Assembly: GCA_051362555.1 (NCBI GenBank)
Contig: CM120640.1
Span: 66,070,788-66,134,787 of the forward strand
Source: Lingula anatina
Taxonomy: Eukaryota > Animalia > Brachiopoda
Direction of reading: 5' to 3'
DNA length: 64,000 nt
Below are positions 1 to 64,000 of the stretch, in pieces; within the stretch, counting starts at the first letter, position 1; each line of letters starts with the position of its first letter. Both the position numbers and the translations under genes were made by a program. The notes below the pieces were generated by a model. It made no database searches. It saw only the letters and a list, made by a program, of their open reading frames with translations, and was not told where the DNA came from.

Positions 1-910
1 TCTGACTTCTTTAAGCAGAGTATTGACTTAAAACGATGACAATACACAGTTAAATATTATCTTAACAACAACAACAGCCTTTCCCCCTGCATACTACCTT
101 ACTAACAGCTGAGTCAGAACAAAGTTCTATCAAACTGAGTGGCTCGAAACATTTCATTTTGATTAAATTGTAGCTTTAATTGCCAGGGAGGGAAAATCTT
201 TGCCTTACATTTGCCTCAACAGCATGCAGTTTAACTGAGTGAGGCTGACACAGTTTGACACTTGAAAAAACACTTGCAGGATGTGATTTATTGTAGGGAG
301 GGCAGAAGTTACCACTGATGTGTTTATCTTCACATCTTGAGTCACTTGAATTTCTAATATTTTTGGGGGCTGTAGTGTGTCTGACATACCTGTACTGTTT
401 TTCTTTAATAATCACATTATAGACAGAAATAGAGCGTATATCAAAAGCTTACCTTTAATGTTTGGTACTTGAGTTGATCCTGGAGCAAGAAGTTTCCCGT
501 AGTAGGTAATCCACATGTTGTGGTGTGGAGAGCCACACAGTGGAGAAGTCATTGCACACAGACAGGTAGCAAGGCCAGCAGTGATGTTTGGAGTGGACAA
601 AGAAAGGACAAAAAGGAAAACAAAAGCGAACTTAAAATGTATATAAATGTATTAACAAAAATAATAACTCATTTACACAGTGATCAACTGAGCACTTTCT
701 GCACATGGATACAACTAATACCTAACATTCACTGTCTACAGCATTCACGTGTCTAACTGAGACTAGATTATCAGCTAACTTAGTGGTAAGTACGCATTAC
801 AAAAATGCCAGTAACATACATCTAAGTAAATAAGTGAGAACTGTGATTTAAAAACTGAAACTAAAGCATGACTACATACATAAAACCAAAAATAAACAAC
901 CAAAGATTAC

Positions 911-940
911 CTTAATGAAGAAGCTTTTCACTTTGGGCAT
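911..940 (-). CDS. Probable start-codon exon (MPKVKSFFIK) of an unidentified gene running off the left edge
   Basis: Polypyrimidine acceptor ttttttctgttccgttttag at 971-972, Kozak cccaccATG at 940, donor AAG|GTAATC at 910. Confidence 0.5.
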
Positions 941-3900
941 GGTGGGAGACGAGAAGTGGAGAAAACAAAACTAAAACGGAACAGAAAAAAGCAGCTGTAA
1001 AAAAAACAATACACCACACAACTAACTAGTCTGCCAACCCATGCAAATGTTCTCATAAAACGTTCACTGTCTTGCTCCAGGCTTTCACTCTACAAGTGGC
1101 ACTACCTGTGTGTGAGACTGTCAAACCTGACCGTACTGCTTTCCTATTGGCTGATCCAGTCTCCGTGACCTCCGGCCATTCATGTGTTTACACTGGGTCA
1201 ACCAGCTAAAGCAACTTCTAAACAACGGCACTGTTACTTTTTATGATCTCTCAAAGGGGATTTAAGCTCTTTACCTGAGACTAGAATGTTGTTCTTGGGT
1301 TTTCCTTCTCCTGTTTTCATATCTTATGCCTCAATTCACAAGCATGTCAGCTTCTTTGTGGGTAATTACCAAATGAGTAGGGGGAAAGTATGTTTTGGTT
1401 TCAATGGCCAGGGCTGTGGTGAATCTTTGATGTTCTTACACACAATGCTGCACACTCTGAATTCTATTAGTCATGATTCATTTTTCCTGTAATGAAGGCA
1501 TATGATGCTTATTTAAACCTACACAGAGAAATGAGGATGTACTGCTGTTTAAGTACTGTGTATAATTACCTGTCTAAATTGAGTGTCAGCACATTCAGGT
1601 ATGGGCAGGCGGCAGAATGAAAGCATTCAGGTCCACAATAGCTGTAAGTAGAAGTTCTGATATTGAGGTTTATCTTAAAAACATAAATATTGTATGATAA
1701 CAGAAGAAAATTCTACAGAGGAAAATAAAGAGTTCACCGATTAAGTACTTAAATACTCACATCATCATACCAGACCTTTCTGTATCACTTTTACTATGAA
1801 CCAAGGTGAAACTTCTGTTTCCATTTCAAAATACAGACCTTTTGTGTTCATAATATTATGGTTAAATGCTAGGTATGTCATGATATCCCCAGTACATATT
1901 ACTCAGTCTTTACAGTTGAAACCACAGAATGATGCATACATTATTAATAAGACACCTGGCTTCTGAATGCATTAACTTCTAGTTGATAACTGTCATGTTA
2001 AGAGATAGTTTAAAAGTCACTCTCTCTTTATCATTACCACATCTATTTTTTGATGTTGGAGTTATCTGCTTTAAGCCCAAGCCCCAAAACCCTACGCCTT
2101 ATACAATAAAACATAAATAATCTTACCTTAAGTGTCATCTTGTAAAAGGCAAGATATGTATGTATATTACCCGTGCTTATCTGCCTGTGTAAAAACTGCT
2201 TTCTCAATCAGGTAAGGACACCAGTAGTGTTTTTTTTATATCTAAATGTCTTCCTCTTCCCCTTTCTCTTAGTCTATCAGTCCCAGTGTGTGAATGTTTA
2301 GGCCACTGGTATCATGTTAGTCATAAGTGATTTATATGTGTATCTCTGTATATACACAACAGAGCTCTGATGTTTCAAGCTGTTACTATGGTATGAGAAA
2401 CTGTTTGCTGAAAAGAGGGACAGATTTTTCAAGCATCTTTAAAAAAAAAACTTTACCCAACTTGCTTTTTTAAGTGATTAATCTGTAGTAACTATCTTCT
2501 TTAGATGAAAAAATTGTTTACACAGTATTTTAGGTCAAGCTATCAGGGATTGTATAAGAAAAATGAAAATAAAAAAAAGAAATTGATATTATCCTATATT
2601 GAAACCAAATGTTTTATGTATGAACCAACATGCTATATTTTTTCTGATATTAGGGCAGATAGTTTTGTATTGTTTTAACCTTTTATGAGACCACTTGGTA
2701 GGATTTAAATGATTAATATCAGATTCTATATATCAGATAAATGTCAGGGCTCATTTTTTTTTATAAATGAATAAATGAATGAATGTAATGCAAGTCTAGT
2801 GTTGTGTGTAATACAGCTCATGTCACATTTCAGTGATTTCATCAGACGGTAATTTTATGAGACATTTGTATGGCTGTGGTTGAGGTTTGTATCCCACCTT
2901 CAATCAAGTGGCTTTCATTTCCTCACTGGCTGATTGTCTTGTTGTTTTAGCCTGGAAGTCAAAGTGCAGGAGAGGTGCAGTGTCCAATGTCTTAGTCAAT
3001 GGAGCAGTTGTCTGCTTGTGTTGGCTGTCACTAGGGGAAAATGCTGTTTTTCTTTTCTATTCTTTTTTTAATAACTAGCAACAATAGAAATTATTCCTGA
3101 CGTTTGTCACAAAAGTGCAGGGATAACTGTTCTCTGTCAGGTATGGAGTTAAGAAAAAAAGCCTAGAACACAGTGATACAACTGTGCTTATTGCTGGTCA
3201 ACCCATCTTCTTCATTACCCTCCCAATACTAAATATTAGTGTAAACCAAATCAATGGCAAGTGTTTGTTTTTATCACTGACTCAGGTCTTTGCCTTAGTT
3301 CTTGTCAAAACCAATTATAAAATAAAAGGATTTTTAATAATACAATCCTGACTTCACTTTCCTTCCTCTACCAATTCCCAGTCTAACATCTAACATCTGT
3401 TAGTTAACCACTGCAATGAGTACAAATATAGATGTGAAAACATAACAAAAAGATACACATGAAATTTCTTAGAGCAAAAAGTCTTACCATTTGTCTTTGT
3501 TCTTATATTGCTTGTCTCATTTTACTTCCACAAACCTTAGTATAGCAGTCTTGGCCTTTTTAACTTGACAGAATCAAGTACTCAAGTAGCTGGCCATACG
3601 AGTGGGCGGAGGAACTGTTGAGAATGCTTGTGGTAGCATGTAAACTAAATGGTGTAATGTTCTGTGGGTGGTGTTTTCTCTCATGCTCTGAGTATAAACT
3701 GCTGGCTTTTAAGTTGTGCAAAGTTATAAAACAACCTGTTAGCCATTCCCTGCCATTATTTCACCAGCATGCATATATATATAGCTTTCATTTCAACCAG
3801 ACAACAACTGTACTTTGGAAGGATTTATCAATTAAATGCATTATGAGTTGTCATATTATAATCATGCTTTTTCATGTTAAGTCTGTTGTCTTATTTCCCA

Positions 3901-5057
3901 TAACTCTTTTCTGATCATTGATAAATTGATTTTCTGACAGATACATTTATATTTCTATTTCATTTATATTTATATTTCAAAATTTTGTCAGAAATATAAT
4001 AGGATTTCTCCTCCACACTGCCTATTCCAATGCTGCCATTTTTCCACAGGATTGACTATTATTGACATAATACCACAAGAAATGGAAAATGCATCTCCTC
4101 AACAGTATATTGTACAAACAATCAATATTTTAATCAGTCCACATAACAAACATACCATCATCCATTGCCATTGTGATTCTGAGTATATTTGTATCATTAA
4201 TCTAAAGGTAAAAAAATAAATGAATAAAACTAAGTATATGTCTCCAGTTGTACAGGTATTGAAAATTTTATTTTAACATTCATTTCTAAAGTGAGTCTGT
4301 ATTTTTAAGTATGATTAGTTACTAGTATCATGGAGTCTTAATATAAAGTCATATGTTCCAGGACCCTGGGTGGCTGTCTAGATGAGTCCCATTGCTACAC
4401 ATTGGAAGTGTCCTTCTTCAGCTACCTGACTAATGGGGCCAGTACAGCATTGCCTTACACTGAGGAGGCTTGTATCCTTCTACTGTCTCATTGCCAGAGT
4501 ATTTGTATATAGTGTATTGTTTAGTGTGTGGATGTGCACACATCTGTGCAAATGTGTGTGTGTGTGTGAATTCAAGAACATGGACTATCATCCATCCCAT
4601 CAGTATCTCATGTTCTAAAATTAAAATATCAACCAGTTTCCAATATAAATTGCACCTTTCTACATATTCAGAAAGCTAAAAAAAAAAGTGACATGACTAT
4701 GATCAGTTCTTGTTGAAATAGTTTTGGATTTTTTTTTTACACAGTTACACTATTAACTCCATTTTGAATTAACAAGCATTTTTAAGTGTTTATTCAGAGC
4801 AAGCAGTATGTTCTACACCATTTGGAATATGCTCAAATAAACCCTTTGTAGCTGAAACAAAGGCATTCCAAATATTGTCAGACAATCATAAAATATGTAT
4901 TTTATTTTCCCATGTATTTCCCATAACCATAAAACCTACCGTTATGACATATATTGCTCAAGGGAAAGATGGGAAGGAAACGGTTTATGGGGGTCTCCTG
5001 AGAACTAAAAGTTGGATGTTGTGGAATTAATTCAGGTCCTAGCATTTGGAAACTTTT

Positions 5058-5501
5058 GCCCCAGATTTGTGATTATGAATGCCCAAATTAACATCTCCAT
5101 TGCACAAAGGATTTCGTAGCACAAATGTAAAATTTGCAGCCACAAACACTGCGCTACAAAACACGAACGGCAGGTCCACTTACCTGTTCGGTACATCTAC
5201 GTGCTGGAGATTGTCGAGAGTGCATTTATGCCATATTAATTTGGATAGTAGATTATTTAAGTATGTTGGTTTGATATGTGTTGAGACTTTTTGTTTATTC
5301 TTTGTCTTTCGTCAAAGAAGAAGAAAGAGGAGAAGATGCCACTGTTTTTTGACAAGGAATCTCTGAAAGCTTTAAGGTGCTTTTTCTTGTATGTTTCTCC
5401 ATATTAAAAATAGTCCTGGGCTGGCTAGTAATTACATGTTTGTGCACTGAAATCTTGGTTAGAGTTGTTAATTTGGGCATTCGTGCTCTCAAATCTGAGG
5501 C
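5058..5501. repeat. ~85-bp imperfect inverted repeat (arms 5058-5143 and 5419-5501)
   Basis: Perfect 17-bp core gaatgcccaaattaaca (5077-5093) / tgttaatttgggcattc (5466-5482), plus cagatttg, gatttc and gcacaaa blocks. Confidence 0.85.
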
Positions 5502-6458
5502 AGGTCATAGCAAACAGCAATAATTGTTTGAGGTCTGTAAATTTTTGTAGAATGAGCAAAATTAATTTTTTTTCATTGCTAGGATTTGATTTGGTTTTCC
5601 TTCACCTAGTAGCAAGTTACAGCACCTACTATCACCAGCCTTAGCTGTACTAAGATAAAAATAGAATGATTATTTTTTCTGCAAATTATATTGACCATGA
5701 CCCCAAAAAATGTGTAGAGGTGAATTTCTACATGAACTCCCATAATGAGTTGCTGTTTTCTTTAGAACATTTATAAACAATCCAACACAACACCATCATA
5801 GTGAAGTGATTGTTTCCCCTTAACCCCATTCAAGATATGAAACTTGGGCGTAATCTTGCCCGGACATTCCTAGATTACTATAAACTGACTGGTTTTATCA
5901 GTGCCAAGCCCAGCAGTAGTATAGTGCCCAAACCTGGCCGCCATAGTGCCAAGGACAGAAACAAGGCAGAGAGAGCAGCCTCAGAACCCTTGAGGTACTC
6001 ACAAGAAGAAAGGTAGATATTTTCTCAGGCAGGTACATATAATCTTCCAAAGATTAAAATTTTATGTGAATAGCAGGTCATATGCGACTTGATAAAAAAC
6101 CTGTATTTTGACTTAATAGTGCTCTGAATGCAATGCTCATTTGTTAAAAGATATATTTACATCCTCTTGGCAAAATTCAATCATTTGACAAACCTACTCA
6201 AGCATTATTTTTAAAAAACTTGATGGTAATCTTCCATTCAAAAATAATGAAACTGAAGATTTATTGCTAGATTTGTCTTCAGACATTTCCTTAGAAGATA
6301 ACATCTTGTTTCGAGGTCTGAACTAAATCATCTATCTGTCTGTCATTCCTACTTTTAGTTATGAGCAACAGGAGAGGGGTGCTTATTACACAGCCAGTAA
6401 AGGGACCAGCAATGAGTACGAATCCCCAGCTTCACAACGCCACAGTAGACACAACTGA
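5336..6458 (+). CDS. Putative small spliced gene of unknown function with two ORFs (32 aa and 91 aa)
   Basis: Candidate exons 5336-5376 (aagATG; AG|GTGCTT), 5766-6012 (ttttctttag|...AG|GTAGAT) and 6359-6458 (cctacttttag|). ORF1 MPLFFDKESLKALRTFINNPTQHHHSEVIVSP* stops at 5823; ORF2 MKLGRNLARTFLDYYKLTG...QEES-YEQQERGAYY...RHN* starts at 5837 and is phase-consistent across its intron. No homologue recognised; donors are weak. Confidence 0.35.
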
Positions 6459-8790
6459 CGGTACAAGTTAATGCAAGCTGGTATATTTAAAGACATTGCT
6501 GCCTCTGCCTGGAAGGAACATTCCCTCTTTCTTGGAATCTGTCTGCAATACAGTGAGGTCATGGACCTAATGCAAACTGAGTGTTCACCAATTGGAAAAA
6601 GATCCCTTTTCATTGGCTGAAACAAAAGATCAGACAGTCAGCTATAATTAACTTAAGAGCTATTATCTCAGGGTCAGGTACCTCTGCTGTGGATTTTTTT
6701 TCCCCTTAAATAATGAGCCATTTATCAAATTTTCATCAAGAAGTTGCTATTCTCAGCAAAGAAGACAAAATAGATAACTGAAACATAGTATTCTGTGTAT
6801 AACCTTCACCTTTTAAAGTACCAAACTAAAACAAAAATTTCATCAAAAAGATGTTGACTCTTAACAACAGCATCAAGGTGCAGGATGAAGAGAAAGTCGT
6901 CCACCTTTGAAATGGCAGGTGCAGTGTCATATACCTATATGACTCTTTTGGCACCTGTCACTGGCAACATAATAATAAACCATATTGTAAACAGCAGTAA
7001 TTAAATTTTTTTTTTTGCGTAAATTGATGCCTTACAATGTTAAGAGACACCAAGTTCATCTTTGTCTCTGTAACGGCCATTGCCCCATTTTTGCAATCTG
7101 ATAATGTGTAATGGGTATATTACGGATATCAGTAATTTGTAACTTGGCACTCAGCCACGTCTTGTATGCTAAGATGATATACATGTATTGCGTGATAAAC
7201 CAACTGTATGCAGACACCTTATCTGGTACTGGGGGAAATGACCCATGGGTAAAAGGGACTTATTAAGGCATGCAACATTAAATTAGCTTTAAGTTTGATA
7301 GAAGTTCCATTTTCCGCGGAAAAAAAATCTTGTGCAGTCTTCTAAAATAGGCAGCATTAAGAGTTAAAATTAAAACATTCCTGTCTGGGCTAGCTGTTAC
7401 ATTGTTACTGCACATTACCCAGGATTGAGCTGTCACAGCTGCGAACATTCCAGTTCAATTTGCCATAGTGAGAAAACAAATGCAAAAGGTGGATTCACAG
7501 GACCTTAGCTATATGAAGCCGTCTCCTTGCCGATACTAAAGCAGAGTGAGGTTGAAGGAGGTGTTTGTGTGTTAAAGATTGGTCATATAGCATGAAGAAA
7601 GTTTGACATGCGCCCTGTGGTTTAACTTGGGTAGCGTTACATTCAGTTTGATGAGAAATTTGGTAATGGTGACACAAATGTCCAAGATCAAGTGTCACAT
7701 GTGCAGGAGAGCCATGTCACACTGGTAAATGTAAATGAAGAGTTGCATTTTAGCAGAAACAAAAAAAAAAAAAAAACATTCCAAAATAAATTGGTAAATA
7801 CATTAAGCAAGCAGGTAACTAGACGTTTCTATGTGATCACTGGCAAAGTTTTCTCATTTCATACAGATTCATAAATAGCTTGAAAATCAAAACTGTCTAA
7901 ATAGATGTCAAATTTCTCAGGAAAATAAATTGCACTGTACAATCACTTTGTATCAATGTTGTTGATAGATGTACCTTTCTCTCATGTAAATAAATATAAC
8001 AAATAAAACTACTGAAAAAAAATGGCATGTTCATTTTTTTATTCTATTTTGTTTAAATAACAAAAGACATTTTACGAAAGTTATACATCTCATTTTAATG
8101 AAAAACAGTTACTCAGTAAAATAATTTGCACTTGCACCTTTTTATCTTAACAAAAATAAGTGTCCATTACATTTGTCTTCAATTATCACAATAAAGTACA
8201 TGATGTACACCAAGCACTACCCATTCTGAATTCCTGTAAATGTGATATTCTCTTTGTACTTCAAACAGGTCTAATGCAACCACTAAGTCACAGCATGAAG
8301 ATGTTGTTTTTGGATGGATTCCATAGCAGTTCACCTGTTGTACAAGTTCACTTTTTAACTCCAGCCAAAACCACTCCACTCTGCACATCCCCTTAGGTAA
8401 TGAACCAGCACCTAATGCCATGTCCCATCCTTCCTGTGCTTAAACATTTACATAAATATGTCCTCCAAAGATTAACCTCAGGGTCTGTTTCTCCCTACTA
8501 GTAGGCATTCAATGGAGATGGGAAAATTTCAATGACTAATTGTTCTTGATTCTGACTTGTTTTAGTCTCATTCCATACTGTTGAGCCAATACCTGGTGGA
8601 CTGTTATGCTGAGAAATATTGTCCAAGGTTGTCTTCACCACAACCAGTGATCACTCAGTTAACATATTCAAAGTCACAAGTTTCACATTCGTCATCCATT
8701 GCCCTTTCAAAGACTGTTCTTAAATATCTTTAATGAAATGAAACAAATGCCTATTTTATACATTAGTACCAATCATGTTCATCATGCATG

Positions 8791-11700
8791 TTATGATACT
8801 ATGAGTGGTTGTCTCAGTCCAAAGCTTCCTGTACCCACATCCACCACTCTGCCTACTACCAGACGGGCAGACGGAGACTTCAAATCATCCTTGGAACCTG
8901 TAAACACAAGTAAAGCAATTAAATTTGAAATACCATTCTAAAAGACAAATAACAAAACAAATATTGGACTTTATACCAATGCTTGCATTTATACTTCAAA
9001 ATGAAAGTGAGAAAGTTAGAAAGAAAGTTTGTTAGTGCAATAATCTGACAATCAAAATTTGTGATAAAGCACGTTCTGCTAAAAAGAATCTTGAAATATC
9101 TATTTCACGTTAAGACCACTGCACCCATAAGCCCACAGCAGAAATATATCAGGCCCCCTTCAAGACTCCCACAAAACCTTACCTGAGATGGTGGTTTGTT
9201 TGAGAAAATGCATGGTGGTTTCGAAGCTCATTTTCTGCAATGGCGAGGAGTTGGATTCAATTCCCATTCTATTGAAAGGCTTATAACTTCCTTCAAAGGT
9301 CATATAGTCTGCTATAAGGGAGAGGTGTCGATAGTCAACCTGAATGCCATAGGCAGCAAACACATCTCTGCATTCCTGGAAAGCATTTTTAAAATTTTGC
9401 TTACTATACATGTAACTGGAGTTAAATAGTTTTTCACAATGGCCTACTCTATATATTTTTCAGCTCACCAAAAACCCAGATTTTGAGAGGAGGATGTTAA
9501 TGTAAGTTCCTTATGTTAAGTTACTTACTTTTTATTTGCCAACTTTTTAAAGAGCCAATGAATTGAATATCAGTATCACCTTTAAAATAGCCCTGGCTGC
9601 AGCTTCTATACCATACGTCTCTGCTATAGCATGGATATCATTGGTGTACAGTCTGTCAAGGTCAAGGACACGGTCATACTGGTACATTTCCTAAAATCAA
9701 AGACCAACAATGATGATTTTTAGTAACATCAATCAATTTGATAAACTTAGTCGAACCAGTCTTTTGCTCACTTACAAGTATGAAAATAATCTAGTTCTGG
9801 ACTTGTGATAAAAAAGATGTACATGTGTAAAAATTTCAAGTACCTCCCCACCCACTCTAGCTTGAGAAAAACGAACTCAATAGCACATTGTGTCCACTGC
9901 ACTGGGCACTTATCAAACATGATCTTACCACAATATTAACCCCCTCTGTCCTGAGGTGTGTTCCTTCTTGCCCTGGTGTTTTCACCTCCCCCAGGATTGC
10001 CCTGGTGATCCCCTGAACCTGGTGAACCACTGCTCGCCTGGCCTCACTCTCTATCAGAGAGGCCATGTCAAACCTGGTGTCTGAGAGGGCAAGCTGGAAC
10101 AAGAGAATATATGTCTTTCTGAAGTTACTCATGGACAAACAAGAACTGTATAGATATTTTTTATCTAATCTTAAATAAAATTTAACAAACAAGAGAGATT
10201 TACATGTACATGAAACTAATGTGCCACACAGTGCCTGTATCAAGACTGCATTGATTTGGATATAATCATTTAAAATGGCCAGAATTTTTTACATATAAAA
10301 TCAGAATGTAAAAAAAAATAAGGAGAAATGTGCACAGCTCTCATTTTGACTTCAACTCTGGCAACATGAACAGACAGACGTATAAGGGAATTTTAAAAAT
10401 CTATTCCTAGAATTAAAATTTAGTCTATTATGCAAACTATATTTTAGTATTATCACAAGTTGCTTTTCGAATGTGAAGATATTTTTGTTTTAAATCATCT
10501 TTAATACTAGAGAGAAGTGAAGCACAAAAACCTTAGTTGTGAAAGAATAATCTGGTTTTTGTCTTCTTACCTTGAGTGTGACCTGACACTTCTCTTCACT
10601 GTCTGCATCATAGGTATAACTGTGTACCCACTGGTGACTGCATAACACAGCCTGAAACAGCATACTAGTATTATAAAATATAACTGTGTACTCACTGATG
10701 ACTGCATAACATAGCCTGAAACAGTATATTATATAGTATAACTGTGTACCCACTGGTGACTGCATAACACAGCCTGAAACAGTATATTATATAGTATAGC
10801 TATATGTATCCACTGGTGACTGCATAACATAGCCTGAAACAGTATATTATATAGTATAACTGTGTACCCACTGGTGACTGCATAACATAGCCTGAAACAG
10901 TATACTAGTATTATAAAATATAACTGTGTACCCACTGGTGACTGCATAACATGGCCTGAAACAGTATATTATATAGTATAACTGTGTACCCACTGGTGAC
11001 TGCATAACACAGCCTGGAACAGCATATTATATCGTATAACAGTGTACCCACTGGGGACTATAAGGCACAGCCTGGAACAGTGCAATATATAATTCAGCTT
11101 TTTTAAAAGAAACAAAGTTTACAATCAAGCAATATGACAATTTGATGTCAACAAGAACTTACATTCACTCTAATTTCATCCATTTCCACTTTCCTTTTCT
11201 TCTTTTTACTCTTTTTCTTTGATACTTTGGAAGAGGCAAGTCCAGGTTCTGGAGTCACCGGCCTGGACATGTCTGACTCTGACTGACCGATACTACTGCC
11301 ATCTATAGACCAGTCCTCCTCTTCAAGGTCATCATCTGCAATATGATATATATTAAATCAAAGAAACAAAGATATAGATAAATCATCAATACAATATCTT
11401 ACCACTCCAAAACAAAATGAAAAAAATTTTGTACTTTATACTTTTCACTTTAAAACCTTCACACTGTGCAACTAAAAGTCAAAGAATTTACATTTAATTT
11501 GCTCTGAAAATATGCTTGTCTATCACATACATCCCTCTCCTACGTCATAATAAAAAATGTTATCATCCTCTTTTCATGGTAACTCTCTCTATTATATGCT
11601 GTACCACAATGAATACAAAACCTGATTCTTCCTCCTCTTCCCCAACCTCTTCCTTCTCCTCCTCTTCTCCCTGATAATCTCTCTCCTGCATCTGTCTCTC

Positions 11701-14700
11701 CCTTTCCTTCACTGCAGCAGCATCCCCATCATTCAAGTCATCATCAGATGCCAGGTCATCCTCCTCATTGGCAGTATTGTTAGCAGGCTCATTTTCTGTC
11801 TGAGGTCTTTTTCTCTCTACTACTGTGGCAGTGCTTACCATTCTGAAAAGTGCAGGTGAGAAATTGATAGAGAATAAGTCAAAAATGTCTCAGCCCTGTA
11901 CTTATGAAATAAGCACATGAAGATATGCATAGTGACAAGAATAATGATCAGACTTGATCGTAATTCTTGACTCAATCTTGAGTTATTAATTTTAATATTG
12001 ATTTAAGTAATACTGTCAAGTCATTAAGTGGGGAATGACAAGTTTAAAATCTCAATTAGGAATGCAGATGTCTGGAAGTATTAGATCTACTGAGCTGTAC
12101 CCATCATAAGCAACACAGTGAATATTCAGCTGCAACATATACATATCACATACCATAGAAAATATATCATTAAAATCAAAACTTACATATGACCCTACAG
12201 TAGCTACTTACTTTGCCTTCGACAGTTCCAAGATTCTCTTTTTCACAGCATCACACAGATGTCTGATGAATTTCTTTTCCATGTAAGACAGCACCTTGCT
12301 CGGGGTGACACAGAAGTCCTTCTTGTAGGTTTCATATGGTAGAAACTTAAAAGTCAGTCTGTACATCCTGCTTTTATCTCTGAAAGAAAAAATATCTATG
12401 CTATAAATTAAAATTGAGATGAATTTTAATTCTGAAGAAGTTTTTTGTTTGTGCACGTATCAATTACCAAGCATTCATTAATCAACCATTTACTCTGAGC
12501 AAACGCAATCTTAAATACTTCCAGTTTTTCCACATCCAATGATTATGATTCCAAATATCTGAAGGATCAGCAGTGAAGTGAAATGTCATAAAAAAACTTA
12601 CACCTTATTTTTCACAGCCAAATATTCACACACTTTTACATCTTCAAGCACCTGAAAATACAGCAGAATAGTTAACAATTTTGAAATAACAACACATGGT
12701 GAAAGTTTACAGATACTAGTTTGTTAAAATATCTTCATGAATTGTTGATCCAACTAACACAATAACCTGGCCTTCCACTTAATCTCAACTATCACACTCA
12801 TGTGTCACTCAACCAAACAAAACAAACTCACCTGGGCCAAAACAACCTTGTTCAACTTGAGCTGCAGTGGTTTGGCTTTCTTTTTAGCATACTCAGTGTT
12901 GAGAATGGGGATGTCCATGTTTGGGGTCTTTATATTGGCACTAGCGACCATGAGGATTTCACGCAGTCGAGGAATACCCAGAGTTACGTTCATTTCACCA
13001 CGCCCAGCAAAGTGAAAAGTATTCAGTGTCATCTGTGTGGAGGGTTCTCCAATAGACTGAAATATTTATGCCATACATATAAATATATAAATAAATATAA
13101 ATACATTATTTTTTGATAAAAACAAAATAGATTTTTAAAATGATGCAAAGTCATGTATACTTGCCCAAACATTAATTTCAAAAAATTTGAGAAATGTAAG
13201 ATAAGAATGAACTTACCTGAGCAGCAAGTAACCCTACAGCTTCCCCCGGCTCAGCTAGACAGTTCATAGTTCTTGAGAAGAGCATTGTCTTGAACCGGTC
13301 AGTAGAGATGTGCCCAGGAGTGACCGGAGTCTCAGTGTCATCTACCAACAACTGAAATAGAATATATTTACTTCTATGAAAATGCTACCCACAAGCGGAA
13401 CTGAACTCATTAAAATATGCAGCCATGAAGCAAGTAACAACCACAATTAAGAAGTCATGCAGTTGCTTATTTCTAATCTTTTTACAATACTCTAACTAAC
13501 ATCATGCAGTTGCTTATTTCTAATCCTTTTACAATACTCTAACTAACATAAAGGCTGTACTGTTGTGAATATTATCAACATGTGCAGAAAGTAAAGGCAT
13601 CCAATAATAAAAACAAAAAAAAAAGAAATAGAATTTGTGCTATTAGACTTCTTAAATTATTTGTGAAAGTCGCTCTATTTCTAACTTAATTTGACCAACA
13701 TAAACAATGATACATACATTATCAGGATTTTTCTTGATATATTCATCCATCATTTCAAGCATGCTTTCAGAAAGAGATCCAAAATATCGTGCAGGGCTAA
13801 GGTCAGCTGCCACAGGGTCTGGGCAGCGAGAGTGGCGTTTCTCTAACTTTCTTTTCTTTTTCTCCTCAAGCTGCCTCCATGCTGCACATACAGCCTCAGT
13901 GGCTTTACTTCTCCCATGACTTCCCAGCTCAGTGTCTGGGTGCTGCTCAGTGATAGAACCCCACACCTTCTGACTGTAGCTGAGGAATCCAGATGTCCTT
14001 GTCTTGGATGAACTGGGGTTCTTTTTGTGCCACTTTTTGAGCTAACAAAGGCAAAATGAATATCAATTTAACAACTGTGTTGTTTAAAACTTTGAAAAAG
14101 ACATATAGCATGCACTTATGCTTAGAGACATAAACACATTTTCATTTCTGAAAATACAGCATAAAAAAATCTCAATGTGATACAATTCAAAAAAAATTCT
14201 TACAAAATCAAATCCTGAGTTTGTCAGAAATTGCACTTAGTAAGCAAGATGTCAAATTCTAAAAAAATTTTACGAAATAATGGAATATATATCCTTTTCT
14301 ACAATTATTGTAAAACAATGTGATACATATTTTCTGCTTTAAATTATGTATACATGTATAAAAATTATGTGGTTAACCAAACACCCGCCCTTTTCTTCCT
14401 GAAAATCTATTTCACCTTTTTGTGCAGTGTTCCAGCTGTGGTAGTGTCCACAATGCTTTCTGTTCTCTTCAACTCTGTCTCATTAAGGACAACATTCTGG
14501 TTGCTTATTAGGAAGGGAAACTGTTTCTTGTTTAAGAATGGTGTTTTCAGAATGTCCAAGCTGTCTTCACCATATTGAAACTGAAAAAGAAAATCAAATT
14601 AGACTTAATCTATAATTTAACAACCTGGAGAGAAGCATTTCATTTTTCTTTATTCTTTTACTGCAAGCAGTGCTAATGACTATCCCATCAGCTTTCTGAG

Positions 14701-17700
14701 ACTGCTAAATCGGGTAAATAAAAGCAATACTTAATTTTTGCTTTTGTTTTTGATTTTGGCCTTTGTATCTCTAAAACAACCACACATATAGAAAAAAATA
14801 TTAAAATTGGGTAATATTTAGTATAATACTTCATTTAATAAAAGTTTACATAAGCTAACATTCACAGGGGCGGATCCAGAGTTTTTTTCTGACAGTCTTC
14901 CAATTTATCCCTGTTGATCCATCCTCCATTTCTGACTGTCTTCCGACAGAAAAAATTAGATACCGGCCAATGTAAACTTGAAAGTCTGACCGTCTTCCGG
15001 AAGACCAGAAGACACCCTAAATCTACCCCTGATTCAAATGATTCACATTACATTAACTATACAATTGTAATACTTTTCATGGCAACACATCATTTCCCCC
15101 ATTACCTGGACCACGCTACCGTCACTGTCCCTCACTGACATGTCATAGTTGACCATAATACCCTCCAGATGTTTGATGATACATCTCTGTAAGTAGCCAC
15201 TTCTACTGGTCTTCACAGCTGTGTCTATCAAACCCTGCAATTATGAAGTCTCTAATGAGGGATCTTTGCTTCTGCCAAACAGACTTCACACTGTGCAAAA
15301 AGGTTACAAACTAATTCAACAAATGGTTAAATATAAGACAGTGCCTACATGTACAGCAAGGCAAATTTATGCCGAGTCTGGACATTGGTGAAAATAAATG
15401 TTACATTCGAAATTTGCATCTATTTCTAATAACTAATCACTTTAAGTTTCAATCTTTTCATATTTATGCATCTATCTCCAGATCTCATTTTATTTTCACA
15501 TCTAAATGGACGAAAACTGATGATTTTTTTAATCATTATTATCATTATTATTGTTTCACTTTGTTATCCATGTGAAGAGATCAGAATTTCTGGTGTAAAG
15601 TTTACATACATATATAACTGAATAAGTTATTATTAATTATAAACAGCAGAAATATGTGTCACAATGGCTAGTCATACCTCTCTGCCTGCCATACAATGAT
15701 AGAAATATTCCTGAGGTCTAATCCCAGTAAGAAACCTGCCGTCCACAAACCCTCCCGCCCTGGGGGATGTGTCATAGGGGAGAAAAGAGGGCAATGATCT
15801 CCCACTGAGCATGAGAGGGGGTCGACGACCTTCTAACTCTATCTGACCTAGAAGGCATGAGATCTGCATACAGTTCACCTAGGAGTAAAAATATACATAT
15901 AATCCAAGCGTAAGATCAAATGTGTATTATACTGAATAATGTAGAGAATTGCCACACTAAAAAGCTAATGCTTCGTTAAAGAGAACATTATGAAAATGAA
16001 AAAATGTATTTGTCTTTGAAACACATACAAACACTCATAATCAGGGATTCAAAGCCATATTTTTTCCAACAGGCATAGGGATCAGAAAAGAAGTCCTTGA
16101 TTAATGCCACAATAAAGAACAGACTCTGGTTGGCAAGTGGGTACATAATAGCACTAAGCTGAAGGCAACTGCTCCATCTATGCTCCGACTAAACATTTTT
16201 TTCGAGATACATGAGTTTATATCACGTGTTAAACAGAATTCCTATGTGATAAAAGTGTTATGAAACATGTACTTACTGATGACCCTTTAGCACCAGACTG
16301 GACCATTAACTGTAAATTATTATTTGGAAATATTTTCTGTAGCCCATGTGGCATACAAACTCTAGAACAACAAGAAATAAGCAAGTCAAAGTTATGTGAA
16401 AAAAATAACAAAATATACTGTCTATCATATTTACTTTATAAAATATAATATTACAAATTTATGCAAAGAGTCACTATAACACAATCTTACTTTGCTATGT
16501 TATTCTGATATTCATCTGTTTTCTGCTTCATGGCCAGGTCTAGCTCCATCATATGGCGTCCATCTTTGTTATAATGTGCTTTCTCTAACTTCTGCAGCAG
16601 GGTTTTAGTGTCATCTGGGGAATTTACACCCATGGCTTTGGCTGCCGCCTCATCCCCACACAGCCGAGAGGCATCCACATTCTTCTTTCTCTTCACGTCA
16701 GCCTACGGGAGAGGAGAAGAGAAAAGTCTTGAATATTTATCTTTTTTTAAATACAATACTTTATCTTCAAATATATTCACAGCAGTAATCAGTTGACAGC
16801 ACTTAAAGTAAAAAGAATAAGGATAGAGCAACATTAATATCTTCTTAGACACAACACCTTGATTCAACTTGTTTACCTGTGGGGTCACCAAAATATCCTC
16901 AGGGCCTAAAGTGAACCCATGTTGCTGAAGAAAGGTTGTAAAGAGTTTGGCTAAACTTGTCAACAGTTTGCAGGCCACTACTCCTCCATATAGCTACAAA
17001 AAGAAAAGACATGTCATTCTATATTAGTATTGTACTTATCTGCGGGAAGACATTACAAGAACGTCCCTGTGCATTATCATGTTACATGTTTGTAGCAAGA
17101 AGACTGTACTAAGATGAGAAAGTTACATTATTCAAGTAACAAAACATTCCAACATGCACAAAATGGACAACTATTTGATGACATTAATCCCGCAATGCTA
17201 TTATGCAGTCCCATCCATACTTGCCTCATAGCAACAGTGCACTAAACCATACGGCGTGGGTCCATAGTGCCCCTTGTCCAGTACCCCACACAGCAGTTCT
17301 CCTGACCGGATGACCACCTCAGATTCACTCATGGACTCATCCTTCAGGGCTTGTCCTCCGGCCAACCATGCCCTCGGCTGACCAGCTAACCAGTTCTGCA
17401 GAAATCAGTTTGGTTCATATTACATGAAATGACTAGTAGGTACTTATATTACAAATTAAGTTATTTTGTTAATCAAATAAAAAAATAATGAGTTGAAAAG
17501 CAGGACTGTTTTTCATAATGGTCACACACCTTTTACAGGTAAGTTGTCGTAAAACAAATGGCACAGTTGACTGCATTTTAATGCTAAAATATTAGATTTT
17601 GTATGCTTCCCCTCTTAAATGAATTACAAGTAATGCATGGTATGGTTAACAGAGGTAACTGCTTTCAAGAGAAAAAGGAAATGCAAATAGGGGAAATTCT

Positions 17701-20678
17701 CACCTTGGCAGCTATCTTTGCTTTGCCATGCAGGTTCAAAGCTGGTTTGCCTTCAGGAATCAGGTTCAGCAGCACAGTAGAAAGGACCTGGGAAATAAAT
17801 AATTCTTTGAATAAGCTACATTAAAAACTACTTCTTCCAGCAGAAAACCATTTAAGTTTTTTAATAAAGGCAATTTTTTAATCTATAGTTAATCCCAGAT
17901 TATATGTTACATATTTAAGTATTTGAAATATCTATCATGGTGAGAGATGGTGATGACTTACTTGTTTTCCTGACCATAATTTCACTGGCTTAATCATGCC
18001 TGGTCTCAGCATTTTCACTGGTCCATATTTATCTGTAAGTGCTGCATATACAAGCTGCTGGTAGTCTCCTCTGAAATAAAGATATCATAATAAGTCTGGT
18101 AAACTGATTATTTCATGTGCTTTAAACAAAAGCTGTACAAAATTTACAATCCTCCGTATCAGGTTGACAGTTATGAATAAATGATTTCTTTATATTAAAT
18201 AAAAATTGGTCACTATGGATGGGAATGATCCAGTGCCTCATCTAAGACAAAGTGATCTTGTACCTGACCTGCTGTTCACCTACTAAAGAACCACTCTCTA
18301 ACAGTGAGCATCATGCCAAAGACCATATGATCTTGTACCTGACCTGTCACTCACCTGCTAAAGAACTTCCCTCTCATTGTAAGCATCATTCCAAAGACTA
18401 TGTGACCCGTCACTCACCTGTTAAAGAACCGCCCTCTCATAGTAAGCATCACACCAGAGACCATGTGGTCTTGAATCAAGCCAGCAAGTGGTGTCCCGTC
18501 TTTGGGGACCAAGTACTGGAAGTTGGTGCTGGCTAAAATACAAGGAAACTATGTATGGAAAAACTTTCGGAAACATATCAAATATTCTAAATAATGTTTA
18601 CAGATAGCCATAATCAAAGTGTAATAAAAATGTGTTATATGTTATGATGACACAAAAAATACAAAAATACAAACAAGAGGATGTGTGTGAGATTACCTAT
18701 TGTGTAAGCCTCAGCCCTGGCTATCTCATCTTGGACAAAGTGAGCATTCATTTCATCTCCATCAAAGTCAGCATTGTAGGCCTTACAGTTGGCATAATGA
18801 AGACGTAATGTTTTCTCCGCTGGCAACACACGGGCCTGGAAATAACATGCATGTATGACACCAAGATCTTTATGTAAAAGTGATTGTATATTTTTCTGAG
18901 TTACCAAACCTAACATAACATAACTATTATTTAAAAAAATAACACTCCTGATTATCTGTTTTGACTTACATACCTTGTGTGCCTGTATACTTGGTCTATG
19001 AAGAGTTGGCTGCCTGTTTAACAACAGAACATCTCCATTCTTTAAATGTCGTAGCACCTGTAATAATAAATTTTCATTTGATACATTAAATATATTAAAA
19101 TTAATTTCCAAAGCATCATTTTCAACAAATCAGTTTGCTGCTGACACGCCTGTCCTAAATTACAGAACTATTAATTGCCAGCCCCCCAAACAAAATGTGT
19201 TATCATTTCCTGGCATGAGAATTATTTCAGTAATTGATCCAAATACAATACTGACACAAGACTTGTGGCTGTTGCCCAGTTTACCTTCTTGCTCTCTGGG
19301 GGTCCATGATAAAATGTGCTTGGTGTCAGCAATTCCTTGGCTATGGCTTCCCTCTGTCTGACATCTGTGGGGTTCAACATGATCCTGGTACCATCTTCAT
19401 TCTCAACAAATACAGCACTACAACACCAGATCATATGAGCTTATAGATAAATGATTATGAAATGTAATGATTTTAAATCCATTCTGTCATGTTTTTTAAA
19501 TATTTTCAATCAATACATTTCCTTTAATAGGCCTAACAATTATAAGTTTCATTTTCAGCAAATACAGCACTACAACACCAGATCATATCAGCTGATAGAT
19601 AATATATGATATGTAATAAAGCAACTTTGAATGCATTCCATCACGTTTTTTAATATATATTCATCCATATATTTCCTTTCATAGGCCTAACAATTATAAC
19701 AGTTTAAAACAATTTGAAATGAAATTTTAAGTGAAAAAAAAAATGGCCCATTGGTTGAAATCACAATTCAGAAGTATTTCACTTCATAACTGTATGGAAT
19801 TCAGCATCATCTGCAGCTCCATTCAACTGCAGTTCCTTACCCAGGATGTTGCCTTGGTCCATTGATGACAGCTTGCCTCAGCTCTTGGACATTCCAAGGA
19901 GTGACCGGCTGAGGATAGGTCAGTTTAAGAGCAAACACCATCGGTATCCCTATCTCATCAGTGTTAATATAAGGGTCTGGTGAGATGACGGATCTAGCAG
20001 CATAGTTCACCCTCTTCCCCATCATGTGCTTCCTAAACAGACCCTCCTTCTTCTCAAGTAACTAGAAATATCGTTTATGATTCATATAAGCTGGCAGCTT
20101 AACATCTAGATGAAGATCTGTCAAATAACAAGGGGATCTGTGCTTCATACAACCAAAGTCTGATAATCAATCTAAACATTTAGTTCACTCTAAAAAACAA
20201 CATCGTGACAATAATCTTAGCAAATCTAAATATCAAGTCCAAGGCATTTAATTTTTTTTTTCAATGGGCCATAGAACAATTATAAGGGAAATGATTTCAA
20301 ATTTTTACCTCACCATTTTTTTTAGAAAAATGGACTGAATATGCATTTTGTTTTGGGAAAATAGTGCACCTCCTGTAAATAAGAATTTTATCCAAAAACA
20401 ATTAAACTAGATAATCCTCCGTTGGTTTTTCCTGACTCTAACCTGTTTTATTCCTGGGTGTTTATCAGTGGACATTTTATCTAATTCACTGTCCACTACA
20501 CAGTTCACTTGGGTTTGCATCCTGACCCAGACATTCTGTAGCTTTTCTGTCAGACTTTTCCCAGGAACACTTTCAAGAAGAGTCTGAAAGAGATAAATAT
20601 ACAATATACTTTAAATAATCCATGTAGACTAAATAATTTGGCTGAACAATTGTTTTTTACATAAACCCAATGTGATTT

Positions 20679-20762
<84 letters not shown>

Positions 20763-23667
20763 TGTTTACAATTATCCTTCTGGTTACTAATTATTTGACC
20801 ATCATTTAACAGGTTTCTGTTTGTTTCCTCATCTACTATGCACCAATATCACTTAGTCCAGCCTTTTCTTTATTTCTCGCTATGATGATATTCAAAATTT
20901 GTTAAAACGTGGGCATTTATTTGTAACTTGTACAACTAAACACAATTAATAAAACTACAGCCCACTCACCGTTTCTTCTTCAGAGCGTGTTATATCAGCA
21001 CCTTCTTTCTCTGATCTCTGAATATCTGCCAATATTTGACGTATAGTAATGGCATCTAGGAGAACTTTACTAAGATTCCCTGACTGGGGATGTTCATATT
21101 TTCTCTCTTTCATCACAGCCATCTACATTACGAAAGATAAATGTCTGTTCAATCACACATATAATCTTCTCCAAATGAATCAAACAATATTTGGAACTTT
21201 TTTCTCTTAAAAAAGCTACTGTAATGCTTGGATTTCAAAAAAAAAATGTCACAATTTTCTCTTTTATGGTACTTACATTATAGCATAATGTGTATTTCAA
21301 CTGAAACAGTTATATTAGTATTCTAAGACAACATTTTTACCGGTCTAAATCTGTTTGGTGCTACAGACACAACATCCAAGAAGAAGATATCTGTTGGGTA
21401 TTTGTGTGAGTTTTTCATAATTAAAGCCCCAAACAGTTTCATGAAAACTGCCTTATCATTACTCCACACTTTTCGTATGTGACTGCGTGCCTCCATAGGT
21501 GTCAAGTACAGCTGTTCGCTGATTGCAGACACTTCCTTTTCATTTAAATCTGGAAATAAGATGACCTCTCCTTACTCAACATGTCAATAATCTGTATATA
21601 AAAGTTTAGATGAAGCATTTTCTAAATCATTGATTTTACTCTCAGCACTGGCTCTATTTTATGCCTGCTTGCTATGGAGATGTTTAAATTTAGTTTTAAG
21701 AAATCTTTGTTCTTCTCCATATCTATTTTTACCTTCTGAAGGCTCATTCTTTTCATCTTCCATTTCAACTACTTCATCTTCCAAGTATTCAGAATTACCC
21801 TCCTGCAGGGCTTGCCTAGAAAACAAAAAAAAATATTCATACTTACAGATCAGAACTCATTTTCTGGAATATATTACCAACATCTTCACTTTTACACAAA
21901 AATGAATAATTTTAATTTTGAAATTCAAAAAGCATATAAATCATTCAGAATGTGTTCCCTATCATTTAGTCAGGTAAATGTAGAGTATACACAGTTTATC
22001 ATATTTCAAAACAACATTAATAACACTTGCTTTCTTTGCTGTTTCTGTCTGTTTTTCTTCTCAATCATTTCCCTGGCACTTTTTCTATCTAGTCCTTTCT
22101 GGAAAAAGATTTTTGTGTTGTGTTCTGATCGCATAGGCTTCACTGGCATCTTGCAGTGTCCACATATTTTGCCTTTTGGTATAAGGTGGTCCTTGAGAAA
22201 TTGTTTGATTAGTTGCTGCTTCATTTCAGTGATGTGTTTCACTTGATAGGAGTTACCATCTTGAAAAAACAAAAATAAAATAAAAATAAGTACAGTGCAC
22301 TATCCCTATTGTAATTTCTTGATGTTTTACAACATTTGCAGAAAATATATCAATTGGTCAATTTTATTAAAAATTGTAGCTTTTTATTAGTCTGTTTTCA
22401 AAATCATTTTCACAAAAACAGTTAAGTCTGAGAATTACAAAGTATGTAATCTTTAAGTCAGGAATGACTTAGGCTCCATAAATAAATTACACAAAAGTTC
22501 AAAATGCATCACTCCTGGAGTTCGTTGAAAGTATACTTTTACCAGTGATTATCATCTCTCTGTACTAATTCAAAGTGCATTATTTGATGTGCTTACTTTC
22601 TATGTTCACTCCGAGTGCTGACTGGAGGCACTCTTCCAGCTGTCTCTGTATTGTATCCTCCATGCCTATATCTGTTCCCTGTTCATTCAGTACATTAGAA
22701 TACAAGTCCTGCATCTCCCCTACAATGTGTAGTAACCCATGATCTAAAGCAGTCAGCTGGTGGGTGATAAGAGAACATTGGGCACCCCTGGCAAGCAATC
22801 TGTTACAAGAAAAGCATGTGCCTTTCAGAATCTGAAAGAAAAAGAATTGGACAGAAAAACATACAAGCCAAGCATATACTTAAAAATGCCATGCTTCCTC
22901 TTTACAAAACAAAAAGCAGACAGACACACTAATTTCGGTCAGCCTTTGATGCTGTTTGACCTAACAAAATAACTAAAACAAATATATATGGACTATAAGG
23001 TACTGAATATTTTCCACACTTCTTAAGTTCAAGTTTAATTCAATTTTCACTAACATAACTAAACCACATCTAATGAAACTATCAGATTATATTTACTCAT
23101 TTGCCTACCTGGAATAGGTTCTTAAAGAACACAGGGTTATACACAGGTAATGGCAAGGATATATGTCCCATGTGGCCTGGACACCACTGGCTCATCTGAC
23201 CACAGGTCTCACACTGGTCATCTCTGTCTTGTGGACCTGAGAGTGAAAACATCTTGTTTTACCCAAAGGATGTTGTAACAATGGTGCAAAAATTCACATT
23301 ACAACTGACATCTTTAGTCCCAAAGGATTCTTTTGGCTTTGCCTGTACATGTGATAATTGCAAAATGTGTGCATATTACACATCTGGAATTTTAATGTAA
23401 AAATAAAGTTGTAAGACAAGTAACAATTCTTAAATAACACATCAGAAGTGTACAATGCTAAAGTGCACTCTTTTTTTAAACCCTGACTGCATATACATAC
23501 ATACCGAGAGCTGGATCGTACAGTCCGCCACTGGTAGGGTGTTGCAGGGAATCAAATGACTGGGGGTTGGTCAACTCCTTCACACTCAGACCTAAAATCT
23601 CGTCATCAGTGTAGGTGCCAAACGTGATACCATGTGGTAGGAAGGGAGAGAAGTCTTTTGGTTCCAT
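8791..23667 (-). CDS. POLR1A: DNA-directed RNA polymerase I largest subunit RPA1 (34 coding exons, ~1752 aa)
   Basis: Motifs [47 protein letters not shown], catalytic [52 protein letters not shown]; the acidic insertion and [18 protein letters not shown] indicate Pol I. Phase-consistent exons: 23505-23667, 23109-23236, 22597-22831, 22031-22259, 21733-21815, 21341-21549, 20970-21122, 20443-20583, 19841-20061, 19285-19417, 18974-19057, 18697-18835, 18418-18532, 17962-18070, 17704-17787, 17225-17395, 16877-16993, 16491-16702, 16277-16361, 15678-15878, 15106-15234, 14416-14580, 13718-14041, 13217-13351, 12832-13056, 12602-12651, 12212-12379, 11622-11842, 11163-11335, 10571-10651, 9929-10093, 9580-9690, 9183-9375, 8791-8897 (sum 5259 nt, ends ...LRQPLIVS*). 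Confidence 0.97.
10617..11080. repeat. Minisatellite, 8 units of 58-64 bp, each containing the POLR1A exon-30 acceptor and first ~12 codons
   Basis: Unit aactgtgtacccactggtgactgcataacacagcctgaaacagtatattatatagtat; exon-start-equivalent positions 10651, 10715, 10773, 10833, 10891, 10955, 11013, 11071. Confidence 0.97.
13455..13548. repeat. 47-bp tandem duplication (2 copies) in a POLR1A intron
   Basis: tcatgcagttgcttatttctaatc(t/c)ttttacaatactctaactaaca x2, one mismatch. Confidence 0.95.
14865..15031. mobile_element. MITE-like non-autonomous element with imperfect TIRs and 5-bp target duplication
   Basis: Begins CAGGGGCGGATCCAG, ends CTAAATCTACCCCTG; flanked by ATTCA at 14860-14864 and 15032-15036; internal gacygtcttcc-type repeats. 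Confidence 0.75.
18252..18475. repeat. Degenerate tandem triplication of the 3' end and donor of POLR1A exon 13
   Basis: Donor-like sites at 18417 (real), 18354 and 18279; copies translate [17 protein letters not shown] and [20 protein letters not shown] versus genuine [20 protein letters not shown]. Confidence 0.9.
19398..19698. repeat. ~150-bp tandem duplication including the POLR1A exon-10 acceptor
   Basis: caaatacagcactacaacaccagatcatat and ataggcctaacaattataa each occur twice, about 152-154 bp apart. Confidence 0.9.
20682..20760. repeat. (TA)n microsatellite
   Basis: Uninterrupted TA run. Confidence 0.99.
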
Positions 23668-23940
23668 TAGGTATGCTTTTTAGCAAAACTGCAAAGTACA
23701 GCATGTATAAACATACATTAAATATCGACAACTTATTTACCCAAATACACACGAACTTCCACCATTTACAGTACTAACACTGCAAAACCCTGCTTGTTGA
23801 AGATCGAGGTACGTCAATATTTATATCAAATGTATATGTATATAACTAAAATAATAATGTACACTCTAAAGGCCGTCCTACCTCTTATATTTTCAAATAT
23901 TGCACTGTGTTTACCATATAACACCAGACTTAGTTCTCAC

Positions 23941-23990
23941 AAACATTCTCCCTTCCACACGTGCAGCACCAACATTGTAATGGATCTTCT
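23941..23990 (-). promoter_or_regulatory. Probable POLR1A first (5'-leader) exon containing an E-box CACGTG (23958-23963)
   Basis: Donor TTT|GTGAGA at 23940; acceptor tactttgcag at 23689-23690, 21 nt before the ATG. TSS-proximal E-boxes are typical of Myc-regulated ribosome-biogenesis genes. Confidence 0.5.
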
Positions 23991-26347
23991 CCCATTGAAG
24001 AGTTAAACATTCAAGACAGTCCTAGTTATCTTAACGTTCCAAAGATCACGCAAGGACTTTTTGGTGACTCTAAGATCTAATATACCGTTTCTTAGATCTT
24101 AGGGTGACTTATTTTTTTATATCCTTTGTGAATGGCATGTGCTTATGCCTGCAAAGAAAAAAATACTTCGTTTTGGATTGATCTAGGCAAAGGAAAGAGC
24201 TGGTTTTGTAGCGGTTTTAGAATTTTACATATTAATTGAATTTTCAGACCTTTACATGCAAGGCGCAATCATGTACACTGTGGCATATGCAAAGATGCAC
24301 AAAGTTACGATATTTATGATATAACAGTACACAATTTTTAAAGGTTTGGAATCACGGTGAAGCGTTTTCCGTTATTGTAATTAAATGTGGGATAAATATT
24401 GGCTTTTATATTTATAATCTCTAATAAGATAATGCAGTCCAGAAATATTACTTTCCCCAGAAAATTTCCACAGATTTTCAAAACGGCAGTATTAAAGTCA
24501 ATGACATTGCTAAGGACGCCAAGAAATTTCTTCAAGAAAGAAACTACTGTATGTACAATGTAACCCATGCAAAACTGACTTCTTTACGGTAAAAAAGTCA
24601 TAATACATGTATTTGTACCTTAATAACCTGCAAAGCTACTTATCCTTTCCGCTTTAGACCTTAAAAACCATGAATCCCTCTTGACAATTCAGGACACTTA
24701 TTTTACTGTCAGACAGGGGTAGGGTGGGGAGGGGATTCTGTAGAAAGACGTCGGGAAGTCTGAAATACAGTAAGTCTACGTTGTATGCGAAATGCACATA
24801 GGATGCTGAATGAAATACGATGGCCACACAAGTACAGAGAAAATGATTGCGAAAGATGCAATGGTAACCCTGCATGTTCAACTGAACGCAAATCTGGTAT
24901 TTGGAATAGTGTACAATAAACTGTGCTGGTCTTTTTCCATATCTCTATCTCTTTCCCCATAGGCTATCAGTTTAAAAACAATTTACTAAGACAGTTTGAT
25001 ACATGCCATCAATTCATAATAGCGACCTCACCCCCTTGCCTCATTCAAAGATGCAAAATTCAAGGTCGTAAAAATGAAATAACCCACTAACCCCTGATTG
25101 CACTGCATGCACCGACTTTATGATATATTTACAACCTGCGTGACCACAAAACAATGTCAGCAATAAAAAGACATGTATGCAACGGAATTAAATAAACACA
25201 TAAATAAATAAATGAATGTTGCCTGTGAATCGACTTTTTGGACAAATTATGATTTGAACTTTTCACCTTGAAGACAGGCTACAATCAACACATAATGTCC
25301 ATCCATTGGGATCTGTATCGGGTCGATATTGGAGACGGGTGTGTTAGTTACGTGACATAAAACAAAAACAAACAAACAAACAAGCGAAGGCACACTCTGT
25401 CAGGTAGTGTGCCTCCGGTAGCTGTTTATTAGCAATGAGCAGGCGATTTAATGATATTTTAAGATTATTTCGTTTAGCTTTTTTTATCTTTATAATGTAG
25501 ATTCACTCTTTTACTCTCATTCTTGTATTTATTTGTAATTTCAATTAACCTATTTCTGTCTATTTATACTCATATTATACTCATATTTTTTTAAATTCTG
25601 TGTTGGTTAATGGCCACACCTCTTGACCTGACATGTATACGCCCAGCACATTTTGAATTAAAACTCTGAAGCCCATCTCTTAGTTATAATGGTTGCAGCC
25701 CGCTGATGCCATTTCCACGTAATCGAAACGCTAATTATTATCGCCTGTCTTAAGTTATAAAGTAAATATGCTATCAAATTATATCTAAGCCGCTTACTTT
25801 AGAACATTGTTAGGTCACCCAGATATCAAATTCCTACTCCAGGTATGTCATGTCAACAAACAATATAAACATAATATACACGCTGTAGTGGATAGACGCT
25901 CTTCAAACCCTCAGGTTTTGTAGGTCAAAGCCGCGTCCCCTAGCAAGCTTGCAAGTTAACTGAGCGAACTCTCTTGTACCTCCACCGTAAGGCGCTGAAC
26001 TTGTGTATAGACAACTGGTGAGTTTTTGCGCATATGTATTTTCCACCCTGAAGTTTTTTCATAGTGACAATTATGATGATTTAGAACCACTATTACTATG
26101 TGATATCAAAGCATCTCGGAGGATATTTACGGATGCACAAGACATGGGTTTTTCTACTATTATTGACCTCTTTTAAGTAGCCTCAAAAACGCCAGAACTA
26201 CACGCTTCATGTATAATTCGTAAAGATCAAACTCCAACCCGAACCAATCAGCGATAAAGACTATCAGCGATGCTTGTCAAATTTGTGGTTTCATGTCTGT
26301 CAGGTCTATAATAGTGAACATGTGATGGATAATACCGCACGATATAT

Positions 26348-26356
<9 letters not shown>

Positions 26357-26434
<78 letters not shown>
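26357..26434. repeat. Compound (AC)n(AT)n microsatellite
   Basis: Direct reading; lies ~65 bp upstream of the ATG at 26499. Confidence 0.99.
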
Positions 26435-26437
<3 letters not shown>

Positions 26438-26498
26438 GATCGTTATATTATAATGGCTGATGATTATTCTGATTATTCTCTGATGTTGCAGGTACATA

Positions 26499-27197
26499 AT
26501 GGCAGATATCAATGTGAGCGTTAGTATCGGCGTGGTTGTGTGTGTCATTGTCGCCGAGTTGATTAGTACACTTTGGTACAATGACCGTACCCCATGGCAC
26601 AGTTGGCACGGAGCGAGGTTCTTCGCGGCTGCCCTGATATCAGACGTAGGTCTGGTTTTAATCATGTCTTTCTTGACCAAGTAAGTATTCCAAAACACGT
26701 CGAGTAGAAACGTGTGATTCGCGTGAAGTGAAATAAAACATACACTGTGAAAATTAATGAACCAAGACCTTTTTTATTCCCAATATTGATGGGAAGAGTG
26801 AGTTGAGAATGGATTTTTACCTTTTCATTATGCTGGCTGATAAATACGTATCATAGATTACACATGCTTAGGTTTCACTAATTCTTTTGAAAACAAAATA
26901 ACTATATATGATCCTACCAATTTACAGTAAAGTTATTTTAAACTTTTGAATTTTAATAGGTCTACATTTCAAATAACTTATTTTCACTCTAGGAAGTATT
27001 ACAGTGTGTCCTATCGTGATTGGGAGTCCGCTGCCTGGCTCGCGGGACTCACCGCCGCTCTGTACGCTTGTTTAGAAGCGCCCCACGTCGTTCACAATGG
27101 GCATTCTCTGAGGAACTTCACCTTCCATGTCTTCCACAAGTTTGTCATTGTGTTTGCCATCGTGTTGGTGTACGACTACTGTAATCAACACTTCTAG
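26499..27197 (+). CDS. 128-aa four-transmembrane, histidine-rich protein, DUF1761-like
   Basis: Two coding exons 26499-26680 (AA|GTAAGT) and 26993-27197 (ctag|G), phases match, 387 nt. MADINVSVSIGVVVCVIVAELISTLWYNDRTPW...FVIVFAIVLVYDYCNQHF*. Four hydrophobic segments; the N-terminal 'N...TM...LWY...W' pattern recalls DUF1761 (family call from memory, not searched). Probable non-coding exon ending 26017 (G|GTGAGT) with acceptor at 26490-26491. Confidence 0.85.
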
Positions 27198-28769
27198 AAG
27201 ACACAAAAACGTGTAGTGTGATTTGAACAATGACAATAAGAAGCAATCTCAAAAGTGTTTACACAACAGGTTTATTAAGAGCAGTGCTGTTCGTTTTCAT
27301 AGTGATGTTACTTTCATGAATCATTTTTAGCGCTATATGGTTCTACATATGATAATTAATAACGTATTAACCATACTATAGTATTTAAATCTCATTTGTA
27401 AGTTATAGCATTTTGTTACTTGAACATGTACTACAGAGCGTAGGAAGTGAATAAATGATAACTTAATCCATTGACTGTTTTTTTTTATTGTATAAATCGT
27501 ACGATCGAAAAAATATATTTCTACGCATACAATCTTTAATGAGCCTGCCTGGGCAAAGTGACTACCGGAGTGTCGTTTCTCAACTAACGCAACATTAGTT
27601 ATTCCAATTACATTCAACGCTGCATGACTACAGAATCAGGATTGCGTGGATTATGGGTAATTGCAGGCGTGGATTGATAAGTTATTTTAAGTAACTATGA
27701 CAGCTCTTTTAAGAATAAAAAATAATTTTTAAAGACGTACCATTCACACTGAACGAGAGTTCTTGATTCTTTGACATTTCAGTACCTCGCCAAATTCTTA
27801 TTTTGGGCTTTATTGAACAGCGCATCTTAAATAATTTTACAAGTTATTTAACTGGTTGTGTTTAAGGTTTATTCGTTGTCACACCACCCGTACCGATGTA
27901 TCAATATCGGTAAGTTTACCTGAACAGACGAGCAGTTTTTCTTATTTGTTTGTCCTTGTTACACGCTGCTTCATGCTGCACTCCTAGCTTGTTGATTCAA
28001 TGGTGGGGGTGTCTATCCCTCTCTCCCTTTCTCCTTAACAACACCTTTTCCGTAAAAAAGTAAAATGAAATAAAATAATGAAATGAAAAAAGAAAAAATA
28101 ATTTATTTTTCTACAAAAAAAATGACCAAAAGTTTTATCAGTGGACTCGCTCAATTGAAGTCTTTCTGCTGAATGTTCAGGACTTTCCAATACAGCCGTC
28201 TCCTCCAATGTGCTACCGAGCACAGAAACACTTACATGTATGTTGCGCTAGGAAACACGAAAGCCAAGGAAATATTCAATGGTATACCCCTTGTTTACAT
28301 AAATTCAATATCAGACAGGTTGTTTGCTCTACGGTATTCTACAAGGGCTGAAATCACTAGACATGCACAGGTTGTTTAAAGGGACTGTAATTCTAAAATT
28401 CAGAATAAGAGAAATTTTATTTGTGCTCAACTCAGTTATTGGTCTTCATTAAGAATAGAAAATTAAACAAAGCTTTAATTATATTTCTTGTTTTTGGTAA
28501 TAAACGTGACTTTAAGGTCATTTCCTTATAATTTTACATCAATACTTATTCATAATGTATTTATCGTGATAAATATGACTCAACACCTTGTCGCGAGTCC
28601 TCTGAGTCCTCGACACACTGTACCTCTCCTAGCATTTAATCGACTAATTTCATTCAAATTACGTTGATTTGATAGAAATAATTAAGTGAAAGGTCCCTTC
28701 TATACAGTCATCAATTCATTTTGCTTCTTTTGTATCAACAAAGGAAATCATTGAAAGAAAAAAAACCTA

Positions 28770-28860
28770 ACTGTACGCGCAACCCAATAAACAGCTGCAT
28801 CCTGGGAAATAAGAAACTTTGTGCGCATCCTTGTTGCGCAGACGGCCATATTGTCATTGG
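28770..28860 (+). promoter_or_regulatory. Probable MOB2 promoter
   Basis: Local CpG enrichment, two TGCGCA motifs (NRF1-like) and a YY1-like GGCCATATTG, 110-200 bp upstream of the MDWFMG exon. Confidence 0.5.
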
Positions 28861-28971
28861 AGATTGCCTAGGACTCTCAGAGTTTTCAATTGTTAACGTG
28901 AAGTTGCATACCTTTACAGAAAAAAGAAGATTGCCAATCTGGATAGGTTACCGGAATATTTTCGGGACACT

Positions 28972-31229
28972 ATGGACTGGTTTATGGGGTAAGATTCTCC
29001 AAGGGTGCCTTAAAACGTGCATTGTTTACCTGCGAGTTGACAGACACAAGCAGACGCATGGTTTTCTTCAGGACCCATCATCCCATGACAGTTAAAATCA
29101 CGCGAGACACCCGATGTATCTTACTCCACAATCTGTACAAATCTGATCAGTAAAATCTTGCCTATATGATCCATGCTCAAACTCTCAATAATCAGTTTCT
29201 AGTTGTGTCACTGTCTCAGAATATTTAGGGTTTGATTGGTACATTGTAAGTGCAGCCAAGGCATACATCCTGGCCCCTAGTCTCGTCTGTTATATTGCCA
29301 GTATGTATGTACGCGCTAGAATATAATCTAATATAATGATTACTGACACTATAAACTGTTTGAGTGTTATATTTGTGATGCATGTTGAGAAAGTGACCAT
29401 GCATACTGTTGCTATATAAGACTGCTGAGTCATTTCACTGCCTGGATAGTTTTTAACATATATCAAAGTATTATTCTTCTTTGTCAGCATTATCTGTGGA
29501 TTGCTATCATAAATGGGAAACCAAGCAAAGCCAAGAGAGAAATGCAGACAATCATGATGAAATACATCTCTAATGGGAATATTTGTACCCCCCCCCCTCC
29601 TTTACTGAACTAGTGTAGTATAGAATGGTGATTGCAATATGTTTGACAATATTTTGACATTAATTTTACATAGTAAAAATATTCCATCGACCCTTTTGCT
29701 TGCTTCCAGCATATACTTTATTGCAAACTCAACTTTTTATAAAGACTTCCACTTACCTTTTTTATTTTATTTATTTTTTGTTTATTTTATTTATTTATTT
29801 TTATTTATTTATTTATTTTATTATTATTATTTTTTTGCCAAAAGCATTTTGCCTTCATCTTTTACTCTGGTGCAAAATTCTGTACTAAGACAGATATTTT
29901 AAAAGTACTTGCCAACTAGTTCATGCTCATGTATTGCTGAGGAACTCATTTGCCAAATTTTGGCAGCCATACACATCTTGTGGCGTGCCCAAAATATTTA
30001 CATGCTATGCTAGTCTGAGTAATCAGTCTCTTGTGCTCCTTTTTTCTGAATGTATATATGTTTACTAGGGTATGTCCAACGCTGTGCTAGAGTCTGAAGT
30101 CTTAAGGTGCTCATTAGTAGAAAAAAATACCTGATCTTGTTCATAGTGCAATGTGACAGGTCTTTACCATGTGAGCCCTTACCTCTGTCCAGCCCATTAC
30201 ATGCACTGCTAAATCTCTCTCTCTCTCTGTATATGTACATATGTACAGAGGTCTATCTTTTATATTCTTGGGGGGGGGGATAGAAACAAAATTTGAACCC
30301 AGTCTTGTAGTTAAAACTCCATTTATTACTCTTGAAATACCCAAATGGTTATGGCTGTTAAAGGATAAAGGTTAAAGGTGTTAAAGGATAATGGCCACTC
30401 CCTCCCTCTTTTAAATTGTTTGAAATAAAATGTAATATACAATTACTATTCTATAATAACAACTATATTCTTATTTAGGTCTTTGTGTTATGGAATTCAA
30501 GTTTAAAGTATACTTAGATCTATCCCACATTGCACATTGAAATGAATCAAGATTATACTCATTATGTACCTTCTGGCATTACAAAAATGAAGTTTATTCA
30601 ATAAACACAGATATCACTGAATCTCAGAATTCAGTAAAGCAGCACTACATGTACATTGCCTGGTTTTCAAGTGTTCTATTGAACAGTTAATGAAATCAGG
30701 TACAGTTATTGATCTTATTCACTTGAAATATATTGTTAAATGAGAAATGTTAATGTAAATCATTGTAAGCTGACCTGAATGATATTTCAATCTGAAAGAA
30801 TGCAGTTGAAGCAGGCTTGATTACATCGTAATTTAATGCCTCTAAGAAAAAGGTGAAGTTAAAAAAAGCACCTTATAACGTTTTTCAAAAGCAATTTCTT
30901 TGCAGTTTCTGTTATAGGAAAATAATTGGTACGTAATTTAGATTCAATTAGGGCACTCCATTACCATCCATATCTTTAGCCAAGGAAAGGTTTACTTTAG
31001 TCCTATAAATATGTTTGCTGGCTATTGATGAATGTGTGTACCAGTGGTCTAATCCAGTTTGAGTGTACTTCATTCAGCAGAGACTTGAAGCATTGATTTC
31101 AACTCTAGTCTTGGACATGAAATAGATTTATTGATATTCTTGGGGATTCAACCAAGCTACATATGATTCACTTACATATATCAGTATGCTCTGTTTATTG
31201 TTTCAGCTACTTTTAAGTCCAAAAATTTA

Positions 31230-31297
<68 letters not shown>

Positions 31298-34200
31298 CAG
31301 AAGATCATTATTTGTTAAAATTTTGTTCAGCATATATGCTAAATAAAAATGGCATATCTGTATGTGAAATAAACTTAAAGGTATGCTTGAAGTTTAGATT
31401 TAGTGACTTGTTTTAAAGCAGTGGGACAGTATCTAAATATGTAACAGATTTTGTTTTCATATTTGGGCAAGGTTTGCTGTTGGGAGAATCACTGGGGTGT
31501 TTGAAATTGCCAGCATATTCTTAGGGATAAGGAGACAAGAACTCATATTTGAAGTGTAACAAGCATCCAATTCCTTGAATTTATTATTTATATATCCCAT
31601 TTTTGCAACCATTTGGTGAACTGGGGTCAGCATGCCTTCAGTGTTGGTTAGTTTGTCATGGTAACAGCCATATAACATCTCAGCCCACATCATACTTCTA
31701 AATAGTTTGTATGATGTTGTCAAAACTTTTTTAATGAGGAATGACTGATTGCGCACATGTAAACATTTGAGGCTGAGGGGCAAGCAAGGAGTGAAAAGGG
31801 CCATATTGAGTTGTAAGACAGCATGATTTAATGATTGAGGCACAAATTTTCATAGCTCGGTTGTTTGTAAATACCTATATTGTAAATTTGCTTTCCGTGT
31901 TTGGGGGAAAAGATATTGAGTGAGATGATGTGTATGTTGAATGCCTGAGAAAAGATGTGATTTCCAAGGTAGCAAATAGAACAGCCATTCATAAAACCAT
32001 TGTCCTTTAATAGGCGAGCCTAATATATATGGTCTACAAATAGAGTTCCACCAGAAACTGGGCACTAGGGGAGGAAGGGGGGGGGTCTTGCCTTACCTGA
32101 GGACCAGTTAAGTGCTGCCTGCACTACTTAATGTGAGACACATTTGAGCAAGCTCCAATAAGAGTCGAGCTCAATCTATGATCCAACATGGAGGCCAGCT
32201 TGATCTATAACACCTGCTACATGGGTAGTTGCCTACATATGTCATCCATCAGTCAGAAATAAACTACCTGGTACTTATTCCAGTTATCCTCAAGGCAAGG
32301 GTAGCCTCTAGCTAGTTAGTTCACAGTGGAGGAAGCCATCATGCTTAACAGCTTGAATATTCTCTGGAAAGGGTATGTACATCTTATGATTTGTGGTCAA
32401 TATTAATTGAGATGTTGAGTGGGTTCTCTGATTCAGGGGATTTGAAATGAAGGTTGTTGTGATTGTGAGAAAATAATTTGCTGACTATCCATCCAATAAC
32501 AGTACAGTTACGTAATCAGAATTAAAAAAAAAAAGATATTTAGAAGCCCATGAAATCATTAAGATGGTACTCTTTGCCCCCAATAGCTAGTTTGGCAAGT
32601 AAATGCACATTAAATCTCAATTTTGTCTGGATGGCTAAAGAAGATTTGATATGATTTTAAAATGCTTAAGTGTTATTATTAGTATTTTCATAATATGAAT
32701 TCATTATACATGTATATGTGTACATATGTCCTCTGTCCCCAGCCCCTCCCCCCTCCATCCCTCAAACTCGGGTCCCTCCCCTAACACCCCTGATTGTTAT
32801 TCTGAAGGAAAGGGCCATTTGAATGAATACATAAACATGTCCCTATGGATGTTGTTTTTTTAACATTAACTTATATATATGCTACTTTGTTGCTGCAACA
32901 TTGCATCCAACAGCTGGGCGTTAAGTTGTTTTCTCAAATTAGCTGCAGATGTTTTCTTGTGGAGAAGAGTAATCCAATTCTGGTGATGTGGATATACGTT
33001 TAAATAGCAGTTCCACCTAGCGATAACAAGGGCGTCTTCAGGATTTTCTAAATCTTGCCAATTTATTTCCAATTTACTCTCAGAGTATGTCATCATTATT
33101 GTATTCCTTAAAAAATTCCGCACTGCATTAGTGAAATGATTCACTTATATCAACTAATTACTTCCATATTACCATAGTCTCCGAAATTTCTAAAACACAG
33201 GCTAAGTATTATAAAGCAAGATTTTTTTTCTCTTTCTAAAAATCCTATTTCTTCTACAGCTTTCGCAAATTTTGTATTCCATTATTTCACTATCTCAGTA
33301 ATGCATCTACTTTCACAGCTAGTCAGGTAGCTGATAATGCCACATCTTGTAATACTTTTCTTAAGTAATGGCCTACAAATGCAGCACACACCTTATCAAA
33401 ACAAAACTCTGTGTACCATTATTGGGGATATTTGGGGGTGTATGTCCATTCAGCTAAACAAGCCTAATAGGCAGGCCTAGGATGGAAGAATGGTGTCATG
33501 AACCACACAGGAGTACAGGCCTGGAGTGATGTTGTCTCCATGGCAAAAGACACCTGGTATTTGACAGTCTATTAGTAGATCACTATCCAGGTCTATCAGG
33601 GTTGAACAGTGCTGGTCATTTTCCCCCATGAATAGACATTTGTAGACTATATTTTAAGGAAGAATGAAGAATTTTATGGACAGACACTGTGCCTTGACAT
33701 ATAGCCATCACCTACATCCCATTGTCGCTATCACCACCATTGTCCTGCAATTTCCTAGAAACCCGTAAACCCCATAAAGAAAAATCATGTTACTTAAAAT
33801 TCTCACGTTTACAAGAATGATTCAAGGACCTTAATTACATCCCGAGTTCACAAACAGGTTTTTCTTCAATTAATGTCTGTTTATTTCACAGCTTTGCTGC
33901 CTTGTTTTCTTAAAATAAATGTAGAAAATACTGTTGATCACTGTGAACTGTTGACACTTGATGATTCTAGGAAAATATGGTAATTGAAGATTTTTGTTGC
34001 ATTTCCTCATTTACACTGTGGTCTTCATACAAGTGCAATTGTTTATGTCTGGTTGCCTCCATTTTATTTGCATAGGGAAGATAATGATCTAGTCCTGGGC
34101 AGATTCCAGACATCCATTCTTATCCATACTATTCTGGGCTACTTTTGAAAATCCTCCAAAACCAAGAAGTTCCCCAAAATAGGGTATAACATGAAAAATT

Positions 34201-37200
34201 ACATGCCTTTAAAACTATATTTCAGAATTGCCATATGTATAATATTTGCTAGCAAGGGAAACTGTCATTGATTATTGGTTTGATAATGGTTTCTCTGTGA
34301 AAGTCTGAAATGTTTTAAACACTTGGAATCAGCAGGCGTTTTTTCCAATAATGTCTTGAATTATGGAAACTTTGCGTGTACTTACAATTTCAGGACATTT
34401 GATCACTATTATGGCAAGCTGTGCTTGTAATAGATTGTTGGCCTAAGTATGATGGGAATGTATCAGGATAAACCATCTTTTTAAAGGATGGGGATACTAT
34501 TTGAGTCTGTGTTCTACCATTAAAACAAAAATTTTAAAAATTGACAAATTTGTATTACTGTAGTGTGTGCATGTGTGTGTTTGGGGTCCGGTAAGTATGT
34601 GGAACAACAGATGTCATATGGACATCTTGAACTCAGTTTGCCCTGTCATGACATTTACACTTACTGAAGAACCACTTGAATAAACATGTTACAATGACTT
34701 TTAACAGAATTTTAGCAATTTAAATTCATGTTTTGATGAGATGAATTAAGTGATTATTCTTATTATTTTTTTAAATGCATATTTACATTCCTATGGGGGT
34801 GAATGGCAACACAGATATTTATCTTTTTTTACTGTTCACCACTGCTTACATTCAATCATATTGCTACTGAAAGAACGGCAATGAAATTCTGTCTCCCCCC
34901 CCCCTTACAAAATGTTACACCTTCATTAACGTTATTATGCACCCATTTTGACTCTTAAGATTATATTTACATTGGGTTTGTGTTACCTGAGTGATGGTGT
35001 ATATAAACCATTGAATCAACCTCTATAGTATTGATCTATCTTATCCCAGGCATCAATGCTTTACGTTCCAGCTTTAAGCTGCTTGCGTCATAATTGTGAC
35101 ACAACTGTCACTGTAATGTGATTAGGGTGCCTAGAATGATGTAAGGTAATACATTTAAAGAACTTATCTGTTGTGCTGACAGTTGTAATGAAACACAAAA
35201 ACTACATCCCTGCAGTGGTTTCCGTATGTATGATAAAAATATATTTGGGTTGCTGTTGTAGCAGTAGTGGAACATTGGGAAGATAAATGGGGAGAGGCTT
35301 ACTTGATGCTGCTGATATATATTTGATTAGTTCCTTCCATGCATAGCTAAACACCTTAATACTGTTTTGAACTTCAGGTGGTTATAAGTAAGGCTGTTTC
35401 TGTTCCGGTATTAAATTACGAGACATCATATACATGAGAGGAATATATTATAAAAGAATTAAACATGTTTTGAGGTACAAAATTTTACTTTGTATGAAAG
35501 TACAGTTTGTGCGCTGTATATATTCTATTGAGGCATGGCGTCAAAATGTCGAAAGGTTTTGTTCTCCTGTTTGTATGTCACAATAATGGTGGTGAAAACT
35601 AGAAAGGAGCTACATTGAAATTGTGTTATTTTTGGAGAAATGTGTTGTGCTTCAGGTCAAAAATCATCAAGGTGTCTTAAACTGTTACTTCACATGCACT
35701 TTATCCTCTCTACCAGCATATAATTAAATTGACTCTTTCAGTATATTATTTAGGGTTAAAAGATTGCTTTAAAATGGGCCAGCTGAGGTCATATCTTCCA
35801 ACTTTACCTGTTTAGGGTAAGAAAACTTGTTCACACCAACTAGAGCATGTCTAAAAAACAGTTGGAAAATATATGTTGTCTCCAAAGTTAAATTCTGCCC
35901 ATCATAAATCACTTAACACCATTGCAAAAATAGTGTATAAAGGTAGTTATCTCGGGTGTCCTGCCTCTGTCACATGTAATGGGATGTACATGTGCCCTGC
36001 ATGGGTCAGATAGTAGGTGACAGTTTCTGCTGATCAGGTTTCATAGGTTGTGTAACTTGTCTGACAGTTGCACTGACAGTGGCACAAGCTAAACTGACTA
36101 CACCATTCATTCCAACTGTAACTTGCTTAGACCTGTCTATGAAGGCCTCTGTGATCACTAGCCAGATAATTTCTAGTCAATTACCAAATTTCTGAGGCAG
36201 TTTATTTTATTCTTTATATAATTTTATTGACTGATTTTAATTTTTTTATGCATTTATTTTTGTGGATTTGAAATGTGGATAACATAATCCTTACATAGGG
36301 ATTGGGCTTTTGAAAAAGTTCAATGTGAAGTGGGGGGTAAACGTAAATGAAATAAAATGATGCCTTGGGAGATGTTCTGGTTTATTACAAATTTACAGCA
36401 TTTTATGGTAGCTGTAAAATATTGGGCTGGGCATCATACACAAGCTTAATGCACTTGTGCTTGACCCTATTGAATTGTGGGGCTGGTGTCATTTCTTTGG
36501 TTAACATGGATGCTCTTTATGTGACACTTGACAGTGTTGGTGTCAGGTAACATCTCATCTCACTCCAAATGAAGCCTTATTCACTCCCATTTTAGATATT
36601 CTACTTCCAAGAAAGGAAATCCTGTATTTACATACACAGATTTAGTCATGTCATCGGTTAGATTACTCTGTTTACAGAAAAAGCCCCAACCAGTTTCACT
36701 TTGTAAATTTGAATAAACGTCTCACAAAAGATGGCAGTTCTCCAGGCATTGGCCAGCTGAGATCACCTGATGTGGACAGTGAACTGGCAGCTCTCTGTGG
36801 CTGGCACTGCAGGTGATCTCTTCATTTCCTCACTTCCTCCACACACATCACACACTGCTCCTGATTGACTTAGTTGTAGAGTTAAAGTTAGCAATGATGT
36901 CACTGGTGCTCAGCCCAGTCAGCTGCTGATATTGGCAACCTATTGATAAGGGCACAGTTGAAGGTGAATGTATGGTAGGCAGGCAGTGAATGGGCCAATA
37001 CACACAGGATGGAGAGTGGAACTTTAAGATGTTTATGCTGAGTTTATGGTAAGAATGTAGTGTACGGGAATGTTTTTTGTTTTTTGTTTCTTGTTTTTTA
37101 TTTTTTTGTCAGTAATGTTTGGTGTAGATATTGCCCATTACACAGCTTGGCAATTGTGATATGTGATAATAGAGTTAACCTCTATATTCACCAGTATAAA

Positions 37201-38576
37201 GATACCTGGATCATGCAGGTAGATTGGTAACTGTGACTTTGTATACAGTAATATAAGACCTGTATTATTCAGCTGTGAAAGGAGGATTAATATATACGGT
37301 ATATACTTGTGCACTATTGTCTAGAAAGAGATGTGGCTCCAGGTTTGCACACTGACTTCTTAACTTAGCAGGATTTCTCTGCAAACTCTTTTATTGGAGT
37401 ATGTACACAGTTTGTGTTATCTTGGTCTTACTGTGCACACCATGCAAACAAGGGAGCGGAACCAGTATCAGGGAACAGCACCTTGCCGATCTAACCATAT
37501 CCTACCACACGTCAGGCTTTGAACAGTAATAATCATCACAGTTGTTTATTGATGTAAATGATGCTAGACAACAGCTTGGCAAAAGGCAGAGTACAAGGAC
37601 TAATGCGCTATTGACTTAGCCATAATTTCTTTGTATTGATTTTATCCTGAGTGCACAGATAGTAATATTTTCTCATATTGTGCCGTCAGAGATAATATGT
37701 CATGGCTAGATGATCAGGCTAAGTAGTCCAGTGCTGTAGGGTAGGAGTGTAAAAAACCAAATCTTCATGCTGGAACCTTAGCAGAAATTGTCATCATTCC
37801 AGCAACTGTGTTGTGTCCGTGTGTTCGTTGGTAGGTGAATGTGCATGCTATACTGTTGTATTTCATCATATTTATAGATGTGTTGGGTTTTTAAACAGTT
37901 GAGCAAGAAATTGTGCCACCACACCCACATTGTACAGTATTCATGAAAGTATAGCATTTTTACTGATATAACTTTGTTTTTGGTGAAAATTTAAGTTACT
38001 CTGTTATAAATATGAACTTTATAAATTTGTCTAAGGTACTACAAAGTTGAAGCAGGGTATCTGAGATATTTATTATATTATAAATGTATTATTTATCATA
38101 TATAAAAAATTCAGATTTTTCAGTTGGGATTTTATTATTGAAAGCATATTGGGTTAAGTGTGCATTATCAAAATAGTGTGTGGAACTTTTGACTTATATC
38201 GGGATATTTGCATTTATTGTTATTTTATACCAGTGTGTTTTACCTGGAGACACTGATTGTCAAAACAAATATATGATCTATAATTGAAAAAGAGGAAATT
38301 TTTATTGTGTTCTTGGTGAAGTTAGTGGTGGTGTAATTTTTTTGCCATATGTTTAAACTTGTTCGTCAATCTCCTTTTTATTGATATTTTAGGAAAAGTC
38401 GTAGGAAGGACAAAGACTCCCCTACACCAGTCCAGGAGGAGCCAAGGCAATATCTAGAAGACACACTAGTAGCGGAGTCCATTGCTGCCAAAGTAGACTT
38501 TGAAAAATTGGTCCGAATCCCTGTAAATATAGACCGAAATGAATGGCTGGCTACAAACAGTAAGTTTTTATTGAAG

Positions 38577-38634
<58 letters not shown>

Positions 38635-41600
38635 AGAATGAATGTGCTCTTCAATCAATTATTCATTTCTTATATTGGAAGTGCAGCTTATACAGCAGAA
38701 TAAACTGGGTGGTTTTGAAACCAGCTGCTGCATATGATAATCAGCTTCTAAGAGGCATAACAACAGTAATGACCTGCTATATTCAGATAATTTTCTTAGA
38801 ATGGAAAGCTGTGGGATAATACTACGTGAGTACAACATCCTCTTTAGATAAATCATCTATGTGGAATTGCCCCAGATAACTACCAGCTGAGAAGATGGAC
38901 AAATGGTAGAGGGGAGGCTGTGTAATCTTTGGGGTGGGGGACTTTTTTTTTTCAGTCAAATAATACCAAGCATCATAGTCAGATACATATGCTAATATTG
39001 ACAGAGCTTTTTCCAGTGTGTGTACGTGTGCATTAGCAGGAAGCTTCTATCATTAGCAACCATAGTTCAGTGTAGGTTTAATACTCTTGGATCACAAGAA
39101 GTCAGCATGCAGTACAATTTAAGTATATTTGAATAGGAGGTACTGCTTTATTCTTGCATCAGCTTTGAATTTTCTACCTTACGTAAATGAGGCTTGAGCA
39201 AACTGTGCCAGGTAATGCAATAATGCAACATGATACATTGTAACACTGATTATTGTTATGGTCAATAAACAGTGTAACAACAATTCCTACCCTTGGGGGA
39301 CTTTTATGCCACAGGTGTCCAGTTGCAGCACCTCTTTAACACTGTGGCCCTGTGGTGTATGCTATACATCATATGATCAGCTGAGTAGACAGTTTTCAGG
39401 TGTTGTTTTTGCGTGTACCTGGACAGAGTGCAGACACCATGCAATCCTTGTGACACTGGCCTCTTCTTAGATGGCAGCAAGGGTGTTCAAGCTGTGAAGT
39501 CAAGTGAAAAGAACCAGTTTTCTTACAATGTTGAATTATCCACTGACTGCCTTTTAGTACTTCAGATTAGGCAATATTTCACAGTGAAGCAATCGGGTGT
39601 GGCTGGTAGATTTAATTGTGGATTTCTGGTTGTTTGAGTTTTTTGTTGATAAACTTTTAAGTGAAAGATAACTTTTTCTGTGCCCATTGCGTATTGTAAA
39701 TAACCAATATGGCATCCATCTGCAGTATGGCAGATATAATGAAAACTTTTTAAAAAATGGATGTTCTTAAATTTGTTGCTGGTCCCTCTCACTGATTGAT
39801 TTCATTTTTCTACTGACCCTTGAAAATGTTATAGATCATGGTTTGGTAGGACTGACAGTTTCACAATGACTGGAATGGTTTTCAGATATTTATTAAGGAT
39901 AAATAAAGTTAGTTTCTATAATAATAATAATAATATAGCTTTTCTTTACATGCAATCATTCCATATTGTATTTATGGTCCTTTTTCTTTCTTTTACAGCA
40001 ATATCATTCTTTGAACATATCAATCTCATGTATGGTACAATATCTGAGTACTGTACACCGGCTGGGTGCAACTCCATGACAGGTCCTGGTGGCACGTAAG
40101 TACAGCATGGATTTGTACAATAATTGGTTCATGATAGTGCGCACTTGAATGTGAGAATTAGTCAGCTGCCATGACAGTTAGTGTCCACTGTCTTTGTGGT
40201 GGTAAAAATGTGTCTGTATGTGTGTTATAGTAGTGAGGCATGTAAAGGCTTTGTTGTATGCTGCAGAAGGGGGGGGGGGAGGGAATGAGGGGACCCCTTT
40301 CTAAAATGGCAGAGATTTAGATCTCATTTCTTACCAAAAGGTGAGGAAAGACTGGTCTGATGTCAGTAGAAGACTGTTGAGGTGGAGGGTCAAAGGAAAA
40401 TGCCCCTTTCCTTCTTGATACCCTGGATCTGCCAGCGTACATGTAATGGTGAATACATGTGTGACTGTCTTCTGTCAATTTGGGACGCTGTCTTTGAAAC
40501 ACTCCATCATGTGTGAAAGATCCATGTAGCAAACCTGATAACCTGTCACTAAAGGACCAGCCATATACCATTTTCAGCATATTGCTTATCAAACCCAACC
40601 AACACCAGCAGCCACAATGCAAACAGGGAATGATAACCTATTTATTTTGAAACACTATAGTGGTTGTTTTGCAGCATGTTTCAGTTGGTCCTATGAAATG
40701 TCATCTGGCCTGACTCAGACTGAAGATAATTTGAACATAGATTATTGGATTCAGCATCAAATGAGATGGAGATTGCACCTCACCCAGGGTTTTAACTTAC
40801 CTGTTCAGTGCTATACAGTTTAAATGTATCTTCTTGTGTACCTGATACCTGCCTGGGGGTGAAATCAGGGAAACCTTGCTCTGATTTAAAAAATAAAATG
40901 AAGAAATTCAGTAACTTGGTGTATTTAACACTGATATGCATTTTTGCAACTGACTTTTAGAATTTTTGTTTTCGGTAAATTTGGATCATAATATTAACCA
41001 ATAAATCAAACATACCTGTGTCATCCATAAAATAACTGAATGTTTACTTGATTTACAGTTAAAAGTATTCAACAAATTAAATAATTTGGTTTTACTCTGT
41101 ATTTGAATACTAGAAATATTTTAGAACAAACATATATGGTGGAAAGTTTTGAGATATAATTGTGGATGAAAGAAGCAGCTTGATCAGTTGAAGATTAAAC
41201 ATGTGGAAAGTTTGCTAATGACAGATAGTGGTCCTTTATGTCTGAAGAATTTCTTATTTTTAATGCGTGGATGAAAGTTTTCAGTGCAGAGTGAAAGTTT
41301 TCAGGATTGTGCCTGATTTCAGGATTTGTAGTCTTCATATTGATCTTTTTTTTTTTTTTTAACATGCTCTAAATGCAATAAGAAATTGCAAGCTACATTT
41401 TCAGAATTTTCAGTATTTACAACTTTCACCCATGTTAATTTGATGTACCCTATAAAATGTAAATAAAATGTTTGGAAGAAACATAACTAGATGGTTATGT
41501 TAGTCTAGTTTCTTTTTCATTCTTTTTCATTTAAAGGACACTATTTTAAGCACAAAAAAAACTGTGAATCACCAAAGGTGATATTTGTGGGACATTAAAG

Positions 41601-42447
41601 TGCTCTTTGTGATTTTAGGCAATATTTGTGGTTTGATGAGAAAGGGAAGAAGTGCAAATGTGCTGCTCCACAGTATGTGGACTTTGTGATGACATTTATA
41701 CAGAAAACAATCAGTGAAGAATCGGTCTTCCCCACAAAATATGGTAAGTACCTTGTTCATGTAGCTATACACACTGTTATTCCCAATAGTATGGCACTAT
41801 CCAGTTCAATAGCTCTTTTTATGACTGTCATATCTTATGTAAAGGTCACTGGTTACATATTCAATTTGAGTCATCGTTTTTTTTTTATGATTGTGTATTT
41901 GTGATGGTTTGATGTACTGAATATGAATTTTTTGTTCATAATTGCTCTCAGAAAGTCCAGAACAATTTTGTGAGACGTTACAGAGAATTGCATACTCATT
42001 TGCTTCTCATTTATATAATTAATTAATGATAGTTTCTCAGTACTCATTGGAATATTTTATGCCCTGAGAAGTATTACACTCAAGAGGGGTGTCATTTTAA
42101 AATAATTTCTTGATGAAGACCTATTTTCTCTTTCAGGCAATCCGTTTCCCTCATCATTTGAAGTACTGGTGAAGAAGATACACAGATACTTGTTCCATGT
42201 CTTGGCGCATATATATCATGCACATTATAAAGAAATGGTGACGTTTGGAATACATGGACATCTGAATACAGTGTTCAAACACTTCATGACTATGAATAAA
42301 GAATTCAAACTTATTGATGAGAAAGAGACCGATATTTTAGACAGTTTGTGTCGATCACTGGAAGTAACAGAGAAATTAGCTGACAGAGACCAGACAGAAG
42401 ACAAGGAAAATATCCAAGGTGCTACTGCCGCAACTGCTGTATCTTAG
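28972..42447 (+). CDS. MOB2: MOB kinase activator 2 (NDR/Tricornered co-regulator)
   Basis: Exons 28972-28988 (MDWFMG|gtaaga, cf. MOB2 N-terminus MDWLMG), 38393-38559 (KSRRKDKDS...NEWLATN), 39999-40095 (FFEHINLMYGTISEYCT...MTGP), 41619-41743 (YLWFDEKGKKCKCAAPQYVDFVM...FPTKYG), 42137-42447 (FHVLAHIYHAH...HLNTVFKHF). All GT-AG and phase-consistent; the Mob zinc-ligand Cys/His residues are present. Confidence 0.95.
31232..31294. repeat. (AT)n microsatellite
   Basis: Direct reading. Confidence 0.99.
32341..32372 (+). CDS. MOB2: MOB2 candidate alternative first coding exon (MLNSLNILWKG)
   Basis: gccatcATG context, open frame to GG|GTATGT; phase 2 matches the exon at 38393. Confidence 0.6.
37029..37048 (+). 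CDS. MOB2: MOB2 candidate alternative first coding exon (MFMLSLW)
   Basis: aagATG TTT ATG CTG AGT TTA TG|GTAAGA; phase 2 matches the exon at 38393. Confidence 0.4.
38578..38632. repeat. (TG)n microsatellite just downstream of a MOB2 donor
   Basis: Direct reading. Confidence 0.99.
41266..41434. mobile_element. MITE-like element in a MOB2 intron
   Basis: Imperfect TIRs CGTGGATGAAAGTT / AACTTTCACCCATG, internal tttcagga repeats, flanks ttaatg / ttaatt. Confidence 0.55.
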
Positions 42448-43954
42448 TAATCGCACATGTCGTGAAGTTGCCATGTATCTATCTGTATCTTCAGGATGTG
42501 TCCTAATGCAGCAGCCACTGCAGTTATGTCATTGCAGGAACACAGAGCAGCAGCTTATGTTTTTGGTCTGACCAGGCTTGGCAAAAGCATTGATTTTGCT
42601 TTGAGAAGACTAAATGTAGTAAAACTGCATCTATTTTGTTGTGATCAGAATGCTGTGTCACAATGGCTGGAATAGCTGCTGTAGCATACATACTGTGGTA
42701 ATAACTGCATTTGTTATCATGGCTGCATAAGGTGCTGCATTGAAACCGGTCTTTTATTGTTTTGTGTTATCTTGTTATATGATACATATTGAATGATGAT
42801 AGCTCTTGATAGCTGTATTGTGAGCAAATCGCCCAAATAATGTTATTGCACTTATGTAAATGTTTATAGGGAACTGCCTCGGAAAGTTCTATCTGACATA
42901 TAAATGTTGTATTGTTGATATATCCAGATAACATCAACATGCAGTGGCATAGTCATGTCTTCAGTATGCATCTATATTAAAGGGTTTGTATGTATACAAT
43001 CCAAAAGAGATATCCATATTTATTGTGCTTTGCCGAAAACACTTAACACTCTAGTTAGGGAAATCTTGTTATTAAATGCAGCATTTCATTTTGTTGTTGG
43101 GAAGTAGATCAGACTCTTTTGCTTGATTGTTATCTGCACTTTTAAATTAAGATTATGATTACTGTAGTATGTTTCTGGTGAAGGTTTGCCAAAGCTCTCA
43201 TAAATGTCTGATTATTTTTTTTCCGAAATATCACGGCCCTTAAAATACTGCCTCCAAGCTACTTCTATTCCTTGTTGATCTTAAAATGGCATACTAATTA
43301 AAACCCAGTTATACTAGTTCCCATTGGCTTTAATTCTAGCAACTGGCTTTCTTGTATAAGTTGTGAAACATTGGTTCATGCTGTTGTTTGTTCACTAAGC
43401 TACAAACCAAAGCTTTGAAAGTGCTGCTTTTATTTGTGCAACAGAAACCAAATGCACTAAAATAAATCCAAAATGAGAGGCCAAAGATAAGGAGTCACGA
43501 ACTTGCTAGTATTTTATTGGCTATGTTGTGCCAATTTAATGGTGTATTTGTACAAACAGTAGACAGGTGAAGTCATAGTATCCAAATTTTCTGCATACAA
43601 ACCCAGGTTTAGGTTGTGATGGTTTTCATATATACTAGGGTATTATGTACTATCCGGGAAAAGGGGGGGGGGGGTGAATTTTGTTCAACTATTTGTAATG
43701 ATATTGGAGCTAATATATTCTTTAAAAGATATAGGCTTTGTGCATTGGTTTCAGTGTTATCAACTGAAACCACTTCAGTACATGTCATATTGTTATTGAC
43801 ATACACTGCTCTGATTACTGGTTGCACATGCTTTATTTAAAGAGTGCACAACTTATATTATGTTTAATTTATTTGTCAGTTAATGTTTACAGTGTATGAT
43901 GTATACTAATCAGAATTGTGCCATAAGTTGTTTTTTCTCTTAATAGAAGACTAT

Positions 43955-43960
43955 AATAAA
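43955..43960 (+). terminator. Candidate MOB2 polyadenylation signal
   Basis: AATAAA ~1.5 kb after the stop, followed by a GT/T-rich stretch. Confidence 0.45.
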
Positions 43961-44444
43961 TTACAGCATACAGCCATTTTGTTAGTCACTGTTTCTTATA
44001 AAGCATGTCTTATTTCAGGGAGGGGGCTTAAAAGAACCATCATTTTGGTTGGAAAAAAAGCCCTATGAATTGAAATTTGATCTAGGATCTATGTACTTCC
44101 TCAAGTCAACTAAGGGAGTAAAGATGTCCACTTTTTGAGAAAAATGGCCCCCTCTGAAAACGCTGCTACATGCCTGTATACCCTTTATATCCATTGACAA
44201 CAACCACGTGTATCCAGTATCCATTTCCCCCACATATCCATTGGCAACCATCACATGTATCCAGTATTCATCACTCACTTAAATCAATTGTAACAATCTC
44301 TTTTACTCCATAGCAAAATAAAACTGCCTTCCCAATTGAATAAATTAAATTTCTATTGAGGCATGACCAAAAGGTCATACTGAAATTGTTCTGTTAACAT
44401 GAATATTTTGTTCATGAAAAATATTCTTTAGAGAGCGCTTTGGA

Positions 44445-45358
44445 TAGACGATATGAATGAAATGAGAGAAGAGACGTGGATTTTGCTTATCTGCTGCGAA
44501 AGTTGTTTAATGTAAATCACCAATATTCTCCTTTGAGTAGTATTTTCAAATCAATTCATGCAAGATTATTAAGAATAAAAACAGATCTGCCTTTGAAATT
44601 GGTAAACTTAACATACATAGCCAAATGGTGTTAATAAGTCTATTGCAACGTTTTAATGGCAAATTTTGCAGTAGCACAGATTTTTAGCCTTTGTTGGGAT
44701 GATGGAAGTTCTCCAAAGAAGTTATATCTAGGGTTTATACATGGATGAGGGCAAGGTGGCTTCACAAAAAGTTGAAACTTTCGTTTTCCATTCACGTGTG
44801 GTATATGTTCAGAGACCATGCCATATGTTAAAGTCGTGTTGTGTTGCGGCGATGCAGGATAATAAAGAGATTAAACGGTGAAAGTTGCTTATGTTATTAT
44901 TTGAATTTTGCATTTAAATGTCAGTAGCAGAGGCGAGATGCACTTTTAGTGCATAGTCCAATTGACACTCACATTTTGATAATAAGTAAATCTTGTGTGG
45001 AAAGCTTTATTTCACATTTCTGGACACAATGAGTCGAACTTCTTTTTGTACCTAGCATGTCAAGAATTGCCACTTGGCACTATAACTGGCACATTTTTCG
45101 AGTTCTGTTTTTTCTAAACGAAGGCGGGATTTTATTTACATGCCGTAGGTACATTGCACGCGTGAAAGACTCGGACGTTTTTGTTCTTCCCAAAGGTTGT
45201 TTGAAATTGGTCTCGTTGACAGAATTTGCACATGCCTCAGTCTTTTACGTTGAATGTGCATAGCCCAGAGTAGACGATTTGAATGAAACGAGAGAAAAAT
45301 AGACGTGAACTTTGCTTACCTGTTGCAAAACTTGTGTTTAATGTAAGTGACCAAATAT
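44445..45358. repeat. Dispersed ~85-bp direct repeat (44445-44527 and 45271-45358)
   Basis: tagacgat(a/t)tgaatgaaa(t/c)gagagaa...agacgtg...tttgctta(t/c)ctg...tgtttaatgtaa...accaa in both copies. Confidence 0.85.
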
Positions 45359-46906
45359 GAAGGTATGATGCTAGGTTAGTAAATAATATTTGAATGGTAG
45401 GGAATGAAGTGAATGTCATTCGTTCAAACTGTATAAGAACCGGCGGTTTTTTCCAATTTTGAAGGTACAGCCTTGTTGATAATGTGGTTATTTATAGCGT
45501 AATAGTTCCACACCCAGCTCTTTACCTCGCGTAGGCATTTTCCATTGGTTTTTGACTTGGAGTTCTTTAAAATTGCGACACCCATATCTTGTTACAACCG
45601 TTAAAAGGGTAAACGACTTTTAAGGCATGGGGTCGAATTTTGTATCATAATAAACCGATTTTTGTGATTGATGTCCATTATATGATGTAAACATGCTAAT
45701 TTTGCAATATTTAATCTTCATAAAAAATTAAAATTTGAAGTCACGCTAGCGCTGAGGGTTTTTTAATCGAAAAATGCATTGGGATATATATACAATGTTT
45801 CGAATGAATGAATAGAAAAAGCATAAAAGTAGACACGTGGCGTTTGACTTTAAATGACTATAAATCTATAATATAAATCCTTGATATACAAGCATTTATG
45901 ACGCATTCGAAGATTAGGAGTACGTCATGTTATTCAAAAGAATTAAAAAATAGTAATGGTTAAATAGAAAAATAGAACCCAAAGCACTTTGTTGTATTCC
46001 ATATTAAGTTACTTGCAGTGAAAAAAGGAGGGGCGCCGTGGGCCAAGGGTCGTTATTTAGTAAGGAAAAGCTTTGCAAAGAAAGTCTAGTTTGCTATTCA
46101 TTGCAGTGCGCAGATGTGTCTAGAATTTTTATCACGTACTGATCATTTACTTCATTTGGTAACATGCACGTTATATCCAATATCTCCTTTAGTCTTTTAT
46201 ATTGTGCAAGTTCCATCGGATGATTCATTCTTTTTCATAAGTTAATGTTTATATTCTGATAACTTTCCAGTACATGTCAAAAGATTATATAATTTTTTTC
46301 ACGTTCAACTATTCAAATAAAACTGGTAAGGTGTGCATGAAAGGGTAAAGCTCGGACCCGGTTTGGTCCAAAGGTAAAGTTTGGAAATTATTGGCAATAG
46401 TACATGACCTTTGCACAATTCTTGCATCGCAAATTGGCTTAATATTTAAGAATGTTTTGAGCACTTATTTGAAAATTTGGATAATTTTGAAAATTTGGAT
46501 AATTTGTTTTATCTGGGTACGTATAACTGAACGACAGATCGTATCACAGTATCACCTAAGGTAAAGACGCACCTGTAGAGATAAACTTAAACTTGGTATA
46601 AAACACCCCAGCTTTCGACACGTCTTCTTCGAGGACCTCGATTTTTATAGACGCGTTTTTAGTTTAATTTATTTGTTTCTTAAACCAAATCAACACGGTG
46701 ATAATGATAAATCATCACAGTATCAACTGATACGCAATCCGTCTCACCTGACACATCGGGTCGCACTGTAAGGCACGCGGCACACTGAGCTGGTTTCATA
46801 GGAGCTGTAGCCTGAAATCTGGTCAAAACTTTTAGACCAAAACTTTTGTCAACTTTGACCCAAGACAAATCGATATATCAGTCCAATCGAATGAAATGCT
46901 ACACCC

Positions 46907-47030
46907 GTTTTACAATAAGAGAGGCACGGATCGTGTTTCAGACCAGTTCTAGCTTGATTTTTAGTGGACTACTATGGATTTATCTTGAGCTGAAGTAGAC
47001 CAGTTTGGAGGCTGTTGTAAAACCGTCCCC
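46907..47030. mobile_element. Possible decayed MITE
   Basis: GTTTTACAA ... TTGTAAAAC 9-bp inverted ends, internal agaccagtt repeated. Confidence 0.3.
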
Positions 47031-50000
47031 ATAACCACCAAATGTTGACCTCAAGCCCAATGGTGCGTTGGGGACACGGTGTCACTTTCACGAGAACACC
47101 ACTTATCACTGCCACAGTTGACATCGAACCGCTGTCTGTACCAGGGAGCAACTCTGACAGTAGAAAACAAATCGTAATGGGAAATTAATTTCCATGTGAA
47201 TGCTATAAAAGTACACACTTGTAAAGCGTTGCCCAGTGGGAGCAAGAGTTTAACATTTGTCAAATGACGCTGTTTAGATCAAAGGTTAGGATTGTGAACA
47301 AAATTTGAAGTAGAAAATATTGAAGTGTTTATAACTTTTATTTTTATTACTTTTATTACTTTAAATAAACAAGTCTCTCTAGATTATACACTTACTGGTG
47401 TCAAGGAATTAGAAAAGATACCCAGTTCCTTGCTATTACGTAACCTTAGCGTGTGCCAGCACGAGTACAGCGATGGACCCGGCTGTTGATCTGTGGGTTG
47501 CAAAGGCCAATTTAGTCCACAGGTGACACAATTCCATTCGTCAAGGGATGCACCTGGTGAAAGAGGTTTTACTTGCAGTTCACACTGGGTTACTCTAGAC
47601 GTTTGCTTTTATTTCAAAATATGTCCTCAAAAGGAAAGAAAAGAGATGACAGCTACATTCCAACACCAGCGCTCCTTAGTTTTTGGAAAAGGGTTTTTAA
47701 GGTGCCAGATAGCAAACTGGAGACCGTTTACTCAAGTCCCCATACCCCGGTTGTCCATTAGAAGGGTTGAACAGTCTTTTCAACGAGTTGGGATAAAGAT
47801 CTATACATTGCCGTATTATACTATATATCATATATGACGTTGTGATATCGTTTGATCAATTTCGCCAAAATCAGTCGCGTTTTTTTTTTTTTGTTTTTGT
47901 TTTTTTTTCGCGTTTTATGATCACTGTAAGCAAAAATACATTTAAAACAATTGAAGCCAACGTATGTATTGAAAAGAACACGAATATGAAAGCCAATTTT
48001 TTATTGAGAAATATAGCATTGTACATATGAAGGGTACATCCTGTACAGGTTTACTGAGAAACACCACATGACCTTAATATGACACCGAAATCGTCCACGC
48101 TCGACATCTTCTCAAGAAAATGAGAAAGGTGTGTCAATATCTCGACAATCTCCCTGCGAACCGTTCTGGTCCGCACGCCCTTGCTCATCCGTGGTCGGGT
48201 ACACACACATTACAAGACAGCATCATATGAGCGTTGCTGCTCTAAACACAACGTGATGGCTATAGTTGGTCATGTAATGTAGAAATTATGCAAAAAGAAA
48301 TGATAAGCACTATTGTTAGGATTTGCTTGAACTCGTCGTGTAATAATGATACACGTGCATTTGGCGTTGTGGATCATATCCTGTTGTTATATACGCCATG
48401 GTTGGACTATTCCTATTGACCGCCCACTTTTCCCGTTTTTTTACGTCTACTACCCTCATTTAAAAATGAAAATATTGCATAACTAAAGGCTATTATTTTT
48501 ATTTCAATCACGGAAAGAGGCAAGACCATTTTAGAAATGCGTGTGGTGAGTTAAACATGTTTCAGTTGAAAATGTTCGAAATATTCAAAGGCTACGAGGG
48601 TAGAGAAACAGTCTAAAAAATGGTGCCGATTCCAGTTTTTGCATAGCTATGTAAGAATGGAATAACATTAACAGATTAATACAATAAGGAATCACAGTGT
48701 AACACAATATCAGCAGCAGTCCCCACAGTGTGTGTCCCTGATCATGTTGTATGAGTGCTACTTACAATTTGTACAGTTCTAGGGGTGACCATGCCTGTAA
48801 AAATTATGAACAAAATATAACGACATTTAGTTTTTATCCGTCGGTTAGTAAAAAGCAGAATAGCATCATCTGTAATCTATTATCCGTCGGTTAGGATAGG
48901 ATTTACTTGAAAACTCATAACCAAACTCACAGAACTAATATACATGTATACTCCTATTAACGGAAAATTAATCATAATAAACTATTAATTACTATAATTA
49001 TTGCTGTTGTCATCATTATCATAAACTTAGTGCGGACTTTCGTCTCAAGAACCATACACTTATTGTTTTGTCCCCGTCTTCGTATATGAAGCTATGTTAG
49101 ATTCTGCCGAAGCCTGGTGAAAATTGCTTATGATGAATTTTAGATAAAAAACATAAATAAGGTTCAATGTAACAAAGGTAACATGAATTCATGACTCTGA
49201 TATTCCAATGTAACGTAATTAAAAAATAACAAGGTACGTTAAACAAGAATATAATACGTTGCCGTTGTTCCGACTACCTTATATGAACATAATATAACAT
49301 GCCATGTTGTCTGAATCAATTCATAGTGATCAGTTACCCAGGTCAAGGCCGAGGTGTACAAGGTCAAGGTTATGCTGTCCCAGGCCAAGGCCACAAGTTT
49401 AAAATTTAGTCTTTTAAAACTATTAATAATAAATAGATTAATATTGTTGCAATTTGGCTCCCTTAAATCTATTTCATTTGTGTGGAAGGGTTTATTGTGT
49501 ATTGGTAAAGAAAAGGCCATCTAGAGAATTACCTTGCCACTGGTTCTTTAACCAAATAGTTATTTTACTATTAAATTGGAACCAAGAATTCTTAATGGCT
49601 GGGACTAAATTTGAAAGTATTAAGAATTAGCTCAACTTATCACCTACATCATATAAAGGACATACTTTTCTGGCTAAGCCCCATTCGTAATATACCAATT
49701 ACTAGAATCATTGGATTTTTAATTAATATGCAGTTACCACTCCAGAAGTGTAAGATATAATTTCCCCTTTAATTAGCATAACAAACTTGTGACTAAATAT
49801 AGGTAAATATGTACACCTTAAATAATTGATTTACATATTCTTTTAATCAGGATAAGACACTTTCCCGTGGGAATGCCTTTAGCATATTTACTACGAGATT
49901 TGTGTTGCGGCGTGCTTCAAACAGCATCAAATGGATGCCTAACACGATCTTTCAATACTTTTCCAATTAAAGTCGATACACCCACACCCAGGTGTGGTAG

Positions 50001-50166
50001 ACTTGAACCCGGTAGCACCGAATCTAACAACGCCCCTCGAAAGAGAAACGTCTTCGTAGGAATGGACTTAAAGGACTTAATAACTACAGTCCGTCTTTAT
50101 GGCTTCCTTCCTTCTTATCACTTTCGGCCCTGAAAGGCAAAAACAGGTTTATCGTTGTCAATGGCA

Positions 50167-53100
50167 TCATTTTCTGAATAAACCCGACTTCTTTTTGCCC
50201 AAACTTCCATCGTCCGGGGCATATTTGATCATGTAATTATATACATTGGCCATCTTTTTGCCGGGATCGCTTTCAAACTTTGCATAGACTGCCAGCAAAT
50301 AGTTCCCAGGACGAATCATGTTGATGAAAAATTTAGCGATTTTGTTGCTGTCTTCCCTCACAATGGTGACATTGTCTCTGTGGTCCTCATCTGGCTCGCG
50401 AAGGAAATGGTAAGACACTTGTAAAGTTTCAGGGACGCTAAATTCTACGACGATTTGGTTGGTAGAGTTGAGCTTGATTTTAGGATCTCGATAATTGATA
50501 CATTTCATGCCAAATTTATCAAACAGCGAGGTGGGTCCCCACTTTTCCTTGCTCATGTGAGTTGAGGCATTCTCGGGGCGCGTGAGCTCCAGCTCTACAG
50601 GGTTGCTAACCTTGTCCACGTTGATGAGATATTTGCAGGCGTGTGCAAGAGTATGGTTATCAGAGGCTTCCACTGGGCGAGCGTAAATATCCAGTCCAAA
50701 TTGTCCAGTCTGCGGGAATTGTACGGACAGGGTTACAACATCACCAGAAATGCTCTGCTTCACAAAGCGATCCAAAAAATGATCGTCGATGCCGTTCATG
50801 CGCAATTTGGTCACAAAATGCAATTTTCGCGGCATACGGAACTGCATCTCCATGCTGTCAGACGTGGTAACAACGCCAGACTTGTGTGTGAGCGGGATGA
50901 GGTTAAAGTGGCGGACGCTCTTCTCAGGGCCCCATTCCCCAGCGGCGCAATTTGGAAGTGGGTGCATTTTGTTAGTCAATGTTTCACAGACAACGCGGAA
51001 TTTGCAAGCACATTTGAGTCGAAAAGGCATCATCGGGGCGTTAGGGTCCTCGCCAATTTTGTGAGAATCGTCGATTTTGTTTGCAAAAATCTCAAGGAAA
51101 TAATCTCCGGTAGTGGGCACGTGAACGCTGTAGATCACGTGGTCGTTCATCATGGACTGGAAGACAAAGCGGTCCAATTTTGCTCCTTTATAATCAGTTT
51201 CGTGCTTCTTTTCCTTCTGCGCGAATCTGAGTTGATAATGGAAGACGACGTCGCGCACGATGTCGGCGGAAACCCGTATTTTCACCTCGGCACCGCCGCG
51301 AGTATTAGTATAGATGACAGATTTTGGATTATCCAAAAAGTTCATCCCAAAGTGGAAAAAGACCGACCGAACGAAGGGAAGTTCCTCAAATTCTTTGATA
51401 GTGATTGGTGTGGGCAAGAGTTGCCAATCAGGGTCGTCTGCCATAAACTCCATGATGAACTCCTCTGGGTCTGTCAGGAAGTAATGCTCATCATACTGGT
51501 AGCGAATTTTGTCTCTTCTCTTTTCAGACTTTTCCACAGCCGGCGCGGCTTCGTTATCCTTGTTTAACACAAGATGTCTGAAAAAAATAATACCTATGAT
51601 TAACGTAATGGCATACTTCAGATAATTAATTGTCAGATACTATTTCAGTTGATATAATCTACGACGGTTGTTAAATTGGAAAAGGGTAGGTTCTCAGGCG
51701 TCTTTGTTTTGGAACACAATTCTTGATAAAAGAATACAGGGATGATATGAAGATTTGCTCAATTAAAGTAATAAACTTATTATTCTTGGATGATACAATA
51801 TTTATTTTGCATTATGTCACTTTATGTCGAAAATTACATCCATGAATTACATGTTTATGGATTGACTTTGTATACAGTTTCCTCTTTAATGTTAGATTAT
51901 CTGTAAATACCAAATGCTGTAGCCATCTTTTTTATGATTCAGAATACCAGCTTTCATAAGGCCTGTCAAAAGTCCATCTTAACTTGCTACATCTAAATTC
52001 AGGTGACACGCATGCCTGCACACAGTGGAATGTTAATCTATTAAAGCGTCTTGACGTGAAGGAGTAAACATATATTTCATTGACCTTCGATAGTTTACTG
52101 CCATATAACCATGTTGTCCTGTGGTAAGTCAATCACGTGACCTGGGTAAATTACACCGTGGCGTTCATGAGATGAATTCAAAATAATCTTCATCTAATCA
52201 TTCTTGACCTAAGGAAAGCGACTTCCTTTGCCTAATTTATGAATTATTTTACGCAAATAGTATCTGATTTGTATTCTGTTCAGGGCCTACACCGATCTGA
52301 ATCTTTATTTATGTTTTATGAAATAACAGGACCGGAAAACAAGCTGTTTGGGGAAACTGGTACAGACTTGGAGAGGCAAAGTGACAAGAGATAACATATG
52401 GCCATGCATCGCACTCTTGCTCCTCGCCCTTATAATATGAGAAAATGAAAGTAAATACAGTTCTAAATACAAGCATTTTAACTGTCATTAGATATTTAAT
52501 GCTCTGTCATTTTCTACACAAATTATAACACTAAGACGATAGTTATTGTCCCGATTGAAGATATTTGTCCTATCATTTGCATTTGATCTCACGACAGAAA
52601 GAATAAACTACATGTCTTTTTTTTTATGCATAAGTTGGGACAGAAATGGGAGCCGCCATATTTGCAAGTGTCGATCAACCCAAACTACAGATTAAATACA
52701 GCCGTGCGTGACTGAAGCCATTTCTTTAATGACCATTGAATCCAAAACTTCTCCCAAAGACGACCATGCCGTGTTCTACAGAAGGATGCAATAAAACGTA
52801 TGTGGATACACAGAAGGGGAACATAAAATAAATTTGCTTAATGAATTCAGTGGGTGTTGAATACAAAGGGAGAGATCCAAATTAACGATCAGGTGGTCTG
52901 CTATATGCCCAGATTTTATATTTTAGAGTTATGAACTTATGACCTTCTATCTACGTGTAGGCTATCCGAGCTTTATTGCCATGTAATAAAATATTCACAG
53001 AATTAAATTAAAATAAAATTGTTATAAATTACTTTATGTGATTTTTATTAAAAAGTACATAGCATCATTTTCACTTCTCAACACTCAGTAGAAATTCCAC

Positions 53101-55068
53101 CTAATAGGGCAATCAGAGCATTAGTCAGAGCATTTTTTTTACCTTGCTCCCCAGTTGCACTGCACCAGCCTCCACTGCCTGTCCACGAGGACTGCATTCC
53201 AAGTATTGTTAAACATATCGTCACGGAACTTCATGCCTGGTTCGTAGCCAACGCTCTTGGATTTGCCTTTAATTTCAACACAATGCAGACCTGCGTAACT
53301 GAAATTAATAAGTTGAATAAAATTATTTGATTGGCTATTGATTTTTATGAAATATCTATCAGTGTTTGTGCTTTGGTGAATGAATTATTTAGATTGACAG
53401 AACACTTGGTTTTCATAGTGCAGACATTCCACTCTGTGTGGTAAAACATATAAATAAAACAAATGTACATACAGTCCAAATCCATCATCCCTAAAAATTA
53501 AGTGATGTATAAAACACATTAATAAATTTTCATGCTAGAATACATGTACCAGGGAAATCATAAACCGTTTAACCTATGAAAACTGCTACTGAACAAACCT
53601 ATACACTGTTCTTTATAAAAAGCCATGTCTTTGTTATTAATGACAACTAAGTGACAGCTATTTGTTGGGAACAAATCTACGAGGACCGCCCTAAAACATG
53701 GTCTTGAGTTGATATACAAATTAAGTTGCCATTGCAAATTTGTTTGGTCTCTCCTTGACAACAAATTATACTCATTTCATTTTTTGTGACAATAGATACA
53801 TGCAAAGATTAAGGGTGGGGCAGTATTTATTTAACCAATACCACCTAGATAACAACCACAATAAAACAACAACAACAACAATTACATATGCATCATCCGT
53901 GATTAAATGACTCCGTGGCTGCACAACAAAGAATAGTCATCATTTTTTTGTTCCAACTGACGCATTAATGAATCCATTTCACCCACATTTCTCATCTCCA
54001 ACATATAATTTGCTATATCGCAGAAAGATTTCTCTTTTTTTTTTTCGCGAGTTGAGTTGAAGTATCTGCAAGGAGTTTTTTTGTAATAATAGAGGCCAAA
54101 ACTGGATTCAAAACTGGAGTCAAAATAAGCAGCTTTCTTCTAAGACTTTCACGTTTTGGGATTAACGGAAAAAAGTGCACTAGAGTAAACCAAAATATAG
54201 GCGTCATCCTTGGGTAAAATACCAAGATTATCAAAAGTTGCCTCTGAATCTGGGGACACTCATGAGTAACTGTTGGGTGTCGGGTCTTACCTGCAAAGTC
54301 TCATGAACAACACGTGGTAGGTTTCTGTACCGTACTTTATTCCGCGGAGCAGACCCAGTGGGGTGTCCTCCACCACCGTCTCATCAAACTCGATCACATT
54401 CAAGTCCTTCACCGTGATCCAGCGAAATATTGCCCTAAAATAATCAGACACCAAGAGTTAAAAGCTTTGCAAAATGTGACAAATTTCAAAAATTAACGAA
54501 ACATTCATGTTTGCCATTCTTAATGTTAAAAACGATCTTACTTTGACCTTTCTTAATGACATCAAAAATTAAATGGTATTTTGCAGATATTCAATTTGTG
54601 AAAAGGATTTTCAGATATGTGCTAGAAATCAGTTTTTCTCTGCAATTACATTAAGTGCATACGTGGTCCATGACTTCTTGTCCCAGTAGACATACATAAT
54701 TGATACCAGCTTCTACATACCTGACTTTCTCCAGGTCGCTGAGACAAGGTGCTGTCAGTTGCTGGACCAAATCAGTCCATGTAGAGTGTTCACTATCGGC
54801 AATCTATAACGGAAGTATAAAATCACTCTCTTTTCTGTATTTATTCAGAAAGTACTTAGAAAATGTATTTTACTCCATTTTTACACAAATGTTGCAGTTC
54901 ACAGTTTAATTTTTGAATCACAAAGGCGACAAGAAGTGTTTTCTACAACGGTTTGCAAAAAGACCGTTGTGATGTGAATAAAATTAGCTAAATCTGAGTT
55001 ACACTATATAAAACGACATATAAAATCTTTAGATATTTTCAAACTTTGTTACCATGCAATAAAACCTT

Positions 55069-55100
<32 letters not shown>

Positions 55101-58100
55101 CACACACACCGTATTTTGATACATTTACCTTAAACACGTATTCGTCCAAGTCGGTGAATACGCTGGGGTCCTCATAGAGTTCACGTTTCTTACAAGCTGC
55201 TGGTCTGGGAGGGGGCAACTCGTCCATTGTGGACATTGCTTTAAGGGCTTCCTCGGCCTGCATGATGAGGTCGTCCATGGCCACCTCCCCGCCATTGACC
55301 TGACCATTCTCCAAAGTCACGCTTTCCTAGAAAGGAGATGTAGAAATATGAATAGCGAGAAAAAAAGACGTTTCAAAACCAAGTAACCACGGTTGCACTG
55401 ATTTTTTTTTTTTTTTTTTTTTGGATAATTGAATATCATTTCCTTTTGAATAAAAAAATTGCGGGATCAATCAGAAACTTGAGTGAATTTTCTTCGTTAT
55501 GTCAGAAACATCCACTGCTTTTTCAGACAACTAATGGCTGTAAAAGATGTCAACCCTCCCGTCTTTGTTAGACTTAAGTACGTTTCTTTAATAGAGTCCG
55601 ACATCCGATGCAATGTTCGCAGTGCATTTCTATTTACACTTGATCTTTTTCAAGAAGAGCAGCCTTAAGTATTTATATAACTTACATGGGTCTTTTACAC
55701 CAAACAGTCATACATAGACAGGATTTATATTGAGGCACGCGATTTGAGTCTATCTGCTGACAAATTGTACTCGTAAAGCAGAGATTTTTTCACATTTCAG
55801 AACGCATTTATGCTAATCAAACTGTTATTTAAGAGCAGTTTTGCTGTTTATGTTCTATTTGGAAAGAAAATGCTAATTCGTTAAGTTTATATGACTATTG
55901 AATCATTGCAGGGCTATTTATGCTAACAACAAAGACACCTTTGGCAATATGGTACGTAACTTCGCCATGCAAATTGGGTGTTAAAGAATGGATTTTTATA
56001 ATGCATGGTCCAAAATATATACATTTATTCGAACTTTAGCCCGCCAAGGCCGTTGGAAATGTCAAAATGTAACCAGCCATCCAGCGATGTACTTAGAGTC
56101 GTAAAGTCATTTTATGATCAATAAATTTTGAAATTGTACCTGCTTTGCCATTTCTATCTCTTGCTGAAGTTCCTGCTTGATTTCTTTTTGTTTAATGGCA
56201 ATCAGTTCCAACATTTCTTGACTGTGTTTTGCCACTAAATCGCCCGCCAACTGCTGCTCCTTCTGCACCAGTTTCAGTGTCATGTACTTCTTCTTGTTAT
56301 CTCTTTTGGCAGTCATGCTGTTCTCAAGCTCTTTCTTCTGTTGCTCGAACTGCATCGTTAGATGCTGAAGAAAAGGTAGTACATTTTTCAAAGTATCACC
56401 AGTGATGATGTTACGTATTTTCTTTGACTCGATATTACTAATGCTTTCGTAGTATTCATAGTAAGCCTAACAATGTCCAGATATGCAAGGGAATATCAAT
56501 AAACTAACAAAAAAATGTCATTGGGATTTGCTTAAAAAGATTACAAATGAGACAGTTTTGATATTTAGAAAATCAATTCATTAATATCTATGTAAAATTG
56601 ATAAGTACATTTCCAAACCTTCATTACGATAGCAAAGTCGAAAAAGGCATGGTTTCAAACGTTCCTTAAAACTAACTGATTTGGATTAGATTTCACGAGT
56701 TGTTGAATACTTAGGTTATGTTGTAGAATATTTGCCACAATTAAGCAGTGTTTCCCAAAAGTTATTTTTTATTTGTCATAATATAATAAAGTCTTATTGC
56801 GAGTTTGCTACCATATTTCTAAAAAGGGAAAATTATAGTAAAAATTTCAAACGACGTGTACGAGCGTACAGTAGCTTTATTCCCCATTACCAACTGCATG
56901 CTATATAAACTTCTAGTTTCAAGTCGTACACTCTGGTAGGGTTCGGAACAATTCTTCGCCCGCTTTGGCAGACAAATATCAAGATAACAAAATAACACTA
57001 GAATGCATATAATGTAATAAAAATAACATTGGAATACATATAAAATATCTACATTCCCTGCCGTCACCGCCACTCCGAGGCATGCAGGTGCCCGCTCATG
57101 CATTTCCTGTATAATACACAGGAATACTCAAGTCTACACCGCCACTTCACCCTTCACCAACTCTGAGCTTGTAGAATCCAATTCTAAGACCCATAATGTA
57201 AGTGACTTTAACCAGGGGTTGCTAAGCAACCAGGACTTACGCTGACACGTGCAAGCTCATCTGGAGACAAAGTCTTCTCAAGATCATCAGTGAAAGCCAC
57301 AGATTTGTCGGCTGATTTGTTGACCTACATATACACACCATTCACATATTGAAAGCAAGCAAAGCAAGGTAAAAGCAAGATAAAAAAACAGAAACAGAGT
57401 AACAGAATAGTTCAGGTAACAGAAATGTACAAGATTTCACGTAACACAGGGGTCAAATTTATTCTGAAAATGATAGAGAGATTTAAGGAAGATAGCGTAC
57501 ATAAAAAGGTTGCTAAGCAACCAGGACTCACGCTTATTCGAGCGAGCTCATCCGGAGACATGGTCCTTTCAAGATGCTCCGAGAATACCCCGGGCTTGTT
57601 TTCCTAAACACCATTTATATTTATGAAAGCAAGCGAAGCAAAGTGAAGTGAAAGCAAGCTTAAACACTGTAGGAAAGGGTGTTGAAGTAAAAGAAAAGCG
57701 TGCACATATTGTAAGGATAAAAAACAAAATATTAGACAAACGTAAGGAGAAATGCATATACAAGAAAAAATAATCTTAAGAATGTCTGCTATAAATAAAA
57801 ATGGTTCAAGAAAAAGTGGTGTGCAGCACAAATAAGATATTTTTACCAGAAACACGACACTCCTACGCTCTTACCTTGAAATCGCCCTCTTTCCCTTTCT
57901 TCGGAGCCTTTTTACCAAACTCTTTCTCAAACTTCTCTGTGAGATCTTTGAGTTTAATTTCCCACTCTTGGTCAAGCTCCTGTGATAACTTTCTCTTTTC
58001 GTCCTCTCTCTCTGCGCGGAACGTTTTGTACAAGGCATCTTCCTCCAGACGCTGACGCTCTTCAAGTACTTTTTGGGCTTCAATAATCTTGCCTTTCTTC

Positions 58101-58105
58101 TCAAT
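50167..58105 (-). CDS. Hillarin / LTD-1 / kyphoscoliosis-peptidase-like protein (coiled coil + inactive transglutaminase-like domain + C-terminal repeated beta domains); 5'-partial
   Basis: Exons 57875-58105, [57532-57603 and/or 57241-57324], 56140-56364, 55129-55326, 54721-54803, 54291-54434, 53143-53298, 50167-51577, all phase-consistent. Motifs DLEKVRAIFRWIT, GIKYGTETYHVLFMRLCSYAGLHC, GKSKSVGYEPG, NTWNAVLVDRQWRLVQCNWGAR, YDEHYFLTDPEEFI, WQLL, GQFGLDIYA. No N-terminal (LIM) exons found in 58106-64000. Confidence 0.9.
55069..55109. repeat. (CA)n microsatellite
   Basis: Direct reading, one interruption. Confidence 0.98.
57241..57324 (-). CDS. Duplicated cassette exon B of the hillarin-like gene (VNKSADKSVAFTDDLEKTLSPDELARVS)
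   Basis: 84 nt, atgtag|...|GTAAGT, phase 0/0; shares LE.T.SPDELAR.S with exon A, with many synonymous differences. Confidence 0.8.
57532..57603 (-). CDS. Duplicated cassette exon A of the hillarin-like gene (ENKPGVFSEHLERTMSPDELARIS)
   Basis: 72 nt, tttag|...|GTGAGT, phase 0/0, paralogous to 57241-57324. Confidence 0.8.
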
Positions 58106-61100
58106 CTATAAGAAATATTAAGAACGATGAAATATGGCAAAATGACGTTCTTTGAATTCAAAAATTGGCAAATTAAGTTGCATTTACAAACAACAATTTT
58201 CGGCAAATTTGCAATCTTACAGGGTGAGATTTTTCAGTTCAGTAACGGAATGTAACCATGATCTTGATTACAGCGCAAAGACTGATTAGTTAGTTGTGAT
58301 ACAAATTAATCTCAGCACATTTTATTGACCTCGTTTTGTCACTGTCGAGAAAATGTCCGAAAGCCATACTTCTGCATTATGATTAATTTCAATGAAGGTC
58401 TCTTGGGGGTTTACCAGCGAGTATTCTTTACGTTGGCTACGTAAAAAGTCATACGTGAAACAAGGATATGATAATCTGATATATATATTATTTGATACAA
58501 TCAAACAAATTTAACAAGGGTACACCTTTATTTCCACTAAAACATTATTATTTCTAATATCATTTTTCCGATTCCCTGTATAACGCTAGCCATATTAGAC
58601 CTCATCCACCATATGGATGGATTTTAATGTCCGTGTGACATGTGTCGTATAGGTAAATACTAGTGGGAACGAGAAAACTACTGATGCAATACCGAAAACT
58701 ATATGCCTCCCTCCCCCCAACGTAATAAGCACAATAACGACTACAGACCTTTCAAAATCGAAACACATTATTTCTTCAGGTTATTGCATGCGTTTTTTTA
58801 ATGTTTATTGTGCGTATTAAAACAAGTTTGAACAAAAATAGTGCAGTTTCTGTCCTTCATACAAAAAAGGAAGAGGTAGAAGCGAATACGAGTGACAATG
58901 TTGTGTCGTTGACCGCAAAGACGTTTTTACTATACTTTAAAACGCCACGGTGACATTAATGATTCGTAGAAAAAGATGGGACATGTAATTATAATAGGCA
59001 TCAGAGCCGACGTTTCTCTTGCAGCATAATGTAGTTAGAGGCATTACAAGTTACAGAACTTAATGGTTGTGTTTGCAACTTTTGAATATTACAAAAACGC
59101 TCCGTTACTAGGGCTACCAGCTCCAAGACTGTCAGACTCGAAAATGTGAGAGTGGGGTAATTGGGGAGGAAAAGCAAAATATGATCGTAAGGCACGAATT
59201 CAAGGCAAATCATTAGATAGATCTTTCAGATGTGGAATAAAACCCCTCTCGTATAACTTAAATGACACTTCCTTGTGATAAATACCCAAACTTTAACGTG
59301 ATGACGAGTGAAAGTAAATCAAGCAGGCCAGGACATGAAAGGAGCCATACATCTTGCACGACAGAAGACATCAGGTAGTCACGAGAGCCCCCTACAGAGG
59401 TGGAAAGTAAAGGCGACTTCACTGCATACGACAGAGATGGAGAAGTGATATCAGAGCTTTTCTGTGATATTCACACACCTTGCTTTCGGTGGGTTTCAAA
59501 GGAGGCCTCCATATGTCGCTTGAATTATTTAAAACGAGAAATTGGTTAAAACTGTGCCTAGTCTCTAGATCTATAACTTCCCGTTTTTGTGACAGTTGCA
59601 TTAAAGATACACTAAACGACCTTTCATATGTGCGCTCAATCGATCGAATGTACTTTTTTAAAAAACGTGGCTGTTCAGACAGCTTTCTTACCCATTGCCT
59701 GCTAGAAGCAAAATAAAATTGAAAATAAATCCGATGTTTGTCTAAATTGTAAAATCTTTGTTTAAAGTTTGTTGTAAACTACGGTGCCAAACACCCAATA
59801 CTTTGTATCAACATTCCTAGGCTAAAGCCTATGATCACAGACTGTTGCTTCTTTGTCTTGTTTCTGTGAAAAAAGTACGTTCAATAGGGGTACGTTCCAC
59901 AACAAAAAGTATCTATGCTGTCGTAGGAGATATGATCAGATTTAATTAACCTAATTACATGTGTGCACTCTAATACTATCCATCCACCAATATGCCATGA
60001 GCGCCAGACGGCATGCCTACAGTATTTTACAACATGCACCACTCATATCATGCCTATTCACATTGCATTTTATATGACCAACCCTATACATTGAATGGCT
60101 GCCACATGCAAATTGCAGATGAGTAGGCCTCCGAACAGGCAAGCGCACTATTATAAAATGGCCCAAAATCTTCATGACTTGTTCAAAAACGCAGGTTAAA
60201 GGTTCAAGTCTAAGCATTTGATGCAAGTCAGTAGATCTTATTATGAAACAATTTTGTGTCTTCTGAACGTTGCCGAAATACTGTCGTACTTATCTTGCTG
60301 ATATGCAGTACTTAAATTGTAAAGTCACTTAAGTATGTTGTTTTGGTAAGGTACCGAGTCCGTTGGCTCTCACAGAAACAGAACATTCATATTGCAAAAT
60401 GAATACGTGTGAAGCGGCTTTATACAGAAATGAGTCAACCAAGTCACTGCGTCACTTGGCGAACACTGTAAACTACCTTTTAAACTATCCTGATGCCGGA
60501 AGTTGACAAATAACCCACAAACCCTTTTTCTGCTATTTAAGGTAGATATACATAAGTATATGAGCTGACAAGACTAATATTACACAAGAATCAAAAATAA
60601 CGGTGTGGATTAGTTAAGTCACATGTGCCAATGCCAATCTGTTTATCTATAGAGGGTCACTACTATCAGGCAAATATGAAACACATATGCAAACACAGAG
60701 CAATATCTACCTAAATGCTACTTTTTAATTTTTAGCACAAAGTTTATAATATAAATGCATAAAAAAGATTCTAAGAATAAAAGAAAAAGGGTATATAAGA
60801 TAACCTAATATGTAATGCTCCCATTTCCCTTTAGCTACCGGCATTAAAGACACCTTGAACACCGTTTGAGTGATCACTTTACTATCCCAAAGAAAGGATT
60901 GGATTTTTTCTCGAAGTGGTATTGTGAGGAATGCTTGTAGTCGTTCACGCGGCTGAAGTCATGCGAAAAAAAAACGTGGGTTTGGAAATAAAGTGATGAT
61001 CGGTTGATGCTTAAATTTCATAAGGTGCGCCAGGAAATTTTGTCATATGTGTTTTTTTGCACCAAGATTCTGTTTCTGGTTAGATTACCTTGTCTAATAT

Positions 61101-64000
61101 ATTGAAAAATGGAACTTAAGTTGAAAATGCAAAGTAATCCGTTTACAAGCTTTTTCGTTGACAGAGCCTTGACCGACCGACTATGAAAGTAATAACAACC
61201 ATATTATAAATGCAAAACGAAATTGTCAACGCCGAGATGCTCATTTGAGGAGCACCTCAGCTAGTGGTTTTCTCCACGACCAGTTATTTAAACCTATACC
61301 CATTGGTAATTAGAGCACTGATAGAGGGCATTTTCTAGACTATTGGCGCCCATCACCTCTTAAATAACTCAGCACCTCAGTTTAATTTTGCCATATTAGA
61401 GATAAGAAGTTTTAAGTAGATTAATTTCTTTCTGGCTTTTTATTAATCTCATCATAATTGCGGGATACAATCGGCCAGGAGACAGGGGTGCATTCCATCC
61501 TACGGCTCAGAGCTGTTTCGCTTGCAAGTGTTCATTATGTCTCCTGTAAAATGATGAATCAGGTCACCTAGGGCATTAGAACACCTAACCCATCATTTTC
61601 CCAGCACGTAGAATAATGTTCGAATCAACCTCACCGACATCTGCTACACAAAGAAGCGCCTTCCAAAACAACACGTCTCGCCGCACATCCCCATTTAAGT
61701 TAACATAAGTAAGGCGCTGACCCGACGTCAAAGTGATTGAAAGGTGAAACGAATGTCTTGTTGAAGTGCGGAGGTGTATTGGCACCATTATATAGATAGT
61801 GAAAGAGTATAATTGACGATCTTATATTGCATACTGGACTGGTTATGATGAAAATCACTTATGTGGACAGAGTGCAAATGCAGTCACCGTCTATGTAAAA
61901 GGCGTCCATTTAATTTTGGCAATTCCAACTGCAGCATTGGTTTCGGGGTATTATTCACACGCGATGTTTGGAACCAGGTGTAAGACTAGTTTGTTATAAA
62001 ATTATAACTTGCAAAAATTGTTTCAAAGCTCATCTGTTCAAACTTAACTATATTCATTGTTAACCCATCTGTTGGAAGAATGAATCAGCCTCAGTTTATT
62101 ACAATACATATAGAGGCTTCATTTCTTTCCGTCACGCAGGCAGCTAAATGACATTTTTCTTTTGTGCAGTGCTGCACTAAAATGGAGTTGTTTTGTTACC
62201 CATAAAGACAGGATACGAAAATTACCAGAGAAAAATCACTTTTAAATTATTTAACAGTAATTTTAGTTGTAAAGCACATTTTACTGTTTGGCAATGACGT
62301 GATATCACTTGGAAACGACGCGTTCTTTGTTAAACATGACATCCATATGTCGTTTGCTCCTCACATACCTGTAGCAATAACAAAGACACCACAACCATAA
62401 AACTGTTGCCTCAGAGACCTACCAAATCTAAATGGCACACGACAGGATCCGTTGAAAAGCTTGATCTCCCCATCTTAAAACCGGCATTCGGTCAAATATC
62501 AAGATACACAGTAGGTCTTAGCTTTTTATAGCGAAATCACATTTGATAAGTTTAATACAAAGCAGATCGATGTGTTTTCAATGACGTATTCAGTGTTGTT
62601 TTCAAAGAAGCTAGAATTTCCATACTTTTTCTCTTTTTAGGTCATCTCGGGACACTTTATTATTTACCCCCTTTCTTTTCAATCAAAGAGTGAATAAGGG
62701 CGATTCGAACAATACCTGTCCTCAGACTTAAAGAGAGAAAGTGGCGGGACACCCTGGATGACAAACACAGTTCTGGTTTTTGAAATAGTTCCAAATTTGG
62801 ATGCCAATGCATTTCAAAAACCTGAATAAGTTACGAAACATTCTTTGAGGCTAGTTATACCATCTGTATTATTTTAAGGAGACAAGAGGAATTTCCATCT
62901 GGTTCCAAGTATAGACGATTTACCAATACGTACGTATTGCGAGGGAAGCACGATCTGTTTAACATACACATTACATACCCCGTTTTGGCAACTTTACTAC
63001 TGTGCAATGTGCCAATTTGGATGTCAGCCACATCACCTCAGTTGGTATTTTCTAAAAGCAGATGATGCACCGTCATAGTGACCCTTGGTGACACATTAAG
63101 TTTTCCACAGTGCTGTCATGCATGCATTAATTATGATAGAGCCCACCGTAACTCAAACACCAAATACGTGATATGGGAGCTTGAGGGTTCGACAATAGTT
63201 GGAGATTTAGGCAATCGGATGCTGGCAGTTGGTCGCAGACTGCTTTTTAAGCCTTTTTCATTACATGTAATGAATTAACAACCGTCTAGTCTATTTGAAA
63301 TCATGTAATAATTAAAGGTATATCGATGTAAGCACCTGTAAGGAATGTCAATTGAAGTACTTTGAAATTTAAATAAGTTAGTTATAAGTCGGTTCTCAAG
63401 AGGAGAAAAGAGAGAGGAGAGGCCCAAAGAGGAGGGGTCAAAAGGTGAGTGTCCACTGCCAGCCACCGAGTACCTGCTTCTCGTGACAAGTTTAATAGTT
63501 GGTCAATTTGTCTGCATTTGTCTCATGAGAATTGGCAGCTACTTGTAATTTTGGTCGCCCAAGGGAATACTGTTACCGTTTGCCATCTCTAAACATAGAA
63601 AGTCCTACCGGCACCAATACCCTTTATGGAATACAGAATTACAAAGGATGTGGTTGAACTCGTGAAATAGCTGGGCCCAAAACGGGTAAAAGCTTTATTA
63701 CAATGGCCAATTTATCCATCGGAAGACTGTTTGTAAAACGTTCTCAGTCTTTCCCCATTTAAATACCTTATTTGGTACCAGGATCTAAAACAACGCCAAC
63801 TTAAGATTGAGTATATCTGTCCATTAGATCTGTAATTAAATAACCATGGTCTCTGGCCCATTGAATGTCGTGGCCTACTTCTCTAACATACCTCATTTCA
63901 TATAACATCTGTCGACTGTTACTTTATATGCAATTAACGAAATAACGAGCAAGAGTATGTTTCCCAAGCTACAAACAATAATTAAAAGGGGAAACAAGGT

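Follow-up and report, generated by a model that had tools for sequence, protein, structure and literature searches.

Exons A and B of the Lingula anatina hillarin gene form a duplicated, co-regulated cassette pair with a conserved element beside each exon, and not a mutually exclusive switch. The two exons are mostly included together or skipped together. The conserved element is a 15-bp palindrome that lies at the same distance from both 5′ splice sites. The likeliest reading, which we hold at about even odds, is that the palindrome of this cassette unit serves as a local and sequence-specific splicing element. All positions below refer to the window, which is the whole stretch of 64,000 nucleotides that was analysed.

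The last exon of the gene gives 100% identity to Lingula anatina hillarin, a LIM plus KY-like protein. Constitutive exon U (57875..58105, minus strand) is located upstream of the pair and contributes 77 codons and the first long helix, and constitutive exon C (56140..56364, minus strand) follows downstream with 75 codons and the second long helix. Cassette exons A (57532..57603, minus strand; 72 nucleotides, 24 codons) and B (57241..57324, minus strand; 84 nucleotides, 28 codons) are found between them. Both are optional and frame-preserving. The earlier note had described A and B as paralogous, diverged, of phase 0/0 and separated by a 207-nucleotide intron, and this is borne out by their alignment and by RNA reads, which also back their splice sites. 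Over 24 aligned codons, the exons share 49 of 72 nucleotides and 13 of 24 residues, and synonymous codon differences are present at 7 of the 13 conserved residues.

There are three RefSeq isoforms of hillarin and they differ only at A and B: isoform X1 carries both exons (1070 amino acids), isoform X2 carries B only (1046 amino acids) and isoform X3 carries neither (1018 amino acids). The predicted structure has a mean pLDDT of 73.5 and places the A+B insert, itself modelled with low confidence, between two long helices at 201-268 and 325-413. The 3′ boundary of U looks common to many relatives, and many short relatives part from the protein there. A 12-nucleotide probe for the exon before U, taken from a loose end in the reads, finds no match in the rest of the window (58106-64000), and the intron upstream of U appears to be longer than 5.9 kb.

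RNA runs were selected by species label, and seven of nine were mapped (X1-X4 and X7-X9), with about 6% of the reads used for runs X1-X4 and 25-30% for runs X7-X9. A joint is reported only if it is supported by at least three reads with two different starts. The data are junction counts rather than full-length reads, from runs whose tissues are not given. Run X1 yields 47 reads for U>C, 18 for U>A, 8 for A>B (plus 10 with short overhangs), 5 for A>C and 28 for B>C. Similarly, run X2 yields 70, 8, 6, 3 and 21 reads for the same joints. Run X3 has U>A (10 reads) and A>B (6 reads), together with loose ends into C of which 15 come from B and 53 from U. Run X4 has a single read and is uninformative, and runs X7, X8 and X9 exhibit skipping only (15, 12 and 14 reads).

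Skipping of both exons is thus the commonest form in the reads, followed by inclusion of both and then by inclusion of A alone, which accounts for 3-6% of the joints into C. Exon A is joined to U, B and C, and exon B to A and C; there is no U>B joint among those listed for runs X1-X4 and X7-X9. Among the four outcomes that the earlier note had proposed to count, both, neither and A-only are therefore seen in the reads, and B-only is known from RefSeq with no U>B joint listed. Inclusion of the two exons is positively coupled in runs X1 and X2 (Fisher p about 1e-5 or less), even with B-only taken as high as the data allow (2 reads) and ‘both’ as low as they allow. The coupling seen in bulk RNA could come from mixtures of cells.

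The suggestion that A and B are chosen mutually exclusively does not agree with these counts. A>B joints are present in all three well-covered runs (8, 6 and 6 reads), isoform X1 holds both exons, skipping of both dominates and inclusion is positively coupled. The A>B joints and the coupling together refute mutual exclusion in the samples examined.

That A and B are regulated duplicated exons, as also proposed, holds in the sense that their inclusion differs between samples. Inclusion is 10-41% in runs X1 and X2, depending on the side counted, and it is seen in none of 41 reads in runs X7-X9 (p=3e-6 for these runs pooled versus X1-X3). Most reads from X7-X9 match the window at 95-99% and have differences in common, whereas most of those from X1-X3 match it at 99% or more. 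Runs X7-X9 therefore likely derive from a different population or a close species under the same label, and their lack of A and B inclusion may be genetic.

One feature of the counts is an excess of B>C over A>B reads, which is about threefold (64 versus 20, p=2e-6) across runs X1-X3, with the X3 value taken from loose ends. When run X2 is remapped without C in the target stretch, the A>B count is still 6. The excess could reflect a library or mapping bias on two short exons, or transcript starts within B. RefSeq isoform X2 contains B alone, although no U>B joint is listed in the reads. There is also low unspliced coverage of the introns that flank A and B (56368-57849) in X7-X9, of 57597-57801 in X3 and of 56482-56709 in X2, and in one of the mappings there is none of the C-D intron. 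Perhaps the introns around A and B are removed slowly.

The palindrome, GGTTGCT-T-AGCAACC, is present at 57508..57522 and 57217..57231, as had been reported, and carries no strand of its own. Each copy occupies intron positions +10 to +24 of its exon and the two copies are identical. The near-identity that the earlier note had seen after the donors amounts to 23 of the first 24 bases. Beyond +24, identity between the A and B introns drops to 1-2 of 6 positions per block, and this collapse coincides with the 3′ edge of the palindrome. The spacer base, the 3-nucleotide linker and the precise spacing from the donor are likewise the same for the two copies. In the 64 kb, there are only two matches to the 15-bp sequence within two mismatches on either strand (0.20 expected; 1 of 100 shuffles reached two). 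A third, degenerate copy of the A/B unit is absent from the 64-kb window.

Local alignment of the A and B units gives a significant result for positions -60 to -1 (p=0.002) and not for -130 to -61, -183 to -131, +25 to +100 or +25 to +180 (p 0.29-0.69). The neutral similarity of the introns is gone, and thus the duplication is old. Similarity that is limited to approximately -60 to -1 and +1 to +24 in turn indicates selection. We read the post-donor identity as probably reflecting such selection, although a smaller chance is left for gene conversion. The locus in this respect provides a natural control, wherein an old duplication has wiped out neutral intron similarity and the 24-nucleotide block that is left marks a cis-element precisely. 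Coding by read-through was considered as a reason for the conservation and was rejected: beyond the first codon, the next 7 contain no synonymous change, versus 7 of 13 in the exon, and no extended-exon joint is found among the listed RNA joints. A search of the window against Rfam gives no matches. Reads from divergent animals cover the palindrome at a depth of only 0-3, which is too thin to assess conservation.

As RNA taken alone, the palindrome forms a local hairpin of 6 pairs with a 3-nucleotide loop (-6.5 kcal/mol). In addition, folding predicts a stem that covers each donor, which the earlier note had not described. This stem pairs exon positions -16 to -11 with intron positions +1 to +6 and involves the Glu-Leu-Ala codons of each exon. 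It is located at 57526..57547 for A and, in the same register, at 57235..57256 for B (both minus strand). Its predicted probability is at least 0.8 in 25 of 30 folding segments for A and at least 0.88 in 33 of 35 for B. Opening the donors would cost 7.35 (A) and 6.67 (B) kcal/mol, versus 1.3-2.6 for five constitutive hillarin donors, and the hairpins at +7 to +30 of A and B rank second and third among 186 donor-like sites. A known parallel is the stem-loop at tau exon 10, in which the 5′ splice site is hidden and made weaker by base-pairing with the end of the exon. The hillarin stem differs in that it is a prediction with one compensatory pair and is followed by a second, invariant hairpin.

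The G/A difference between A and B at donor position +3 is matched by a synonymous C/U difference in the Leu codon, which gives a C-G pair in A and a U-A pair in B. This is the one compensatory pair among 16 between the two structures. None of the 6 palindrome pairs varies between the copies, and an invariant set of pairs gives no information on structure. Swapping the base at +3 weakens A (9.6 to 6.3) and leaves B unaffected. Among 500 synonymous recodings of A, 7 make the donor as costly to open as the native sequence does (p=0.014), and the corresponding test for B is not significant (p=0.15). The 6-bp donor stem also arises in 47% (A) and 19% (B) of synonymous recodings, and it is mostly a side effect of the conservation of the Glu-Leu-Ala codons.

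Donor opening does not depend significantly on the palindrome: when its bases are shuffled, the native value is reached in 25-26% of cases in one test, and in 68% and 11.5% in another. The data therefore do not support an effect on the donor that is purely structural. Moreover, the stem and the loop of the palindrome are both invariant, and thus the constraint on it looks sequence-specific rather than purely structural. A candidate anti-donor sequence at +34 to +44 gives no significant result either (tail shuffles 50% and 11%).

The acceptor regions are the other part of the intron that has been kept. Those of A (57604..57663) and B (57325..57384), both on the minus strand, are homologous and contain pyrimidine tracts that are set back from the AG, with four YGCY motifs each. 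In A, the last YGCY is about 25 nucleotides before the AG and there is no other AG for 53 nucleotides; in B, there is no second AG within the 105 nucleotides checked. The stretches of intron examined before A and before B contain no CTRAY branch point. Downstream of B is a GC-rich intronic block (57050..57170, minus strand), which is a candidate enhancer. It contains two UGCAUG motifs (57102-57097 and 57086-57081), four GGUG motifs, a 10-nucleotide direct repeat (57146-57137 and 57074-57065) and a small hairpin near 57104-57124. We take the usual readers of these motifs to be Rbfox and Esrp for the GC-rich block and Muscleblind for YGCY. The Esrp map is GU-rich in the available part of its source (PMC5703972). 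The block has no splice joint in the seven RNA runs that would mark it as an exon. Its pairing with exon A and the acceptor tracts appears in the folds and is not significant (matched by 5 of 60 and 28 of 60 shuffles).

Co-inclusion, variation between samples, and similarity that is confined to the acceptor tract, the exon and +1 to +24 favour the reading in which the palindrome acts locally on its own exon. The element would have been copied along with the exon and retained since each exon needs its own copy. Each unit is predicted to fold its own 5′ splice site into the stem described above, with the 3-nucleotide linker and the 6-bp palindrome hairpin following. The covered donor, together with a UGC-rich acceptor tract that is displaced from the AG, may weaken both exons so that skipping is the default. 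Perhaps a cell-type-restricted RNA-binding protein reads the sequence of the hairpin and its flanking motifs and turns on both exons within the same cells. Inclusion of A and B would add 52 residues to the hinge between the two long helices of hillarin, and use of a single exon would add 24 (A) or 28 (B). This local-element model leaves the B>C excess over A>B unexplained, with no U>B joint listed, and the near-perfect resemblance of the palindrome to an RFX X-box is a point against it.

The strongest rival holds that the palindrome acts at the DNA level, as an RFX X-box that was duplicated with the exon. It might act as an intragenic enhancer, as an internal promoter element, or as a bound site that slows polymerase past a weak donor. 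We regard this as rather unlikely. The match noted previously is real at the level of sequence and marks a putative binding site: the 13-bp palindrome core fits the restricted consensus GYTRYY N1-3 RRHRAC, and a single base separates it from CG1126, a fly target box that has been validated. In the sections available of the source that defines them (PMC2375033), RFX targets have more palindromic boxes than expected. The two copies are the only strict matches in the window, conservation stops exactly at the 3′ edge of the palindrome, and a homodimer site would account for both symmetry and invariance. In addition, the B>C excess could stem from transcript starts within B.

However, the window shows no enrichment of the restricted consensus (11 matches versus 9.2 +/- 3.8), and a consensus match alone is not predictive according to the available text of the same source (PMC2375033). 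The X-boxes described there are upstream of the ATG, whereas the hillarin copies number two, lie deep inside the gene and 10 nucleotides past a donor, and have a gene start that is apparently more than 5.9 kb away. Neither a pile-up of read starts nor a new first-exon joint is found among the listings of the seven RNA runs. The kept spacer base, 3-nucleotide linker and donor distance are not needed by RFX. Of the first 16 pairs of functional fly X-boxes listed in that source (PMC2375033), only 3 have the same sequence in the two species compared, versus 15 of 15 bases between the copies here. Literature searches found nothing on hillarin and cilia, nor on RFX in combination with exon inclusion, polymerase pausing and alternative splicing.

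A second alternative, which we hold to be improbable, is that the two palindrome copies form a switch between two local hairpins and a 14-bp duplex that loops out B and thereby sets the share of A-only relative to A+B, with no mutual exclusion of the exons. Hairpins would give A+B and the duplex would give A-only, a doubtful scheme that would amount to a self-complementary RNA switch derived from duplication of a whole hairpin, with no docking site. The earlier note had proposed that each copy can fold locally or pair with the other. Both are possible in folding models, although the local hairpin has 6 rather than 7 pairs; the full set of 7+7 requires pairing of one copy with the other. In isolation, the duplex (-22.2 kcal/mol) outweighs a pair of hairpins (2 x -6.5), and it is populated at 41-50% in the 341-nucleotide core. 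Its probability exceeds 0.5 in 8 of 35 folding segments, all of which end within about 70 nucleotides after copy B, as nascent RNA would. It is 0.2-0.3 in three segments and at most 0.015 in 24.

The local hairpins, by contrast, dominate (0.99) in all 10 segments that start at 57800 or upstream and so contain most of the upstream intron, where the duplex reaches at most 0.009. Copy-to-copy pairing is thus possible in these models and is not favoured overall. Hairpin A can also form about 290 nucleotides before copy B is transcribed. The A-only form does exist (5 and 3 reads), and 8 of the 22 reads that leave A in runs X1 and X2 omit B, but this form is the small share of joints into C given above, and the B-only isoform in RefSeq would require another cause. 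A need for both folds would account for total invariance, with the four-way pairing demand freezing the sequence. Against this, the central U-U mismatch has been retained where U-A would pair better. If true, such a switch would be a minimal and tunable form of structure-driven exon choice, unlike exclusion of the docking/selector kind. A mechanism of this kind, or one in which an RFX site acts on splicing, was not found in the literature searched.

It is similarly improbable that the element has no function and that its identity stems from gene conversion over a short tract, or has survived by chance since an old duplication. The tract is short, with 21 identical bases in a row. Such a run within 200 aligned positions has p=0.0015 at a background identity of 60%, and this rises to 0.016 at 68% and 0.11 at 75%. 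Searches did not find an outgroup sequence with which cross-species conservation could be judged. On the other side, the flanking intron has no detectable similarity, and the run matches a perfect palindrome and ends at its edge. Palindromes with arms of at least 7 bp occur at 24 distinct sites in the 64 kb when (AT)n tracts are excluded, or about one per 2.7 kb.

Dscam-type mutually exclusive splicing by competing RNA pairing is by far the least credible reading, since paralogous exons of the same phase, the same intronic element next to each of them, and isoforms with a single exon (A alone in the reads, B alone in RefSeq) are set against A>B joints in three of three well-covered runs, a major form that skips both, isoform X1 with both, and flanking introns with neither a third copy nor a complement. 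It could survive only if some unsampled tissue makes solely A-only or B-only transcripts.

Docking/selector systems (Drosophila Dscam1, 14-3-3zeta, Mhc and srp) resemble hillarin in having exons duplicated in tandem, similar in length and phase, with pairing-capable intronic elements. In the portions available of the papers on them, these systems require that each mRNA contain a single exon of the cluster and that a docking site be present separately (PMC6191721, PMC6071210). Hillarin A and B are instead co-included or co-skipped, and neither flanking intron has a docking site complementary to selectors. In the Ivanov-Pervouchine model, as given in the same partial texts (PMC6191721, PMC6071210), duplication of one arm suffices, whereas in hillarin the whole stem-loop is duplicated, a case that those texts do not discuss.

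The closer likeness is to linked adjacent cassette exons (PMC2432081), which are frame-preserving neighbours with positively coupled inclusion, as are A and B. The linked pairs of human and mouse are mostly old and constitutive-like, in the part of that study available, whereas the hillarin pair is a duplicate in the minor form, is so far seen in Lingula only and has an invariant palindrome. The splicing pattern is ordinary: a linked cassette pair that alters the hinge of a little-studied LIM/transglutaminase-like protein. There is also some likeness to neural exons that depend on the eMIC domain (Srrm3/4, Srrm234), as far as the accessible sections of PMC8797185 describe them, in the weak acceptor, the UGC motifs within the pyrimidine tract and the short introns. 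The region free of other AGs extends for 53 nucleotides in A and more than 100 in B, with four YGCY in each. The hillarin exons are longer, at 72 and 84 nucleotides versus a fly median of 31, their last UGC is about 25-30 nucleotides from the AG, and there is no CUAAY-type branch point. Literature searches that combined stem-loop terms returned no paper, and nothing was found on the hillarin A/B locus, with most subscription papers outside their scope; the mentions of palindromes in PMC8844375 and PMC12962786 have no bearing on it.

Homologues of the pair were sought in several ways. Among 22 candidates of near-length, only Lingula itself carries A or B, and there are none among 102 shorter candidates or 119 compared proteins, nor in the tails of exon U relatives, of which 68 were covered. 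Exon C as a probe for the orthologous locus gave none confirmed among 453 candidates, no orthologous U-C intron was found, and the 24-nucleotide post-donor pattern has no matches in metagenome contigs. Hillarin orthologues are generally without an insert at the A/B junction. An optional insert of 16 residues, unrelated in sequence, distinguishes hillarin-like X1 and X2 of the gastropod Gigantopelta aegis at this same junction. The hinge of hillarin may thus have gained alternative exons more than once. Hillarin-like isoforms of Watersipora differ by a 6-residue insert of microexon size in the C-terminal region.

Two other genes are apparent in the window. Exons for the largest subunit of an RNA polymerase (Pfam Rpb1 domains 2 and 5), which we take to be polymerase I, are found on the minus strand at approximately 9163-23679, and their introns contain tandem repeats with units of 58, 47 and 63-75 nucleotides. 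Exons of a gene of the Mob1/phocein family are found on the plus strand at approximately 39824-42444.
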